64,000 nt of DNA from Phoronis australis (Eukaryota > Animalia > Phoronida): assembly GCA_002633005.1 (NCBI GenBank), contig NMRA01000329.1:395219-459218 (forward strand), given 5' to 3'. This document shows, one piece after another, positions 1 to 64,000 of the stretch. The position numbers were made by a program, and so were the translations under genes. The notes below the pieces were generated by a model. It was not told where the DNA came from. It saw only the letters and a list, made by a program, of their open reading frames with translations, and made no database searches. Numbering within the stretch: the stretch's first letter is position 1; each line of letters begins with the position of its first letter.

Positions 1-131
1 TGGTGGGAATAGATCAAGAGATTTTAGGCATGATATCATTGATTTATTTGTTTCCAACTTGTAGCGTGATTAAGACTAGACGGGTTTCTTTCCTATAACG
101 AGGAACTATACTCGTATTTTCGTTATCATAC

Positions 132-3100
132 CTGGTGATAACTTGAGATTCGTCAGTCGGTCTTTTCCGCATTTAAGTCTACAAATCTCGTGAGTATCAG
201 TGTCAGATCTTTTGAAAAACACAACCCTGTAATGTAGTAAAATCATGACATTATGAAAATCGTAACTAACAAATGACATAAATGAAATTCACCCGTGCTC
301 CTTCAATCCTGCAACATAAGAATGCATAGAAAATGTGACCAAGGGGATTACTAGACAAAATGTTTTGGCAATGATTTTATTTATTAGTTTCATTAAAACG
401 GCTACTTGTAGCTTCATTTGCTTAACGAATCCATTTTTTCCTAAAGATTCTGTAGGACCATAGAAAATGTTCAAAATAGCTGATCGGATTCAAATGACAA
501 GTTGTAATATCTTGCTTTATGTAGTGTTCTCCAAAACGCTGTTCAGATTTCTTTTTAAAATTATCGTTTTTTGCAAGAGGGGCTATCGAATGGACGTTTA
601 TGATTTTTATGGAAAATCTCAAAAGTTGTGTATAACAAAAACTAAACGATAATTCAGAAAATTGTTACCGCATTTTTTACGTTAAAATTTACAGCAAATG
701 AAATTTGGTCATTTATTGATGCCGTTTTGTACTATGAATTCCCCTTTCGAATGTTACAGAAGAGACATGATCACGTGACCTGATCAGTAGTTGTATGGTG
801 TTAAGTCAAACATCAAATTCTACAGTCTTTCTTTCCCGTATACTTTTACTCAAACTTTATGGTTAGAAATTTAGCTGAATGTACAGAGGTGTTCTTAAAT
901 TAACAAACATGAAATTTCACTCACCCTCCGTCTTTTAACCCAAGAACTACCAATGTGGCGCTTTCACTGACGTCGCAAGACGTTATTCGCAAGTTCTAAA
1001 GAAGACATAACACCGAAAAGCTTTTTTAAGAAAGACAATAGATCGCAGTTTCTTTAAGTTTTAAAGACAGGGAAAACCAGTGTCGTGTCAGGATATTTTA
1101 GATTTGTGGCGGACTGTTGCTGTCGTTCGCTTTTGAGAGTTGCTAGCTTTTTAATTAAGAGTAGTAAGCATCTCGGGTAATGTTACTGAAAAAGCGCCAG
1201 GACTAGTTCGCGTGTACCCGCAGTAGGAGCAGATTGTGTATCCCGGCACAGCGACCATCTCTGGTACCTGAGGCAGAAGTAGACTCTACCAAAGTAAATT
1301 ACAATCTACCGCAGGTATCGGGGACCCATTTTATCTACACACAGTTCATTGGCTCATGAAGGCAGTCGTTAATTCTGGATATGAAAAATTATCAAATTTT
1401 CGTCAGTTACAACGATTTCGCTTTTCTGAAAAATTGCAAAATCGCTCGTTTGCATTAACGTTCTTCCCACCCATAGCACTATACAGTTTCGTTCTGGCCA
1501 CCAGAAGCACGCAGTATTCGTGGAAACTTTAGGTTTCGGCGAATTTCTACTTGCCGTTTTTGCACTGTTTTGGAGTAAACTTCTGTCACAAACGTGCACA
1601 AAATCTTCAACATCGAAATTCATTCACCAGTTACGTCAGAGGGGTAACAATTAGATATCGCGTACCTTTGTGCAACTTTTCCATACGCACTGTCGTGAAA
1701 TGCTGTCGAAGAGACTTATAATCCCATCGCTGCCAGCGCTGCAGAAAATACCCGGCATGCCACACTCGACGGCCACCATTGATCTTAAGTCATCGTAGTG
1801 ACCCTATCAATGACACATATTATGTACAAGCAAATACACGTCATTGAAATGTATCCATCTCTCTGATTTGGGATCGCACGAGAAGAAGGCAGATCGTCAC
1901 TCAACAGAGCATTTCACATTTGAATTTTTCAGACGGTGGATCAGGTGTCCGATCTGCCTTCAGTATTACATTTAGCTAGAGAAGGAAGGTTGTATGTCTT
2001 TGGAGATGTGCGTGTCAATTTTCGTTTACTCTGTATACATTTCACAGCCATGTACGATTAAGACATTTTGGAACAAATTTTAAACATAAAGCGAATCATC
2101 AGTCACTTACAAGTGGAATCCCACAAGCAAAGTTTGAAAAAGGTGATACCACGCATTCTACCTATATGCCGTAGATTGTTAGAGACAATTACCTGTGTCA
2201 GTGGTATGGGGTCCAATGAGACGCCTTGAAGAGGCAAGCCTTCTGTAGACAGCTCTGCATGTAAGATGGTGTTCATTGTCGTTCCTATTATCAAAGTGTC
2301 CTTTTGGTGCATCAACATGCGCACGCCCCCTTCCGCCGTGTTGATGGTTAATGAACCTTGTGGGTCCATGTTTCGGTTCCACGTCCACGCATGAATCGCG
2401 CTGTCTCTTCCTCCGGACAGAAGTACTCCGCGTACGAGAGCCATGCAAAATACTGGTCCCTGCATTGTACACGTCCATTAGTAGTTTGTTGCTTGTACAA
2501 GCCAGGAAAGCATTAAACTCATCTCACGAAATTTTAAATGAAATGCATTTAACTTCCTCACTACGAGAAAAAAGTCTAAAAGGCACATAATTATAAAACG
2601 TTTTTTAACTCTGTTTAAAACAAGGGGTGCAGTCCATCAATCACCGCCATTCACACATTACAATGAACGTTAAAAATGAAGTGACCTACAGAATGACAAG
2701 TCGATAAGGTTTGAGTATGTGACGAAAGCAATCACTTTCTTTGATGGCACCTTTCAGAAATCCCTCTACCTTTCATAAGAAGTAAAATATGTTAAATTGA
2801 CAAAAAACAAACACCTTAACAAAGGCACTGTTTCCCTATAAAGTTGCTGGACACGAGCTTGGAGATTAAGGCAATTGTGTTTTTTCATTTTATGTTGTAT
2901 GGCGAAATAAATCTTCATCTTTGTTCCGGGTACAAAAATTTCCCTAAGTCACGTGTCCTTGCATTCTCAAACAATTTTCGCAACAAAATGATCCGGTGTC
3001 CCCAGAATAGTCTGAAGCATAGTCAATCAAATGTCATTGACCTCAACCGTGGCGTGTTCGTGGAAAATATACAAACTTGTCTAGCTTCAATTCCAAGCAA

Positions 3101-6100
3101 TTCGAATCCAATCAAAAATGATATGAAACATGTTCAGCGACTTTGAAGGTCTGTAATAGTGCCTGGGTTAGTGTAGGATGTGTTACTCGCGAATTTGGCG
3201 AGATCACGCAAGATCATCTATTTTTTCGCGAGTAGGCGCGCGCACTCATTGGCCGAGTGTAAATTGCAAAATCGCTATCAATGCATGAAGAGATTGGACA
3301 ACGAGGTTGGAGTTTTGAATTATGGGAGAAAACTGACTGTAAGTGAGTCACTATTTCCATTCCATAAACCAAGAATTTTCACTCTAAGTGTCTCGTGAGT
3401 GTCTATCGTTACGTAGACACGTAACTTATAAATAACTGTAAATAACCTGTAAGTAACTATTCACATTGCTTGTTATGGAACTGGTCCATATACGTGTGTT
3501 CTGTAACTTACGCATACTTACGTCATGTGCATGTTTCACCAGATTGCCGATTGTATTGCCTCCAAACGGCCAGATATATATAGTGCCGTTCGAGTCGCCC
3601 GTTACTAAATCGCCACGATCATTGTGCATCAGACAAGTTATAAACTTGGCTCGAAGGTGTTTCTGAAACAGTAGGGAATTTGTAAAGAATACAAGTAAAC
3701 AATACTGATAGCTCATTTATCCATCCCGTTACGCGTAGATTAGTATCGTCTGATTACTATCCGTGGAGTTGTCACTGTTCCCTTCTAATACAAGGCGGTC
3801 ATTATTATCCAACTTTTCCCTTGCGTTTTACCGGCAACTTAAACATTTGAATGGGAAAGAGAGAAGAAATTTTATTGTTTTGTAAAAAATCTTAGACGTA
3901 CCCCATAGTCGGCTTTCATATGCATTTCAATAGCGTTATTGTCAGGATATAGTTTCCACCAAACGATGTGTTCTTTGCCGATGGTGACAATGATATCCGG
4001 GTTCTTTGGATTGAACTCAGCGCTGCATATGGTTTCTGCTTCAAGCTGACAAACACGAAAAGAAGGGTTTGTTAATGAAAATGAATAAGAATGCTTTACA
4101 GAAAGCCTGCGGTTTTTTCACGTATCGGCCTGAGACACTAGCACAATACGAATCCATGTTCTCATAAACCCATTCATAAATTATTAACTACGTAACCTCA
4201 TTAACATATGAATATGTAAATCTTAACCGTCGTGGAAATGCAAATCGCAAACACTTTTATGTCTGGTCTACACGCCACCTGTTGGCCACACTGCAGTCAA
4301 TTCAAGATTTCTGTAGTGTTTTTATTTACGTTAACACGAAACTTGTTTAGTCGGTACAAGTATCATACGGGCACATACAGAGTCTCTCATGATGCCCTTT
4401 CAAACGCATACAGACACACAAGCCTTGCATAATAAATAACAGAAGTAAGAAATTAAAACTAGAATATTATTTTCAAAATATTCCAAAAGGGAGACTGCAC
4501 ATGGGTGGAACACAGTTGCACTAAATACCTGTAAAATGTCAATAGCATAGATGTCATATAAAAGAATAATACGTACCGCAGTTCGGGCTAGTTCCTTTCC
4601 AGAGGCCGTGTTCCAGACAGTCATCACGTGGTCATCCCCATTGTCTACTGCTATTACGCGATCCTGCCGTAATTAAAGAAAACGAAAATGCGAAAATAAA
4701 TGACAAAACAAATTAACATGAAATAGTTAAATAAAAACCTGTTTGAATTGGGTAGGTATATTGTATGGACCGCCACAACTGTTCTGGTAATTCCTGCCGT
4801 GTTCGCAATCGTAGGCACGTGGAAAGTACTTGACATCTAGGACGATGAATTGTGGAAAGCATCACGCCACTGCATGGGTTCACCGTAACCCTAGTAAGGA
4901 ACCACGACAATGCAGTGATTTGAAGAAAACTCTCTGCTTGTCGAAAATTTCACCCAGTAGATTTTTAGCTACATTACAATCTCCTATCGACCACAGAAGT
5001 TTCGATGTCTCGATTGGTGAACTCGTTTCAAAGGAAGGTGTGAATAACGTAAGTCACGTGACCTCCACCAAACTTTCAGAATATGGACGAAATGATTATA
5101 CGTAGAGGACCCTTTTAACTTTGTGGCATACATATTGTAGGCGTGCATGATATTGGAAATTAAACTTATCAAGTACAAAATTTTAAACAATTTCGTCACG
5201 GTGATCAACACGAGCAACGCAAAGTGATAGGTGCCCACCGTTTTGATCGCAAACGAAATAATGTAATTATAAGGGTTGCTCGATTTTTCAAACATTTCCA
5301 CTGTAGTCGGATCCATTCAAACCAAAATCAGCTGTGCTCTCCCCATTAGCAACACTTAGGTTAAATTTCATGTCGACACAAACTCGGTAGACATAAAAGC
5401 CGACGCAATGACAATTTGCCACAGAAGTCAGACCAGTCAAAATTCAACATCAGCTGCGTTTGCTTGAACAGAATCACACAGACATGTGTCAAATTTGATG
5501 AAAGTCCATCAAAGAACTATATAAATATAGAGCAGATACAAAGAAAACCCAAACATCCACAAAGGAGCACTACAGTTGCCAGAACCACTTAAAAACATCA
5601 ACACCAGTCTTGCTCTCCTCAACAAGAGCATATAGGCCAAATTTCATGAAGATACATCAAGGAACTAGATATAGAGGCAGATGACAAAAACGTAACTGGC
5701 ACTAGGGGGCGTCTCAGTGAATGGACCCGTCCTAAAATCAATGTCAGCTGTTTTCTATTCAATTGGGACACCTGCAAAATTTCAGAATGGTCCTTCGAAT
5801 GGTCACCCTAATGGGAGCAGAATACGCCGAAATCGTCCAAAATTGGGAAAGTGTTGTCAGCATCTCATAGTAAATCTATCGTAATTCCAAAAAATTCCCT
5901 TAAAGGGACATGATCAGCGAGAAAGTGATTTTATGAGATCATCGCAGTGGCAGCAGGTATAACGCTCTACTTGCGGATACACCCCACTCGACAACTGGCA
6001 TGATATTTTAAGCGTATTTTACTCGGACAAAGTCACCGATCTAGATTTCAGCGAATGTCTGGCAAACAACAGCAGGTATTGGCAATTTGTGATTAAAGCA

Positions 6101-9064
6101 CAAAAACCGAACGGATTATGTTGCTTTATAAGTCCAGTCTACGCTAATTACTTCAAGCGGTTTATCACATCAAACAACAATACCCAAAATGCACTTCTCC
6201 GCCATAAAACCGATAACGACTCCCTTTAAGGAAATCAGTAGAAACAGAGACAAACAATTAAAATTGACTCTAAAGCTAATAGCGCTAATTGGATTCCTCC
6301 AAAAATTGTTGTAATCCATCAAGGCCATAGAAAAAATTCCAAATTTCATGAAGGTTATGCAGGGAGCTTAGTAGAAGACGCAGCAGCGAAAGCCAGATGT
6401 CCTGGCGCCGGACACCCAGACAGAGATGAAGGTAATATACATCCACCCAAGTATTGTGGGCGCATAAAAATGATCTCAAATGTTATCACGGTAATAATAA
6501 ACACGTTTACACACAGCATGCAATGTTTATCAATTACCACTAACTATGCACACAAAGATGACGTACAACATGTGAAAATTGAAATAATGAAAGGAGTGAG
6601 TTTTGAAGATGTGTTATCAATGCATAGCATTTTCTTCATGCGACTGTTAATACACACTGACACGGCATGCAGTAGGCATTGTTAAAGCTACAGGAACAAA
6701 TTTATCGACTCTTCAGCAACTATTAAATTATAAAACCTAAAAATTCTAACTGTAGCACCAATAACATCTTAAACTAAATATATATATATTAACAATTTTG
6801 TTAGAACCTGAATGTTGCGGACAGAGTCATGGTCCATGTAGGTATTTTTGCCTGTTAGCTTCAAAGAACAAAGTAATGAAAGACATCAGAAAGGACATAT
6901 CAGTTTGTGTCACACTGTACGCTGTGAACTTTTTTATCAAACCTCGATTTCCTGCAGAAAACGTTCAAACAAATGAAAACAATAGATGAAACGTGACAAG
7001 TGCAATTTGCCCAAGTCTCAAACTCGTCAAAAGATATTTATCCTTATTATGCAAACATCGTAAAGGTAAACGGGATAATGTTACAAGGTTAAAAATCCCG
7101 TTGAATAAAGCTGGATACTTTGCTAAGGCGACAATATGGTAATATACTTTAGATGATATAATCTACATCACGCATGCCTTATGCAATAAAAGTCCATCAA
7201 TAACAGACATCGCTTAAGTGGCGCATAAGTCGAACATAAGTTCTTGTTTTTTATATTCTAGACTTATGTATTCTAATTTCCTGTTATCCTGTTTAGTACC
7301 TATATTTTATCATAGTCTAACCTTGTTATTGCCCGGGTTGCGCTTCCTCGGATGGGCGATGTCAGCATTCCGTGCTGCCATTATGGCGTTTTTTGCATGC
7401 CCATCTTGCAGAGTCTTAGTTAGTTTTATCTATTACGTCATAATAAATGACAATATTCGCAATCCTCCTCTTGTTTTACTCTGCAACATAGCTCGTGGCG
7501 TACCCCGGGCAAAATAGATTACGATAAATATATTTTCATTAGCCGATATGGAAAATATGGGTGGATTAGATTTCTTCACAATTAAATGTCCACGGTTAAC
7601 GTACGTAGATGGAAGTGAACGTTTACCTTTGTTCTTGCAAACCCTAAGCAGGAAACAGCCGTGTGAAATTTTCCCATGCCAAGAACGTGGACCGTCTGTA
7701 GGTTGTCAGCCCTCCAAATCCGTATGTGAGCCTGGAATGGTTCATGCATGCATTCATTCTGACAACGTAAGTTTAATATTGAAGAAAGACATTTGTTCAC
7801 ATCAACATATGGGGCACGTTAATTTGAACTAGGGATATATCAGACTAAGGCGAATTAGATTGTATTTTGTATTATTGAGTCGTCGTAACCTCTGTAAATT
7901 GGAGAAATATTACTTCGATATTTTTGTACAAAGACAAGTTATTACAGAATCTTACGTTCGAAGTGCCATCGTGACCAGTTTTGGTACTCTGTTGACCAGT
8001 GGCGATCGTTGTACCGTTGGAGTGAACCGAAATACTGTAATAAAAGTAATTTTCAGAATTGATTTTAAAGTAACTGAAATTTCAATCCATTTCTCTTCGT
8101 TGCTCAAGATAGGCTTACGCACAATAGTCCGAGATAAATACTTAAAAAGTGCACAGTTTAATCTTGTAAGTGAACAAAGAGCAAGGTTGATTCAATTTTA
8201 TTTAAGAATGTATACACCTCGACGTTGTAAATTCATGATTTCTTTTATTCAAACTTGGACAAAATAATTAATTTGAGCTGATCGCATCATTCTGTTGTGC
8301 ATATCGCCCGCAAAACCTTCATCGGCTATTACTATACCCATGGGTCGTGCATTCGTGAAATTAATAAGTACGAGCACGAACCAATGCTGTTGCACCCTGT
8401 TCTCTCGAACCACTAATGTTGGTTACCATTTGATATCGTCGGTGTGCTCGCGATAGTGCCGCTGGAAGTGTTGGTCTCTGTTGTATAGCACCGCCACGTG
8501 GCCTATGAAGTAGATAAGTTCACCGCTCGCCAACAAATGGATGTTGTTTCTGCAGTCGTGGCCGCGATAGCCGTACCTAGGAGATAATGCCCACTATTAC
8601 AGTAAGTAGCACTAACTTTGCCCGACTTGGTACGTTCTAACTCAGTTTGGAACTGGGTCACTGTGTATATCGTGACGTGCAAAAGACGACGATAAAGAGG
8701 AAAGTACTTTTTGTCCTTGTCGAAGTTGTGCGAATAAATGCCCTACATCATCAATGTGGCTCAAGGTAGACAGTCTTGCCACGCAAGGTCATTGTGATCA
8801 ACTCATCCCAAGCCCTAGTCACAGTCACGTGATAAGCCTGAGCTTCACACCCTTTAGTTGGGACAGGCATTGGTATGTAATAAATCAACTGGCCAACTTA
8901 CACCCAGTTCAGCTGTATCCTCTCTCGTGGCGGATCCGTCACTATGTTCTTAGTCTTGTATTCTGTTGGAATCCAGAACCTAAACGTTCGTCCACTTATT
9001 TCGGCCACTTGTACCTTTTCTGAATTTTCTCTCAAAGATTTCAAACTCGAGTTCAAACTTCCAT
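132..9064 (-). CDS. EML/EMAP HELP motif plus WD40 (TAPE domain) exons
   Basis: Spliced translation reads GRTFRFWIPTEY...DPPRERIQLNWV|YGYRGHDCRNNIHLLASGELIYFIGHVAVLYNRDQHFQRHYREHTDDIKC|ISVHSNGTTIATGQ...AHIRIW...DDHVMTVWN...IIVTIGKEHIVWW...LVTGDSNGTIYIW...HAHD|GPVFCM...LLSGGRD...TQ|GHYDDL. This matches the diagnostic EML HELP motif (WVYGYRGxDCRNN) and the WD repeats that follow it. Confidence 0.95.
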
Positions 9065-12000
9065 CTACGATAACAAAACGTGTACGTGTGTGAGCAGGAC
9101 CGTCTCGAATAGAATATACACCCAGAGAAACAGTACTGTCAGTGTGGCTTTTCTAATATAGCAACACCTAAGTATACAATTGTATATTGATTTGAAATTC
9201 AAAACAAATGACGCTTACTAGTTTAATTGTAACACTCTTTCTAAACAATGCACTTTTCGAAGCGAAGCGTCGATTTTTTAAATGAACCTGATTTCCAACA
9301 AAGAAACGAACTTTTGATTTAAACCGCTTCTTGATCGCTATAAAACTTGTTCCTTACTCGTACGAGAAGTGACTTCTGGAACAGATAATTCGATTCCTTG
9401 AGACCGCGCCTTGGCGCATTAACTGACACCTCGTGACATGAAGCCATCCTATAGAGTATGGACCTTCTCACGCAATGTCGACCTGTCAGTTATTTCAAAG
9501 CCCTGGTCCTTCAATATGACTACGTTAAAACCAATTTGAGACCAATTTCACAACATTAAGTGGTCTAAATTAAATTAAGTCGTTTTGTGATGGAATGCAG
9601 GGTTATTTAAGAAACTTTAAATTCAATTTTGAGTTTTAATTTTTGGTGTTCAGCCAGATATTCGCCGTCATTAGAATAAATGAGTGTAGTCTGAGAAACT
9701 TTGCATACAATTAACGCCAATACTACGATACAGGTTTGCAAGTTATGGGGCGAACTTTGAATGTCGTTTTGGTCCAGTTATATTCTAAATTAGATAAAGA
9801 AAAACATTTACTTAAAAACAGAATTTATGTACAATAATCAGCAATTCGAAAGCGTCCATTGTTGAGATACAAACGTTTTGTGTACTAAAGTTCCAAACAC
9901 AGTTACCTCCTTCACACAGTCTATTTTACCTGCTATTGAAGATTTGGAATCCGAGTCGGTGCTATCCATCTCCAACAAGGGGATTTCGTCCGGTTTCTTG
10001 CCTTCAACGTGTTAAACCGCATATTAAGTTGTGTTTGCACCTTACATTGCATTTTACATTTCTAGCCTTCGGCGTCTTAAACATTTAAGATTATGCTCTA
10101 TAATGCACTTCGTATTATAGTCACTTCTTTTTAAGGCAATGTTAAATTTGGTTTTGGATGTTTTGACACCGATATGAACCAGAGGGAAATCATGTACCGT
10201 AATCGTTCGGGTTAACGCCCATGCTCAGTTAACCGCCCATCCCTGACTTTAAGTGGATTTTCGATTTAACCGCCCACTGCTCAGTTAACCGCCCTCCCCC
10301 TATTTTTTGGATTCGCCAATTTAACCGCCCAGGGCGTTAACCCGAACGATTACGGTATTCATACATTTTCAATGATGGTAAATTCAGTTAAAAATTCAAA
10401 GTCTTCCTCGCGGTAATTTTCGTAGCAAAATATTAAGATCTTGTTTCAGTCTCGTTCGCATCCTACAAGGATTATAAGCGTCAAAAGAAGCCACGGAGCT
10501 CACTGCAGCCAAAGAATGCACTCCGACTTGGTCTTTTTATACCAACCTCTAACCTATTTACATTGGCACGACGTTTCGGTCGGTCATTTCCCCGACCAAG
10601 ATCTGTAACACCTGAGATGGTCGGAGAAGTGACCAACCGAAACGCCGTGCCATCGCAAATAAGCTAAATAGGCCAATGAGTTTTAGAAATGACGTTACCA
10701 AATCACCACCTCAAAGCGATTTTAGGAAGACAACTGTAGATCAAAGAGAACTATTTTGTATATTCTGACCTGTTTAAGGATCTCGATCAGTGCCGGATTA
10801 AGAACGTAGTAGAAGTGGCATATGCTAGTTGTCCCGCTCTTTTTGGGCCCCGCATTCGCAGCAGTTTTAGACGCACCTGGACTATAAACGTTTCTACTCC
10901 TGTGCTGACCTCAGATGGTGCGAAAGTTTGTGTTGGGGCGCCACCATTTTCAGTGTGCAGGGGCGGATCCAGTATTTTGAGATAGGGGGGCCATGGCAGA
11001 GTATTAGCCAGGATTTTGTCCGTCAGACATTCGCACCGCCCATCTGACCCAAATGTAAACTGGGAGAATTTTAGGGCGCATGGCCCCCTTGGCCACCCTC
11101 TAAATCCACCACTGGTGTGTGTAGGGTCAAGAATGCGAAGCCCCACCGAATAATCTATTATCAAAGAAAAGATGCCGTAGTGCTGACATAAGCGCGGGGC
11201 CCCTGATTAGCGGTATGTAGACACCTGAAATCGTCTAATTAGATGCATTACCCGGTAGAAACACTGCCTCATCATGTAGACGCCGTCTCAATTGTTTTCC
11301 TTCTCAAAAGTGAAAATTACACCCATTTTGCTTTTGGTTTGGGATAATCTTTATATTAGCATTTGAATAATGGCCCCAAGCTTCGACTTATTCTACGGGT
11401 CCCGCAATTGCTTAATACGGCACTGATCTTGATTTCAAATCACTAACGTGAAACAGCGACTGTTTTCTGAAGGTTCAGCAGGAGTGACGCATTCACAGGA
11501 TAAACGTACCTTTCCGTTGTTTCACAGAGTTCAGAAAGCCTGCCACATTCTTAGTTGTGCCAACGGATTTTCGGACCTCTGTGTAAAATATAGTTCAATA
11601 TGCAATCGTATGATTTGCTTGTACGGTGGAGGTTATAATGTTTATATCCATCAAATTGTTTTAAAACTAATATGACCATTTCGTGCACGATAACAGAAAT
11701 TGTAACAACATGAACAGAATGAACTGAGAGGTGACGTCAAAATATTACTGTAAACGATTCTCCGCCGGCGCACAGAAGCAAGCAAACGTTACAAAGGCAA
11801 ATTTTTGTCAGTTTTCGTGACCACACTTCACGTTTGATCAAAGATCCGTAATGGTTTTGTAGATTTCATAATTAAATTTTTGAAGCCTCAACGCATAAGA
11901 AATATATCTTATAGTGTATTTGAAAAGTGGGTTTTTGCAGTCACGTGACCGTTATAATTTGAAAAATGCGTCATCTTTGTTTTGAACATTCATTTCTGAA

Positions 12001-15000
12001 AACACGAACGTCATTTTGCCTTATTTCTGGAACATAGATAAACAAATTGTATTTGAGGACATAAATCAATAGTGCCAATGTGGTGTTTACACGAGACAAC
12101 CAGTTTTCAAAAAGTAACGATCACACTGTTACCTAATATTATTGATACATTCTTGTTGTTTTATTTACCTAAATATATTTTATCTTGTAAGAAATGTTTT
12201 TATCCACATTCTATGAATAGGTGGTTTTGAAACACTTGAGTTAAAAGTTTAATAAACAAAACAAAAACAACACACAGGCTGTTAAAACACAACATTCATT
12301 TCATATTGTGGAATGGCAAATATTGAATGATGAATTTACATAACACTCTCAAAATGTATCAAGTTAGAATAATTATGCAGTTCATCTTTTGAGTTAATTT
12401 CTTTGCATATTATGTCAGAGGCAGAACTAAAGAAATAAGAAGAATAGGACTCAAATTCAAACACAAATCCTAGCGAATGAATAACGCAGAAGAGATTTTA
12501 AACAACAGCAAAATGAATCAGAAGAGTAAAAAATAGTGCATGTGGACTGATGCACGTATCAGACGTGCGCATGCAACTCGGCCGAGCTACTTTTCATTTA
12601 TAAATGAATACATGTAGCTATATATACAAATTAAGTCCTAAACCGAGGAGCTAGAGACCCGACCCGAGATCTAGCAGTAGGGTCCAGTAGGATTCGAACT
12701 TACGACCTGCTGAAGAGTAGGCAGACACTAAACCCGTTAGGCAACACTGCCCATTCCAATGACAATATCAAAAGACAGTCTTTGAATTCACACAATCCCT
12801 CTTGCCCATGGGCATAGTTTTACACAAACGGACCCATGATTAAACAAACTCATGGAAGACCAACAATCCAGGAATAATTCTTCGTTTGCAAAGGTATTAG
12901 GCACGAGTTATTCCAGAACAAAATACTACTATAAACGCGGTTTTTGGGAAACAATGACTCCTTTGACAGTTTGACTCAGATAACTCTAAACCAACTTGCC
13001 CTCCGTGCAAACCTTACCCATGCGCCTATATTCGAAATAATGCGTTTTTATTCAAAGAAACTTTTTACACATTTTTACACATGGGCGCATGCGCATGCGC
13101 AAACGACTATCCCTCGCAATCTTGAACTGGATGATATTCATGCAGTTTTTCCACTCATAATACATTTCATTGAATAATAAGTGTTAAATACGAATCAAGT
13201 TCTATTATTTTGCAAGGGATGAGTCAAGTTTCACTCACGTGAAATTTGCTCCTACGTTTTACTCGCGTTTTACACATAAGCGCATTCGCAATGCGCCCAA
13301 ACATAACCGCAACTTAACATACGGGTGCATGTACGGCCTGAATACCCGTATATACAGCGTGAAAATCATGAAAAACTTGCTCCCAGTTTCAAAGCAATTA
13401 AATGGGAATATAAAGAAGGTAAGTAAGGTAACGTTTCTCATAGATTAAGCTACAGTGCGACTGAAGCGTCTAGGAACCGGCGTAGTAATCGACAAAAGCA
13501 ATAAAGAAGGAAATGAGTTGACACAATTCTCAATAGAGCATTACTGCACCAGCACTATGTTCTATACTACACTACAACGACTCACATGAATGGTGAAAAA
13601 TTTGATGTCAAAAATCGTTAAACACTTTCATTCAAATCACAGTTGCAGTTGTTTAATACAAATATTTCTCAATGACATTCTATAACTACACAACACTGCA
13701 AGTTTAGCAAATGAAGAAGCATAAAAACGACTCGAATTTTGCGTTTCTTTTGTAAGGTTGATATTTTCGATGTAATGACAATTTGATTTAATCGATGAAG
13801 TCTATAAACTGTAAAATTTGCGTGCGCTAGTGTTCTGCGTAAGACTGTGGTGTTCCATCGTCACCGAGAAAGTAGCCAGCGTCATCATTGGTTCAGCATT
13901 TGGCTATTAGCAGTTGTGGTATCATTCCATGCAATAACAACTTTGCGGCGAGAACAGGAAAATGTATTTCTGTGACACCCAGAATAGTAACTAAATCATG
14001 GCCACTCGGTACTTTATTCCTCTGTTTCTGTTTGACTGTCATGTCCATGCGGAACACCTCGGGTAATTTAGTAGCCTCGAAATCGTCCGAAGCACCTCGC
14101 GTATTTTCTATATGTTAAATATTCCCACGTATGTGAAGGTTATCTGCTCAAGTGAGATGACTTTCAATTTGGGGAACGATTGTCCGTGTGACTTAAGTTA
14201 GCACATGCGCAGGCCACTTTTACCTCCGAGAATGGCGAATCCCTTTCTTGTATGAAAGTCACATGATTTGCCGATTGAGTTAAGTCCGCATCTTGGCAGA
14301 TAATTATCACCTCTGAATGGGAAATGTCAGGCGACGAAAATACCCGATGTGTTCCGGATACCCCGAAATTTGAGGCTAGGAAGGTATTCCCAGATGCTCC
14401 GAATAGTTCACATTACTTTTATATATGTATTAAGAACGACATAATGTGTTTGGGAATCTAACGAATATAGTGCTGAGTGACACTAGGTGTCGAGGTCAAA
14501 GAAACACATAGCTGCACTACCATGTTTTCTAATGCAAGCAGTTCACAACACATACTGTACAAACAATATTCACCTTCGGAGCTCATGGTCACTTGCTCTT
14601 TACCAGATTTACCTGGAGAACCTAACAGAATAAATGTATTTGTGAAAAACAGAGAAATATCTAGACACAACCTATTCTTTAATGTAAGCTTCTGCTTGAG
14701 GCCTTGGATACAGGGGGCGCAGTCGTCGAGGTAATGGTGATTTGATTTTACCTGGAGATTTAGGACGAAGAGCTGAAAGTAGTGAATTGTACTTTATAAA
14801 GGGTACCCCTATCAAATACTGTAAAAGCATGGTTATATTAAAACGTGAAATTGACAAAATGGGTTTCGCGCTATTGAGGAGTATCGATATAAAAACAAGC
14901 TTCAAAACACACTTTCATAATCGTAGCCAACTCTCGTAGGCAACAAAGTTTTTATGTTCTGTGGCACGTGACATACACAAGTTCCGAGCTCAAACTTTTA

Positions 15001-18000
15001 ACAGAAGTCGACCAAGGTCTATCGTATAATTCTTGTGAACAATAATGAAGCCTGTCACCTTACCTTCGTTGATAACCTCAGCAGTCTCTTGGCGTTCTTC
15101 CTTCACAGAAGCCTGCGACAGAAGACCGTCTTCTATATACATATTATCCATCGTGTTTGAATGAATGCTGCTGGTGGACGGTACAGTCGACAGTGGTGGA
15201 ATAGGTGACGTCATCACAATAACACTCGGTGTGGCGGGAGTGGCGGGAGATTCCTGGTGGGGTGCAAGGGATAGTGAAGTTTGGTACTATCTGCAGTGCA
15301 TACTCCTCGCGTGTGAAACAAACATCACATAACAGAACAATGGGAGAGGACAAATGAAACTGGTCTCAACTTGATCCGTACTTGGATTTAAAGTGAGTTC
15401 TATTTTTGGGAAGAACTAGTCAGCCTTTCTTTATTGCCTGAGATCTTGCTTGGCGCATAAAATGACCAGTCTGGTCCAGTCAAATTGTTAAGCCTGATCT
15501 CAAGCGATGACGACCTGCCAGTCTTCCCAAGCACAATGTAAGGAAGAAGCGGAATCCAATTTTATAGCGGTATAGGGCCTCAATCAAATGTTAGTTTTTT
15601 GGGTTTACAGTACTATTAAATGTTAGAACATAAAATTCAATTTCCACCAACAGTGTTCACGAAGTGCTTCTATTGCATTTACAGATCCTCCGTTCGGTGT
15701 GATTTTGATGGGCTTATCTTCTTTTTCTGCAAAAACGAGACACTGAAACTAAACTTGCTCTAATAAGGAGTAACAGAGGTGCGAGATGAGCTAATTCTGG
15801 ACAGATAACACAAAGAAAGAAGAGGTTGTCTTCGACTATGTGCTCAAAGTCTAAGTAAGGCAAGAACACAGAGATACTGCAGCAATGAACATGACATGGC
15901 ATTCTACACACATCATTATGGCATCTATCTTCATTGTCCGAATAAACTAGAAATAACTCCAAGAGTGTAAGCCTTCATTTACACAGCCATTCGTTTGTGC
16001 GTTTGCGTACTCGCGCGCGCGTGTGTATATTTGCGTGTGTGCGAGCGTGCGAGCATGCGTGAGCGTGTGCGTGTGTGGGTACATATCATGGCAAGCCAAA
16101 AATGTGATGTAATTCCTGCCGGAAAAACGTTTTCCTAGTTTTTTTTTTTGAAATTGCAGTAAAAGCGTCGTAATGCTTAAGATCATGCACAAAATCTAAT
16201 TGCTTTTTTAATTCATGGTCTAGAAAAAATGGGTCTGTAGCCTTTTTATAATTTTCTCAATGCATACGCTTTAAGCAAACAAATTAAGGCAAACACGTAA
16301 CCTCTCGCAAGCGGAAGTTATGTTTCGAGTCTGTACAATTCCAAACCCAAGTAAGTACTTCGCCTGCTCTATAAACTCTACAGAATACAATGAGCACAAA
16401 TATCACGATGCCTGAGTATACCTGAGTTGATGAGATCGTTGAAGAGCTTTGTGATTGGTGAAGGCTCCCCGCTAACGAGGCGGCAACGCGTATTGTGTTC
16501 TTGTTGAATTTGAGCTTGCTCGAACCAGGTAAAGGTTTGTCTGGGTTATGACTTATCCATGACTCGAGGGCTTTTTCTAAGAAGCTCATTAGTTCGGGCC
16601 AGCTAAAATTAAAGTCAACCGATAATTAGCACAATTGAGTGGTGTTGATATCTTCGATAGATGTTTCGGTGGAAACTCTTATAAGATAGCGTAACTTTGG
16701 GTAAAATATATGAATGAGAACTCAAACTGATAGAGTTAATAATTACGCAACGGCAAAACTACAATATTTCTAGTCATTACACAACTCCCATCTATTGCTA
16801 TGTATCCTTGACAAACTTTGTGACGTGATAGACATAGAAGTGATTTCTGCTACATCAGTAATAACTATGTTCAAATTCGAGTGTTGAACGGGAACCGTAA
16901 TTATTCATTCCACCTCACTCACGTTGAAACTTACCTAACCATGCCATTGTTTTCGTCGTCACAGCGTCGTAAGACACTAGACAACAACGCCCCATAGATT
17001 GGTATCTGAGCTTCTGTGCACAAAGTAAGCAACTAAAACCAATTAATAAACTAAGCAATTAAATAAACCACGTCATTGTAATGAAGAAGTGTAATTAGCA
17101 AACAGTTGCATGGAGTTGAGTTTGATTACGATAACATCGTGAACACATGGTCATCCAATAACACTTTGTCATTAAAAGTTATATTCTTATTTTCATATTC
17201 TGGGATATCGCGTTTGTTGGTACTCTTCGGAAACACTATAGTTTTATGTCCAACAGACCATATTTCGTCACGTGCATTTGTAATATTAAACGACTCGTTA
17301 TAAGCAAAATCAGTTTTGCTGTACTGGAGAGCCCAGCTAATGTGTATTTAGATTTCATAGTAAATATATTAATAAATGTCTTGCGGATTAGGATAATATG
17401 AAACGTCATAATATCGGATCATGTCTTACTTCATTTTTCTGTATTTTTCCCATCTTAGCCTCATCACGCTGTTGACAGGTTGTTCGAAGTTCATTGAGAT
17501 CAAAATAATCGTCGCATTTTCCTATTTGCTCCTCCAGGCGTCGCAGCAAGTCAGCGTCTCGTTCTTCAACGCTCATTTGGGAAGAAGTCGTTTTCAGGTC
17601 GTTCCGTGCGTTTCTGGCCCGAACGCTATCCCTACCTGGGTTTGTTGAGAAATATTCGTAAGCTCATTTGGTCAGTTGTGATTGAATCAAAATTGTATTA
17701 ATCACAAATTAAACATATCTTGTGAATACAGAAATTGGAAACTATTGTTTGCTACAGTGCTTCCAGAACAATACCTCTTCCGAACTCTGAACCGTGGTTC
17801 GGAGGGAGCTTTTTAGGTTTTTCAGTGATCTTGCGCCCGGAAAACTGAAGATTTTCCTTTCGGGCAGAAATTAGTTAAGTGGTTCGAAAAATTCATTTTG
17901 ATTCAATGTTCGGAAATTGTAAAGTGAGTGTACTTCATTTACTAAGTCGGGTCGACTAGCTAAGATATCGATCAAGACATAGTTCCGTAGAGCAATTTTC

Positions 18001-21000
18001 TTGCGAAAGAATTGTCTCAAGATCCCGCAAAACCACGCGAGCCAATGAAAAGCCAGTATCTTCTTACCTAAACGGCAGCCACTTAAGTTATTGGTCGGTG
18101 AGGCTGGAATGCTGAATTACTGGATTGAATTAATAATTTAAGGGAAATATTTCTGTTTCCGCTCCACACGCGAAAATAGTAAATGGGGTCTAGTACGGAG
18201 CCCAGCTCTGATAGGTCCGTAAGCCGTATGTAGTCATCGAGAACCACAGATATCTTAGGCCGTTGACCCTACTGCTCACCCTTTACAGTGTCATTGCCTG
18301 TGCACCTCCTGAGCGTCCACAAGCGATGTATTGCTTATGACTTTTCTTGACGCTGCTACTTATAGCGTTTTAGCGCCCTTTTACTGTAACTTGCTTCTTC
18401 TGATTGTGACTTCTGACAGTTTTTGTTCTTTCTTCATTTATGAATAAATAATAAACTTAGTCTATAAATAAGTTTAAAAAACGAAAATTAATATGAAACT
18501 TCTATATTTAATTTTTTTGTATCTATATTGTAATACGTAATTACTGTGGTATCTTGATGAACGAGAGGAGGAACAGAAAAACGGGGAGGGTGATGCTCTC
18601 AACCCTACCCCCTCTGAAAAAACCTTCGGTACTTTGCTTATGAGTGCAGATATGTCGTTTGAAAATATAGTTGCTTTTCTCGTGATAAAGTACATAAGAG
18701 GTGAATTACCCGTCTTGTTATGTGCAGCAACTAGGACGTGATACAACTTTTCAAAGTTAACACCTTTGCTGTCTGTGAAGGTATTCACCATCAGCTGATA
18801 CACACGTGGTGGAAACTTGATGCCATTTTCCTACAAGAAATCGAGCATTGGACTGCGATTGCAAGACCTTTCAGTAAACCTTTTTTGTAATGAATCAGAG
18901 CAGAATTTCAATTTGACGCAAAGGAAGTCGAGAGTAGCACAAATAAGCCCTCATCATTAGTCATCTATTCTGGGAGCAAATTACGGCGGCTGGGAATATG
19001 TTTGAATCTCTTAGTGACTGTTTTTTCCATTTGACAAAAGGTTATTACGTTTTTGTGGCTTGCGGTAAATTTGCGCGATCCATCACCTGGACCTGTGATA
19101 CAACAGCCTCGACAGACCAATAAACTACAACAGTATAGTTCATTGATTGGAACTTGTCTACTTATAATCCATACTCACTCAAGAAAAGAACTCGAATCAA
19201 AGCTTATGGTCGCTAACACTCGTATAAAAACATTCTCATATTATTATCAGTCCGTTACTCCGTACCTGCAGCGCGTTAGTCAGATCTTTGTGCGTTATAC
19301 GCGAGTCAATGCTGCTGGCACCGCATCGTCGGAGCGCCATCTGAAGCGCCCGCAGGCGCTGCCTGCTCACTTCTTCCAAAGTATCCATTAAATAACCCAG
19401 TAAATCCGTTTCAAAATCCGGTTTCTTCTTTTCTTCCTCTTCCACTCGTTCTTCATTCTGATTCAAACCTTGAAGGGAAAATCGTGCGTTGTTACGAGAC
19501 CATAACGTATCGGCAACTAGTTCAGATTGGAGGTTTCCAGAAATCCAAATAAATAAAAAGGAAATGAACACTGATTTGGTTAAAATAAACAAAAATTGGG
19601 AATGAAATAAAATATAGTGCGTGTATTACGTAATCACTACTATGTTGTTGCCATAGACTGTAGGCATAGTTGTAATCTACATGTATAGTGTTGTATGCCT
19701 TCAGACTTGGCTCATGTGATCAATGCTCCTGGGACCTGTTCCACGAAAAGTGACGTCAGAAACTTGGTGTTGAGGTCTCCACAACTATTTCCGAAAACTT
19801 ATCTTAACTCACTGAAATGAGATTCAAAGCCGAGATGGGTTAATATTTACATTGCTAGTAATTGTAACCACTCATGAGCATAAGAAGACTGCATTTTGTT
19901 TATCTGTCAATGTTGAATTCTTAACCAAAGCGATTTGGGGCTTAAAAATATTGCCAGGCTACTATCCGGCAATTCAAGTCCTAGACAATGCCTGCCTACG
20001 CTATTTTCGAATCCGCAACTTGAGTGGTGGCCAACCCAATAAAATTTGAAGCGTTTTCTCGAGTTAATAGTTTTGATGTTATTGTTGGTAACGCAAATAG
20101 AATCCTATCATGGAATATTGTGAGACTAATTCCATGAGAGTAAAAGCTCAGGTTCGAATTTCGTTTTTAGCCAGCAAAACAGGGCGAAATGCAGCTTTAA
20201 GAACACGACTTCTGCACGACTACTTCACGACTTCTGAACGACATCTACACGTTTACTTTCAAACTTATCGATTAAGACATCACAGCTCTATACCTGGAGG
20301 CCCTCCGAGTGATCCCTCCGATAAGGCGTTCGTCCGCTTCCCTCTTGCTGACGACGGTGTACCATCACCAGCACTAAGACTTCCGCTGAGACTCGAGGAA
20401 AAGTTAGCAGCAACTTTTCCTACTTTCTGGACCAATTTAGAGCTAGGAAGACGTCGACTACTTGACGCGCTTGTTGGAGGACCCATTGCGTTTAATTCAA
20501 TCGTTTCAAGTTTCTGAAAATACGTTAACTGATATGATACCAAACTTCAGGATCATCTGCTAATTCATGACATCTTATTAATGCGTAAGAAGTTTTCTAA
20601 TTTCTTAGACATACGTGTTGCAAAAAAAAGATGCAGACAGATGCAGCCGTGTAGATCACAAGTTTGGTTGCAATTAACAATAACATCTTTTTTTGAAAAT
20701 GAAAAGCAAGCAATGGGATAAAGTGGCCGAAACGTCCAAGCAAGTACGTGCCGAAGGCCTACACATAGATATAGCGAGCCTGTCGTGAATTCATTTATAT
20801 TAAGACATGCCATCACCGTAGCTGTTTTGTGAGCCTATAGGTATACACTGACTTTAGTATTTTCCGTAACCAACATGATTTAGTGAACCCTTGGCGTTTG
20901 GCTGAGAGCCAACTGATGAAATGCTCTCATGTACGCCAACGATAGGTTGGGTCAGCAACAGATTGTAGACAACTCGTGTTCTTTAAAAAGCTGAGACATT

Positions 21001-21330
21001 TGATTGTACCTGGGGAAGAAAATCGTCTACCGTTAAATCGGCATTGGAATTGGATATCTGGCTTCCTGTCTCCTCGATTATGTCCACCTCTCCGTCCAAA
21101 AACAGGTACTGGCGAGATTTTTCGTGGAGTTGGTCTTCCTTCTTTTTCAACGCAAATGCTTTGGCATCAACGGAGTCCCTTCTCTGTTCCTCGACTGCTC
21201 GAATCTTCATTTCAAATCTAGCGTCCACCAGTGAGCTTTTGCGGGATTGTTCTAAGACTAAGCTCGTATTAGACGAGCGACGTGCAGACGTCGGAGATTG
21301 CCTTCGGAAAATGAGAACTCCGTCAGACAT
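132..21330 (-). CDS. Multi-exon EML/EMAP-family WD40 protein with an N-terminal EF-hand (C1orf87-like) region; 3' end lies outside the window
   Basis: Phase-compatible GT-AG exons in transcription order: 21330-21010, 20513-20294, 19516-19266, 18830-18710, 17635-17430, 17032-16935, 16602-16422, 15286-15064, 14772-14752, 14621-14574, 11578-11510, 10001-9930, 9064-8902, 8576-8427, 8034-7956, 7731-7627, 4663-4577, 4045-3902, 3662-3522, 2459-2193, 1803-1666, 995-925, 226-132. Total 3271 nt, about 1090 codons with no stop. In-frame TAA upstream of the ATG at 21330. The join between the two halves is inferred from phase compatibility. Confidence 0.7.
5300..5880. repeat. Highly diverged ~130-150 bp tandem repeat in an intron (TE-associated satellite-like sequence)
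   Basis: Recurring blocks such as aaaatcaac..cagc, (c/t)aaattt(c/g)atga and catcaa(a/g)gaacta..atataga. Similar degenerate units occur at about 44180-44520. Confidence 0.5.
5904..6225. mobile_element. TTAA-flanked MITE (Kolobok/piggyBac-like non-autonomous element)
   Basis: Ends read TTAA|AGGGAC ... CTCCCT|TTAA, which gives a short TIR and a TTAA TSD. Confidence 0.4.
10195..10357. mobile_element. MITE of Tc1/mariner (pogo/Tigger-like) type
   Basis: Perfect 26-bp inverted ends including the TA TSD: TACCGTAATCGTTCGGGTTAACGCCC / GGGCGTTAACCCGAACGATTACGGTA. Four internal TTAACCGCCC repeats. Confidence 0.9.
10564..10652. repeat. ~35-bp-arm palindrome resembling a Penelope-like element terminal (hammerhead-associated) motif
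   Basis: Arms tggcacgacgtttcggtcggtcatttccccgacca and tggtcggagaagtgaccaaccgaaacgccgtgcca. Contains GACGTTTCGG and CTGAGA...CCGAAACG. Confidence 0.55.
10958..11114. mobile_element. hAT5-like MITE (5-bp TSD)
   Basis: TIRs CAGGGGCGGATC / AATCCACCACTG and TSD GTGTG on both sides. The interior is homologous to the copy at 54459-54612. Confidence 0.8.
12600..12752 (-). mobile_element. tRNA-derived SINE (tRNA-like head at 12752-12680)
   Basis: Minus strand reads GGGCAGTGTTGCCTAACGGGTTTAG...GGTCGTAAGTTCGAATCCTACTGGACCC, with an A-box-like motif and a B-box (GTTCGAATC). The cloverleaf is imperfect and the sequence continues into a non-tRNA body. Confidence 0.6.
14574..21330 (-). CDS. N-terminal exons: EF-hand-like helical region (C1orf87-like) flanked by S/P-rich linkers
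   Basis: Ten phase-compatible exons. Translation includes RITHKDLTNALQ|ENGIKFPPRVYQLMVNTFTDSKGVNFEKLYHVLVAA, DLNELRTTCQQRDEAKMGKIQKNE|LLTLC and a near-canonical EF-hand loop split by an intron, RCDDENNGMVS|WPELMSFLEKA. The C1orf87 resemblance is from memory, not from a search. Confidence 0.8.
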
Positions 21331-23327
21331 TGTTGCGTTGGATGTAACAAGAACCTCCGACTTTTATGCACTGTGTTCCTATAATTTAGCTTCTAAAACT
21401 ACAATCCTAGAACCAGATCGTGACATCTCTTCCTTGCGTCTTTCAATAGAGCAAATGGATTGTCGACAAGCGATTCTTGGAAAATATCAGCGTTGAGGGT
21501 TCAGTAAAGTCGTATGCTGTCTCTAAATCGTCCTCGATGGGAATGGGGTAGTGCGACTCTCGATCAGTCGTAGCATTGATACAACCTCGCTAATCTCATG
21601 AGTGCCCACAAAATATTACAGTTGAACAAATCGGCGCCAACAGCAAAACTCAGCCCCAAAGCTGCACGCCCAACAAATATGTCTTCTAACACCAACACAC
21701 CAGCATCTACAGTCGCACTGTATATTGCGGAATACACAACGGGTAGAGCAACAAATGGCTCTAACTACGCTTACGTAATAAACTTCTATAGGGAATACAA
21801 TGGCGAATTTACAATAGCAACCACCGAGCGAACACTGCCTAGCTATAAACCGTATATTCAGTAACTCACAAATTCATATTCTCTTTAGACATTACCAGTT
21901 TCGCGACTCGTGAACATGTGAACGAGGGGCGAACACAAACCTAACGCGTATTTTATAGGCAGACGCAAATGTGCTATGTTACGACCTAAATCTACCAGAG
22001 TTATGTTGAAAGAAGATTTTTCTTAGGTTTAGACACGGCGATGTTCGACTGGCGTGGGTTCTTTGGCCTCGATCTTCATCAGTGATGGCTGATTGAAAGT
22101 CAGGAAATCTTGTCTTGTCCACATGGGCAAATTATGGAGGCGCTCAGTGGCGGAGACAGTTGAGCCCAGAGTGGGCACAACTTTTGTATATTCCCATAAA
22201 GTTGACCCAACAGGCATCGATCTTAATTTCCATGTAAAAGAGTAAATGGGGCCCTTGTAGAAAACTGATTCCCTTTGGCCAATTTTGTGGAGTACAGACT
22301 TCGGAATATAGTGACGAGGCATTAATTAGGTGTCCACTCTGACCTACCGCATATACGTCTCTACCAACATCCCCGGTGTAATCCTGATTTTATAATTCTG
22401 AAGTTAACATTGATTCTTTTAAAAATTTGAGTTACAAAACTGGTGAAATCAAACCCGAAAAGGAGTGAACAAAGTCTTTCCAAAAACGTTAACAGACAAA
22501 AAAAATTACCTGCGATCATCATTTAAATATGAAGAACTAAAAACGGCTTTGTGCTAACGGCGACGTTATTAGTCTTGAGGTATCGCAGGTAGCGTGAGGA
22601 GATATGCTCTGAATTTGGATTAGGTACTAAGATTGCATAACTTAATACACATGGACATGTATGTGCACTGATAAAGGTGTTTATCTCATTACGTAATTGA
22701 GTTATCTTAAACAGTATCTGTTTCTTCAAACGCTTTATTGATATTCACCGAATGTGTTCTTTTTAGACAGCACAAATCTTAATTATTCGCTTCCTCCGTC
22801 TACACAGGTTTCGCCCCTCTTGGTCGCTTCTCATGATACCTTCCATCCAGTATAAATATTCTTCCCCCACCCACTTTCTCTCGATAACTAACAAATGTCC
22901 TTTCAAATCCCCTCAGTAGTCTACATCGAATCTTTGCCCCGTTGTTTTGTCGCTTTTAAAACGGTGAGCCCAAAGAAAATGATTTTCGGTATCGGGCTAT
23001 ATCACAATGTCGTTGTCTTGGCGTATATTAAAAGCCAAGTTCGTGTGTCATGCAAAACCACTAAAACGAGGTACGTGAAAACAATAAAGCAAAAATTGTT
23101 GTTGTCAATATTTTACAGTCAAAACGGGATTACCTGCACTCGATTTTTAGCAAAAACGACTTAGGCCTACTTAACTTGCTCTACTAATAAAACGTTGGCG
23201 TTTTCTCCAGAGTAAGCCTATTGAACAGGTATCCAAGTGATGTAGGTTTTGCAAAGAAAATATTAGGGACAGGGTGCAATGCAAATAACCTCGTTGTTCG
23301 AGATGGTTGCTTGAATGGTTGAGGACG

Positions 23328-23473
23328 CATGGGCGGCGCAGCACTGAAAAAAGTGCGGGGCTATAGCCCCCAGCCCCCCCCCCCCTGTTGTGCATCGCTC
23401 ATAGACCATGGGACGCGCAGCATTGAAAATAGTGGGGCGATAGCCCCCAGCCCCCTATGGTGAACCGCCCATG
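23328..23473. mobile_element. Small GC-rich MITE made of two tandem units, with CATG ends and a 5-bp TSD-like flank
   Basis: TIR CATGGGCGG / CCGCCCATG. Flanks GGACG / GCACG. Internal duplication of catggg..gcgcagca.tgaaaa.agtg..g.atagcccccagccccc. Confidence 0.6.
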
Positions 23474-25288
23474 GCACGATTCTCCAGCCATGTAATTTGT
23501 CCTGTTTTAACAAACATTGAGGCGCGACACTTAAACAACACATGGTTACTTGTGTCTTCAAGTTAGTTAGTTTTCGAAATTTTGTAGTTTGATTTTGTCA
23601 CGAGAAGTTTTTTGCGCAATATACGCACTCTCATTTGCAGATAGATACCTCTCACGTGAACTTTTTAGCACTGTGATTGATATAGGTAAGTGACCATAAA
23701 GCCCGTAACTCTAACTCTCAAGTTAATTGATAGTTTCAATAGCCAAAACATTTCTGTACAGGCGAGACCGTCCGGTACTCAAATCACGATCTTGTAGGAT
23801 AGTGGTCGTCAATGCTATATGTGGTAGAATTTCCTCATTGTTTGCCTGAGTGGCACTGATAGGCTTACATACATAAACCCACATTAATTAAACTATTGTA
23901 GCTCTTACTATGCATATTCTAATATGTGTGAAAGCTTCAGCAATTTAATTTCATGCTCTTGCCACTTGTTAAAAACAAATGAAGCTCTTTACAGCTATAG
24001 TCTGTGTGTGCGTGNCTTCTTAGGCACTCTTCACTCTTTTTCTACTGAATACTCACTGCCCTATTTTTTCTTGCTTTACCTGAATTTTCCAGAGTCTGGG
24101 GGATAGTTGTCTTTCTCCCCATCCACTTCACATTTTTGTACTAATAGCCATAAAGCATTCGAGTACCAGACCAAATTATAGAGACGAATAACTTAGAAAC
24201 TTAGAAGTATCTACCAATCGGATTCCAAAAATACACAGATTTCTGTCTAATCAATTTTCTAGACGATACATATGTTCATAGCGTATTATTTCTCTAGGAA
24301 TATTTGAACTATTAATTGAAAGTCAATCATTGTATTGAGCGTCTCTGACGCGATCGGTTACTTTGCATTATCGATTATTTCTCAAGAATTTGCGAACATG
24401 CATTGTGTAAGATATTTCTGTATTGATTTACAAATGTAACAGTGTCATTTTCACCCAGAAAAGCAACCCAGCGAATATTTTGAACAGTGTCACTTTAAAA
24501 GTTAACTGCATGACAATAAAATTCGCGAAAGCATACATGTACACGAATTTTGAGCACGAAAATTATGCGCTGACAAAGTACAATTTAAAATTTAATAGCA
24601 CAGTAGGTTTTCGCAATACGATCCTTTTGAAAACGCTTATGCTGTGTTATAGTGAAAGGGAAGCGTAATAAAATAAAATTAAACCCATTTGAATACGCTA
24701 CCTATGCTCATTTAACTAAATTTCGAGCCCTGTGACTCGCTTGTACATTTTTGTCTCTTTTGCTTTTCGTTTCCTCAGTTTTTCAAGTTTGAATCTGTTG
24801 AGTTTACCTACAATGCTGCAGGATGACTGAGAATGTTACTGATGTGTAAGGTTGTAGTCTTTGCCCAACAAGGCTGTTTATAGCTGTAACTTTCAACGGC
24901 GTGTGCGTCTCCATATCACCATCTGTGTTAACTCGAATTTTTGCTCAAGCCAATTATTCGTTAAAAGGCTTTGGTACCACAAAAAATTAAGCGGTTAAAA
25001 GATATTAACCTTTTAGCTACAACATGTACAACAAAAATTATTATAACGGCATTAAAATCATCGAATGCTCCGCCAGCTTAAAAAAATCACAGAGCAAATG
25101 ACAATCCATTCATAACATAATCCTTCTGATTTTGTTGCGATTTCGCACATCATAAAATTGGAATTTTCTTAAAAACCCTTAAATGTAAGCCACAAACTAT
25201 GATTAAAAACTGACATAATGTAAAATTAAACAACACTTTCTTGTTGAAACTGGTGATTACAACCCGATTCATCGTTGCCTCAACTTAC

Positions 25289-25590
25289 CTAGATTGCAGA
25301 GCCTTGTTGAAGCATCTCTATAACAATTTCCGTCGTCTTCCGTTGTTTTCAGCTGTTTCTTTACACTACACTCATGTTTTTACCACAGCTCAATTATAAG
25401 TCGAGAATGTTATAATGAACACAACATAATCACCCCCTTTGACTATGATCATCGATCGGCAGGTACACACCAGATTTATGTGCTGTTATTAACCAACTGC
25501 TGTGCCTAGGAAATGCCGTTGACGTTGCTTGGCTACGAAAGTAAATCGCTCTCTGTTGACGTGTCCGGTGACGTGCAACGCTATTACGGT
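25289..25590 (-). promoter_or_regulatory. Putative promoter and non-coding first exon of the EF-hand/EML gene, with RFX X-box-like and CRE-like motifs
   Basis: Strong minus-strand donor AG|GTAAGT at 25289/25288. GTTGCTTGGCTAC at 25524-25536 and TGCCTAGGAAAT at 25503-25514. Three TGACGT motifs between 25520 and 25575. Confidence 0.45.
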
Positions 25591-28107
25591 CTGTAGCGCA
25601 TACCTAGATTAGTTTTCCAGAAAAATCACAAATGAAAATAATACGTCTTGGAGGAATTGATTTATTGCGTGTTACTTTATTGGGTAATGTGATTTCGTTT
25701 TTGAGAGTCCTTAAAATATCTTAGTGCAGATGAAACGGGGATAAAATGAATGACATTTCTCAGTGAACGATGATAGTGAATATTTAGAATACGAGAGTGC
25801 CAGTTATTTTTTAACCTTCATTAAAAAACTATACAAAGTTGAAACATGAGATACCACACAAGATTGTTTCGTTGTTGGATTGCAATCTATGGACAAAGGA
25901 GTTATTTAAACATCAAAATCGGTTAAAATTGAGACAGTATTGTCTAGCTTCATAAGCACTTTTTTAAACCAGGCAGTAGTTCACTTGACCTACACCGAGA
26001 CCCATGGGCCAAATGACGACTGCCGACAGTTTTTCATTTCGGCAGAGTAGCTAAGTGTTAGTTAGTCTGTGATGACAAGCAATTTACTAAATCGAACTAC
26101 CATTTCACGCTAAAGAAGAGGTCAGCGTCCGGACCAGTTACGTAATGTGGATGCCAAGATCGCAAATGCTGGTTGAATTGTTCAAGAAATTTGAGTCAAA
26201 CAGAACAGTGGATCATGATCACCACGGCGTTTTCTCCAAGGGCGCCGGATCCACTACTTTAGCGATAGCGAGTTTGTCATTTTTTGTCGTATCTCTGGAA
26301 GGGATAAACCTCCTGAATCCCCGTATCCGCTACTGTTACGCACTATGCACGTGTTTAGAACTTGGCGAATGACCATAAACCTGTCCCTGTGAATTAGATG
26401 CATGAACCAGGCTTGCGGTAAATGCTGACGTTTCAGAAACGTAAAATTAACAAAAGGACACTGAATACACCTAAATTAAGATTATGAAGAACCTTATTGA
26501 CGAGTATTTTGCCAAATAACCACGAATCATAGATTTGGACCCAGTAAACGTTTATTTCCTGAAACTAGAAAGCCTATAAAAATTTTACTTATCACCAATC
26601 TTCCATTCACAGGGTCAGGTGACCAAGACTTTTCAATAAAATTGAGCAAAAAAAGGCACATTGACAGCAAGAAAACACTATCAATGACATAATCAAATTT
26701 TACTTGACATAAATACTCAAAAACGCGGGCAATTCATTTCGTTTTTGTTGCAACTTTAGATTTTTTCATGGAAATCATAAAAATCCTATTCCTGATTGCC
26801 CCAAATGAAAAAGTGGGACATTTATGTGCATGGGGATAAATACACTGCTAATTGGTAGCAATATAATAATAATTGTAATAATCCCTGTTTAACAACAATT
26901 CATCATGTTTTGGTGGAGCTGACCCAGTAACCATGTTTTCTTTTGAATCCCTTTTATCAATATTTGGGACAATATCATTTCATACCCTTATTACAAACAC
27001 ATAGTTATAATACAAAAGTATATTGCATAAAAATACAACATTTCAACCTAGTGTATTTTCATTCGCCACAATTGGAGAAAACACTGCAACATTGAATATT
27101 TAACGTAATGGGTGGCCACAGGAAAAAAACTTGTCATACAGCAGTTTTGTAAAAATGAATTTTACAATATTAAAATAGTTGTATGTATATATACACATAA
27201 TAAATTTTGAGTGCAAATACTGATCACAAACATTTTAAGCCTGTTCTGCACGCCACCTGTTGGCCACATCATGTGACCTAATGAAACGTAAGGGTGCAGA
27301 CCAGACTTAAAATGTTTGTGTCTGATTAAAGTAGTTGAATAATGTTTTTTTGAATTATTGAAACATGGCTGCATATACAATGTTTGAGTCTTCATCTGTA
27401 CATTATTAATTAGCAAACAAGTTTATCAAATAATGCACTGATACTAAAATTTGGACAATGTTGTGAAAATTCACAGTACGTCTGTTACATGGATTGTGTT
27501 TATATCGGTCACTGAGACATACTTGTAGTTGCACAGGCACACTCAAGGACTGGAAACAATTCCATGACCACACCTCTAAATTCCAGTTATGATCCTCTAA
27601 ACCCCAGTCCATGACAAGCGGGCACCAAATTTCAGTACAAATCCACAGACTCATTTTCTTAAAGTCCACACACCCACCAAAAATGCAAATCATGCAGTGA
27701 CCAAACTCCAGAGTGCGGACCAGGCCCCTCACTCAGACTTAAATCTGAGTCTGGCATGGGTTGATTTCAATGTCCACAAGGTTGACGTCAGTATAGGGAA
27801 GTCAGTGACTTTATTGAACTTTTTGATTTCGAAGGTCCATTTCAGTATTCTGAATGCTACTTTCTCCACTGGGAAAGTGGATCCAGGTCTTTGTAGAAAT
27901 GATATCAACATTCAGAAAGACGTAGGTGGACAGGTTACACTGGACTAAAAAGAGGCTGTTGTATATCTGTCATCTTGTAATGACCTAGAGACAGCATGTA
28001 CCTGAACAGGTTCTATAGCCACCAGACTTGGTAATCAGTGGTCCCCATATCAATAGTTGCACAGAAACAACCAATCAGGAATCCTCCAAAAGACCAATCC
28101 TTGTCAA

Positions 28108-30324
28108 TCATGAGCTGGTGGGCGGAACTAGTTTGGTTGCGCATTCTAACAAAATGTCGTGAATGTCTTTGGCACTACTGATCTGTGTCCTTACTGTGTT
28201 CAGGTACTGGGCAAAACTGAGCCCATCTTGACTGGAGGGGGCGCTGACGTCAGACTTAGATGGGTTAATAGGGACTGGAGTGAACTTATCACTATCTTGT
28301 TGCAACTTTTGACACTCTTGAGCCATACGCTGAAAAGAAACAAACGCAACGATAGAAAGTAAGTCTACAAATTGCTATAAACCAGTCAGAATAAGGTAGC
28401 TTGCAAACATGCTGGTTTTGCTTGACCAGTTTTGCTATAGATAACTTTTTGTAGAAATTGGCAATGTTCTACCTTCATTGTTAAGAAACGTACCTGAATT
28501 GCAAAAGAATCTTCCTCTGTTCTATTCATGTGAGCTTCACAAAAAATTGCAGACCCAAATTATTTGTTTAATCTATCAATAAATAAAGTTTGTCCACCTA
28601 GACAATCCTCTTTTAAAGGTCATCCAAAAGTTATTCATGGGTGCCCCTGGTCACCACAATGTATGCAAATTTATTTCATTCAACTGTGCCAGCCAATGAG
28701 ACACTCAGCAGGTTTTTGCAGCCAAATCCTGGGCACAATGGTCTTGTCAGCAAGCTGACAATTTGCAGTGAGCTCATGAATTTAAAATGGTGCCACCAGG
28801 AGAGGAATGATGGAAAACACAGAATTGTGGGTAAATATTGAAAACAGACTACATGAATCGATCCATTTCATGGTGAAAACTTCACGCCATATCGTTTGCT
28901 TTAATCGGCGCGGCTTTGCAAACAACCAAAGCTAAGATTTTGTTTTACAAAAATCTATACCAATTGTGTTCCACGAGATTTCTACCTGTTGCTCCGTTTC
29001 AATAGATACTTATTTACAGATAGATTACCTGTCCACATTACACTTGCCTTTCTTTCAAAAATTTTTAATTATGACCACCTATGAAATGTTATGAATCTAG
29101 TCCCAGCTGATCCGTTACTCAAATTAGAGGTAGTTTCAGGGTTTGATCAGAAATGAGTGTTTATAGAAACATGAGACTAAGCTAATGCAATTCCAACTCG
29201 GGCTGGGCCTAGACATAAAATGCAATGTGGAGTACTATCGCAGCAGAATCAGCTTACAGTAACCATTGTTATAATATTTCACCATTGATGACAAATAACC
29301 AGAACAGAAATAACAGCACATTACACATACAATAGCCAGTTCACATTGGTCACACAGGGTGTAAAATTCCTCCAGGCTTCTTTCAAGGCTTTGATTTGAA
29401 CTCTCTGATGCTTTTCTGAAATCAAAAAATATTGTACGGTAATTTTCCACTTATTTTGCAGAAAGGCTGCAAATAATGAAAAATGTTGCTTTATGACACC
29501 CTGCTAGTATTAGGTTAATTTTTTCTCTAATCTGTAATTTTGCAGAAAATTGGACAGTATAGAGTTTCATTTGTCCATCTTGTTGTGTGTTAAATAGATG
29601 AAGACTTACCTAAAATTAACAAAGGCTTTGTTGTTTGTTAAAATGTTACAATAACAACAACACTACTACATATTGTGATACTCATTAATTAATACAGGCC
29701 TAATTGTATATGGGTAAAAAATTTTGAACTTACGAATAAGTGTCCACCAGAGCATTTTGATTTAACACCTGAGCGGATATCTTCATCAGCTTCTGAAATG
29801 ATTATGGAGACACAAATTAGTCCAATACACTAAAATTACGACTTGTACACATTGGATAACTAAACACACATAGATAACAAGGAAAATGACAGAAGATATG
29901 ATGTCATAATTATATCCCCTTGTACGCGCAGTGTAAAAACACCAGTTGCCCATTTGGACAACTGAACGAAGGACCATTCACTTGAAAAAAGTCCGATTGC
30001 GGGAGTAGTTGTTCAAGCTTGGAAGAGTTAGACATCAACGGCCTCCTAAGGTGTTCCTTTATGCGCAAAAGGTTCTTAAAGTGACATAACTTTAACTAAG
30101 TGTGAGGCATAATTCACCTAAAAGCTTCCGGCGTATGGAGGGCCTATGGGATAGCCACCGTCTCTAGAGTACTGACTACTGCACTGCAGTCAGGCAGTTG
30201 ACAGGTTGAGACACAATGAGTCACTTACGGACAGAGATTCTTTCAGTTTTGGCACCAAACTTTTGAATTTTTCGACAGGATCAATGTCAGTACTTGGAAC
30301 CTGGTTAGTTGTAGCCCCAGCCAT
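28108..30324 (-). CDS. MED29: Mediator of RNA polymerase II transcription subunit 29 (intersex-like)
   Basis: Exons 30324-30229, 29792-29734, 29415-29331, 28329-28108 (153 aa). Translation MAGATTNQVPSTDIDPVEKFKSLVPKLKESLS|KLMKISAQVLNQNALVDTYS|KASESSNQSLERSLEEFYTLCDQCELAI|RMAQEC...FAQYLNTVRTQISSAKDIHDILLECA matches the MED29 motifs DPV..K.L.P.LKESL, LEEFY.LCDQ.EL and QYL....QI..AKDIH..LL.CA. Confidence 0.96.
29925..30167. repeat. Dispersed ~245-bp repeat, copy 1 (MED29 intron 1)
   Basis: Shares gcgcagtgtaaaa, ttggaag, aaggtgt.cct, tgtgaggcataattcacc.aaa..cttcc and ccctatggga..cacc.tctcta-like blocks with 31090-31334. Confidence 0.75.
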
Positions 30325-30691
30325 TGTCCTTTTAAAGGACAATCTTCAAATATTCTCGATAACTCAAGGACTTAGCCAGCACTTGTGTATCATCAGCAAC
30401 AGAAATGGTGTATCGCCAATAGATGTCACTCTAAGCGTTGTTTCGGAATGCGTTAATCTACCGACGTAGTGTTTGTTTAAATTTATACTTTTTAATATGT
30501 TTTTAATGCATCAGGTTTAAATTTTGCAATTTAAAATCATTTTTATTCAAAATATGATATAAAAATTGAAAGTTTCATATCTTATAAATATTGTTTGTGT
30601 CAAAAACGTCGTGGCCTATGATTGTTGTTAACGGGTTTCTTTTTGTGGAAGAAGCTGATCTGCCACCAAGTTTTCAAGTAGAAATCGCGCC
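30325..30691. promoter_or_regulatory. Bidirectional promoter shared by MED29 and PAF1
   Basis: The divergent ATGs at 30324 (-) and 30692 (+) are only 367 bp apart. AT-rich core at about 30475-30600 with CpG-containing flanks. Confidence 0.8.
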
Positions 30692-33600
30692 ATGCCTCCC
30701 ACAATACAGTCTGGCAGGAATGATCAGAGGGGCAGAAAGCCCAGAACTGGAGAAAGAAGGTAAAAACTAAAAAATACAGAAACGCCGTTTTCTTAATTCT
30801 TATTTCATTAGGTTAAAACGATTATCAATATCATGATTATCATGTCCATCTGAATCTGTCCATCGTCCATGGCATTACGTTGCACTTGCAGTAACCAATA
30901 TTGGCATCGTTATGTTCGCTGTATTACTTCATAAAATAAATGTGTTCATGCGATAGCAATTTCAAATGGTGCTGAATAATATTTAATGTGCAGTTCGAGT
31001 GTGATGTGTATGGACTATGGAACTTGATTCTACACTAAGTTTCACTGTGCGGACTTCCAACCCTATTTACATTTAACTTAGGGCCTGGCGTGCGCAGTGT
31101 AAAATTGGACACTTGACGATTTGAGCAACTGAAAAAAGGACTTCTCAAAAAAATTTGATTTGAGTGTTTGTTTGAGTTGGAAGGAATTAAAAACATTGAC
31201 AGCCTCTAAAGGTGTCCCTCTATTCGTAAAACAAAAGATACTTTTAGCAACATGACATACATGGTTTTGTGAGGCATAATTCACCGAAAATCTTCCAGCA
31301 AGTGAAGGCCCTATGGGAGCATCACCATCTCTACTAAGATAGTAGCATTGTCTAGTGTCTTACATCTGACAAATGCCAACGACGTTGACCGCATTAGGCA
31401 ATACATCGCCTGTGAATGCCGTAAGCATTTAGCTTGATATATAAGCAGGGCTGCAGACACACAAAGGCGATTGTACACTTCCATAAAAAGTCACTCATCT
31501 CAAAATACAGCGCATAACATCGAATGAAACATTCATATGTAAAATTGAACAACAATAACTGTTTGAAGTCCATGCCATGCCATCAGTGAACCATGCAGAT
31601 TGACTTATTAATGATTTATTTATTAACACTGAGTTTAACTGGTCAATTTCCAGTTACAACTTTGATCCACAACAATTTCCTATAGAGAAATGACAAAAGT
31701 TAAAACCAAGATGGTGGAATGTCCTAGGCCACCAATTATGATGATGTCATAGTTTCCTTCCCTGTTCAGTCATGAACGTGAAGAGAAGCTAAAAAGATAT
31801 CAAGATTATTTTCCAAATTTCAATAGGCACAATAGAAGTCACAGCACAAAGTTCATTCCCTTGAGGAAGTGTACCATTGGGTTTTGAGTCCACATCCAGA
31901 TCAGCTCTAAAGTTTTGTTAACATCCAAAACACGTGTATCTTTTAGACACCGTATGGATATCTACTTTTGATTTTGGTTGGTTCCAAGGCTCCTGCACAA
32001 CAGAATTGTTCCTTTTGTTTACTAGATTGTCGCACGAGTGAACAGGCAGAGAACATATCTCTTGAGGTGATATTAATCTCAGTGAAGTTTTACAGGGCTC
32101 AACTCCTGATTGGCTTTCATCATTGCTTGTTGTTTTTTTTATAGGTCAGAGATTGTTGTGCGCATGAAATACTGCAACACATTACCAGACATACCATTTG
32201 ACCCTAAGTTTGTCACCTATCCATTCGAAGCCAACAGGTAAAGTTATTATGTTGCGTTATATTAAGTTCTGCTTTGATGGGTCAAAAATTGTCAAGTTCA
32301 AAGTAATGGAAAATAAGAGTGAAGCAGTTTATTATTATTAAAAAAATGAGCTAAAAACAGTGTAGCCATGTAAGACATATCGCAAAATTATATCAAAATA
32401 TTTGACATCCAGCATTATGTGAAATGGGATGTGCCAAGGTAAAAGTCATATTACCTATTAAAGCAGTGCTCAGTAAACCCTAAGCTAATGAAAGTGGTCA
32501 ATGAAAAGTTGCTTAACTCTAAGATTTACCTTGAAAATGACTGGAAATGTTTATGAAGTACAACTATACAACCTTGGTTCATTGGTTTTATTCAGTGTTT
32601 GTGTTGGTGTGATGTTATAAGTTTTCAGGAATTTTGTTGCTTTCCTGAACCTAAAGTCTATGCTTTCATTGCAGATTTGTGCAGTACAATCCCACATCAC
32701 TGGAACGCACATACAAACATGAGCTGCTTACGGAGCATGATTTAGGAGTTTCCATTGATCTGATCAACCCTGACACCTATCGATTAACTCCTAGCTGTAA
32801 GTTCGCGATCTGTTTCATGAAGACATGACTTAACTCAAATATTTTGCTTTACGCTCCATGTAAATATTCCTGAAAGATAAATCTCACTTGTCTGAGAAAA
32901 GGTGCAAAGTCTCTGAGAATATCCGTAACTGCTAGTTAGTGAGAACATACTTATAAAATATTTCTAGACTGTAATGCTAATGCACTCATAAGCCGTTTTT
33001 CACCAAGTTGAAACGTAAGACCAAATTTCTATCTCACGTCACTGTCATGAAGCAGGCCCTTGGTATCATATGGACTTTTAGTAGTAGGTCGCAATCTAAC
33101 ATGCAGAAATCTATCAAAGTAGGCGCTTGATTTTTATCCTGATACATGGTGAAATTTTTCTTTGTAGATCTCCTTAACCCATCTCCTGGTGCTTGGGCCA
33201 TCACGTTTTAATGTAACGACACACCTTTAGTTATAGCATGCACTGTAAAAGCTAATGATTTTATTGTGTCTTTCTTAATAGAAAATGTCATCCCTTATTA
33301 TTTTCAGCAATGTTAGCAGAGGAGGATGAGAGAATACTTGAAGAAGACAGTACACCACAAGACCAGAAGAGGTATTTTGTGTAATGGTGTTAGTGTAAAT
33401 ATGGAATACGGGACACCTTAATGCGCAGTGAAATTGACAATTCTTTTAATATTAAGCATTAGTGTTCTCCACAACCTGTTTTGACTCGTCACTGTGTCGA
33501 GTGTGAACTTTGTCGTGACCAATTTGGCTTACTTACAACAATTCTAAAGTATTGGGAGATTAGTTATTTCTTCAGTGAATTAGGCCATTTTGGACTTGTG

Positions 33601-36600
33601 GTACCAGTTCGATGCATATGTTCCAAGACTTAAACAAACTCCCCACATTGTGGACATGGACTTTTGAACGTGTGTACGAATTTAAATTTTGTAATTCCAG
33701 TCGAGTTTGAATTTTCTGTTATGGAGAACACTGATCTTTAAAAAACACTAAAAAGGCACATGTCTGGCTAGAATTTCTGCTGTCAGCTTTATTCTGTCCA
33801 GAAGTTGACGGTGATTTTTGAACTCTGCAAAGTAAAGGTGTTGGTGATAAAACTTTTTTTGTATTGTATCCTTTGACTTAAGAAAACATTAGTTTCTGCC
33901 AACAAATGGGAATGAACATTTCAGGAAAAAGGATTTAATTTTGAAGTACTGTGCATGTGCTGTAGTCTTAAAACATTATGAAATTTGTGGAAATTCGTCT
34001 ATCCTTGCAGAAGGAAAAACAAGTCAAAACATAACTTGTGCATTAAATCCTTTGAAAATTATAGGGAAAATTTTGATTTGACATCTCGCTGATTTTTGAC
34101 GAAAAGAAATTTCTTCAATGTCTGATTCGTGCTTTTGTATGTTTTAGGTCCAGACATCACAACAAGAGTGTGTCATGGCTGCGGAAGACTGAGTACATCT
34201 CTACAGAATACAACCGCTTCACACAAAGTGCTGAGAAGGCTGAAGCCAGGTTTGTGTCTTTTGTAGGAGAGCTGCACTACCGAGTATTTCTGAAACAGCT
34301 CATGACTCTTTCAGAATTCTTGATTTTGCCGACGTAACCTCTGTGTCAAAAACACCCTCAGAGGGTCTTTTGGGAAACTTGTATTGTCACCCACAGGTCC
34401 CTCATTCACCAGGGACTTTTAAGGTTTGTAGTAAGAGAAAGCCTTCACTTTGTTAACAGTTTATCTACTATAATAACAGAAGTTTGACAATACTTCTGTT
34501 AACAAGTATTTAACTTGAAAAATTTTAACTGTTCCTGTAAAAGTATAAAATTAAGAATATCCGTCTTGTACCAGATATGGGGCCTTTTGAATCTGGGGAC
34601 ATTTTTATGGTGGGGACTGTTTAAGGAACACTTGGCATATGTCTTGAGACTGAGAAGCGTTATCTTAGACCATTTGCTGGTCGCCCTCCTTTTTAATGAT
34701 TGGTGGTGCCTGTGAACACTATTTTACAAACAAAAGCAACCCTGGCAAATAAAGTTATTAAAGTAACATACCGATCACTGTCTGACGGCAGCTCATTTGT
34801 CACTGTTTGTTGTGTGGTATGCCAATTTAAATTCATAATCACCCTGCCTCTTCACACGGGATGTTATCTGTTAATATCTCTTCGCTCAGTCCACAATGTC
34901 TGCCATCTGTCACAGTAACAACTAGACCTACGATTCAGGCTGTAAATTCAAGTTCTACCTTCGTGTTTTTTTACTTAAAGTTGGCATAATTCTGCCTTTT
35001 AACAAAAAAACTTTTGATTCAGATCATTTACTGTAATGAAATCGGTCTGGACTTCTTTCTTACTCAAATTAAAGATGTGTACAGGTTTTGGAATTAAATG
35101 ATATTTCATTAGTGCTTGACGGTCATTCTCAACAATCTAGCTCGTGGTGACAGGTCAGCCTGTACACTCACCATGGTCTTGGGCAGTAGTGGTCTTTCAG
35201 TTCTTTCCAATGTCATAAATGGTTTGGCGTCTAAATAAAGAAAGTGTGAGATTGTTCGTATAGCTGTATGTGTTTTGAATGGTTCATTGCCGATTTGTAG
35301 CAGTTTAACTGTACGAAAACTCAAAGTTTTTACCTCCGTGAAAATCTCAAACTTGTTTTAATTTGAGATGTAGTGTAGTACTCGACTGGCGATGTTGACA
35401 GACAACTTGAGTCTGAGTTTAAATTTGAAGATGACATCCATACATGTACATATTATCTATGCCTTGGAGGACCCATCAATTGCATCGGTTATGTTCAAAT
35501 TGAATAGCTTGTGATAGTTTCAAGCCTACTTGGAATCTTATTTCTTGTGCTGTTTGAGAGCTAATTTACACAATCAGCATTGATATATTTATTCATAACT
35601 CATTCATTTATAGAATGTGTTGAAAATTGTCTTTTATCAGGATCGGCTTCAGTATAAAGAAAAGACTAAAGGAAGAAGATATTTATAAAGACAGGGAAAG
35701 CCAGATAGCTGCAATTAATTCTACGTTTGAAGCCAATAAAAAACCGGTACGATGCATGTTGTGTGAACAGCACAGTTTAAGTAGACTTAGAAATATCACT
35801 GATTTCACTTACCTTGAGGATTGAAATATTTTTTGGATTATTAGAGAATATAAACCCAGCTCAAATAGTTTGGATCAGTGCATAAGAGAATAATACCACA
35901 CACCGTATTCGCCCTAATAAGCGCCCATGCCCCTATAAGCGCCCCCATGCATTTTCAGACTTCACTAAAATAAGTACCCAGCCCGTGAATGTGTATGCCT
36001 TACCTACAGTGCTAAAATTCTACAGTAACGTCTTCAATTAATCAATAATATCTGACAGTGCGCGGAAGTTTCTAGACCCCGAGCCTTGCTGTTATGTCAG
36101 TATTTAGCCATGACTATACACTTTAAACTTCAGCAGTGCTTCAAAAAGAATTCAAAAGTTTTGGTTATCTTCTGAGGAACATGTCCTACTATGGTCAGGC
36201 CTTTCAGAACAGACGCAGCGTACTTGTCAATGGGGTTGTAATGTATCTTTCCCGTTCAGATCTCCCTCAACAGGAATCCAGATTTCTTTGTACACGTGAA
36301 AACCGCGAATCGAAGATTATTAAAAAAAAATTGACCATTGTTAAAAGCACGTTGCCAGGAAACGCGCGCTACATACATGCAGGCCTGCTACTCTGGCAAA
36401 TGAACTCTGATGAAATGCGCGCGCTTACTCACGCGGCACACACACGCTGACGAACTTCAAATCAAACGTCACGTGACGACGTGTCGTCTAGATTTTTCTC
36501 ATGTTGCGGGGTGCGATCTGGACTTAATATGCGGTTCATCCTGACTTCACAGGAACTTAAAAATCTTAGGGATGCTATTTGGAAAACTTAAGGAGGATTT

Positions 36601-39600
36601 CAGGTAATTTGTTGTCAGAGTTGAAACTGTATTTTTGTCCAAGAATTCAAGTTGCGTTATCAACGATCTCGAGGCAGCAAGGCATTAGTCACACAATTTT
36701 CTGAAATAGGATTGTAATATAACAACAAAGTTTGATAACAATGCTACACAATTTTGTGAAAAGTCTGTCATAGGTTACAGATACGTCGCAGAGCATGAGT
36801 TTGATGAATCCTGGCTTCCGATTTCACCCGTTTTGGAGACTGGATTTCAACCGCCTTAGGTTACAATAAGCGCTTCCTCCCGAAACGAATTTTTGTAAGC
36901 GCCCTCGGTACTCATTAGGGCAAATACGGTATGCTTGTATTTATGCCCATCTGCCTATTTATGGAATAAAGTGATTTTTGAAAAATAATTTTGCTCAGGT
37001 GCTTTGTGTTCATAAACTCATGTACATGTCTTGAACTGGGTGTTTTTATTGTGTCAGTGGTCCATTCTTAGTTATTTTAAAATAGTTAATATCAAAAGTT
37101 AAATTTCATCCAAATCTACCATTTTGTGAAAAATAAGTCACATGTTATTTTGAAATTTTGCTCCTTGGTTTTAATCAAGTGTTCCACCTTTAGAGACTTG
37201 AAGTGGCTGTAGGTGTAGCCTCACATAGAGCTGCATGCATCTATGTGTGTATACTGCAGATATTAATGGGACGTGAATTCTGTTTCAAGACCAAACTGCG
37301 TATTTCAAGATTGAGGTCATTGCTTGAAATGTTTGTGTGGAATTTCTTTTTATGGTATTGATTTGTTGCAATATTCAAAACAATCTTGTGAATGTGTTTT
37401 TGGAATGGGACAACTTGTACAGGGAAAAATGTGCCAGTTTGCTAATATGTTGATTGATTGACAGTGTTGCCTATTTCCTTTGAATTGTAGGACAAACTTG
37501 CACAGAATCAATGGGAAATTTTCAGACTTGTCAAACCCTCCCATGTTGCCAACTATTCAATTTTTTTTTTGTTTCAGCTAACCAAACATTATAGCAAACC
37601 AGGAGTGACAGCTGTAGACGTCCTGTCTGTCTTTCCTGACTTTGATGTGAGTTCTAGCTGTGTACACTATTACACTAGTAGGCTTGGAGTCCATAGTGAG
37701 ATTCAGTCCTAGACGCCAACTCACAAGTCCTACTCAATTGGAGTTTGTAGAACTCATTAGTGGAGCTGATGTCACAGTCAAATATGTTACAATGTGATCT
37801 ACCACATGGAATGAATACTTTGGAGTAGTTTGGGCTTAAGTCTAAGTTTGGGAATGTAGACTATAGTCTTGGAGTAGTCTGGGCTTAAGTCTAAGTTTGG
37901 GAATGTAGACTAATAGTCTGCTTCCATGTCTTTATGATAGGATCTACAGAATAGGATGCTTAACAAATAAATGAAACTCGCACTTTTCCTTTGCTTTCAC
38001 CTATAATAAGTAAGCTTCATCCATCAAGACTGAAGTAGGAAATTTACTAAGAAAAATTAGTGCACCCCTGTTAGTATTTGCATTTGTATCTGTCAATGTT
38101 TCAATGTTTTATCATTCAATTTTGCCAACCGTTTGAAGTGACACCTCCAGAAATTCAAAAAATAAATTTAATTGACATTTTCCACTCCCAACTCACTCCG
38201 TCCTGTGTTTACTGCAGATGTGGAAACACCCGTGTGCTCAGGTGATATTCGACTCCGACCCTGCGGAGGAAGGAAAGCCCCTGTCACAACAGCAAGGGCA
38301 GATGTCACAGGCAATGATCAGGTATAAAACATGTTATCACACTAGAAAAAGTACAGCTCTGGTGGCAACGTCTTGTCTTTTGTTGACTCTGCTTTTCCAA
38401 GAAGCAGGTTTCAGAATATTGCCAAAGAATGGTCTTAAAGTATGATGGCAGAATTGAAAATGAACAAAATCAGATCATGTGAATATTTTTAACTTTATTC
38501 TCCTTCAATTTCTTGCAAAGTGGCTGTACTTAAAATGAATAGAAATAGTTGCATTTTTATTGGAAGTTTGGTGAACTTAAAATTCAAAACAGTGTCATTT
38601 TTCATATGATTTTGCCACTACCCGCGTAAGCGATTAAAGTATAACCTATGACTTTGGTCATTTAAATGTCACTTCAGCAAAAGGGAGAATATCAGTTACA
38701 CATCCTGTTTGCAGAGGTATGGTGGATGAGAGTGGGGACCAGTTTGTAGCTTACTTCCTGCCATCAGAGGAAACCATGGGGAAGAGGAAGAGGGACGCAG
38801 AGGAAGGCGTCCCATACAGTGCGGACGACACGTACGTTCACGCGGGTTGTATTGGTGAAGTTGCATAGTTGGTCACTGATAGTTTACTTAATTTACTTTT
38901 TGTTGATAATCCTAGTACTATTTGTGTAATTATGGTTTCCATGAAATAAAATTGTTGTTTACTTACCTACCTGCCCATCTCAGAGTAGTGAGGGTACGGT
39001 GAGGGGAAACAACAAAGTTAAGGACGACCTTACTGTGTTTGTTAACAATTTGTTCTAAACAATTCACGTCTATGTCTCAGGTATGAATACTCACTAGCCA
39101 GGGAGTATAACTGGAACGTCAAGAACAAGGCGTCGAAGGGTTATGAAGAAAATTACTTCATGGTGTTCAAAGAGAATGGAGTCTTCTATAATGAGCTGGA
39201 GACCAGGTAATGGTAGAGTCCTGGAGACTAGGTAATGGTTGTCAGTGTGGTCTAAGAATAACAAGACAAGCTGTGGCGAGGATTATGCCAAATGGTCCTT
39301 TTGGTGTCGTTCATGGCAGCTGTATATTTTTCAACTGTTATAATACTATACATATACATATGTTGATAGCAGTAGTGACAGCAGTATTAGTAGTAATAGT
39401 CTAGTAGATACATACACAAAACAGCGAGAGTGTTGTAGATGAAGTAATATCCCACAAGACATTCAGCGTATCGACCGAGACCGAAGAAATAATGTCGAGT
39501 GGGATATTACTTCAGCTACTCCAATTGAGGTGCATTTTGTATTTATGCCATACGCTTCAAATTCCTGAGTTTCTTTCATTTTTTATGCAGATTTTTTAAA

Positions 39601-41678
39601 TACTTCACTCAGACTGTTCACGTGGCGGATCACATCCTATATGTATGTACTGATGCGTTAGGTTGCAAGTTTTCTCTTGTAAAAGTAAGAGTTTTAAATG
39701 TAACAATTTATTACTTGAAAAGAGATACCAAAGATGAAAACAACAGTAACTGAGCACTGAACTTGTAACATTTCCTGAAAATAGTTAAATAACAACAATA
39801 TTTGATATTTTAGTTAAGAGAATTTGGCGCCTGAGTTGCAGACGATATAATATTTAGTAATTGAAAACTGAGACAGAGGTGTCATATAATTAACAGTTTT
39901 GTTCCAGATGTTACATTTGGGACCTGATTGCATGATGAGTGTTATTTACACTGCTGCAATTGTACTACTTTTTAAACTATTTTCGGAAAGTTTGATGATC
40001 AAACCGGCTAATGACGTCTAGTCGACATTGACCTACCTTTTGAACTTTCCATGTCAGAGGTCACTGTTGAAGTAGTGCGGAAGGTGAATACGGAAAACAA
40101 TATAACATGGCTGTATTTCCCTTGACTGATTCAATGCGTATGGCTTAAATGTTATTGACTGAAAAGAGGAGTATTTGGCATTATTAATAAATGACAAACG
40201 CAAGTAAGCTTTATATAAGGATGCTTGAAAGTAAGACCTCAGGTTTAGTGAAAAAATTAATTTTGTTACTTTATTTTAGGATGGGTTTTACCGTTTAGTG
40301 GCCATAAAACGGCTCATACGGGCAGCACTTTGATTTATTTGCTGCAAGGTTGTTTGCCTGTGGAGACAGAAAAACGATAATTTTGACGATACATCGTTGT
40401 TTCTCTGAAGTAACTCAAGCGCTGTTGTAACGTGTGTGTGTGTGGAGGTGGTGGATGGTAAGACGTGGCTAGGCCACTAATGAAACGTGTGTTCTCTGCA
40501 GGGTGCGACTAAGCAAGAGGAGAAAGGTAGTGGGAGCCTCTTCAATGGCCAACACAAAACTGGTGGTCAAGCATAGAGAGTTGAATGAGCAAGAGTTGGC
40601 GGCACAAGATTTACGTATGACGATGCTGGAGCCCCCTGTTGAGGAGGAGGAGGAATTAGAACAGCCCAACTTCTCGGGTTTGTTAACGATACATTTTTTT
40701 GGGTTTCATGGTCACATCGTGGTTACAGATGGGGAAACGCTGAGCAAACAGTTTGTCTTGGTTCAAGTTTTTGTGAAAACTTTTACTTTTAGTGTTCTTT
40801 TGCTAATTAAAAATACCAAATAAAAAGTAACTGATATTTAAGCAATCTGGAAATAATTGTCTTAAAGAAAATGTTTGAAAACAATTAGTATCTACCCTGG
40901 GAAATTTCTGGTGGTAGAAATGTGGATAAGCTGTTACAAAATTGTAGATTTAAAAAAAATATGAACAGTCCACATGGAAGTGCATGATTCCATCAAAACA
41001 GTGCAAAACTGTTACGAATATCGTTCAAATGAATTGTGCTTTGTTTTTAAGTGGGTGTATTTAGTCCGAAGCTTTCAAGCTTTAACTAACATCTTTCAGA
41101 CATTTATAAGCTTTAAGCTTGTTTAGGCTAGTCACTACCACACCCAGTAAGTTAGTCAAAATTAAAACAAAACTTATGCCAAAAACTTAAGATCTCTTTC
41201 TTGAAACAAATTTAAGTTTTGGCTGATATTTAAGATTTTTCTTAGCTAGGTCAGTTTTCTTGGAGCAGGTCCCTGGATCTGTGGCTGTTATTTCAGCAAA
41301 TGGGTATCTGTTTGCTGATTGGTTTTAAAAGTGCACTAATTTAAATAAGTGACTGGCAGATAACCTTGACCTCACAGTGACATGGTAGGCACGAGGCCAC
41401 TATTTTGAACAGCTCTTGCACACACTGTTTCAGATGTTGGCAGTGGTGCAGAAAGCGGTGGAGAGCAAGAGAACACAGAGGGGAGGGAACGTAGTAAGAG
41501 CCCCAAGTCAGGAAGTGAGAGCGAGAGTGAAGCCAGCGGAAAGGCAGGCAGTGGCAGTGAGAAGGGTAGTGACCGGGAGAGCGGAAGTGAGAGTGAGGCT
41601 GAGAGTGGAGATGAGGATGAGAAGAAGAGAGATGAACAGGAGATCTTTGGTAGTGAGAGTAGCTCTGACAGTGATTAG
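30692..41678 (+). CDS. PAF1: RNA polymerase II-associated factor 1 homolog
   Basis: Exons 30692-30759, 32145-32237, 32675-32796, 33308-33371, 34148-34249, 35641-35746, 37578-37646, 38218-38321, 38715-38831, 39081-39206, 40502-40677, 41434-41678. Motifs include [97 protein letters not shown] and [14 protein letters not shown]. The acidic S/E tail ends [12 protein letters not shown]. Confidence 0.98.
31090..31334. repeat. Dispersed ~245-bp repeat, copy 2 (PAF1 intron 1)
   Basis: Diverged copy of 29925-30167 in the same orientation. Confidence 0.75.
35903..36929. mobile_element. Non-autonomous pogo/Tigger-like DNA transposon in PAF1 intron 6
   Basis: Imperfect TIRs CCGTATTCGCCCTAAT / ATTAGGGCAAATACGG followed by TA. 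Subterminal TAAGCGCCC repeats at both ends. CpG-rich compared with the host intron. Confidence 0.75.
37819..37918. repeat. Two-copy ~49-bp tandem duplication
   Basis: ttggagtagt(t/c)tgggcttaagtctaagtttgggaatgtagacta(a)tagtc occurs twice. Confidence 0.9.
39410..40150. mobile_element. Foldback/MITE-like element in PAF1 intron 10
   Basis: Hairpin gaagtaatatcccac..gacatt / aatgtc..gtgggatattacttc at about 39441-39514. Inverted pair ATTTATGCCATACGC (39541) / GCGTATGGCTTAAAT (ends about 40150). Confidence 0.55.
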
Positions 41679-42098
41679 ACTGGGACACACTTTGGCATCA
41701 AGAGTAGTGCACACTCGACGTGGTTCTGACTGTGACAAGGCAGGGATACATAATACAATGACTGTGTCAGAACTGAGACACACAGTGAGTGACAGCAGTC
41801 CAGGGACTGACTTTGGATTTTTTGATTCCATTTCAGTACTTCCAGATATATTGTTTACTTGTTGGCTACAGGCGACCGGATATACTAAATGTCTTCACAT
41901 GCGAAGCCTGTCATCCTATCCCAAGCAAACTGTCATGATTAAAGTGGAATTTAGAGAAAGTGAAAGGACAAATCTCAATGCCGAGTTTTCAGACTGCCTA
42001 TTTTAAAACTCTGACATAACTTTCTCAGTGGTTCCTGACTTTACTGATACAATAACTGTTTTTTTAAAATGAATGTGCCCGATGCAAAATATCATTCG

Positions 42099-42104
42099 AA
42101 TAAA
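42099..42104 (+). terminator. Candidate polyadenylation signal of PAF1
   Basis: AATAAA about 420 nt downstream of the PAF1 stop codon. Confidence 0.5.
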
Positions 42105-42222
42105 ACTTGTGTAAGTGGAATCTAACTTGACAGATTTGATACGAGTATGGCAAAATCCAACTTATCTGAAGAGCTGAGTGCATGAACTAGAACTACTGTG
42201 CCATGGAGCTTTCTGAGCCAGA

Positions 42223-42282
42223 ATCTGACTTATGCATGTCTGACTTATGCATATCTGGCTTATGCATGTCCGACTTATATGA
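42223..42282. repeat. 15-bp minisatellite, about 4 copies
   Basis: Units of tctgacttatgcatg with variants. Confidence 0.85.
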
Positions 42283-44659
42283 GCTTTACTGAAGTAATAA
42301 GTTGTTATGATAATTGTCTAAAAGTCATACATGTTGTACACAGAGTTTTTCAATCATTATCTGTGAGACGAAAGCTTTGAACACTAGCGCCATCTTTTAA
42401 GACAAACGCATTGATGAACAATTCATTCACATCAGAGTGAACATTCTCTGTAGTGTATCAACACTTGGGTGCACACGAGTGTAATGGGGTTTGTTAGTTG
42501 GCATTTGGCATAATGAAGATGTAATTCCTAGCAAAGTCAACAGGTTGTACTCTCAGTCACATAATACTCATACACAGCCTGAGGTTAGAGTAGCTATAGT
42601 TTTGGAATATTTTGATGGAAAATGTTTTAAGTGTTGCTTTTACATCCGTCAAAAGAAATAATTTAGTCTTTTACCGAGCCAAATAATTGTTCTATGGTCA
42701 GAACTTGGTTCCTTGGCTGCGCTTTTGACTTGTTCAACCATGTCAAAATAAAAAATCTTGGTTTTTGAAGCAAAGCCTTTACAAACCTGCATTCTGTCAA
42801 AAAGTAACTTTCGATTCGGAGCATTTGTCATGACAAGATTGGTCAGCCGTCTTGAAATTTCCATTATTCATATTACATAAGAGGTGAATTATGGTATTGG
42901 GAGAATGTCAGTTTATTATTGCTGGAGATCGGGGGAAAAAGAGGTTTGCTGGACCAAGTGAGTGATTGTATATGGCAAGTATGACCTCAAGCAATAACAG
43001 ATTGTCAGTTTGTAATGGCATGTGGTGTAATCCAAATTTGATCTTTTTAGCAGGAGAGTTCAAACAGCTTTTAAATGGTGTGTATTTTGTAAATATAAGT
43101 GAACTGTAAATATTTCCAACATCATCTTGCCTTGATAGTGAATAATGAAGAACGAGCATTTTTTCAAAATAGTACAATATATTTTCGATGATTGTCGACT
43201 GACACAATTAGCATAGCAGTAAAAAAGTTTCTTTAATAATATGATTTATTGAGACATATACACATGGCTATAGGCTCCAAGTATAAAAGACCTTTTGAAC
43301 AACACAAGTTGGTAAATGTAAACAATATTGTTAAATACGAACCCTGTTATTTCCAGTAAGTTTGATCCATCATCACTGTTGGTTAATAGGTCATTACACT
43401 CAACCATAACTTTACACATGTGAAACTAGTAAAAAAACAACTAAGTACACCAAATTAATATTCAATAATTTACGACCGATACCAACTATAAACAAAACTT
43501 ATGTAGTGCTAACTTAACAATTATGTAACTACAAGACAATCACCAGTTATTTTCTGTCAACACAGCTGAGTGCCACCATGACAGCAGAGTGCGTGTGAAA
43601 TTGACCGTATGCCATTACAGAAAACGACGGGTAAAACTTCCTATTGTTCGATTCTAATCAATCATAAATCTTGTAAGATCTTACAAAGATACAGCGTGCT
43701 GACAGTGCAGACGACTGATACAATTAATTAGGTTACCTACTATAGTATGTTATAACCGCAGTCAAAACTTGCAAGTCTCGCAACTTCCTGCATTTCCACG
43801 ACTGCTGTAATTGCTTTATTCAAGTGACGAATGTAGTGCGTAGTTGTACACAGGCGTTGGTCTTATACTGGACAATGTCCGCGGAGCACCAATGTACTCA
43901 GTACATAATGGACCATTGTGGTATATCGGCAGTTTGTCATTTCCCATTATTTTAGACGGTATTTACCGGAGAAATGTGAAGGCGGAACCAACCGTTCTAG
44001 TGGTATCCTGTGCGTTTTCTTGTACTGTGTTAGTAAATGAATGTCATATAAATAAACACAAACAATCATCAAAGGGCACCTTCACTAAACAAGAGCAACA
44101 CGGAGATACTAGATGGTGCAATATAGGTTGAATCCATGCGAAATGGGAACATATATGGTTTCTTTAATTGAAAGCTACCAAATTTTATAAACATCCATCT
44201 AGGAACTTCAGAAAAACAGGAAACCCAAAAAAATGAAATTGCCACTAAGGGGCACAGCATTCGTCGGATTAGTCTGAAAGTCGTCTTTCGTTGTCAACTT
44301 CACATAAATACACTTGCTAAATTTAATAAAGATCTTGTAGTAGGTTTAGGAGATTCAGCTATGGATGCAAAAAAGGAGCAAAACTGCCACTAGGAAGCAT
44401 CACAACAGTCGAAGTCGTCCGAAAATCATCGTTAACCGTCCTCGCACTAAGGACATATATGCCAAGTTTCACTATCATCCATAGACTGGTTTGGTTGATA
44501 GAGGGTCAGACCCCAAAAAAACACTTGAGAACAGTAAACATGGTAACTGGATGGCGCAACATGCGTCAAATCCATCCGAAAATAAAAATATTGTTTCCTT
44601 AATCAGAAAGCTAATAGAATCCATCAAGGCACTTCAGAGAAACAAAAGGAAAACGGAAA

Positions 44660-45850
44660 AAGAAGAAATTGAATTATTCCAAGTTTAAGCCAGGGCGTGG
44701 CTTGCTTAAACTTGGAATTGGGTACAAAAAACTACGAAATGCATTCAGGGTGTTTCAAAAGTAATAGAAAATGCATTTACAATGTATTGCAACCAGTGAA
44801 AGAATGTTTGGTTAACTACTTGATTTTTTGTAAGGCAGAAACTGAATTATTTCAAGTTTAAGCAAGCCACGCCCTTGCTTAAACTTGGAATTGGGTAGAA
44901 AAATCTGCGAATGCGCTCAGAAGTGTCCCAAAATTAATAGAAAATGCATTTAAAATGTCTTGCAATCAGTTACCGAATGTTTGGTTCACCATGTGATTTT
45001 TTGTAAAGCAGAAATTGAATTATTCCAAGTTAAAGCAAGGGCGTATCTTACTTAAACTTGGAATTTACGGAGTTGAAAAAATGCGAATGCGCTCAGAAGT
45101 ATTCTAAAGGCCCTAGAAAAAAGCTTTTAAAATGTATTGCAACCAGTCAGGGAATGTTTGGTTCACCACGCGAGTTTTCGTGAAGCAGAAATTGACTTAT
45201 TCCAAGTTTAAGCGAGCCACGCCCTTGCTTAAAATTGGAATTGGGGAGAAAACAACTGCGAATGCATTCATAGGTGTTTCGAAAGTAATAGAACATGCAT
45301 TTACATTGTATTGCAATCATTATGAGAAGATTTGGTTCACATCGCAATTTTTTTAGAGAAGAAGTTGAATTATTCCAAGTTTAAGCAACCAGTGTGGCTT
45401 GCTTACACTTGGAATTAGGTAGAAAAAACTGCGAATGCGCCCAGAAGTGCTCTCTCTAAAAGTAAAAAGCATTTAAAATGTATTGCAACCAGTAAGAGAA
45501 TGTTTGGTTCACCACGTGAGTTTTTGTAAAGCAGAAATTTAAATATTCCAAGTGTAAGCGAGCCACGTCCTTGCTTAAACTTGTAGTTGGGTAGAAAAAA
45601 CTGCGAACATGCACAGAAGTGTTCCAAAATTAATAGAAAAATGCATTTAAAATGTCTTGCAACCAGTTACTGAATGTTTGGTTTACCACGTGATCTTTTG
45701 TAAAGCAGAAATTGAATTATTCGAAGGGCGTATCTTGCTTAAACTTGGAATTTACGGGGTAGAAAAAACTCGGCCATAAGTCTTCCGAAATTAATAGAAA
45801 ATGCACATAAAATGTATTGCAACCAGTTAGTGAATGTTTAATTCACCTCT
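44660..45850. repeat. ~173-bp satellite, about 7 monomers, each with an internal hairpin
   Basis: Hairpin centres start at 44691, 44864, 45037, 45214, 45387, 45560 and 45724 (period 173-177; the last monomer has a small deletion). Stem is TTCCAAGTTTAAGC ... GCTTAAACTTGGAA. Confidence 0.95.
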
Positions 45851-47541
45851 TGATCAAACATCAACTAGGCATTAATTTTAAACATCAAGCTATATTTTTA
45901 TATTGGAATAGGCACCAACACAGAAATAATGACTCAAATGGCCACCGTAGCCGTAGGGCTATGACTTTGAATGCCCGGTGCATTACTGAGGGTACATGTA
46001 ATAACAATACAGTCCTTAAATGATTTTTTATTCCAGTCCCTTGATACTAACCAGTATTCATGAACAGGCCACAGGAGCTTTATCTCGATTTTTTAGAACT
46101 CTTTTCTCTCCGTGGCCTACTGGTTCAGTACGATTTCAGCCCAAGCGCATTGTTCTGTGATTGTGTGCCAGGTGAGGCAGCCGCTTAATTCCAAGTTCAC
46201 ACAAGATTCCAAGTTCACGTACAGGGTTTGACAGTTTGCTTAATCTCAAGATCACTTGCGTAATCTTGGAATTCCAAGTTAACGCAACACTCACTTCCGT
46301 TTATTCTTGAGATAAAGCAGGATTCCAAGTACACGTACAACAAAGCCATTTTACGGGGCCATATAGGTGGCGCTGTGACAGGATAAAACTGTTCTTAAAA
46401 CTAAGTGGGGCAAAGTGATCAGAGAGCTAGTGTGATGGCACTTATGAAGATTGCATCTTAAATGAGACTGGTTACACATTTACAAATTTGCCAGCAATTC
46501 ACCCACTGGCACAGTTATACTCGTTTGCTCATCTCATTACTGCTTTGCAAGAGCAGGGACCATATATGCAGCAGGCATGTTATTTCTGTTCAACCAAGAC
46601 AGCACTTCAACTCAAGGCCTGTTATATATGCTCCATACACAACATTCTTTTTTGGTTGGTCCGTGCCTCTGAGTTTTCCCAATTATCTACTTTAGCAGGA
46701 GCATAAGCAGACAACTGAGGTAATAAGTTCAAAACACTCTTCTCCATTCAGTTTTCACACTTGACATATCTACTGGAAAGTATTTGGAGCTTGGTGTATG
46801 TTCAAATCTGGTTAGCAGCTAATTAACAACACACCACTTTGTTTATCTCGTCACCTTTGGAACCATGACAAAAGCTAACGCTTTTTTGAGTGACGACTTT
46901 TGTGTAACTACAGGCATGTCATTGGGACCTTGCAAAACATAAGGATTCATTACGTCGTTTTCCCGCTGGTACCAACTTGTTCGATTCTATAGCCCAACAC
47001 CAAGTTGGGAAATTTACCCCTGTAGCCAATATCTTACAAGACTTGATTAACTCCATTCTGGCATTTATGGTTGGAGGGCCAGCTCTCTTATCTTCGATAA
47101 TTGCTCTACTCTCCAATAAGATTGTATCTACCCTGACTGGGCTGTGCTGTTAAAAATAAAAGTTAAGTTATAACATATTTGAACATAATCCAATAGCATT
47201 TCTAAAATCTTCGTCAAATGGCAATCATGTTTAGTTTTTGAATCGCCAAAATCTCCCAACTGCAACCGAAGTTAGACAATCTATTTTTTTCCGAATACAC
47301 CAATTCATTCTGAGTTTGTCTGTGTTCACACGTTGTCTGTAATAAGCCTAGTAGATAATTGGCCTGCTTGTTGTCGTAAAAGACAAAAGAGCGTGCTTGG
47401 CAGTTAACAAAGAAGCTAGATGTTATCACACGCTCAGAACCCCCTGCGTCTGGTAAAGTCACTGGACGGGAAAACGCTGTCATGTCTATGGCCTGACGAC
47501 TTATGCAGTAATGACGTGACCGAGGTAGTGGGAAGCACTTT

Positions 47542-47547
47542 TTTATT
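47542..47547 (-). terminator. Candidate polyadenylation signal of B4GAT1
   Basis: TTTATT on plus (AATAAA on minus) about 180 nt after the stop codon. Confidence 0.45.
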
Positions 47548-47727
47548 TAAAATGAGATTCTCTTAAATACACTGGGTAATTAAATAAAAAATTAATGGTG
47601 TTTCATTTTAGGAAACAAATTAGTAATGTACAACTGGCATTAACATTATAAGAAATATTGTCTACTGGTACGAAAAAATCCACTATTTGGACAATGCCAT
47701 TCGAATGAGTACACTACACAGCAGGTA

Positions 47728-50700
47728 TTAACATCGCCTGTCATTTCTGTACTTCAACTTGAGGTCTTCTTTGTGTTCCCGGAACAGTTCACGATTTCTT
47801 TCTTGTTCCGCGTCTTTGGTCTTGTGGAATGATCCTGTTGTCTTGAAGCCTTGGTGCACCAGGTATGCATTGTTAAGTACCGAGAAGTTGTAGCCTGCCA
47901 CGTGCATTTCACATACCTACAACATTCAATCAATAACCTGATTGACAGCATTTTGAAATCTAACTAAAATAACAGTGGCCACAATAAAGATTTCCTAATT
48001 GTGGGTTCATAATTTAATAAAACAGTAGACTTTTAAAATTCTGAAAATGAGGAAATTTGCCCATCTCTTTAAATTCAACAAACTCACCTTTTCTGAGAAG
48101 TTTTTAAACTTCTCAGTAAATTCTTACAATTGAGGATGGCAGATTAAATGCTGTCATCCTCAATTGTATGAATTTTAATCAATTAAAAGAATTTTGGAAT
48201 TGCTGTAAATGTAGCGACTAAAACATACTCTGGACAATTGAGATCTTACAACACAATTGTGTTGAGCAAAAATGACAGAAAAAATGAGCATATTTTACTT
48301 GATACACATAGGTGCACAGACATGATCTGGAAGACTAAAAAAATTGTGCCATGCAGAGTGCATGTGTGAAGAGCAATAAGACTTTGCTTACTTCCTGCAA
48401 GAACAAAGAAGAGACAAGACTAAAATGGAATTTAAAATCTGCCATTTCATTAGGAACCCAACAAAATGATGTTGAAATCAAATAATTAGGAGTTGATAAG
48501 AGAACTAAGATTTTGTAAATATTGTTCACTTTTGAGACTCCAGCTGAAGACTAATTTCTGTTTTTGCTCTAGGTGCTTGCTGAGTGAAAGACTATGGTAA
48601 ATCTCACCAATTAAGAGTAAATAATTGCCAAAATTAATGTTATTTCAACAACTTTTAAAATGTAGGTTCATCCAGGATTTCAAAAGTAGGGCATCCAAAA
48701 TGGATTTCCAAAATTCCCAGGGTGTCCATGAGCAGTGCGCGCCTATGTTTTATGACCTTAAGTCAAACTGCTGTCCTTGTGATGAAAACATTCTGAAATA
48801 AAGCTCCTTGTATCTTACATCATTTTGACTAAATTATTTTTCATTCTGGACAAGCCAATGAGCTGCCAAGGCTGCTACTAGCAAGTGAAAATAGACAGCC
48901 CGTACTAGTGTACTTTACTTAGAACAAGCAGAACTCACCATCAGAGCAGTTGGAATGAAGTCATGACGGGTCATAACCAGTCATATCGGGTCATAACCAG
49001 TTATGACTGGTCATAAACAGTCATGACAGGGAAACCGTACAGTCTCGTCATTTTTGGCAGGTACTGATGCAAAAAAGGCGTCCAAGATGACACAAAATTA
49101 CAGTAAAATCTCATCAATATCACACAAAAATAATCGCCAGACTTGCTCTTTCTTCCATTTTCATGAGCTTCGAAAATATTGTCTGGCTGTGGCTATAGTA
49201 AGAGTTTGAAAACAAGCATTACAACTTTGAATTCATGAAGACGATAAAATAAAATTTTGGATGTAAAGTTTCCCTCGTCGGGCCATGTTTGTCTTAAATT
49301 GGTGAGGTTTTATTGTATTTCAAAGGAACAAAAGGCGACTATAGCCAATGGAGGTAATTAGTATAATCTGGATACCCATGGTGCTCTTTCCAGCATACCC
49401 TGACCAGTAAAAATTGTAGCCAATACAATATCACATTTCTTACTCCACAAAATATTACTCCAGCACAATAAGAGAGGAAGCACTCTCACTGACCTTTCAA
49501 GGAGAGAACATTCAAGGAAGCTGTGATTAATCGAACTGTAATAACTGTAATAACTGCAATCCAATTGCAATGTGAGAGCGACTGATTTTGATATTGATAT
49601 GCTAAGATCCATTTTAATCCAAATCTTTTAGTTCCAATTTTCACCATTAGGTGTTTTACAAATTAACAACTTATTTGTATCTTTTGAAGAGTCTTATTGA
49701 TATGAGATACTGAAGACATAAGGGCCTTTCATACTAACGTTGAAGCAGGCCTTCATGCAGCGTACGTCCTGGGCGTCCAAATGGACGCCTTAGCACTAAT
49801 ATGGACGCCCTAGAAAGGACGCCCAATGTATCATTTGGACGCCCACTATCAATAGGAACCTTTCAAGTTTGGATACACACATTGTAATGATCACTAGGAA
49901 GCCTATGAAGACTCACAGTGGTGGCTTTTTTTTCAAAACAGGAAGAAATATACAAAGTATATACAATGTTGCTATGCTCACACTTGGTTGATAACATTGT
50001 AAGTCTTGGTTTTTTTAATAAAAATGCACACTACAGAAGGCTGTTTTGTACACTTAAATGTAGAAACCTTGGTCTATGCATTTTTTGTAAAAAAAATCTG
50101 CGTGTTTGGGGGGATTGCTGGGGGTGGGGGGNNNNNNNNNNNNNNNNNNNNNNNNNNNNNNNNNNNNNNNNNNNNNNNNNNNNNNNNNNNNNNNNNNNNN
50201 NNNNNNNNNNNNNNNNNNNNNNNNNNNNNNNNNNNNNNNNNNNNNNNNNNNNNNNNNNNNNNNNNNNNNNNNNNNNNNNNNNNNNNNNNNNNNNNNNNNN
50301 NNNNNNNNNNNNNNNNNNNNNNNNNNNNNNNNNNNNNNNNNNNNNNNNNNNNNNNNNNNNNNNNNNNNNNNNNNNNNNNNNNNNNNNNNNNNNNNNNNNN
50401 NNNNNNNNNNNNNNNNNNNNNNNNNNNNNNNNNNNNNNNNNNNNNNNNNNNNNNNNNNNNNNNNNNNNNNNNNNNNNNNNNNNNNNNNNNNNNNNNNNNN
50501 NNNNNNNNNNNNNNNNNNNNNNNNNNNNNNNNNNNNNNNNNNNNNNNNNNNNNNNNNNNNNNNNNNNNNNNNNNNNNNNNNNNNNNNNNNNNNNNNNNNN
50601 NNNNNNNNNNNNNNNNNNNNNNNNNNNNNNNNNNNNNNNNNNNNNNNNNNNNNNNNNTCCACCCTACAGCGCCACGTCCACCCTACAGCGCCACGTCCAC

Positions 50701-53153
50701 CCTACAGCGCCACGTCCACCCTACAGCGCCACGTCCACCCTACAGCGCCACGTCCACCCTACAGCGCCACGTCCACCCTACAGCGCCACGTCCACCCTAC
50801 AGCGCCACGTCCACCCTACAGCGCCACGTCCACCCTACAGCGCCACGTCCACCCTACAGCGCCACGTCCACCCTACAGCGCCACGTCCACCCTACAGCGC
50901 CACGTCCACCCTACAGCGCCACGTCCACCCTACAGCGCCACGTCCACCCTACAGCGCCACGTCCACCCTACAGCGCCACGTCCACCCTACAGCGCCACGT
51001 CCACCCTACAGCGCCACGTCCACCCTACAGCGCCACGTCCACCCTACAGCGCCACGTCCACTCTACAGCGCCACGTCCACTCTACAACGCCACGTCCATT
51101 ATAGAATGCCACATCCATTGCCACAGAATCCCGCTTGAGTGTTGTGACTTATTACATCAGTTATTCTCAAGCAAACTAAAACCCAATAGAGTTGACTAAA
51201 AATCAGAGGCATGGCAATTTCAAGCTTTTTCAAAGTTACTCAAGAAATTGATTAGCCAAACAGTAAGGGTCAGATTTCTGAAGTGGACAACGATATAGCA
51301 ATGTCAATGTTTTTTTATTAAATTATTAAAAAGTTAACCACATTGCAATGGATTTTTTTGAAGATTGTAACTACAATTATGAGACAGATATCATCAGATA
51401 AAAGTGACATTGTTTACTAATAATCAGCGCCGAAGTGGTAAAAGCTTAAGATGCGTCAAATGTTAGTGAGGCTGATAGCAAAGATGTGATGGAATCTATC
51501 CCAAGAATGTATTTTTGCAATCTATTTTGCGACAGCACACCAATTATTTCTGCTGCCAGTCCTGGAAATGTTAAATCAGCAGCACTGGAGAACACGATTA
51601 TCAGGAGAAAGGGCAAATACTCTGATATAGCGTGCACACATTTTGACAACCAATCAATGCCCATTATTCCATGGAGAAAACTGGTTCTCAAAATGCGGTT
51701 ACATTATCAGACTGTTGTCGTAAAAAGTGAGCCCAAACCACATCCATGATGATGGTGTATAATATCAGGTTAATTGTCAAAGATATGCCACAGCTCAGAG
51801 TTTTACACTGAATCATTTCATAGCAATCTAGCTCAGTGTCCCTATGGTCTGCTAACACCGTAAGTGAGCTTCGTCAAAGTAAAAACAACAAGGGGGTCAG
51901 CCAGTCAGCCATACAGTACTTACATGATGCAAATGAGTCATGATAGCTAATTTCTCATACACCAATGACACAGGCTGACTACTACTTTGAGAACAGGGGA
52001 ACAACCAGATTGTTTAGAGAGGATCTTATGGTCTGCTAATCAAGGATGAACAGTTAAAAGTACGCATTTAACTTACCTGGCTGATTCTGTTGAACCCAAA
52101 CTGTACAAATTTCTCCTCATACCGTGGTAAGGGTTTTCGCTTTGCAATATAAAATGGTTCCCATGGATCCACCCAGTTCACAACATAGGCAACTTCCATC
52201 TTCTTGCTAGAGTCCACATTTCGCCATGTCTCATACAATGTATTGCTTTGACACTTGGCACAGACCTCCGAGTAAAATGGACGGATACGACGAAACAACA
52301 TTTCCTTGATTAGCTTCTCTTTAGTTGGAGGTACTGCACTAAGCTCTGAAGACATTTCATATACCGGTACTATAAAGGCAGTTCTGTCAAAATCTCCTGT
52401 GAGAAATTCTTGCCGATGCCTTTGAATGAAGTTGGCAAACTGTGAGTCTAGATCAGGGCTTGGAATCATGTCAACGTCGATCACAAACACAAAGTCAGAG
52501 GTTGCATAAGTAATACCGACATTCCTGAGCATATTATTTGGATACAGTGAGTGTTGATCAGCATAGTTTGCAGGAATGGAGTCCGATGCATTGACCAAAT
52601 TAGACAATACACCACAGGCTTTGGAGGGAATGGTTTCAAGGAAATGGTTGATATCCAAGTACGACGGTCTGTGTTGAAGAGGAAGAACAATGTTGATCGT
52701 GACTTGTGTGTTGAACTGATGAGCGCATAAGTAGGCATTAAGCAATGTCATTAATGTAAACTTTGTGAGGGGAGACGGTATGAAAACGGTCACAATGAGA
52801 GGGCCGCCCCAGGCTTTGGACAGTTGGATGATATTTGATAAATGGTGGAGCGAGCAGTGCGAAACGAGAGAAACGTTGAAACTGGGACTGTAAGCAGCAC
52901 TGCTGTGAGTTGGCTCCTGGAACACCTTGGGAAATATGAAGTACCTTCCATTCACGTCAATGACACTAGTGTTAAATATCACGTTCCAAAATCGTTGCAA
53001 TATCGTGTGAATGGTGATGTACTGATGATTGAGACTATAGCGCAGCTCAAAGAGATAATCAAGGTTGGTTTTATAGACGTGTAGATAACACACAGCACTG
53101 ATCAGGGCACACAATATAAAAGTCTTGATTAAACTAGCGCGTGACAGCATCAT
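47728..53153 (-). CDS. B4GAT1: Beta-1,4-glucuronyltransferase 1 (GT49 family, alpha-dystroglycan O-mannosyl glycan priming)
   Basis: Exon 53153-52077 has an N-terminal signal anchor, YPNNMLRNV, the DxD motif FVIDVDMIPS, and IRPFYSEVC, WVDPWEPFYI, RYEEKFVQFGFNRISQ. It splices to exon 47916-47728, VCEMHVAGYNFSVLNNAYLVHQGFK...QERNRELFREHKEDLKLKYRNDRRC*. About 421 aa. Confidence 0.94.
48959..49030. repeat. 10/20-bp minisatellite inside a probable TE remnant
   Basis: Alternating gtcatgacgg / gtcataacca units, about 7 copies. Four GGACGCC repeats at about 49770-49845 may mark the other subterminal end. Confidence 0.7.
50132..50657. other. Assembly gap (526 N) in the B4GAT1 intron
   Basis: Run of N bounded by a G-tract on the left and a minisatellite on the right. 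Confidence 1.
50658..51098. repeat. 19-bp GC-rich minisatellite, about 23 copies visible
   Basis: (TCCACCCTACAGCGCCACG)n, nearly perfect and degenerating only in the last 2 copies. The left end is lost in the gap. Confidence 0.98.
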
Positions 53154-53247
53154 GGCTGATCATGGTTAGTCGCTCTCCAGTGATTTGACACCAGTGCCTG
53201 ACTGACACATGTTTCTCTTTGCGAGAGGCGCACCGGAGTTGTACAGA

Positions 53248-53350
53248 AGACAGTAGTAATTCAGGTAAGTTCAGTACCGGTGTAGTCTGAAATCACAAGA
53301 CAGTAGTAATGCAGGTAAATTCAGAACCAGTGTAGCCTGAAATCACAAGA
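53248..53350. repeat. Two-copy ~50-bp tandem duplication just upstream of the B4GAT1 ATG
   Basis: agacagtagtaat(t/g)caggtaa(g/a)ttcag(t/a)acc(g/a)gtgtag(t/c)ctgaaatcaca occurs twice. Confidence 0.9.
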
Positions 53351-54458
53351 AGACAAAACAAATTGCTGAAAACCACATATATCCCAATTAATAGAAACTA
53401 CTTTTTGACTGAAATAAGAACTTTTAAAAATGACAATTTGGCCTAAAACTGACCATAGCAACACATTGCCTGTGGACCACCCAGTAATGCAACCGATTAT
53501 TTTTTGATAGACAAAGTAATTAAAAGTAAATACTAAACACTGAGTAAAAAGTTAATAGTCAACAGTAGACTTGCTACAAATAGTCCGTTGACAAAACTTT
53601 GATTACCTCCCTCCATGGGTTTTTTCATGAATATATATGCAAATTAAGCAGATCACCTGACTAAAATGACTAGTGGCATTGGCTGACAGAGGATGCTTTT
53701 TAACAAGCAGACTTATAGGATTGGATTTGGCTTAATGGCAACATCAAAGAAGAACAGCGTTTATTCACAAGACTGAATTTGTTGAGTTTTGGGTTTTCTG
53801 TATATTTTCACTCAAAAGTTATCGTCACTATGGGTTGGCAAAGTATACACTCGACAGAGTTGGTGGACCAACTGAAGCGACTCAGTCAGTCAATGAGTGT
53901 AGTGAGGGACAGTGATCAGTAGGAAATACGACTATGGATACCAAATAGTAATAATAAAACTAGTATTGTTACGATTTGAGATTTTCACGAAATTACCACA
54001 CTGAGTATCGTATCGATAATTGATAATAAAACATTTGCTTTGCCTTGGGTTGTGCTGGACAGTGTAATTTAGAAGTAGTAACACCACACTGTTTAGTGAT
54101 TGTGGTGTGTTGGTTGGAGTTATTCAGTTGTGACACCACACTATATTAGTGAGATGCCTTTTTGTCTAGTTTCGTGAATCAGCAGTGACTGTGGTAATAA
54201 CCCACCAATGGTGAGCAATTGTTGTTGGAGAGAGCTACAGGGTTTGTAATTTGGAACAAGGTGATTTTCATTATTCTGCTGCACAAAAACTGTGTTCACG
54301 ACAGCAGAGAGGAATCACACAGCTTCCTGAGAGTCCCGAGTTTAAGGAATTCTAGGGGCCATGATCTTCCTTGGTTGAAAGGCGACGTTATACTTAACTC
54401 TATAGGACAAAGAAGAGTGGGGTGAATCTGCAGTGGGTGTGGCAGGCCTCTTTTATCA

Positions 54459-54612
54459 CTGGGACCGATCCAGGATTTTGAGTTGGGGGGGGGGGCAGGG
54501 AAGAGTTTAGCCCATCAGACATTTGCACCCTCGCACTGCCAAATAGAATCTGAGAATTTTAGGGAGGGGTGACATGGCCCTGTTGCCACCCCCCCCCTTA
54601 AATCCACCACTG
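54459..54612. mobile_element. hAT5-like MITE (5-bp TSD), same family as 10958-11114
   Basis: TSD TATCA on both sides. 3' end TAAATCCACCACTG. Shared interior tcagacatt.gcacc ... gagaattttaggg ... catggccc. Confidence 0.75.
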
Positions 54613-54845
54613 TATCAATTGATCAATTGTCCAGGAGCAATAGGCAAATAGCTCTTTGACTTTGTTGGAATGGCTATGAGTATGACGGCTGACGCCTGGC
54701 TTTGAAGGCTTGAAGCGAGATGTTCTAGTTTTGTGTCAGCCACAGAAAGCAGCACAGAACATGAGCACAAAAACAGACAGAAAATGCATTGACAAAGTTA
54801 CGTGCAAACGGAATGTAAAGCAGCTCTCCACATTGGCTAGGTTAC

Positions 54846-54945
54846 CTGGTAACATAGATCAGCTAGAAACATTAACCCTGACGGATGCGAGTCACGATCT
54901 TTTTCAGTGGAATCGGAAACGGCTACAACATGCGCATGCGCAAAC
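54846..54945 (-). promoter_or_regulatory. Putative B4GAT1 promoter and non-coding first exon with an NRF1-type palindrome
   Basis: TGCGCATGCGCA at 54931-54942. Minus-strand donor CAG|GTAACC at 54846/54845. Confidence 0.45.
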
Positions 54946-55247
54946 GCTTCTTGGGACCACAGACTTCACTAGCTGCCTTGCACACACTTGTCACCTCGCG
55001 GTCAATGTTTCTCTGAGCAGTTCTAAACTTCTTGTTGAGGATTTCATATGTTACCTAAAAAGAAGCATTTAATACAAACACATCAAGCCTGATCAGTGTA
55101 AAGGTCACTAACATTATGTGACCTACATGTAGACAGGTTCTTCTGTTCAGTTGACTGCTGAACTTGAGACGCAAGTCTCTGGAGCCACTGAGGGATCATG
55201 GGTTTGATTCCTGAGTAGGACCTTTCAGCTCTCACTGATAGTTCATG

Positions 55248-55476
55248 CAGTGGCAGATCTACGATTTCAGTAAGGGGGGTTTAGGATTCGAAAGAATCCG
55301 AGGCACGTAGCGCCGAGGACGGAAGGAAGGTCGCGAGAGGGTTTCCCTCCTCACGTGTAAGATTTTTTGGGATTTTTAGTAGCTAATTTCGTTTTTCTGG
55401 CGATATTTTTTCCAGTTTTTATTTTTGATCCTGTCCCGAGGGGGGGGGGGTTAAACCCCCTGAAGATCTGCCTCTG
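55248..55476. mobile_element. hAT5-like MITE (5-bp TSD) inserted in a SINE-like sequence
   Basis: TIR CAGTGGCAGATCT / AGATCTGCCTCTG and TSD TCATG on both sides. B-box-like GGTTTGATTCC at about 55201 in the flanking host sequence. Confidence 0.8.
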
Positions 55477-58400
55477 TCATGTGTCACCTAGGACCTTTTA
55501 GGTTCACCCAAATGCTATAGTTATTACAAGTTCTTGAAAACCAATCAAAACTACATTGATCCGTTATTACATTTAAAGTACCCACGGTCAAAAGGAAAAG
55601 TATTGAGTAAAATGCCAATCAGGCGGCTGCCTGTGATTTTAACATGGCCAACACCAAGGGAAGGCAGAACGGGTGACCTAGTGTCAACACACTTGCAAGA
55701 CAATGATGTTGTTGAACACACCTGAACTTGAATTAACCGATTCAACACCACCCACTACGTCAAGTGACCAACAATTAAGTAGACCTACTAATGAATTTTT
55801 GACGATCTGCAATCTCCTAACATTTGAAAATTTGAAACCAATTTCATAATAGTGAGTGGTATAAATCAAAAGTAGGGAGTTTAATGTTCCCATGGCTACC
55901 AGTTATGTGATTAGTTGGATGGGTTGAATTATGAATTACGGGCTTGAATTAACCGTTTCCATTCTATAAGTGAAGATTTCTCGCCACTTAGTGCTTTGCA
56001 AGTGTCTTGGGTCTATCAAACACAACCCGGCTTAGTAATGCTAATCGGCACCCGGCTTCCGAGTCTGCATACATGCATGACTCGGGCCGGGATCTACCTA
56101 CAGATTGCTAGAGTTTTGAAAGGTGCGCGATATGGTTTTTAAACATTTGTGTTGTGCATGGTAATGCTTCATTATATGTGGCTGAAATAATTGGGAAGCC
56201 AAACTTATTACTAGTAAACTTCAACAGTTTACACGATTTACTTTGAGGCCTTCTAACTGTTTGAAAGGGTGAAATATAGTATTTCAAATTCCTTCGAAGT
56301 GTTACGAATGGGGTTTGGTTCTCGAGTCAAAGATAGGGTTTCAGATTTAGTTTTGTGCTCAAGATCCTAACTTTAGTAAAGCTCCACTATTCCTGAAGTA
56401 TGCAAGTATGTGACAAAATTGATACTGGAAGGAGGAGGGCCAGATACTATACCGGTGCCTACCCTCTGACGTCACCACAAAAACAGAAACAGAAAACTTA
56501 ACAACTAGCTTAACACTTTAAGGCGATCTTGCGTGATGGATCGTTGCTAAGTTTCCGACAAACTTTCAAGGTCATTGATGGTTCATTGTAATGACTCGTG
56601 TTTTTCACAAACTGTTGCTTAACCGGCGCGGGTGTGCCTATAGGATATGTAATATGACGTTATACAACAAGCCAAGGCACATGCCATCAAGATATTACCG
56701 CGAAGCAAACGATTTCGTATATAAGGGATAAATAGGATTTCCCCACATGAATAGGAATACTACTACGATATCTGATCTTGAATTTATTTTATCTGAGTAT
56801 GTCCCAACTCAACCCTCGGTCTCGTTAGTACATTCCCAAATGAAACGAATGCTCATAGGCTATGACAGTAGTATTCCTATGTATGTCTGATAACCTATAT
56901 TTATGGTATAAATGAAAGTGCGCGACATCAAATGCAAGTGTGGACATTTGGTGTCATTGACTTGATTCGCAAGTAAAAAGGCAAATTTTAGTTTGTTAAA
57001 GAGGAAACTTCGCCTTTTTGCCAGAAACTCTTCTGTTTAGGCGGACGTAACGGAGTACTGAGCAAACTTTAAGTAGGAAAATATTTAATAAAATAATCTA
57101 ACAAGAACTTGTGTCCAATGCCTTTCAGTGAAAGTTCCTGTGTAGGTAAGACTGTGGATGCAAATGTGCAGCAAGTCATGGCCCAACAACTAAGTGCAAA
57201 TGAAGAGATTGACCAGTGCACAGTTCAGGCTGCTAATCCATTTAATGCTGAAGCAAATCGGATTGCAATGAAAGGAGTAAAAAATTGCATGAAGGATGTC
57301 ATTTATTATTGCCATGGATGACTTCGTAAAGCTGGTCTGTGCTTTCACTCCAATTGGTGAAAACGAGCTTTATGCCTGTTCAGTCCGATTATCAAATTAT
57401 ACTATTCCGTGTACGACTGATACTAATTTAAAGAGCGCCGTGGAGCAGTTGAATAGGAGCACGAATACACATAGTATCGTTGATACGGCGTGTGTTCTAT
57501 TAACTCTAGTTTTGTCATCAAAAATAACGATGATTGTCTACTGAGGTTTTTCATAAGTTGATAGAAAAAGTCAGAGCGGAAGCGGACGTCTCTACATCAA
57601 ACAACTAGTTGCAAATTGTGTCGAGGCACCTCTGTGACAATCGGAGTATCCGAAACAACTAAGACAATAGTCTCTATGAACATATCGATATTTTTTCTGA
57701 AAGAATTCCAAGGACAGAGTTTCTTTTGAAGATCGTTGTCCGGATTTCGCAGCCAGCAGCAAGAGTTTCTTGCATCACACCACCTAAATTGTGTTTTTTA
57801 CCAGTACACATTTCGGCAACCTAATAAAGTGAATTTTGTAAATATGCTCTACAGCCAAAAACGTCAAATGCATACATTTAAACGCCCAACGTGTGCAACG
57901 TGTCCAGGCCTATTAAGGGACCCTTACTCGTTAAATTGTAGTGCTGAAACACTAAGTACACAGATTTCTGGTGGTGTCCTCCCCGAGATTTGCCCCACAA
58001 ACAGTACGGCCATGAAAGTTAGAAATTGGCGACGACCACGGTATGAAAGAGGTGGGCATATGGAGAATCTGAAATTTGGTTCCACGATTGGAGCAAAATT
58101 TTGGCAAAGTCGAATACTGTAAGTGCCCTCCTCCCATAGTTTTTATCTTCCTTCTGGCCGGCAGCGTGATGTTGTCACCTTTTTCACAACAAAAAGCTGG
58201 ATAAAGTCGACATTTGCGCTAAGTAAAAAAAATTACCTTACTCATGTTTAGTCAATAACTATTACTGGTATTGTATTAGTCATATAACTACCTTACTTAT
58301 AATTGTATGTGCCATATAAATGACCTTACTTTTAATTGTCTTAGACATAATAAATGGCCTTATATCGCCTACCCAAGTCTTAGTTTCATCTCTGGTAACG

Positions 58401-58564
58401 AGCTTGCGACGCACGAACTACCATAGATTATTCAGGGGGCATATGTCGATCATAAAAAAACTGTGTGCCTGCGGGCATTGGGTTGAATTCAAAGTCACCA
58501 TATTCTCAATGTGACAACAACTGACCAAATCAGTTTGGGATGACATCCATTACGCGAATAGTAC

Positions 58565-58798
58565 CATGCGCGTACCCAGCCTTCCACATGTGGGCTCGAA
58601 TTCCTGACTTGTGCACCTTTTGGTAACAAAAAAGCGGGCTTACTGAAAAAAAACGGGGGCACCACTGTGAATTGCGCGTTTGTGCTTGTCTCATTTTCTC
58701 GGACTTTTTGTTTCTCAGAGGCGGACCTTTTTGCCCACTTCGCCAAATGGGAGGCTCGAGCCCCCCGAGCCCCCCCCCCCCTTCTGGGTGCGCACATG
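58565..58798. mobile_element. MITE with CATG termini and a 5-bp TSD-like flank
   Basis: TIR CATGCGCGTACCCAG / CTGGGTGCGCACATG. Flanks AGTAC / AGTAT. Confidence 0.75.
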
Positions 58799-61700
58799 AG
58801 TATACTGTAGAAGCGACAAGACTCAGATTGAAATGATTTTGTACTTTTATGTAACGACTGTCAGGTAATAAAGAGGATGTTAAAAGGGCACAGCATCTGT
58901 TAGCAGCTGGCAGGGGTAGGGGTGAGGTAGGGGTGGGGGCACAAGTTAGATATGTGGCGGGACAGCACAGGTTAGAATCATTCAAAAACATGCAAGTGCA
59001 CTGTTTCCTGGTTAGAAACTATTCGACTAAATGTATGAAATTTCACCAAAGAAATCAAATTTTACAAAGCCCAACCATAGGGGCCAGCAGTAATAAAATC
59101 ATAAAAAATCATGTGACGTCTGTCACTGTCATAACCATAGAAATATATTTGGAAAAAGAAGCCCCTTGATGAGGTTCACGACCTACAACAGGCGACTGTC
59201 CTTAGTCAAGGATTGTAAAATACGAGATGGTATGTTCTTTTCATTGTCTGTTGCTTGGAAACGAACAAAAAATCCAATTTTTTTATATTTTATTTTCTTA
59301 GTCACACAGAAAATTGATAAGGAAACATTATTTGAAATCACCAACATCCCACGAATTGGACCCCCAAAGCACCTCAAAAATGGCTAAACACAAAAACATG
59401 CATAACTTAGCGCATGTTTAGGGCTCCAATTAAGGTTAACGGAAACCCGTTTGAAAATGCAAAAGCTGTCATCATATAAACAGTCTCAACAGTTTTTACA
59501 AAAATATTACAAAAAATTTTCTCTAACTTTCATTTGAACCATTTTAAAGTTACTTTACTCACTGGACATATTTGATTGGGCCAAAGTACTGATGATGCTC
59601 CACCTTAAAGAATACTGTCCTGGATAATTTCAAATCTTTTAAAATATGTCACCAGGACGTATGAAAGCACATTTTTCCAAGATCTGAGGCGATGACCCTA
59701 GAGTCGACCTCGTGGGATGGCAGTTAATAATGCTAACAAAATCCACAGTTAAAGTGTAGGGTAATTTTACCACCGACAGTGAGTCCTTGTAAAATACTTT
59801 TTTCAAAAGTCTCACATCTGAAATACTTCACTATTTAACGCAACTTCTTCCTTGCCCAACGTTTCGCCCCCTTAGCTTCTACTGCCCCCCCCCCACCACC
59901 CTCACCACCCGCCTTATACTGTTATACTTGTGCTGTGTAAATAACCGCGGCACCCAGAAGCGATGTACGTTACCTATGAATGGGGGTCAATTAGATGCTC
60001 ACCGGCCTAAGGCCTTTTGTGATGATTTAGCTCCACATCGGGAACTCCATCGAAAGGAATCTGTGATGTGGTACGCATGCTGGGAGCCTAAGTCCATATT
60101 GGATTTGCACTCAGGGAACTTCGCACCAGGTACCTATGGTGGGAGTGGCCTAACTGTGTTTGTCTGCACTGCCTATTGGTTGCATTCAATACAACAACAG
60201 GGGCGGGTTACCTTGACTCTCTTGTCACGTGACTTTCGTATTTCCCGCCAACGAGATTCAACTGAATATTGCTGTTGTGACAAGAGATACGTGCGATTAC
60301 TACTGCTACATACGAAACCTCATTACTACTACGAGATCTATAAATACATTGTGTGGAGTGCCTGAACAATATTATCTGTGGATCCATCACCCAGTAAGTA
60401 CTCTGTTTTAATTGTAACGTGTTAAGTCGACGTTATGTTTTTTTTTTGAAAACGGTTAACAGGCAAACACTAAAAAGCATAACGATGCTGGCCTTAAGCT
60501 GGTCGGGTCGCAGCTTCTTGGAAAGGGTGTGTTTAGAGTGTGACCGTCCATTTAGATGACAAAAAAGTAAAAAGTTGGGCAAGGATGGAAAAGCTGAGCA
60601 AAAATACGAGTGAGAGTTTTGAAATGTGTGATCACATATGTGGACTCTTCAGGTGTTTGTGATAATTTTACCTTCCTCTTTAACTGCGGTTTTTCTTACC
60701 ATTATAAAGTTTGTTGTTAACTCATTCGACAACAATTCAAGATCAGATTAGTTAATGTTTTTAAACCCCAAACGCTTTAGTCGCAATTCAACATTGACAG
60801 CTAATTGTTTGTAACGTTGTTAGTTATCGCTGTGTAGTTGAAACGGTACTTCTATTTCAAAATATTTGTTTGAGTTCCTGCAAATGTCAGTACCTTAAAT
60901 TTTTGATACTGTGAATGATATCTTGGATTAACCAACTGCCGTAAAAACGTGCAAAATATTCTCATGAACTTTTATCCTATTTAAACATAGTGTAATTACA
61001 CTGTTCAATAACTAAAAGGTTACGTTACCTTGAAGAAGGAGCTTTTGGGAAATTCGGAGAATTTTACTTACCTGAAATGTAGTTTCAATCCCCATTAATC
61101 GGTTTTTGTAAAAAAGATAAAGACACTTCAGTTAGGTCTGACCATATCGCCCAACATCATAGGGGTTCATCACAGTCAGGCAAACCGAGAACTAACAAAA
61201 TGGTTTTCAAGTGTTTGTTTTTTGCCGCCATAATGGAAACAATCGTCGAAATTCCTTGAAAACCACTTCTATAATACCAATTGTTATCGCTCATGAGACA
61301 TACAGCATTATAGAGGTTTAGTTTAGTCCTTTATGACTCTAAAGTGTAAACGAGACATGACGACTGGTGAACCTCGTTTATGCTAAAATAAGAATTTAAT
61401 GCTCTCTAGTCCAAAATATATGAAAGATTAGGCAAAAATGTAAAAAGGCCACGCAGGACAAAATCTTGAACGGACAAAAATGTTTAAATACATAACGTCA
61501 CGACTATAACTTATCATTTTCAGTTGATCGTCTACCATTCGTGTATGAATTTGGGATGTTGTCCAGCGGCAAAATCTCTATGATCATGGCGTGGAAATCA
61601 TTAAAACCAATTATTATTTTCTTAGTTTCCTCTACCTAATGTTTCACTTTTTCGCTCCATCATTACACAGATTGCATGCTGTTCGCAAAGGGCACAATAT

Positions 61701-62099
61701 AAATCGCCTAGTAAAGAGCACAAATTGCAGATAAAACAGCCCACTCAAACGTTTAGTAATCACTGAACCTACTCGAATCTCTGAATCTTGCATTGCCCCC
61801 AACGACATCCCCGGACCCGCCGCTAGCGCAACTGAAAACTTCATGACCAGGCTATGGACTTCGATCGGCCTGAAAAATACGATTTTCATGATATAGACTG
61901 CTGGGCGCAGAGATCACCACACTTAAATTCATTACTGATTTGCTACTCACTGTACTAGAATTCTTTCCAGAAACCAGGCTATCGTTTTATTTGTGCCTAT
62001 ATATTAAGCTTTCGTAATAGAATGGTTCAGTAACGCTAGGGTCTCACTCTCGCTGGTTTCTTGCATATCCGCTAGGGGAAAGACACCAGTCATTTTTAT

Positions 62100-62260
62100 A
62101 CCATTTTTACATTGGAGGTTCTGATTGGCTTTTATATTTGTCAACAGATAGCGCTTTATACGTAAACAAAACCAGCATGACTGACGTAGGAAGTGTAAAT
62201 CATGTGGAATGAAATGGTTCGTGATCTGTTAGTGTACAAACAATTCGGTGCTTAATAGGG
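62100..62260 (+). promoter_or_regulatory. Possible promoter of a plus-strand gene extending beyond the window
   Basis: Clustered ATTGG/GATTGG (CCAAT) boxes, TGACGT and AGGAAGT (ETS). Candidate donor at about 62549 and candidate exon 63356-63428. Confidence 0.3.
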
Positions 62261-64000
62261 ATATGTTCGAGAAATGTGACTTGAAAACTTGTGGTTGTGC
62301 CTTTTCGGTGAGCATTTTTCGTAGCCTGTTGGCATTGGGCCTACAGCTTAAGTGCCCTTTTCGGCTATCGCGATGTCAAGTCAGTCATAAACTGCCCAGG
62401 TCGCAGAACTGTCCTCGGTCTTTCTGACGTTATTGATACTGTGTAGAGAGAAAACGTGGTTTCAGTGCAAAGATTTCGAAAAGGCTAAAAACGTACACAG
62501 TCGGCCAATTCCTTTCGCATTTCACATGAAGATTTAGCTATCTGAAGGGTAAATTAGTAGTACTCGCATTTTTCAAAAATTCGTTTGAAACTGATTTCAA
62601 GGGAGATTACTGTCTGACGCAGTATTTGGTGGGAATAAAGTTTGATAGAAGATGTTATTTGGCATTCGTGAATGCACATTATATAGACATCACTTTCATT
62701 ATGGTGTCTTGTGAGAGAGACATTAAGAAGTTTACATAAAGTTCATGTATAGTAGTTGTTGTATATGTCTGGGAAAAGATATGAAAGCATTAATGTTTGC
62801 ATGGAAATTAAACGATTTTAATTCACAGCATTACTGTGTTACATCTCCAAACAAAACAAGCATGTCATAATCAGTCCAGGCGCTGTGTAACTACGTGCCT
62901 GTAACCTCAACTATAGATAACTTTAAAGAAGCATTATATAGTTGCACCTCATTGTTGGGAAATGCATTGAAATTGTACCGCGTACTATAAGGTAACTTCA
63001 GTAGGTAAATTTTTGGGTAATTATTGAATACAAAAACTGTTTATGAATTTTGTCTTCATAGCATTTTGACAAAATACCAAATTTTAAACTGCTGGTCTAA
63101 AACATAATTATCGTCGCAGACTGCTACATGTATTTTCGGAGTTCTTTGATGAATTTTCATGAAATTTGACCGATCGGTGACAATTCTTGTAAAGATTAAC
63201 ATGTTCGCAGTAAAGTCGTTCATGATCAAATGTAAAAACTCTAAATTGTAAACCTAAATTCATCATATACATAAACCAAGTGATGCAGAACAATACAAAG
63301 GTACAGCAACCCCTGACGAGCATTAAAGTGATTTATAGTTTTGAAAGCTCTGCAGGCGCTTGTGTTCATCCGACTCATGGTAAATCAGGACATGCTGGTC
63401 TCACTGGTACTTGATTCCTGCATTGGAGGTTAAGTTTTCATTTGCAACTCCAGCAAGGACTATTCTGTCACGGTTTGCAAACTTGTACTCAAATAGTAGA
63501 AAGAATTTCTATTTTGTATTTTGATAGTGACCTGTCACATTTTAGGATCTTAGAGGCTCTCGTCATCCTATTTGAAAAACCTAGTTTGAATTCTCAAGAG
63601 AAACCTAGTTTGAATAATTGAGAGACTTATCAGATATTGAAGTTATGATATGCCCAGTTTCTAATGTTGTAGCTTTATTTTCTTTTGCTGAACTTGTGTC
63701 TCTTCAAGTTTATTGTAAATAGTCTAATATTTACGATGCGCACTTGATTATAGTTTTTGTGTCTTTTACGCAATTAGTTTTCACAATGGACATTGTAGTC
63801 CTATGTACTGTAAGATACATTTGCTAGCATTTTTATTCCACGTCGTCATTTTACAAATGCTTGCATTTCGAAAGATATGAAGAGAACTGTGTTCTTGTCA
63901 TGTACCGTTACCCTGGAGTGTTAAAACCAAAAAATTTCCAACATCACTGTCTGATCTAGAATCAACTACACAAACAAGCCTACTGTGTCGGTACACAATG

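What the first reader, a model, noticed from the sequence alone, without database searches (positions are those of the whole stretch)
132..21330. Apparent single gene fusing a C1orf87-like EF-hand region to an EML/EMAP microtubule-binding WD40 domain
Seen: the EF-hand exons (21330-14574) and the EML exons (9064-132) are on the same strand. They are bridged by small open exons with matching phase-1 junctions: 14621-14574, 11578-11510 (EVRKSVGTTKNVAGFLNSVKQRK) and 10001-9930 (GKKPDEIPLLEMDSTDSDSKSSIA). Together they give about 1090 uninterrupted codons. Known: vertebrate EML1-4 have an N-terminal trimerisation coiled coil before the TAPE domain, EML5/6 have three TAPE domains, and C1orf87 is an uncharacterised stand-alone gene enriched in ciliated cells. 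Inference: a Ca2+-sensor-like module replaces the usual EML N-terminus, which would link C1orf87-type proteins to microtubule or axoneme regulation. The C1orf87 assignment is by eye.
Basis: partly seen in the sequence, partly recalled or inferred. Interest (0 to 1): 0.8.

Follow-up and report, generated by a model that had tools for sequence, protein, structure and literature searches.

The report
EF-hand-tipped EML gene of invertebrates
This gene belongs to an old invertebrate branch of the EML tubulin-binding family in which a C1orf87-type EF-hand module stands where the usual trimer coil would be; it likely makes both a long joined protein and a short EF-hand-only one, and would tie a little-known cilia domain to tubulin handling.

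Summary
The exons are real and in frame (993-1063 codons, depending on the bridge; the gene runs off the window). The join is not peculiar to this genome: 12 of 49 hits to one EML exon are single proteins that carry both halves, from molluscs, a brachiopod, a nemertean, amphioxus and echinoderms. Databases name them only 'EML-like' or 'uncharacterized'. In them the second N-terminal lobe matches Pfam DUF5580_M (recalled as the C1orf87 family), and the C-terminal part folds like the EML1 TAPE domain (Z 44). (2) The EF loops are degenerate, so calcium sensing is doubtful. (3) TAPE binds soluble tubulin, not the microtubule wall. (4) C1orf87 likeness is domain-level; orthology is untested. Verdict: an apparently undescribed EML subfamily, analogous to fly DCX-EMAP.

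The parts
21010..21330 (-). Exon 1 (ATG at 21330; aa 1-107), poorly conserved N-terminal extension
   Evidence: joint 21010>20513 in reads; no homologue match to aa 1-180 better than E 0.23
20294..20513 (-). Exon 2 (aa 108-180), Ser/Gly-rich
   Evidence: joints on both sides in reads
19266..19468 (-). Exon 3 (aa 181-248), first half of helical lobe 1 (conserved SRQRLRA motif)
   Evidence: joint 20294>19468
18710..18830 (-). Exon 4 (aa 249-288), second half of lobe 1 (degenerate EF-hand pair, predicted)
17430..17635 (-). Exon 5 (aa 289-357), start of lobe 2, loop EF3 degenerate
   Evidence: DUF5580_M 2-43/95 at E 0.19 alone
16935..17032 (-). Exon 6 (aa 358-389), lobe 2, loop EF4 (near-canonical, Glu at position 3)
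   Evidence: joint 16935>16602
16422..16602 (-). Exon 7 (aa 390-450), end of lobe 2 (SWPE motif) and start of linker
   Evidence: joints on both sides in reads
15064..15253 (-). Exon 8 (aa 451-513), low-complexity linker; last exon shared by short and long forms
   Evidence: joint 16422>15253, 8 reads X1 and 3 reads X2
14672..14772 (-). Candidate terminal coding exon of the short form, ends in TAG (546 aa product); an inner donor after 14752 would give a 21-nt bridge exon
   Evidence: covered in X1 but hardly in X2; splice into it not seen
14574..14621 (-). Candidate bridge exon (48 nt; or 9 nt with the donor after 14613); read-through gives another short-form end (567 aa)
   Evidence: not needed for the join
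12500..14573 (-). Likely 3' UTR of the short EF-hand-only transcript, inside the intron of the long form; end approximate
   Evidence: stranded depth mean 2.2 (X1) and 3.4 (X2) over 12447-14615, none on the other strand there, zero at 11724-11964
11510..11578 (-). Bridge exon with a conserved basic linker motif (GFLNSVK); an alternative acceptor at 11539 keeps the motif
   Evidence: motif in Lingula, Lineus, Saccostrea, Branchiostoma, Owenia, weaker in Apostichopus; strongest of 358 GT donors in 14573-9065; low stranded depth
9930..10001 (-). Bridge exon (72 nt, weak acceptor); holds the in-frame ATG at 9969
   Evidence: about 113 read bases in X1
8902..9064 (-). EML exon: start of TAPE (atypical blade part, HELP start)
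   Evidence: joint 8902>8576; homologue alignment
8427..8576 (-). HELP motif exon
   Evidence: PF03451 45.4 bits, cut-off 27
7956..8034 (-). First-propeller exon
   Evidence: joint 7956>7731
7627..7731 (-). First-propeller exon
   Evidence: PF23409 41-74, E 1.2e-9
4577..4663 (-). First-propeller exon
   Evidence: PF23409 80-105, E 1e-3
3902..4045 (-). First-propeller exon
   Evidence: PF23409 109-142, E 1e-8
3522..3662 (-). First-propeller exon
   Evidence: PF23409 153-198, E 7.5e-13
2193..2459 (-). End of first propeller; query of the homologue search
   Evidence: PF23409 199-266, E 8.6e-10
1666..1803 (-). Start of second propeller
   Evidence: homologue alignment
925..995 (-). Second-propeller exon
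   Evidence: AG/GT edges, open frame, aligns to homologues
132..226 (-). Last exon in the window; about 150-195 more residues expected beyond position 1

Best explanation
This locus encodes an EF-hand-type (DUF5580-like) module and an EML TAPE domain that are joined in one protein in relatives from five animal phyla, and it likely yields both that long protein and, by ending early near 12.5 kb, a short EF-hand-only one; the module likely docks the protein on a ciliary microtubule structure, where TAPE would hold soluble tubulin. Shown: exon structure, homologues carrying both halves, the Pfam match of lobe 2 in homologues, degenerate EF loops, stranded RNA over 14.6-12.5 kb. Predicted: two helix-plus-EF-pair lobes, a disordered linker and a complete TAPE fold (model of the Lineus homologue). 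Inferred: that the long splice occurs in this species (about 0.85-0.9); that the 14.6-12.5 kb RNA is the 3' UTR of a short isoform made by intronic polyadenylation (about 0.75); that the lobes are a mostly calcium-independent docking module taking over the targeting role of the EML1-4 N-terminus, helped by basic linker patches that would bind tubulin tails (about 0.45); that the site of action is the cilium (about 0.45, by analogy with human C1orf87 and fly DCX-EMAP).
For: phmmer with one EML exon gave 49 hits; 12 of 49 also match the spliced N core, aa 181-410, at 35-52% identity. Names (20 of 49 looked up): Lingula, Lineus, Saccostrea, Mactra, Patella, Lottia, Pomacea, Physella, Branchiostoma, Acanthaster, Lytechinus, Apostichopus; most have RefSeq XP_ records. 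A profile of 12 homologue N cores scores the window's spliced protein at 270 bits. Separate trees of the two halves (13 rows) both group molluscs (96/96, 100/99) and echinoderms (94/91, 100/99) and put the window beside Lingula/Lineus. DUF5580_M is listed for 8 of the 12, above its cut-off of 24 bits in 7 (27.8-43.1), and outscores generic EF-hand models. The motif of bridge exon 11578-11510 lies 80-144 residues before HELP in six homologues and 88 in the window. AlphaFold2 model of the Lineus protein: N core mostly pLDDT 76-91 with helix-strand-helix pairs, linker 233-428 under 50; best fold match EML1 TAPE 4ci8, Z 44.2, rmsd 2.7, 622 aligned, next 35.5. RNA. Human C1orf87 scores 0.48-1.0 in the axoneme columns of five tissues against at most 0.27 elsewhere (PMC12772120, supplement row).
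Against: No read joint across the bridge was listed (3 reads needed, about 18% of each run read). In X2 the UTR-like stretch has depth 3.4 while the bin holding EML exon 9064-8902 has 0, so the long form is rare or absent in that sample. Homologues are gene models, and fused models can be annotation errors (12 independent errors of the same kind are unlikely). Two orthologue-type proteins of 700+ aa lack the N core (Owenia P0003, marked partial; Elysia P0017). Aa 1-180 and nearly all of the linker are not conserved. The motif scan is partly circular: I picked the six motifs by eye. The basic patches (+6 to +9 per 25 residues in 15 of 16 rows) had no control. No canonical poly(A) hexamer lies at 12.45-12.7 kb, only variants AATGAA 12598 and TATAAA 12602. 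No expression or localisation data exist for this subfamily; the ciliary role is analogy only.
Confidence: 0.68

Rival explanations
1. In this species the ancestral joined gene has split in use: an EF-hand-only gene ends near 12.5 kb and the EML half is transcribed from its own promoter at 12.4-11.6 kb or near 10 kb (in-frame ATG at 9969).
For: Continuous UTR-like RNA through the 'intron' and zero depth at 11724-11964; X2 expresses the N half without exon 9064-8902; ATG 9969 opens 493+ codons; no bridge joint listed.
Against: Exon 11578-11510 lies upstream of that ATG, has RNA depth, keeps a conserved coding motif and has an acceptor, so it needs an upstream exon. X2 has about 99 read bases on the 3' end of exon 15253-15064, only 7 in 14616-14856 and 36 on exon 11578-11510, which fits, but does not prove, one bridging read. 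All 12 homologues with an N core are joined.
Confidence: 0.12
2. The N core is a true calcium switch: Ca2+ binding at loop EF4 changes docking or tubulin release, coupling ciliary calcium to microtubule dynamics.
For: EF4 keeps Asn/Asp at position 5 in 15 of 15 rows, Glu/Asp at 12 in 12 of 15 and Asp at 1 in 9 of 15; weak EF-hand_7 hits in four homologues; Atlas neighbours are EF-hand clusters at 0.92-0.93.
Against: Position 3 of EF4 is Glu or Gly in 13 of 15 rows; EF3 and both loops of lobe 1 are degenerate; the PROSITE pattern (typed from recall) is met in the N core of 1 of 16 rows and not in the window protein; EF-hand_7 scores are below cut-off in three of the four.
Confidence: 0.25
3. 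The N core is chiefly an oligomerisation module that replaces the trimer coil of EML1-4 in a cytoplasmic or neuronal microtubule-associated protein, with no special tie to cilia.
For: Same position and same disordered, partly basic linker as in EML1-4 (PMC4761370 passages); EF-hand pairs often pack as dimers (established knowledge).
Against: DUF5580-type clusters include ciliates (a lead only), human C1orf87 is axonemal, and the best N-core sequence hit among solved structures is an EF-hand chain of the sea-urchin sperm doublet (8snb_3J, E 7.5e-11, for the entry title).
Confidence: 0.2

Closest known systems
EML1-4 (human; EML1 TAPE structure 4CI8)
   Same: One HELP motif and one TAPE domain at the C-terminus behind a disordered Ser/Thr/basic linker (PMC4761370 passages).
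   Different: N-terminus is a two-lobed EF-hand-type domain, not a trimer coil; about 35% identity to EML1 over TAPE; no protein named as vertebrate EML1-4 was among the 20 of 49 hits whose names were looked up.
Drosophila DCX-EMAP (CG42247)
   Same: An invertebrate EML whose coiled coil is replaced by another N-terminal module; it acts in sensory cilia and also has a truncated form (PMC2892299, passages). The best functional analogy.
   Different: Its module is doublecortin, a known microtubule-binding domain; here it is a DUF5580-type EF-hand pair of unknown partner, found in lophotrochozoans and invertebrate deuterostomes.
C1orf87 / mouse Gm12695 (Pfam DUF5580 N, M, C; the DUF5580 = C1orf87 link is recalled, not from a call)
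   Same: Lobe 2 matches DUF5580_M over 2-94 of 95 positions in homologues; C1orf87 is described as an anonymous EF-hand protein (PMC5264158, passage) and is axonemal in human tissue.
   Different: Stand-alone, with three DUF5580 domains; here there are two lobes, DUF5580 N hits only weakly (E 0.062, on the same lobe) and DUF5580_C was not listed. Orthology untested.
RefSeq/GenBank 'EML-like' or 'uncharacterized' models, e.g. XP_013415115 (Lingula), XP_064644158 (Lineus), XP_022099755 (Acanthaster), XP_035670425 (Branchiostoma)
   Same: Same architecture: these are the orthologue-type members.
   Different: Their names do not mention the N-terminal module (one Lottia record is called EF-hand domain-containing); no paper on them was found (six ids).

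Membership tests
EML/EMAP family | HELP motif N-terminal to WD repeats | tested here: met
   PF03451 45.4 bits in exon 8576-8427; five further exons hit PF23409 in order
EML/EMAP family | Complete TAPE fold (two propellers, atypical blade) | tested here: inconclusive
   Met in the Lineus homologue model (4ci8, Z 44.2); the window holds only about two thirds of it
EML1-4 class | N-terminal trimerisation coiled coil | tested here: inconclusive
   The conserved N core is predicted as two EF-hand-type lobes; no coiled-coil predictor was run on the unconserved aa 1-180
EML5/6 class | Three HELP-WD units, no N-terminal domain | tested here: not met
   Homologues have one HELP and one pair of propellers behind a 250-900 aa N-terminal part
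C1orf87 (DUF5580) family | DUF5580_M domain above cut-off | tested here: met
   7 of 12 joined homologues above 24 bits, 1 below, 4 unknown because the list was cut at 25 families. The window's own domain is split over exons; exon 5 alone gives E 0.19
C1orf87 (DUF5580) family | DUF5580 N and C domains as separate domains | tested here: not met
   In three homologues whose lists were complete, N hit once at E 0.062 on the M lobe and C not at all
C1orf87 (DUF5580) family | Orthology to vertebrate C1orf87 (reciprocal hits, tree) | not testable with these tools
   No C1orf87 sequence was returned by any search
Canonical EF-hand Ca2+ sensor | 12-residue loops with ligands at 1, 3, 5, 12, in pairs | tested here: not met
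   No full pattern in the window protein; one near-canonical loop (EF4)
Ciliary microtubule-associated protein | Expression in ciliated cells and localisation to axoneme or basal body | not testable with these tools
   Tissue of runs X1-X3 not given; no paper found

The most novel reading that the evidence does not exclude
The last common ancestor of protostomes and deuterostomes had a ciliary gene that made a DUF5580-EML protein and, by early polyadenylation, a short DUF5580-only protein; vertebrates lost the TAPE exons and kept the short form as C1orf87, so human C1orf87 should still partner a TAPE protein (EML family) to deliver or hold tubulin in the axoneme.
Probability: 0.12. Interest if true: 0.8.

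Novelty: new variant of a known kind. Interest (0 to 1): 0.48.

Why it matters
EML proteins are usually sorted into two classes plus the fly exception DCX-EMAP. This is a further architecture, kept across five phyla and hidden under automatic 'EML-like' names. It is a domain-fusion clue that DUF5580-type EF-hand lobes, otherwise of unknown function and axonemal in human C1orf87, work next to tubulin-binding propellers, which gives a direct test (C1orf87-EML or C1orf87-tubulin binding). The short isoform suggests a simple switch between a tubulin-carrying and a docking-only form. It is not a new kind of system, and sequence records of the joined protein already exist.

Tried and rejected
Word-seeded homologue searches with single exons found nothing. 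The search for shorter, stand-alone N-half proteins with alignment A1 gave 2 hits among 7996 scored, a 114-aa fragment and an unrelated WD40 protein: weak, no evidence on split forms or C1orf87. The look-up of sequencing runs: no RNA holder listed; raw-read runs of the same species label were laid instead. X3 and X4 had next to no depth on the gene and carry no weight. No whole genome is held, so the 3' end of the gene and a possible separate C1orf87 gene could not be sought. Complex prediction of two N-core copies gave no answer. The whole-chain fold searches were filled by propellers; the N core was not folded and searched alone, so its closest solved fold is open. Lobe 1 against lobe 2 profile comparison was weak (probability 14%, E 4.5e-4): an internal duplication is likely but not shown. 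A candidate exon starting at 1374 was rejected (stops) in favour of 995-925. The 'via 10876' exon is disfavoured: it lies at the edge of a dispersed repeat covered on both strands, although its donor scores 8.7. No Rfam family in 9000-15100. NCBIfam gave nothing near cut-off. No earlier findings. Paper searches that found no description of this subfamily; the library lacks most subscription papers, and the supplements of the DUF5580 preprint (10.64898/2026.09.11.750891) could not be seen.
Full report
Observation. The minus strand of 21330-132 holds eight N-terminal exons, two to four small bridge exons and eleven EML exons, all with AG/GT edges. Every junction between 15064 and 9064 is phase 1, so matching phase says little. 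The gene leaves the window about 150-195 residues before its end. Pfam places HELP in exon 8576-8427 (45.4 bits) and five further exons in order along the first EML propeller (16 exon pieces scanned).

Homologues. Two word-seeded searches were blank. phmmer with exon 2459-2193 over 1.84 billion representatives gave 49 hits. Twelve of the 49 also match the spliced N core (aa 181-410) at 35-52% identity: P0004, 5, 6, 7, 10, 11, 13, 19, 22, 23, 24, 28. The other 37 are two long orthologue-type proteins without the core (Owenia, marked partial; Elysia), shorter pieces, two multi-TAPE EMLs and unrelated WD40 proteins. Names were looked up for 20 of 49. The twelve come from Lingula, Lineus, six mollusc genera, Branchiostoma and three echinoderms, that is five phyla (Lineus, the rest by established knowledge), and are named 'EML-like 1-4', 'uncharacterized' or 'hypothetical'. 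Trees of the two halves, 13 rows each (Lottia, Apostichopus and Owenia left out for short cores), both recover molluscs and echinoderms and place the window beside Lingula and Lineus; no formal congruence test was run. The join therefore likely predates the protostome-deuterostome split. No vertebrate or cnidarian member was among the named hits and the one arthropod hit is a multi-TAPE EML, but an 89-residue query cannot show absence.

The bridge. Exon 11578-11510 carries a motif also seen 80-144 residues before HELP in six homologues; a score built from those six, picked by eye and hence partly circular, ranks it first of 40,825 six-frame windows (14.3, next 11.0). Its donor is the strongest of 358 GT sites in 14573-9065. 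Exon 10001-9930 has a weak acceptor but RNA depth in X1. The 14.6-14.8 kb exons are optional.

RNA. Four runs were laid on 2001-22000 and three on 8350-15550; about 18% of each raw run was read, and only X1 and X2 express the gene. Six in-gene joints were seen; five rows were not shown. No bridge joint was listed, nor the joints next to the bridge, so depth is too low to decide. The clear new result is stranded depth (mean 2.2 in X1, 3.4 in X2; none on the other strand there) from 14.6 to about 12.5 kb, inside the proposed intron, with zero at 11724-11964. Other introns are mostly empty apart from repeats, so this reads as a 2-kb 3' UTR of a short transcript of 537-574 codons whose exact end is unresolved. 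X1 also covers exons 11578-11510, 10001-9930 and 9064-8902 (about 2, 1.6 and 5 deep if confined to the exons); X2 has none on 9064-8902. A short form thus likely coexists with, and in X2 outweighs, the long one.

The N core. Of 17 proteins scanned, DUF5580_M is listed for 8 of the 12 joined ones, above cut-off in 7; for 4 the list was cut. It covers lobe 2 only and outscores generic EF-hand models; DUF5580 N hits once weakly and C was not listed. That DUF5580 is the C1orf87 family is recalled; the preprint 10.64898/2026.09.11.750891 (passage) says only that mouse DUF5580_C has an EF-hand fold. An AlphaFold2 model of the Lineus protein (17 sequences, mean pLDDT 72) shows two lobes of a helix plus helix-loop-helix pair, a disordered linker (233-428) and a TAPE domain matching EML1 4ci8 (Z 44.2, rmsd 2.7, 622 aligned). 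The loops are degenerate: no PROSITE-type loop in the window protein, one in 1 of 16 rows; only EF4 is near-canonical. The conserved (I/V/C)-x-W-P end of EF4 and the SRQRLRA and GRDS motifs look more like a docking surface (inference). The best N-core hit among solved structures is chain 8snb_3J of the sea-urchin sperm doublet (E 7.5e-11), not identified further.

Mechanism. In EML1-4 the trimer coil and basic region bind the microtubule and TAPE binds soluble tubulin (PMC4761370, passages); EML4's basic N-terminal domain binds tubulin tails (10.1101/466979, abstract). Fly DCX-EMAP swaps the coil for doublecortin domains and works in sensory cilia (PMC2892299, passages; PMC10471123, search listing only). 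Human C1orf87 is an anonymous EF-hand protein (PMC5264158, passage) found in ciliated cells and scored axonemal (10.1101/2025.03.18.643967 passage; PMC12772120 supplement rows; 10.64898/2026.03.14.711768 passage). I therefore infer that the EF-hand-type lobes dock the long protein on a ciliary microtubule structure, basic linker patches touch tubulin tails and TAPE holds tubulin dimers, while the short form fills the docking site without TAPE. Each of these steps is inferred; calcium control through EF4 is a rival at about 0.25.

Novelty. The joined protein already exists as gene models, but eight paper searches found no description of the architecture. It is a new variant of a known family. 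The bolder reading, that C1orf87 is the surviving short form of this gene, is not excluded, but only one of its three Pfam domains matches and no C1orf87 sequence could be compared. Interest 0.48.

Noticed in passing
window 10195-10357: 163-bp element with perfect 26-bp terminal inverted repeats; reads on both strands run off at exactly these ends: a MITE-like dispersed repeat in the intron between bridge exons.
   Followed up: partly
window 10550-10666, about 10920-11110, 7240-7530, 4247-4290, 20080-20180: Further intronic stretches with deep two-strand read cover and loose ends, i.e. dispersed repeats; 10550-10666 is an 82% inverted repeat.
   Followed up: no
window 14773-15063: Four X1 reads (2 starts) lie at 14797-14806, upstream of the 14772 acceptor: a retained intron or another acceptor in the short form.
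   Followed up: partly
window 21344-22000: Stranded RNA depth 1.2-2.2 upstream of the ATG suggests a 5' UTR of several hundred bases.
   Followed up: no
window 52071-53159 (-): 363-codon open frame matching Glyco_transf_49 (213.9 bits), a glycosyltransferase of the dystroglycan-modifying type.
   Followed up: partly
window 40473-40820 (+): Exon matching Pfam Paf1, positions 314-368 (37.5 bits).
   Followed up: partly
window from 50132, and 24015: Assembly gap of about 526 N and one single N.
   Followed up: no
P0074/P0076 (Lytechinus pictus), P0053/P0054 (Patella), P0061 (Pomacea): Annotated shorter isoforms of homologues: C-terminally truncated in Lytechinus, EML-only in the molluscs; isoform variety may be general in this subfamily.
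   Followed up: no
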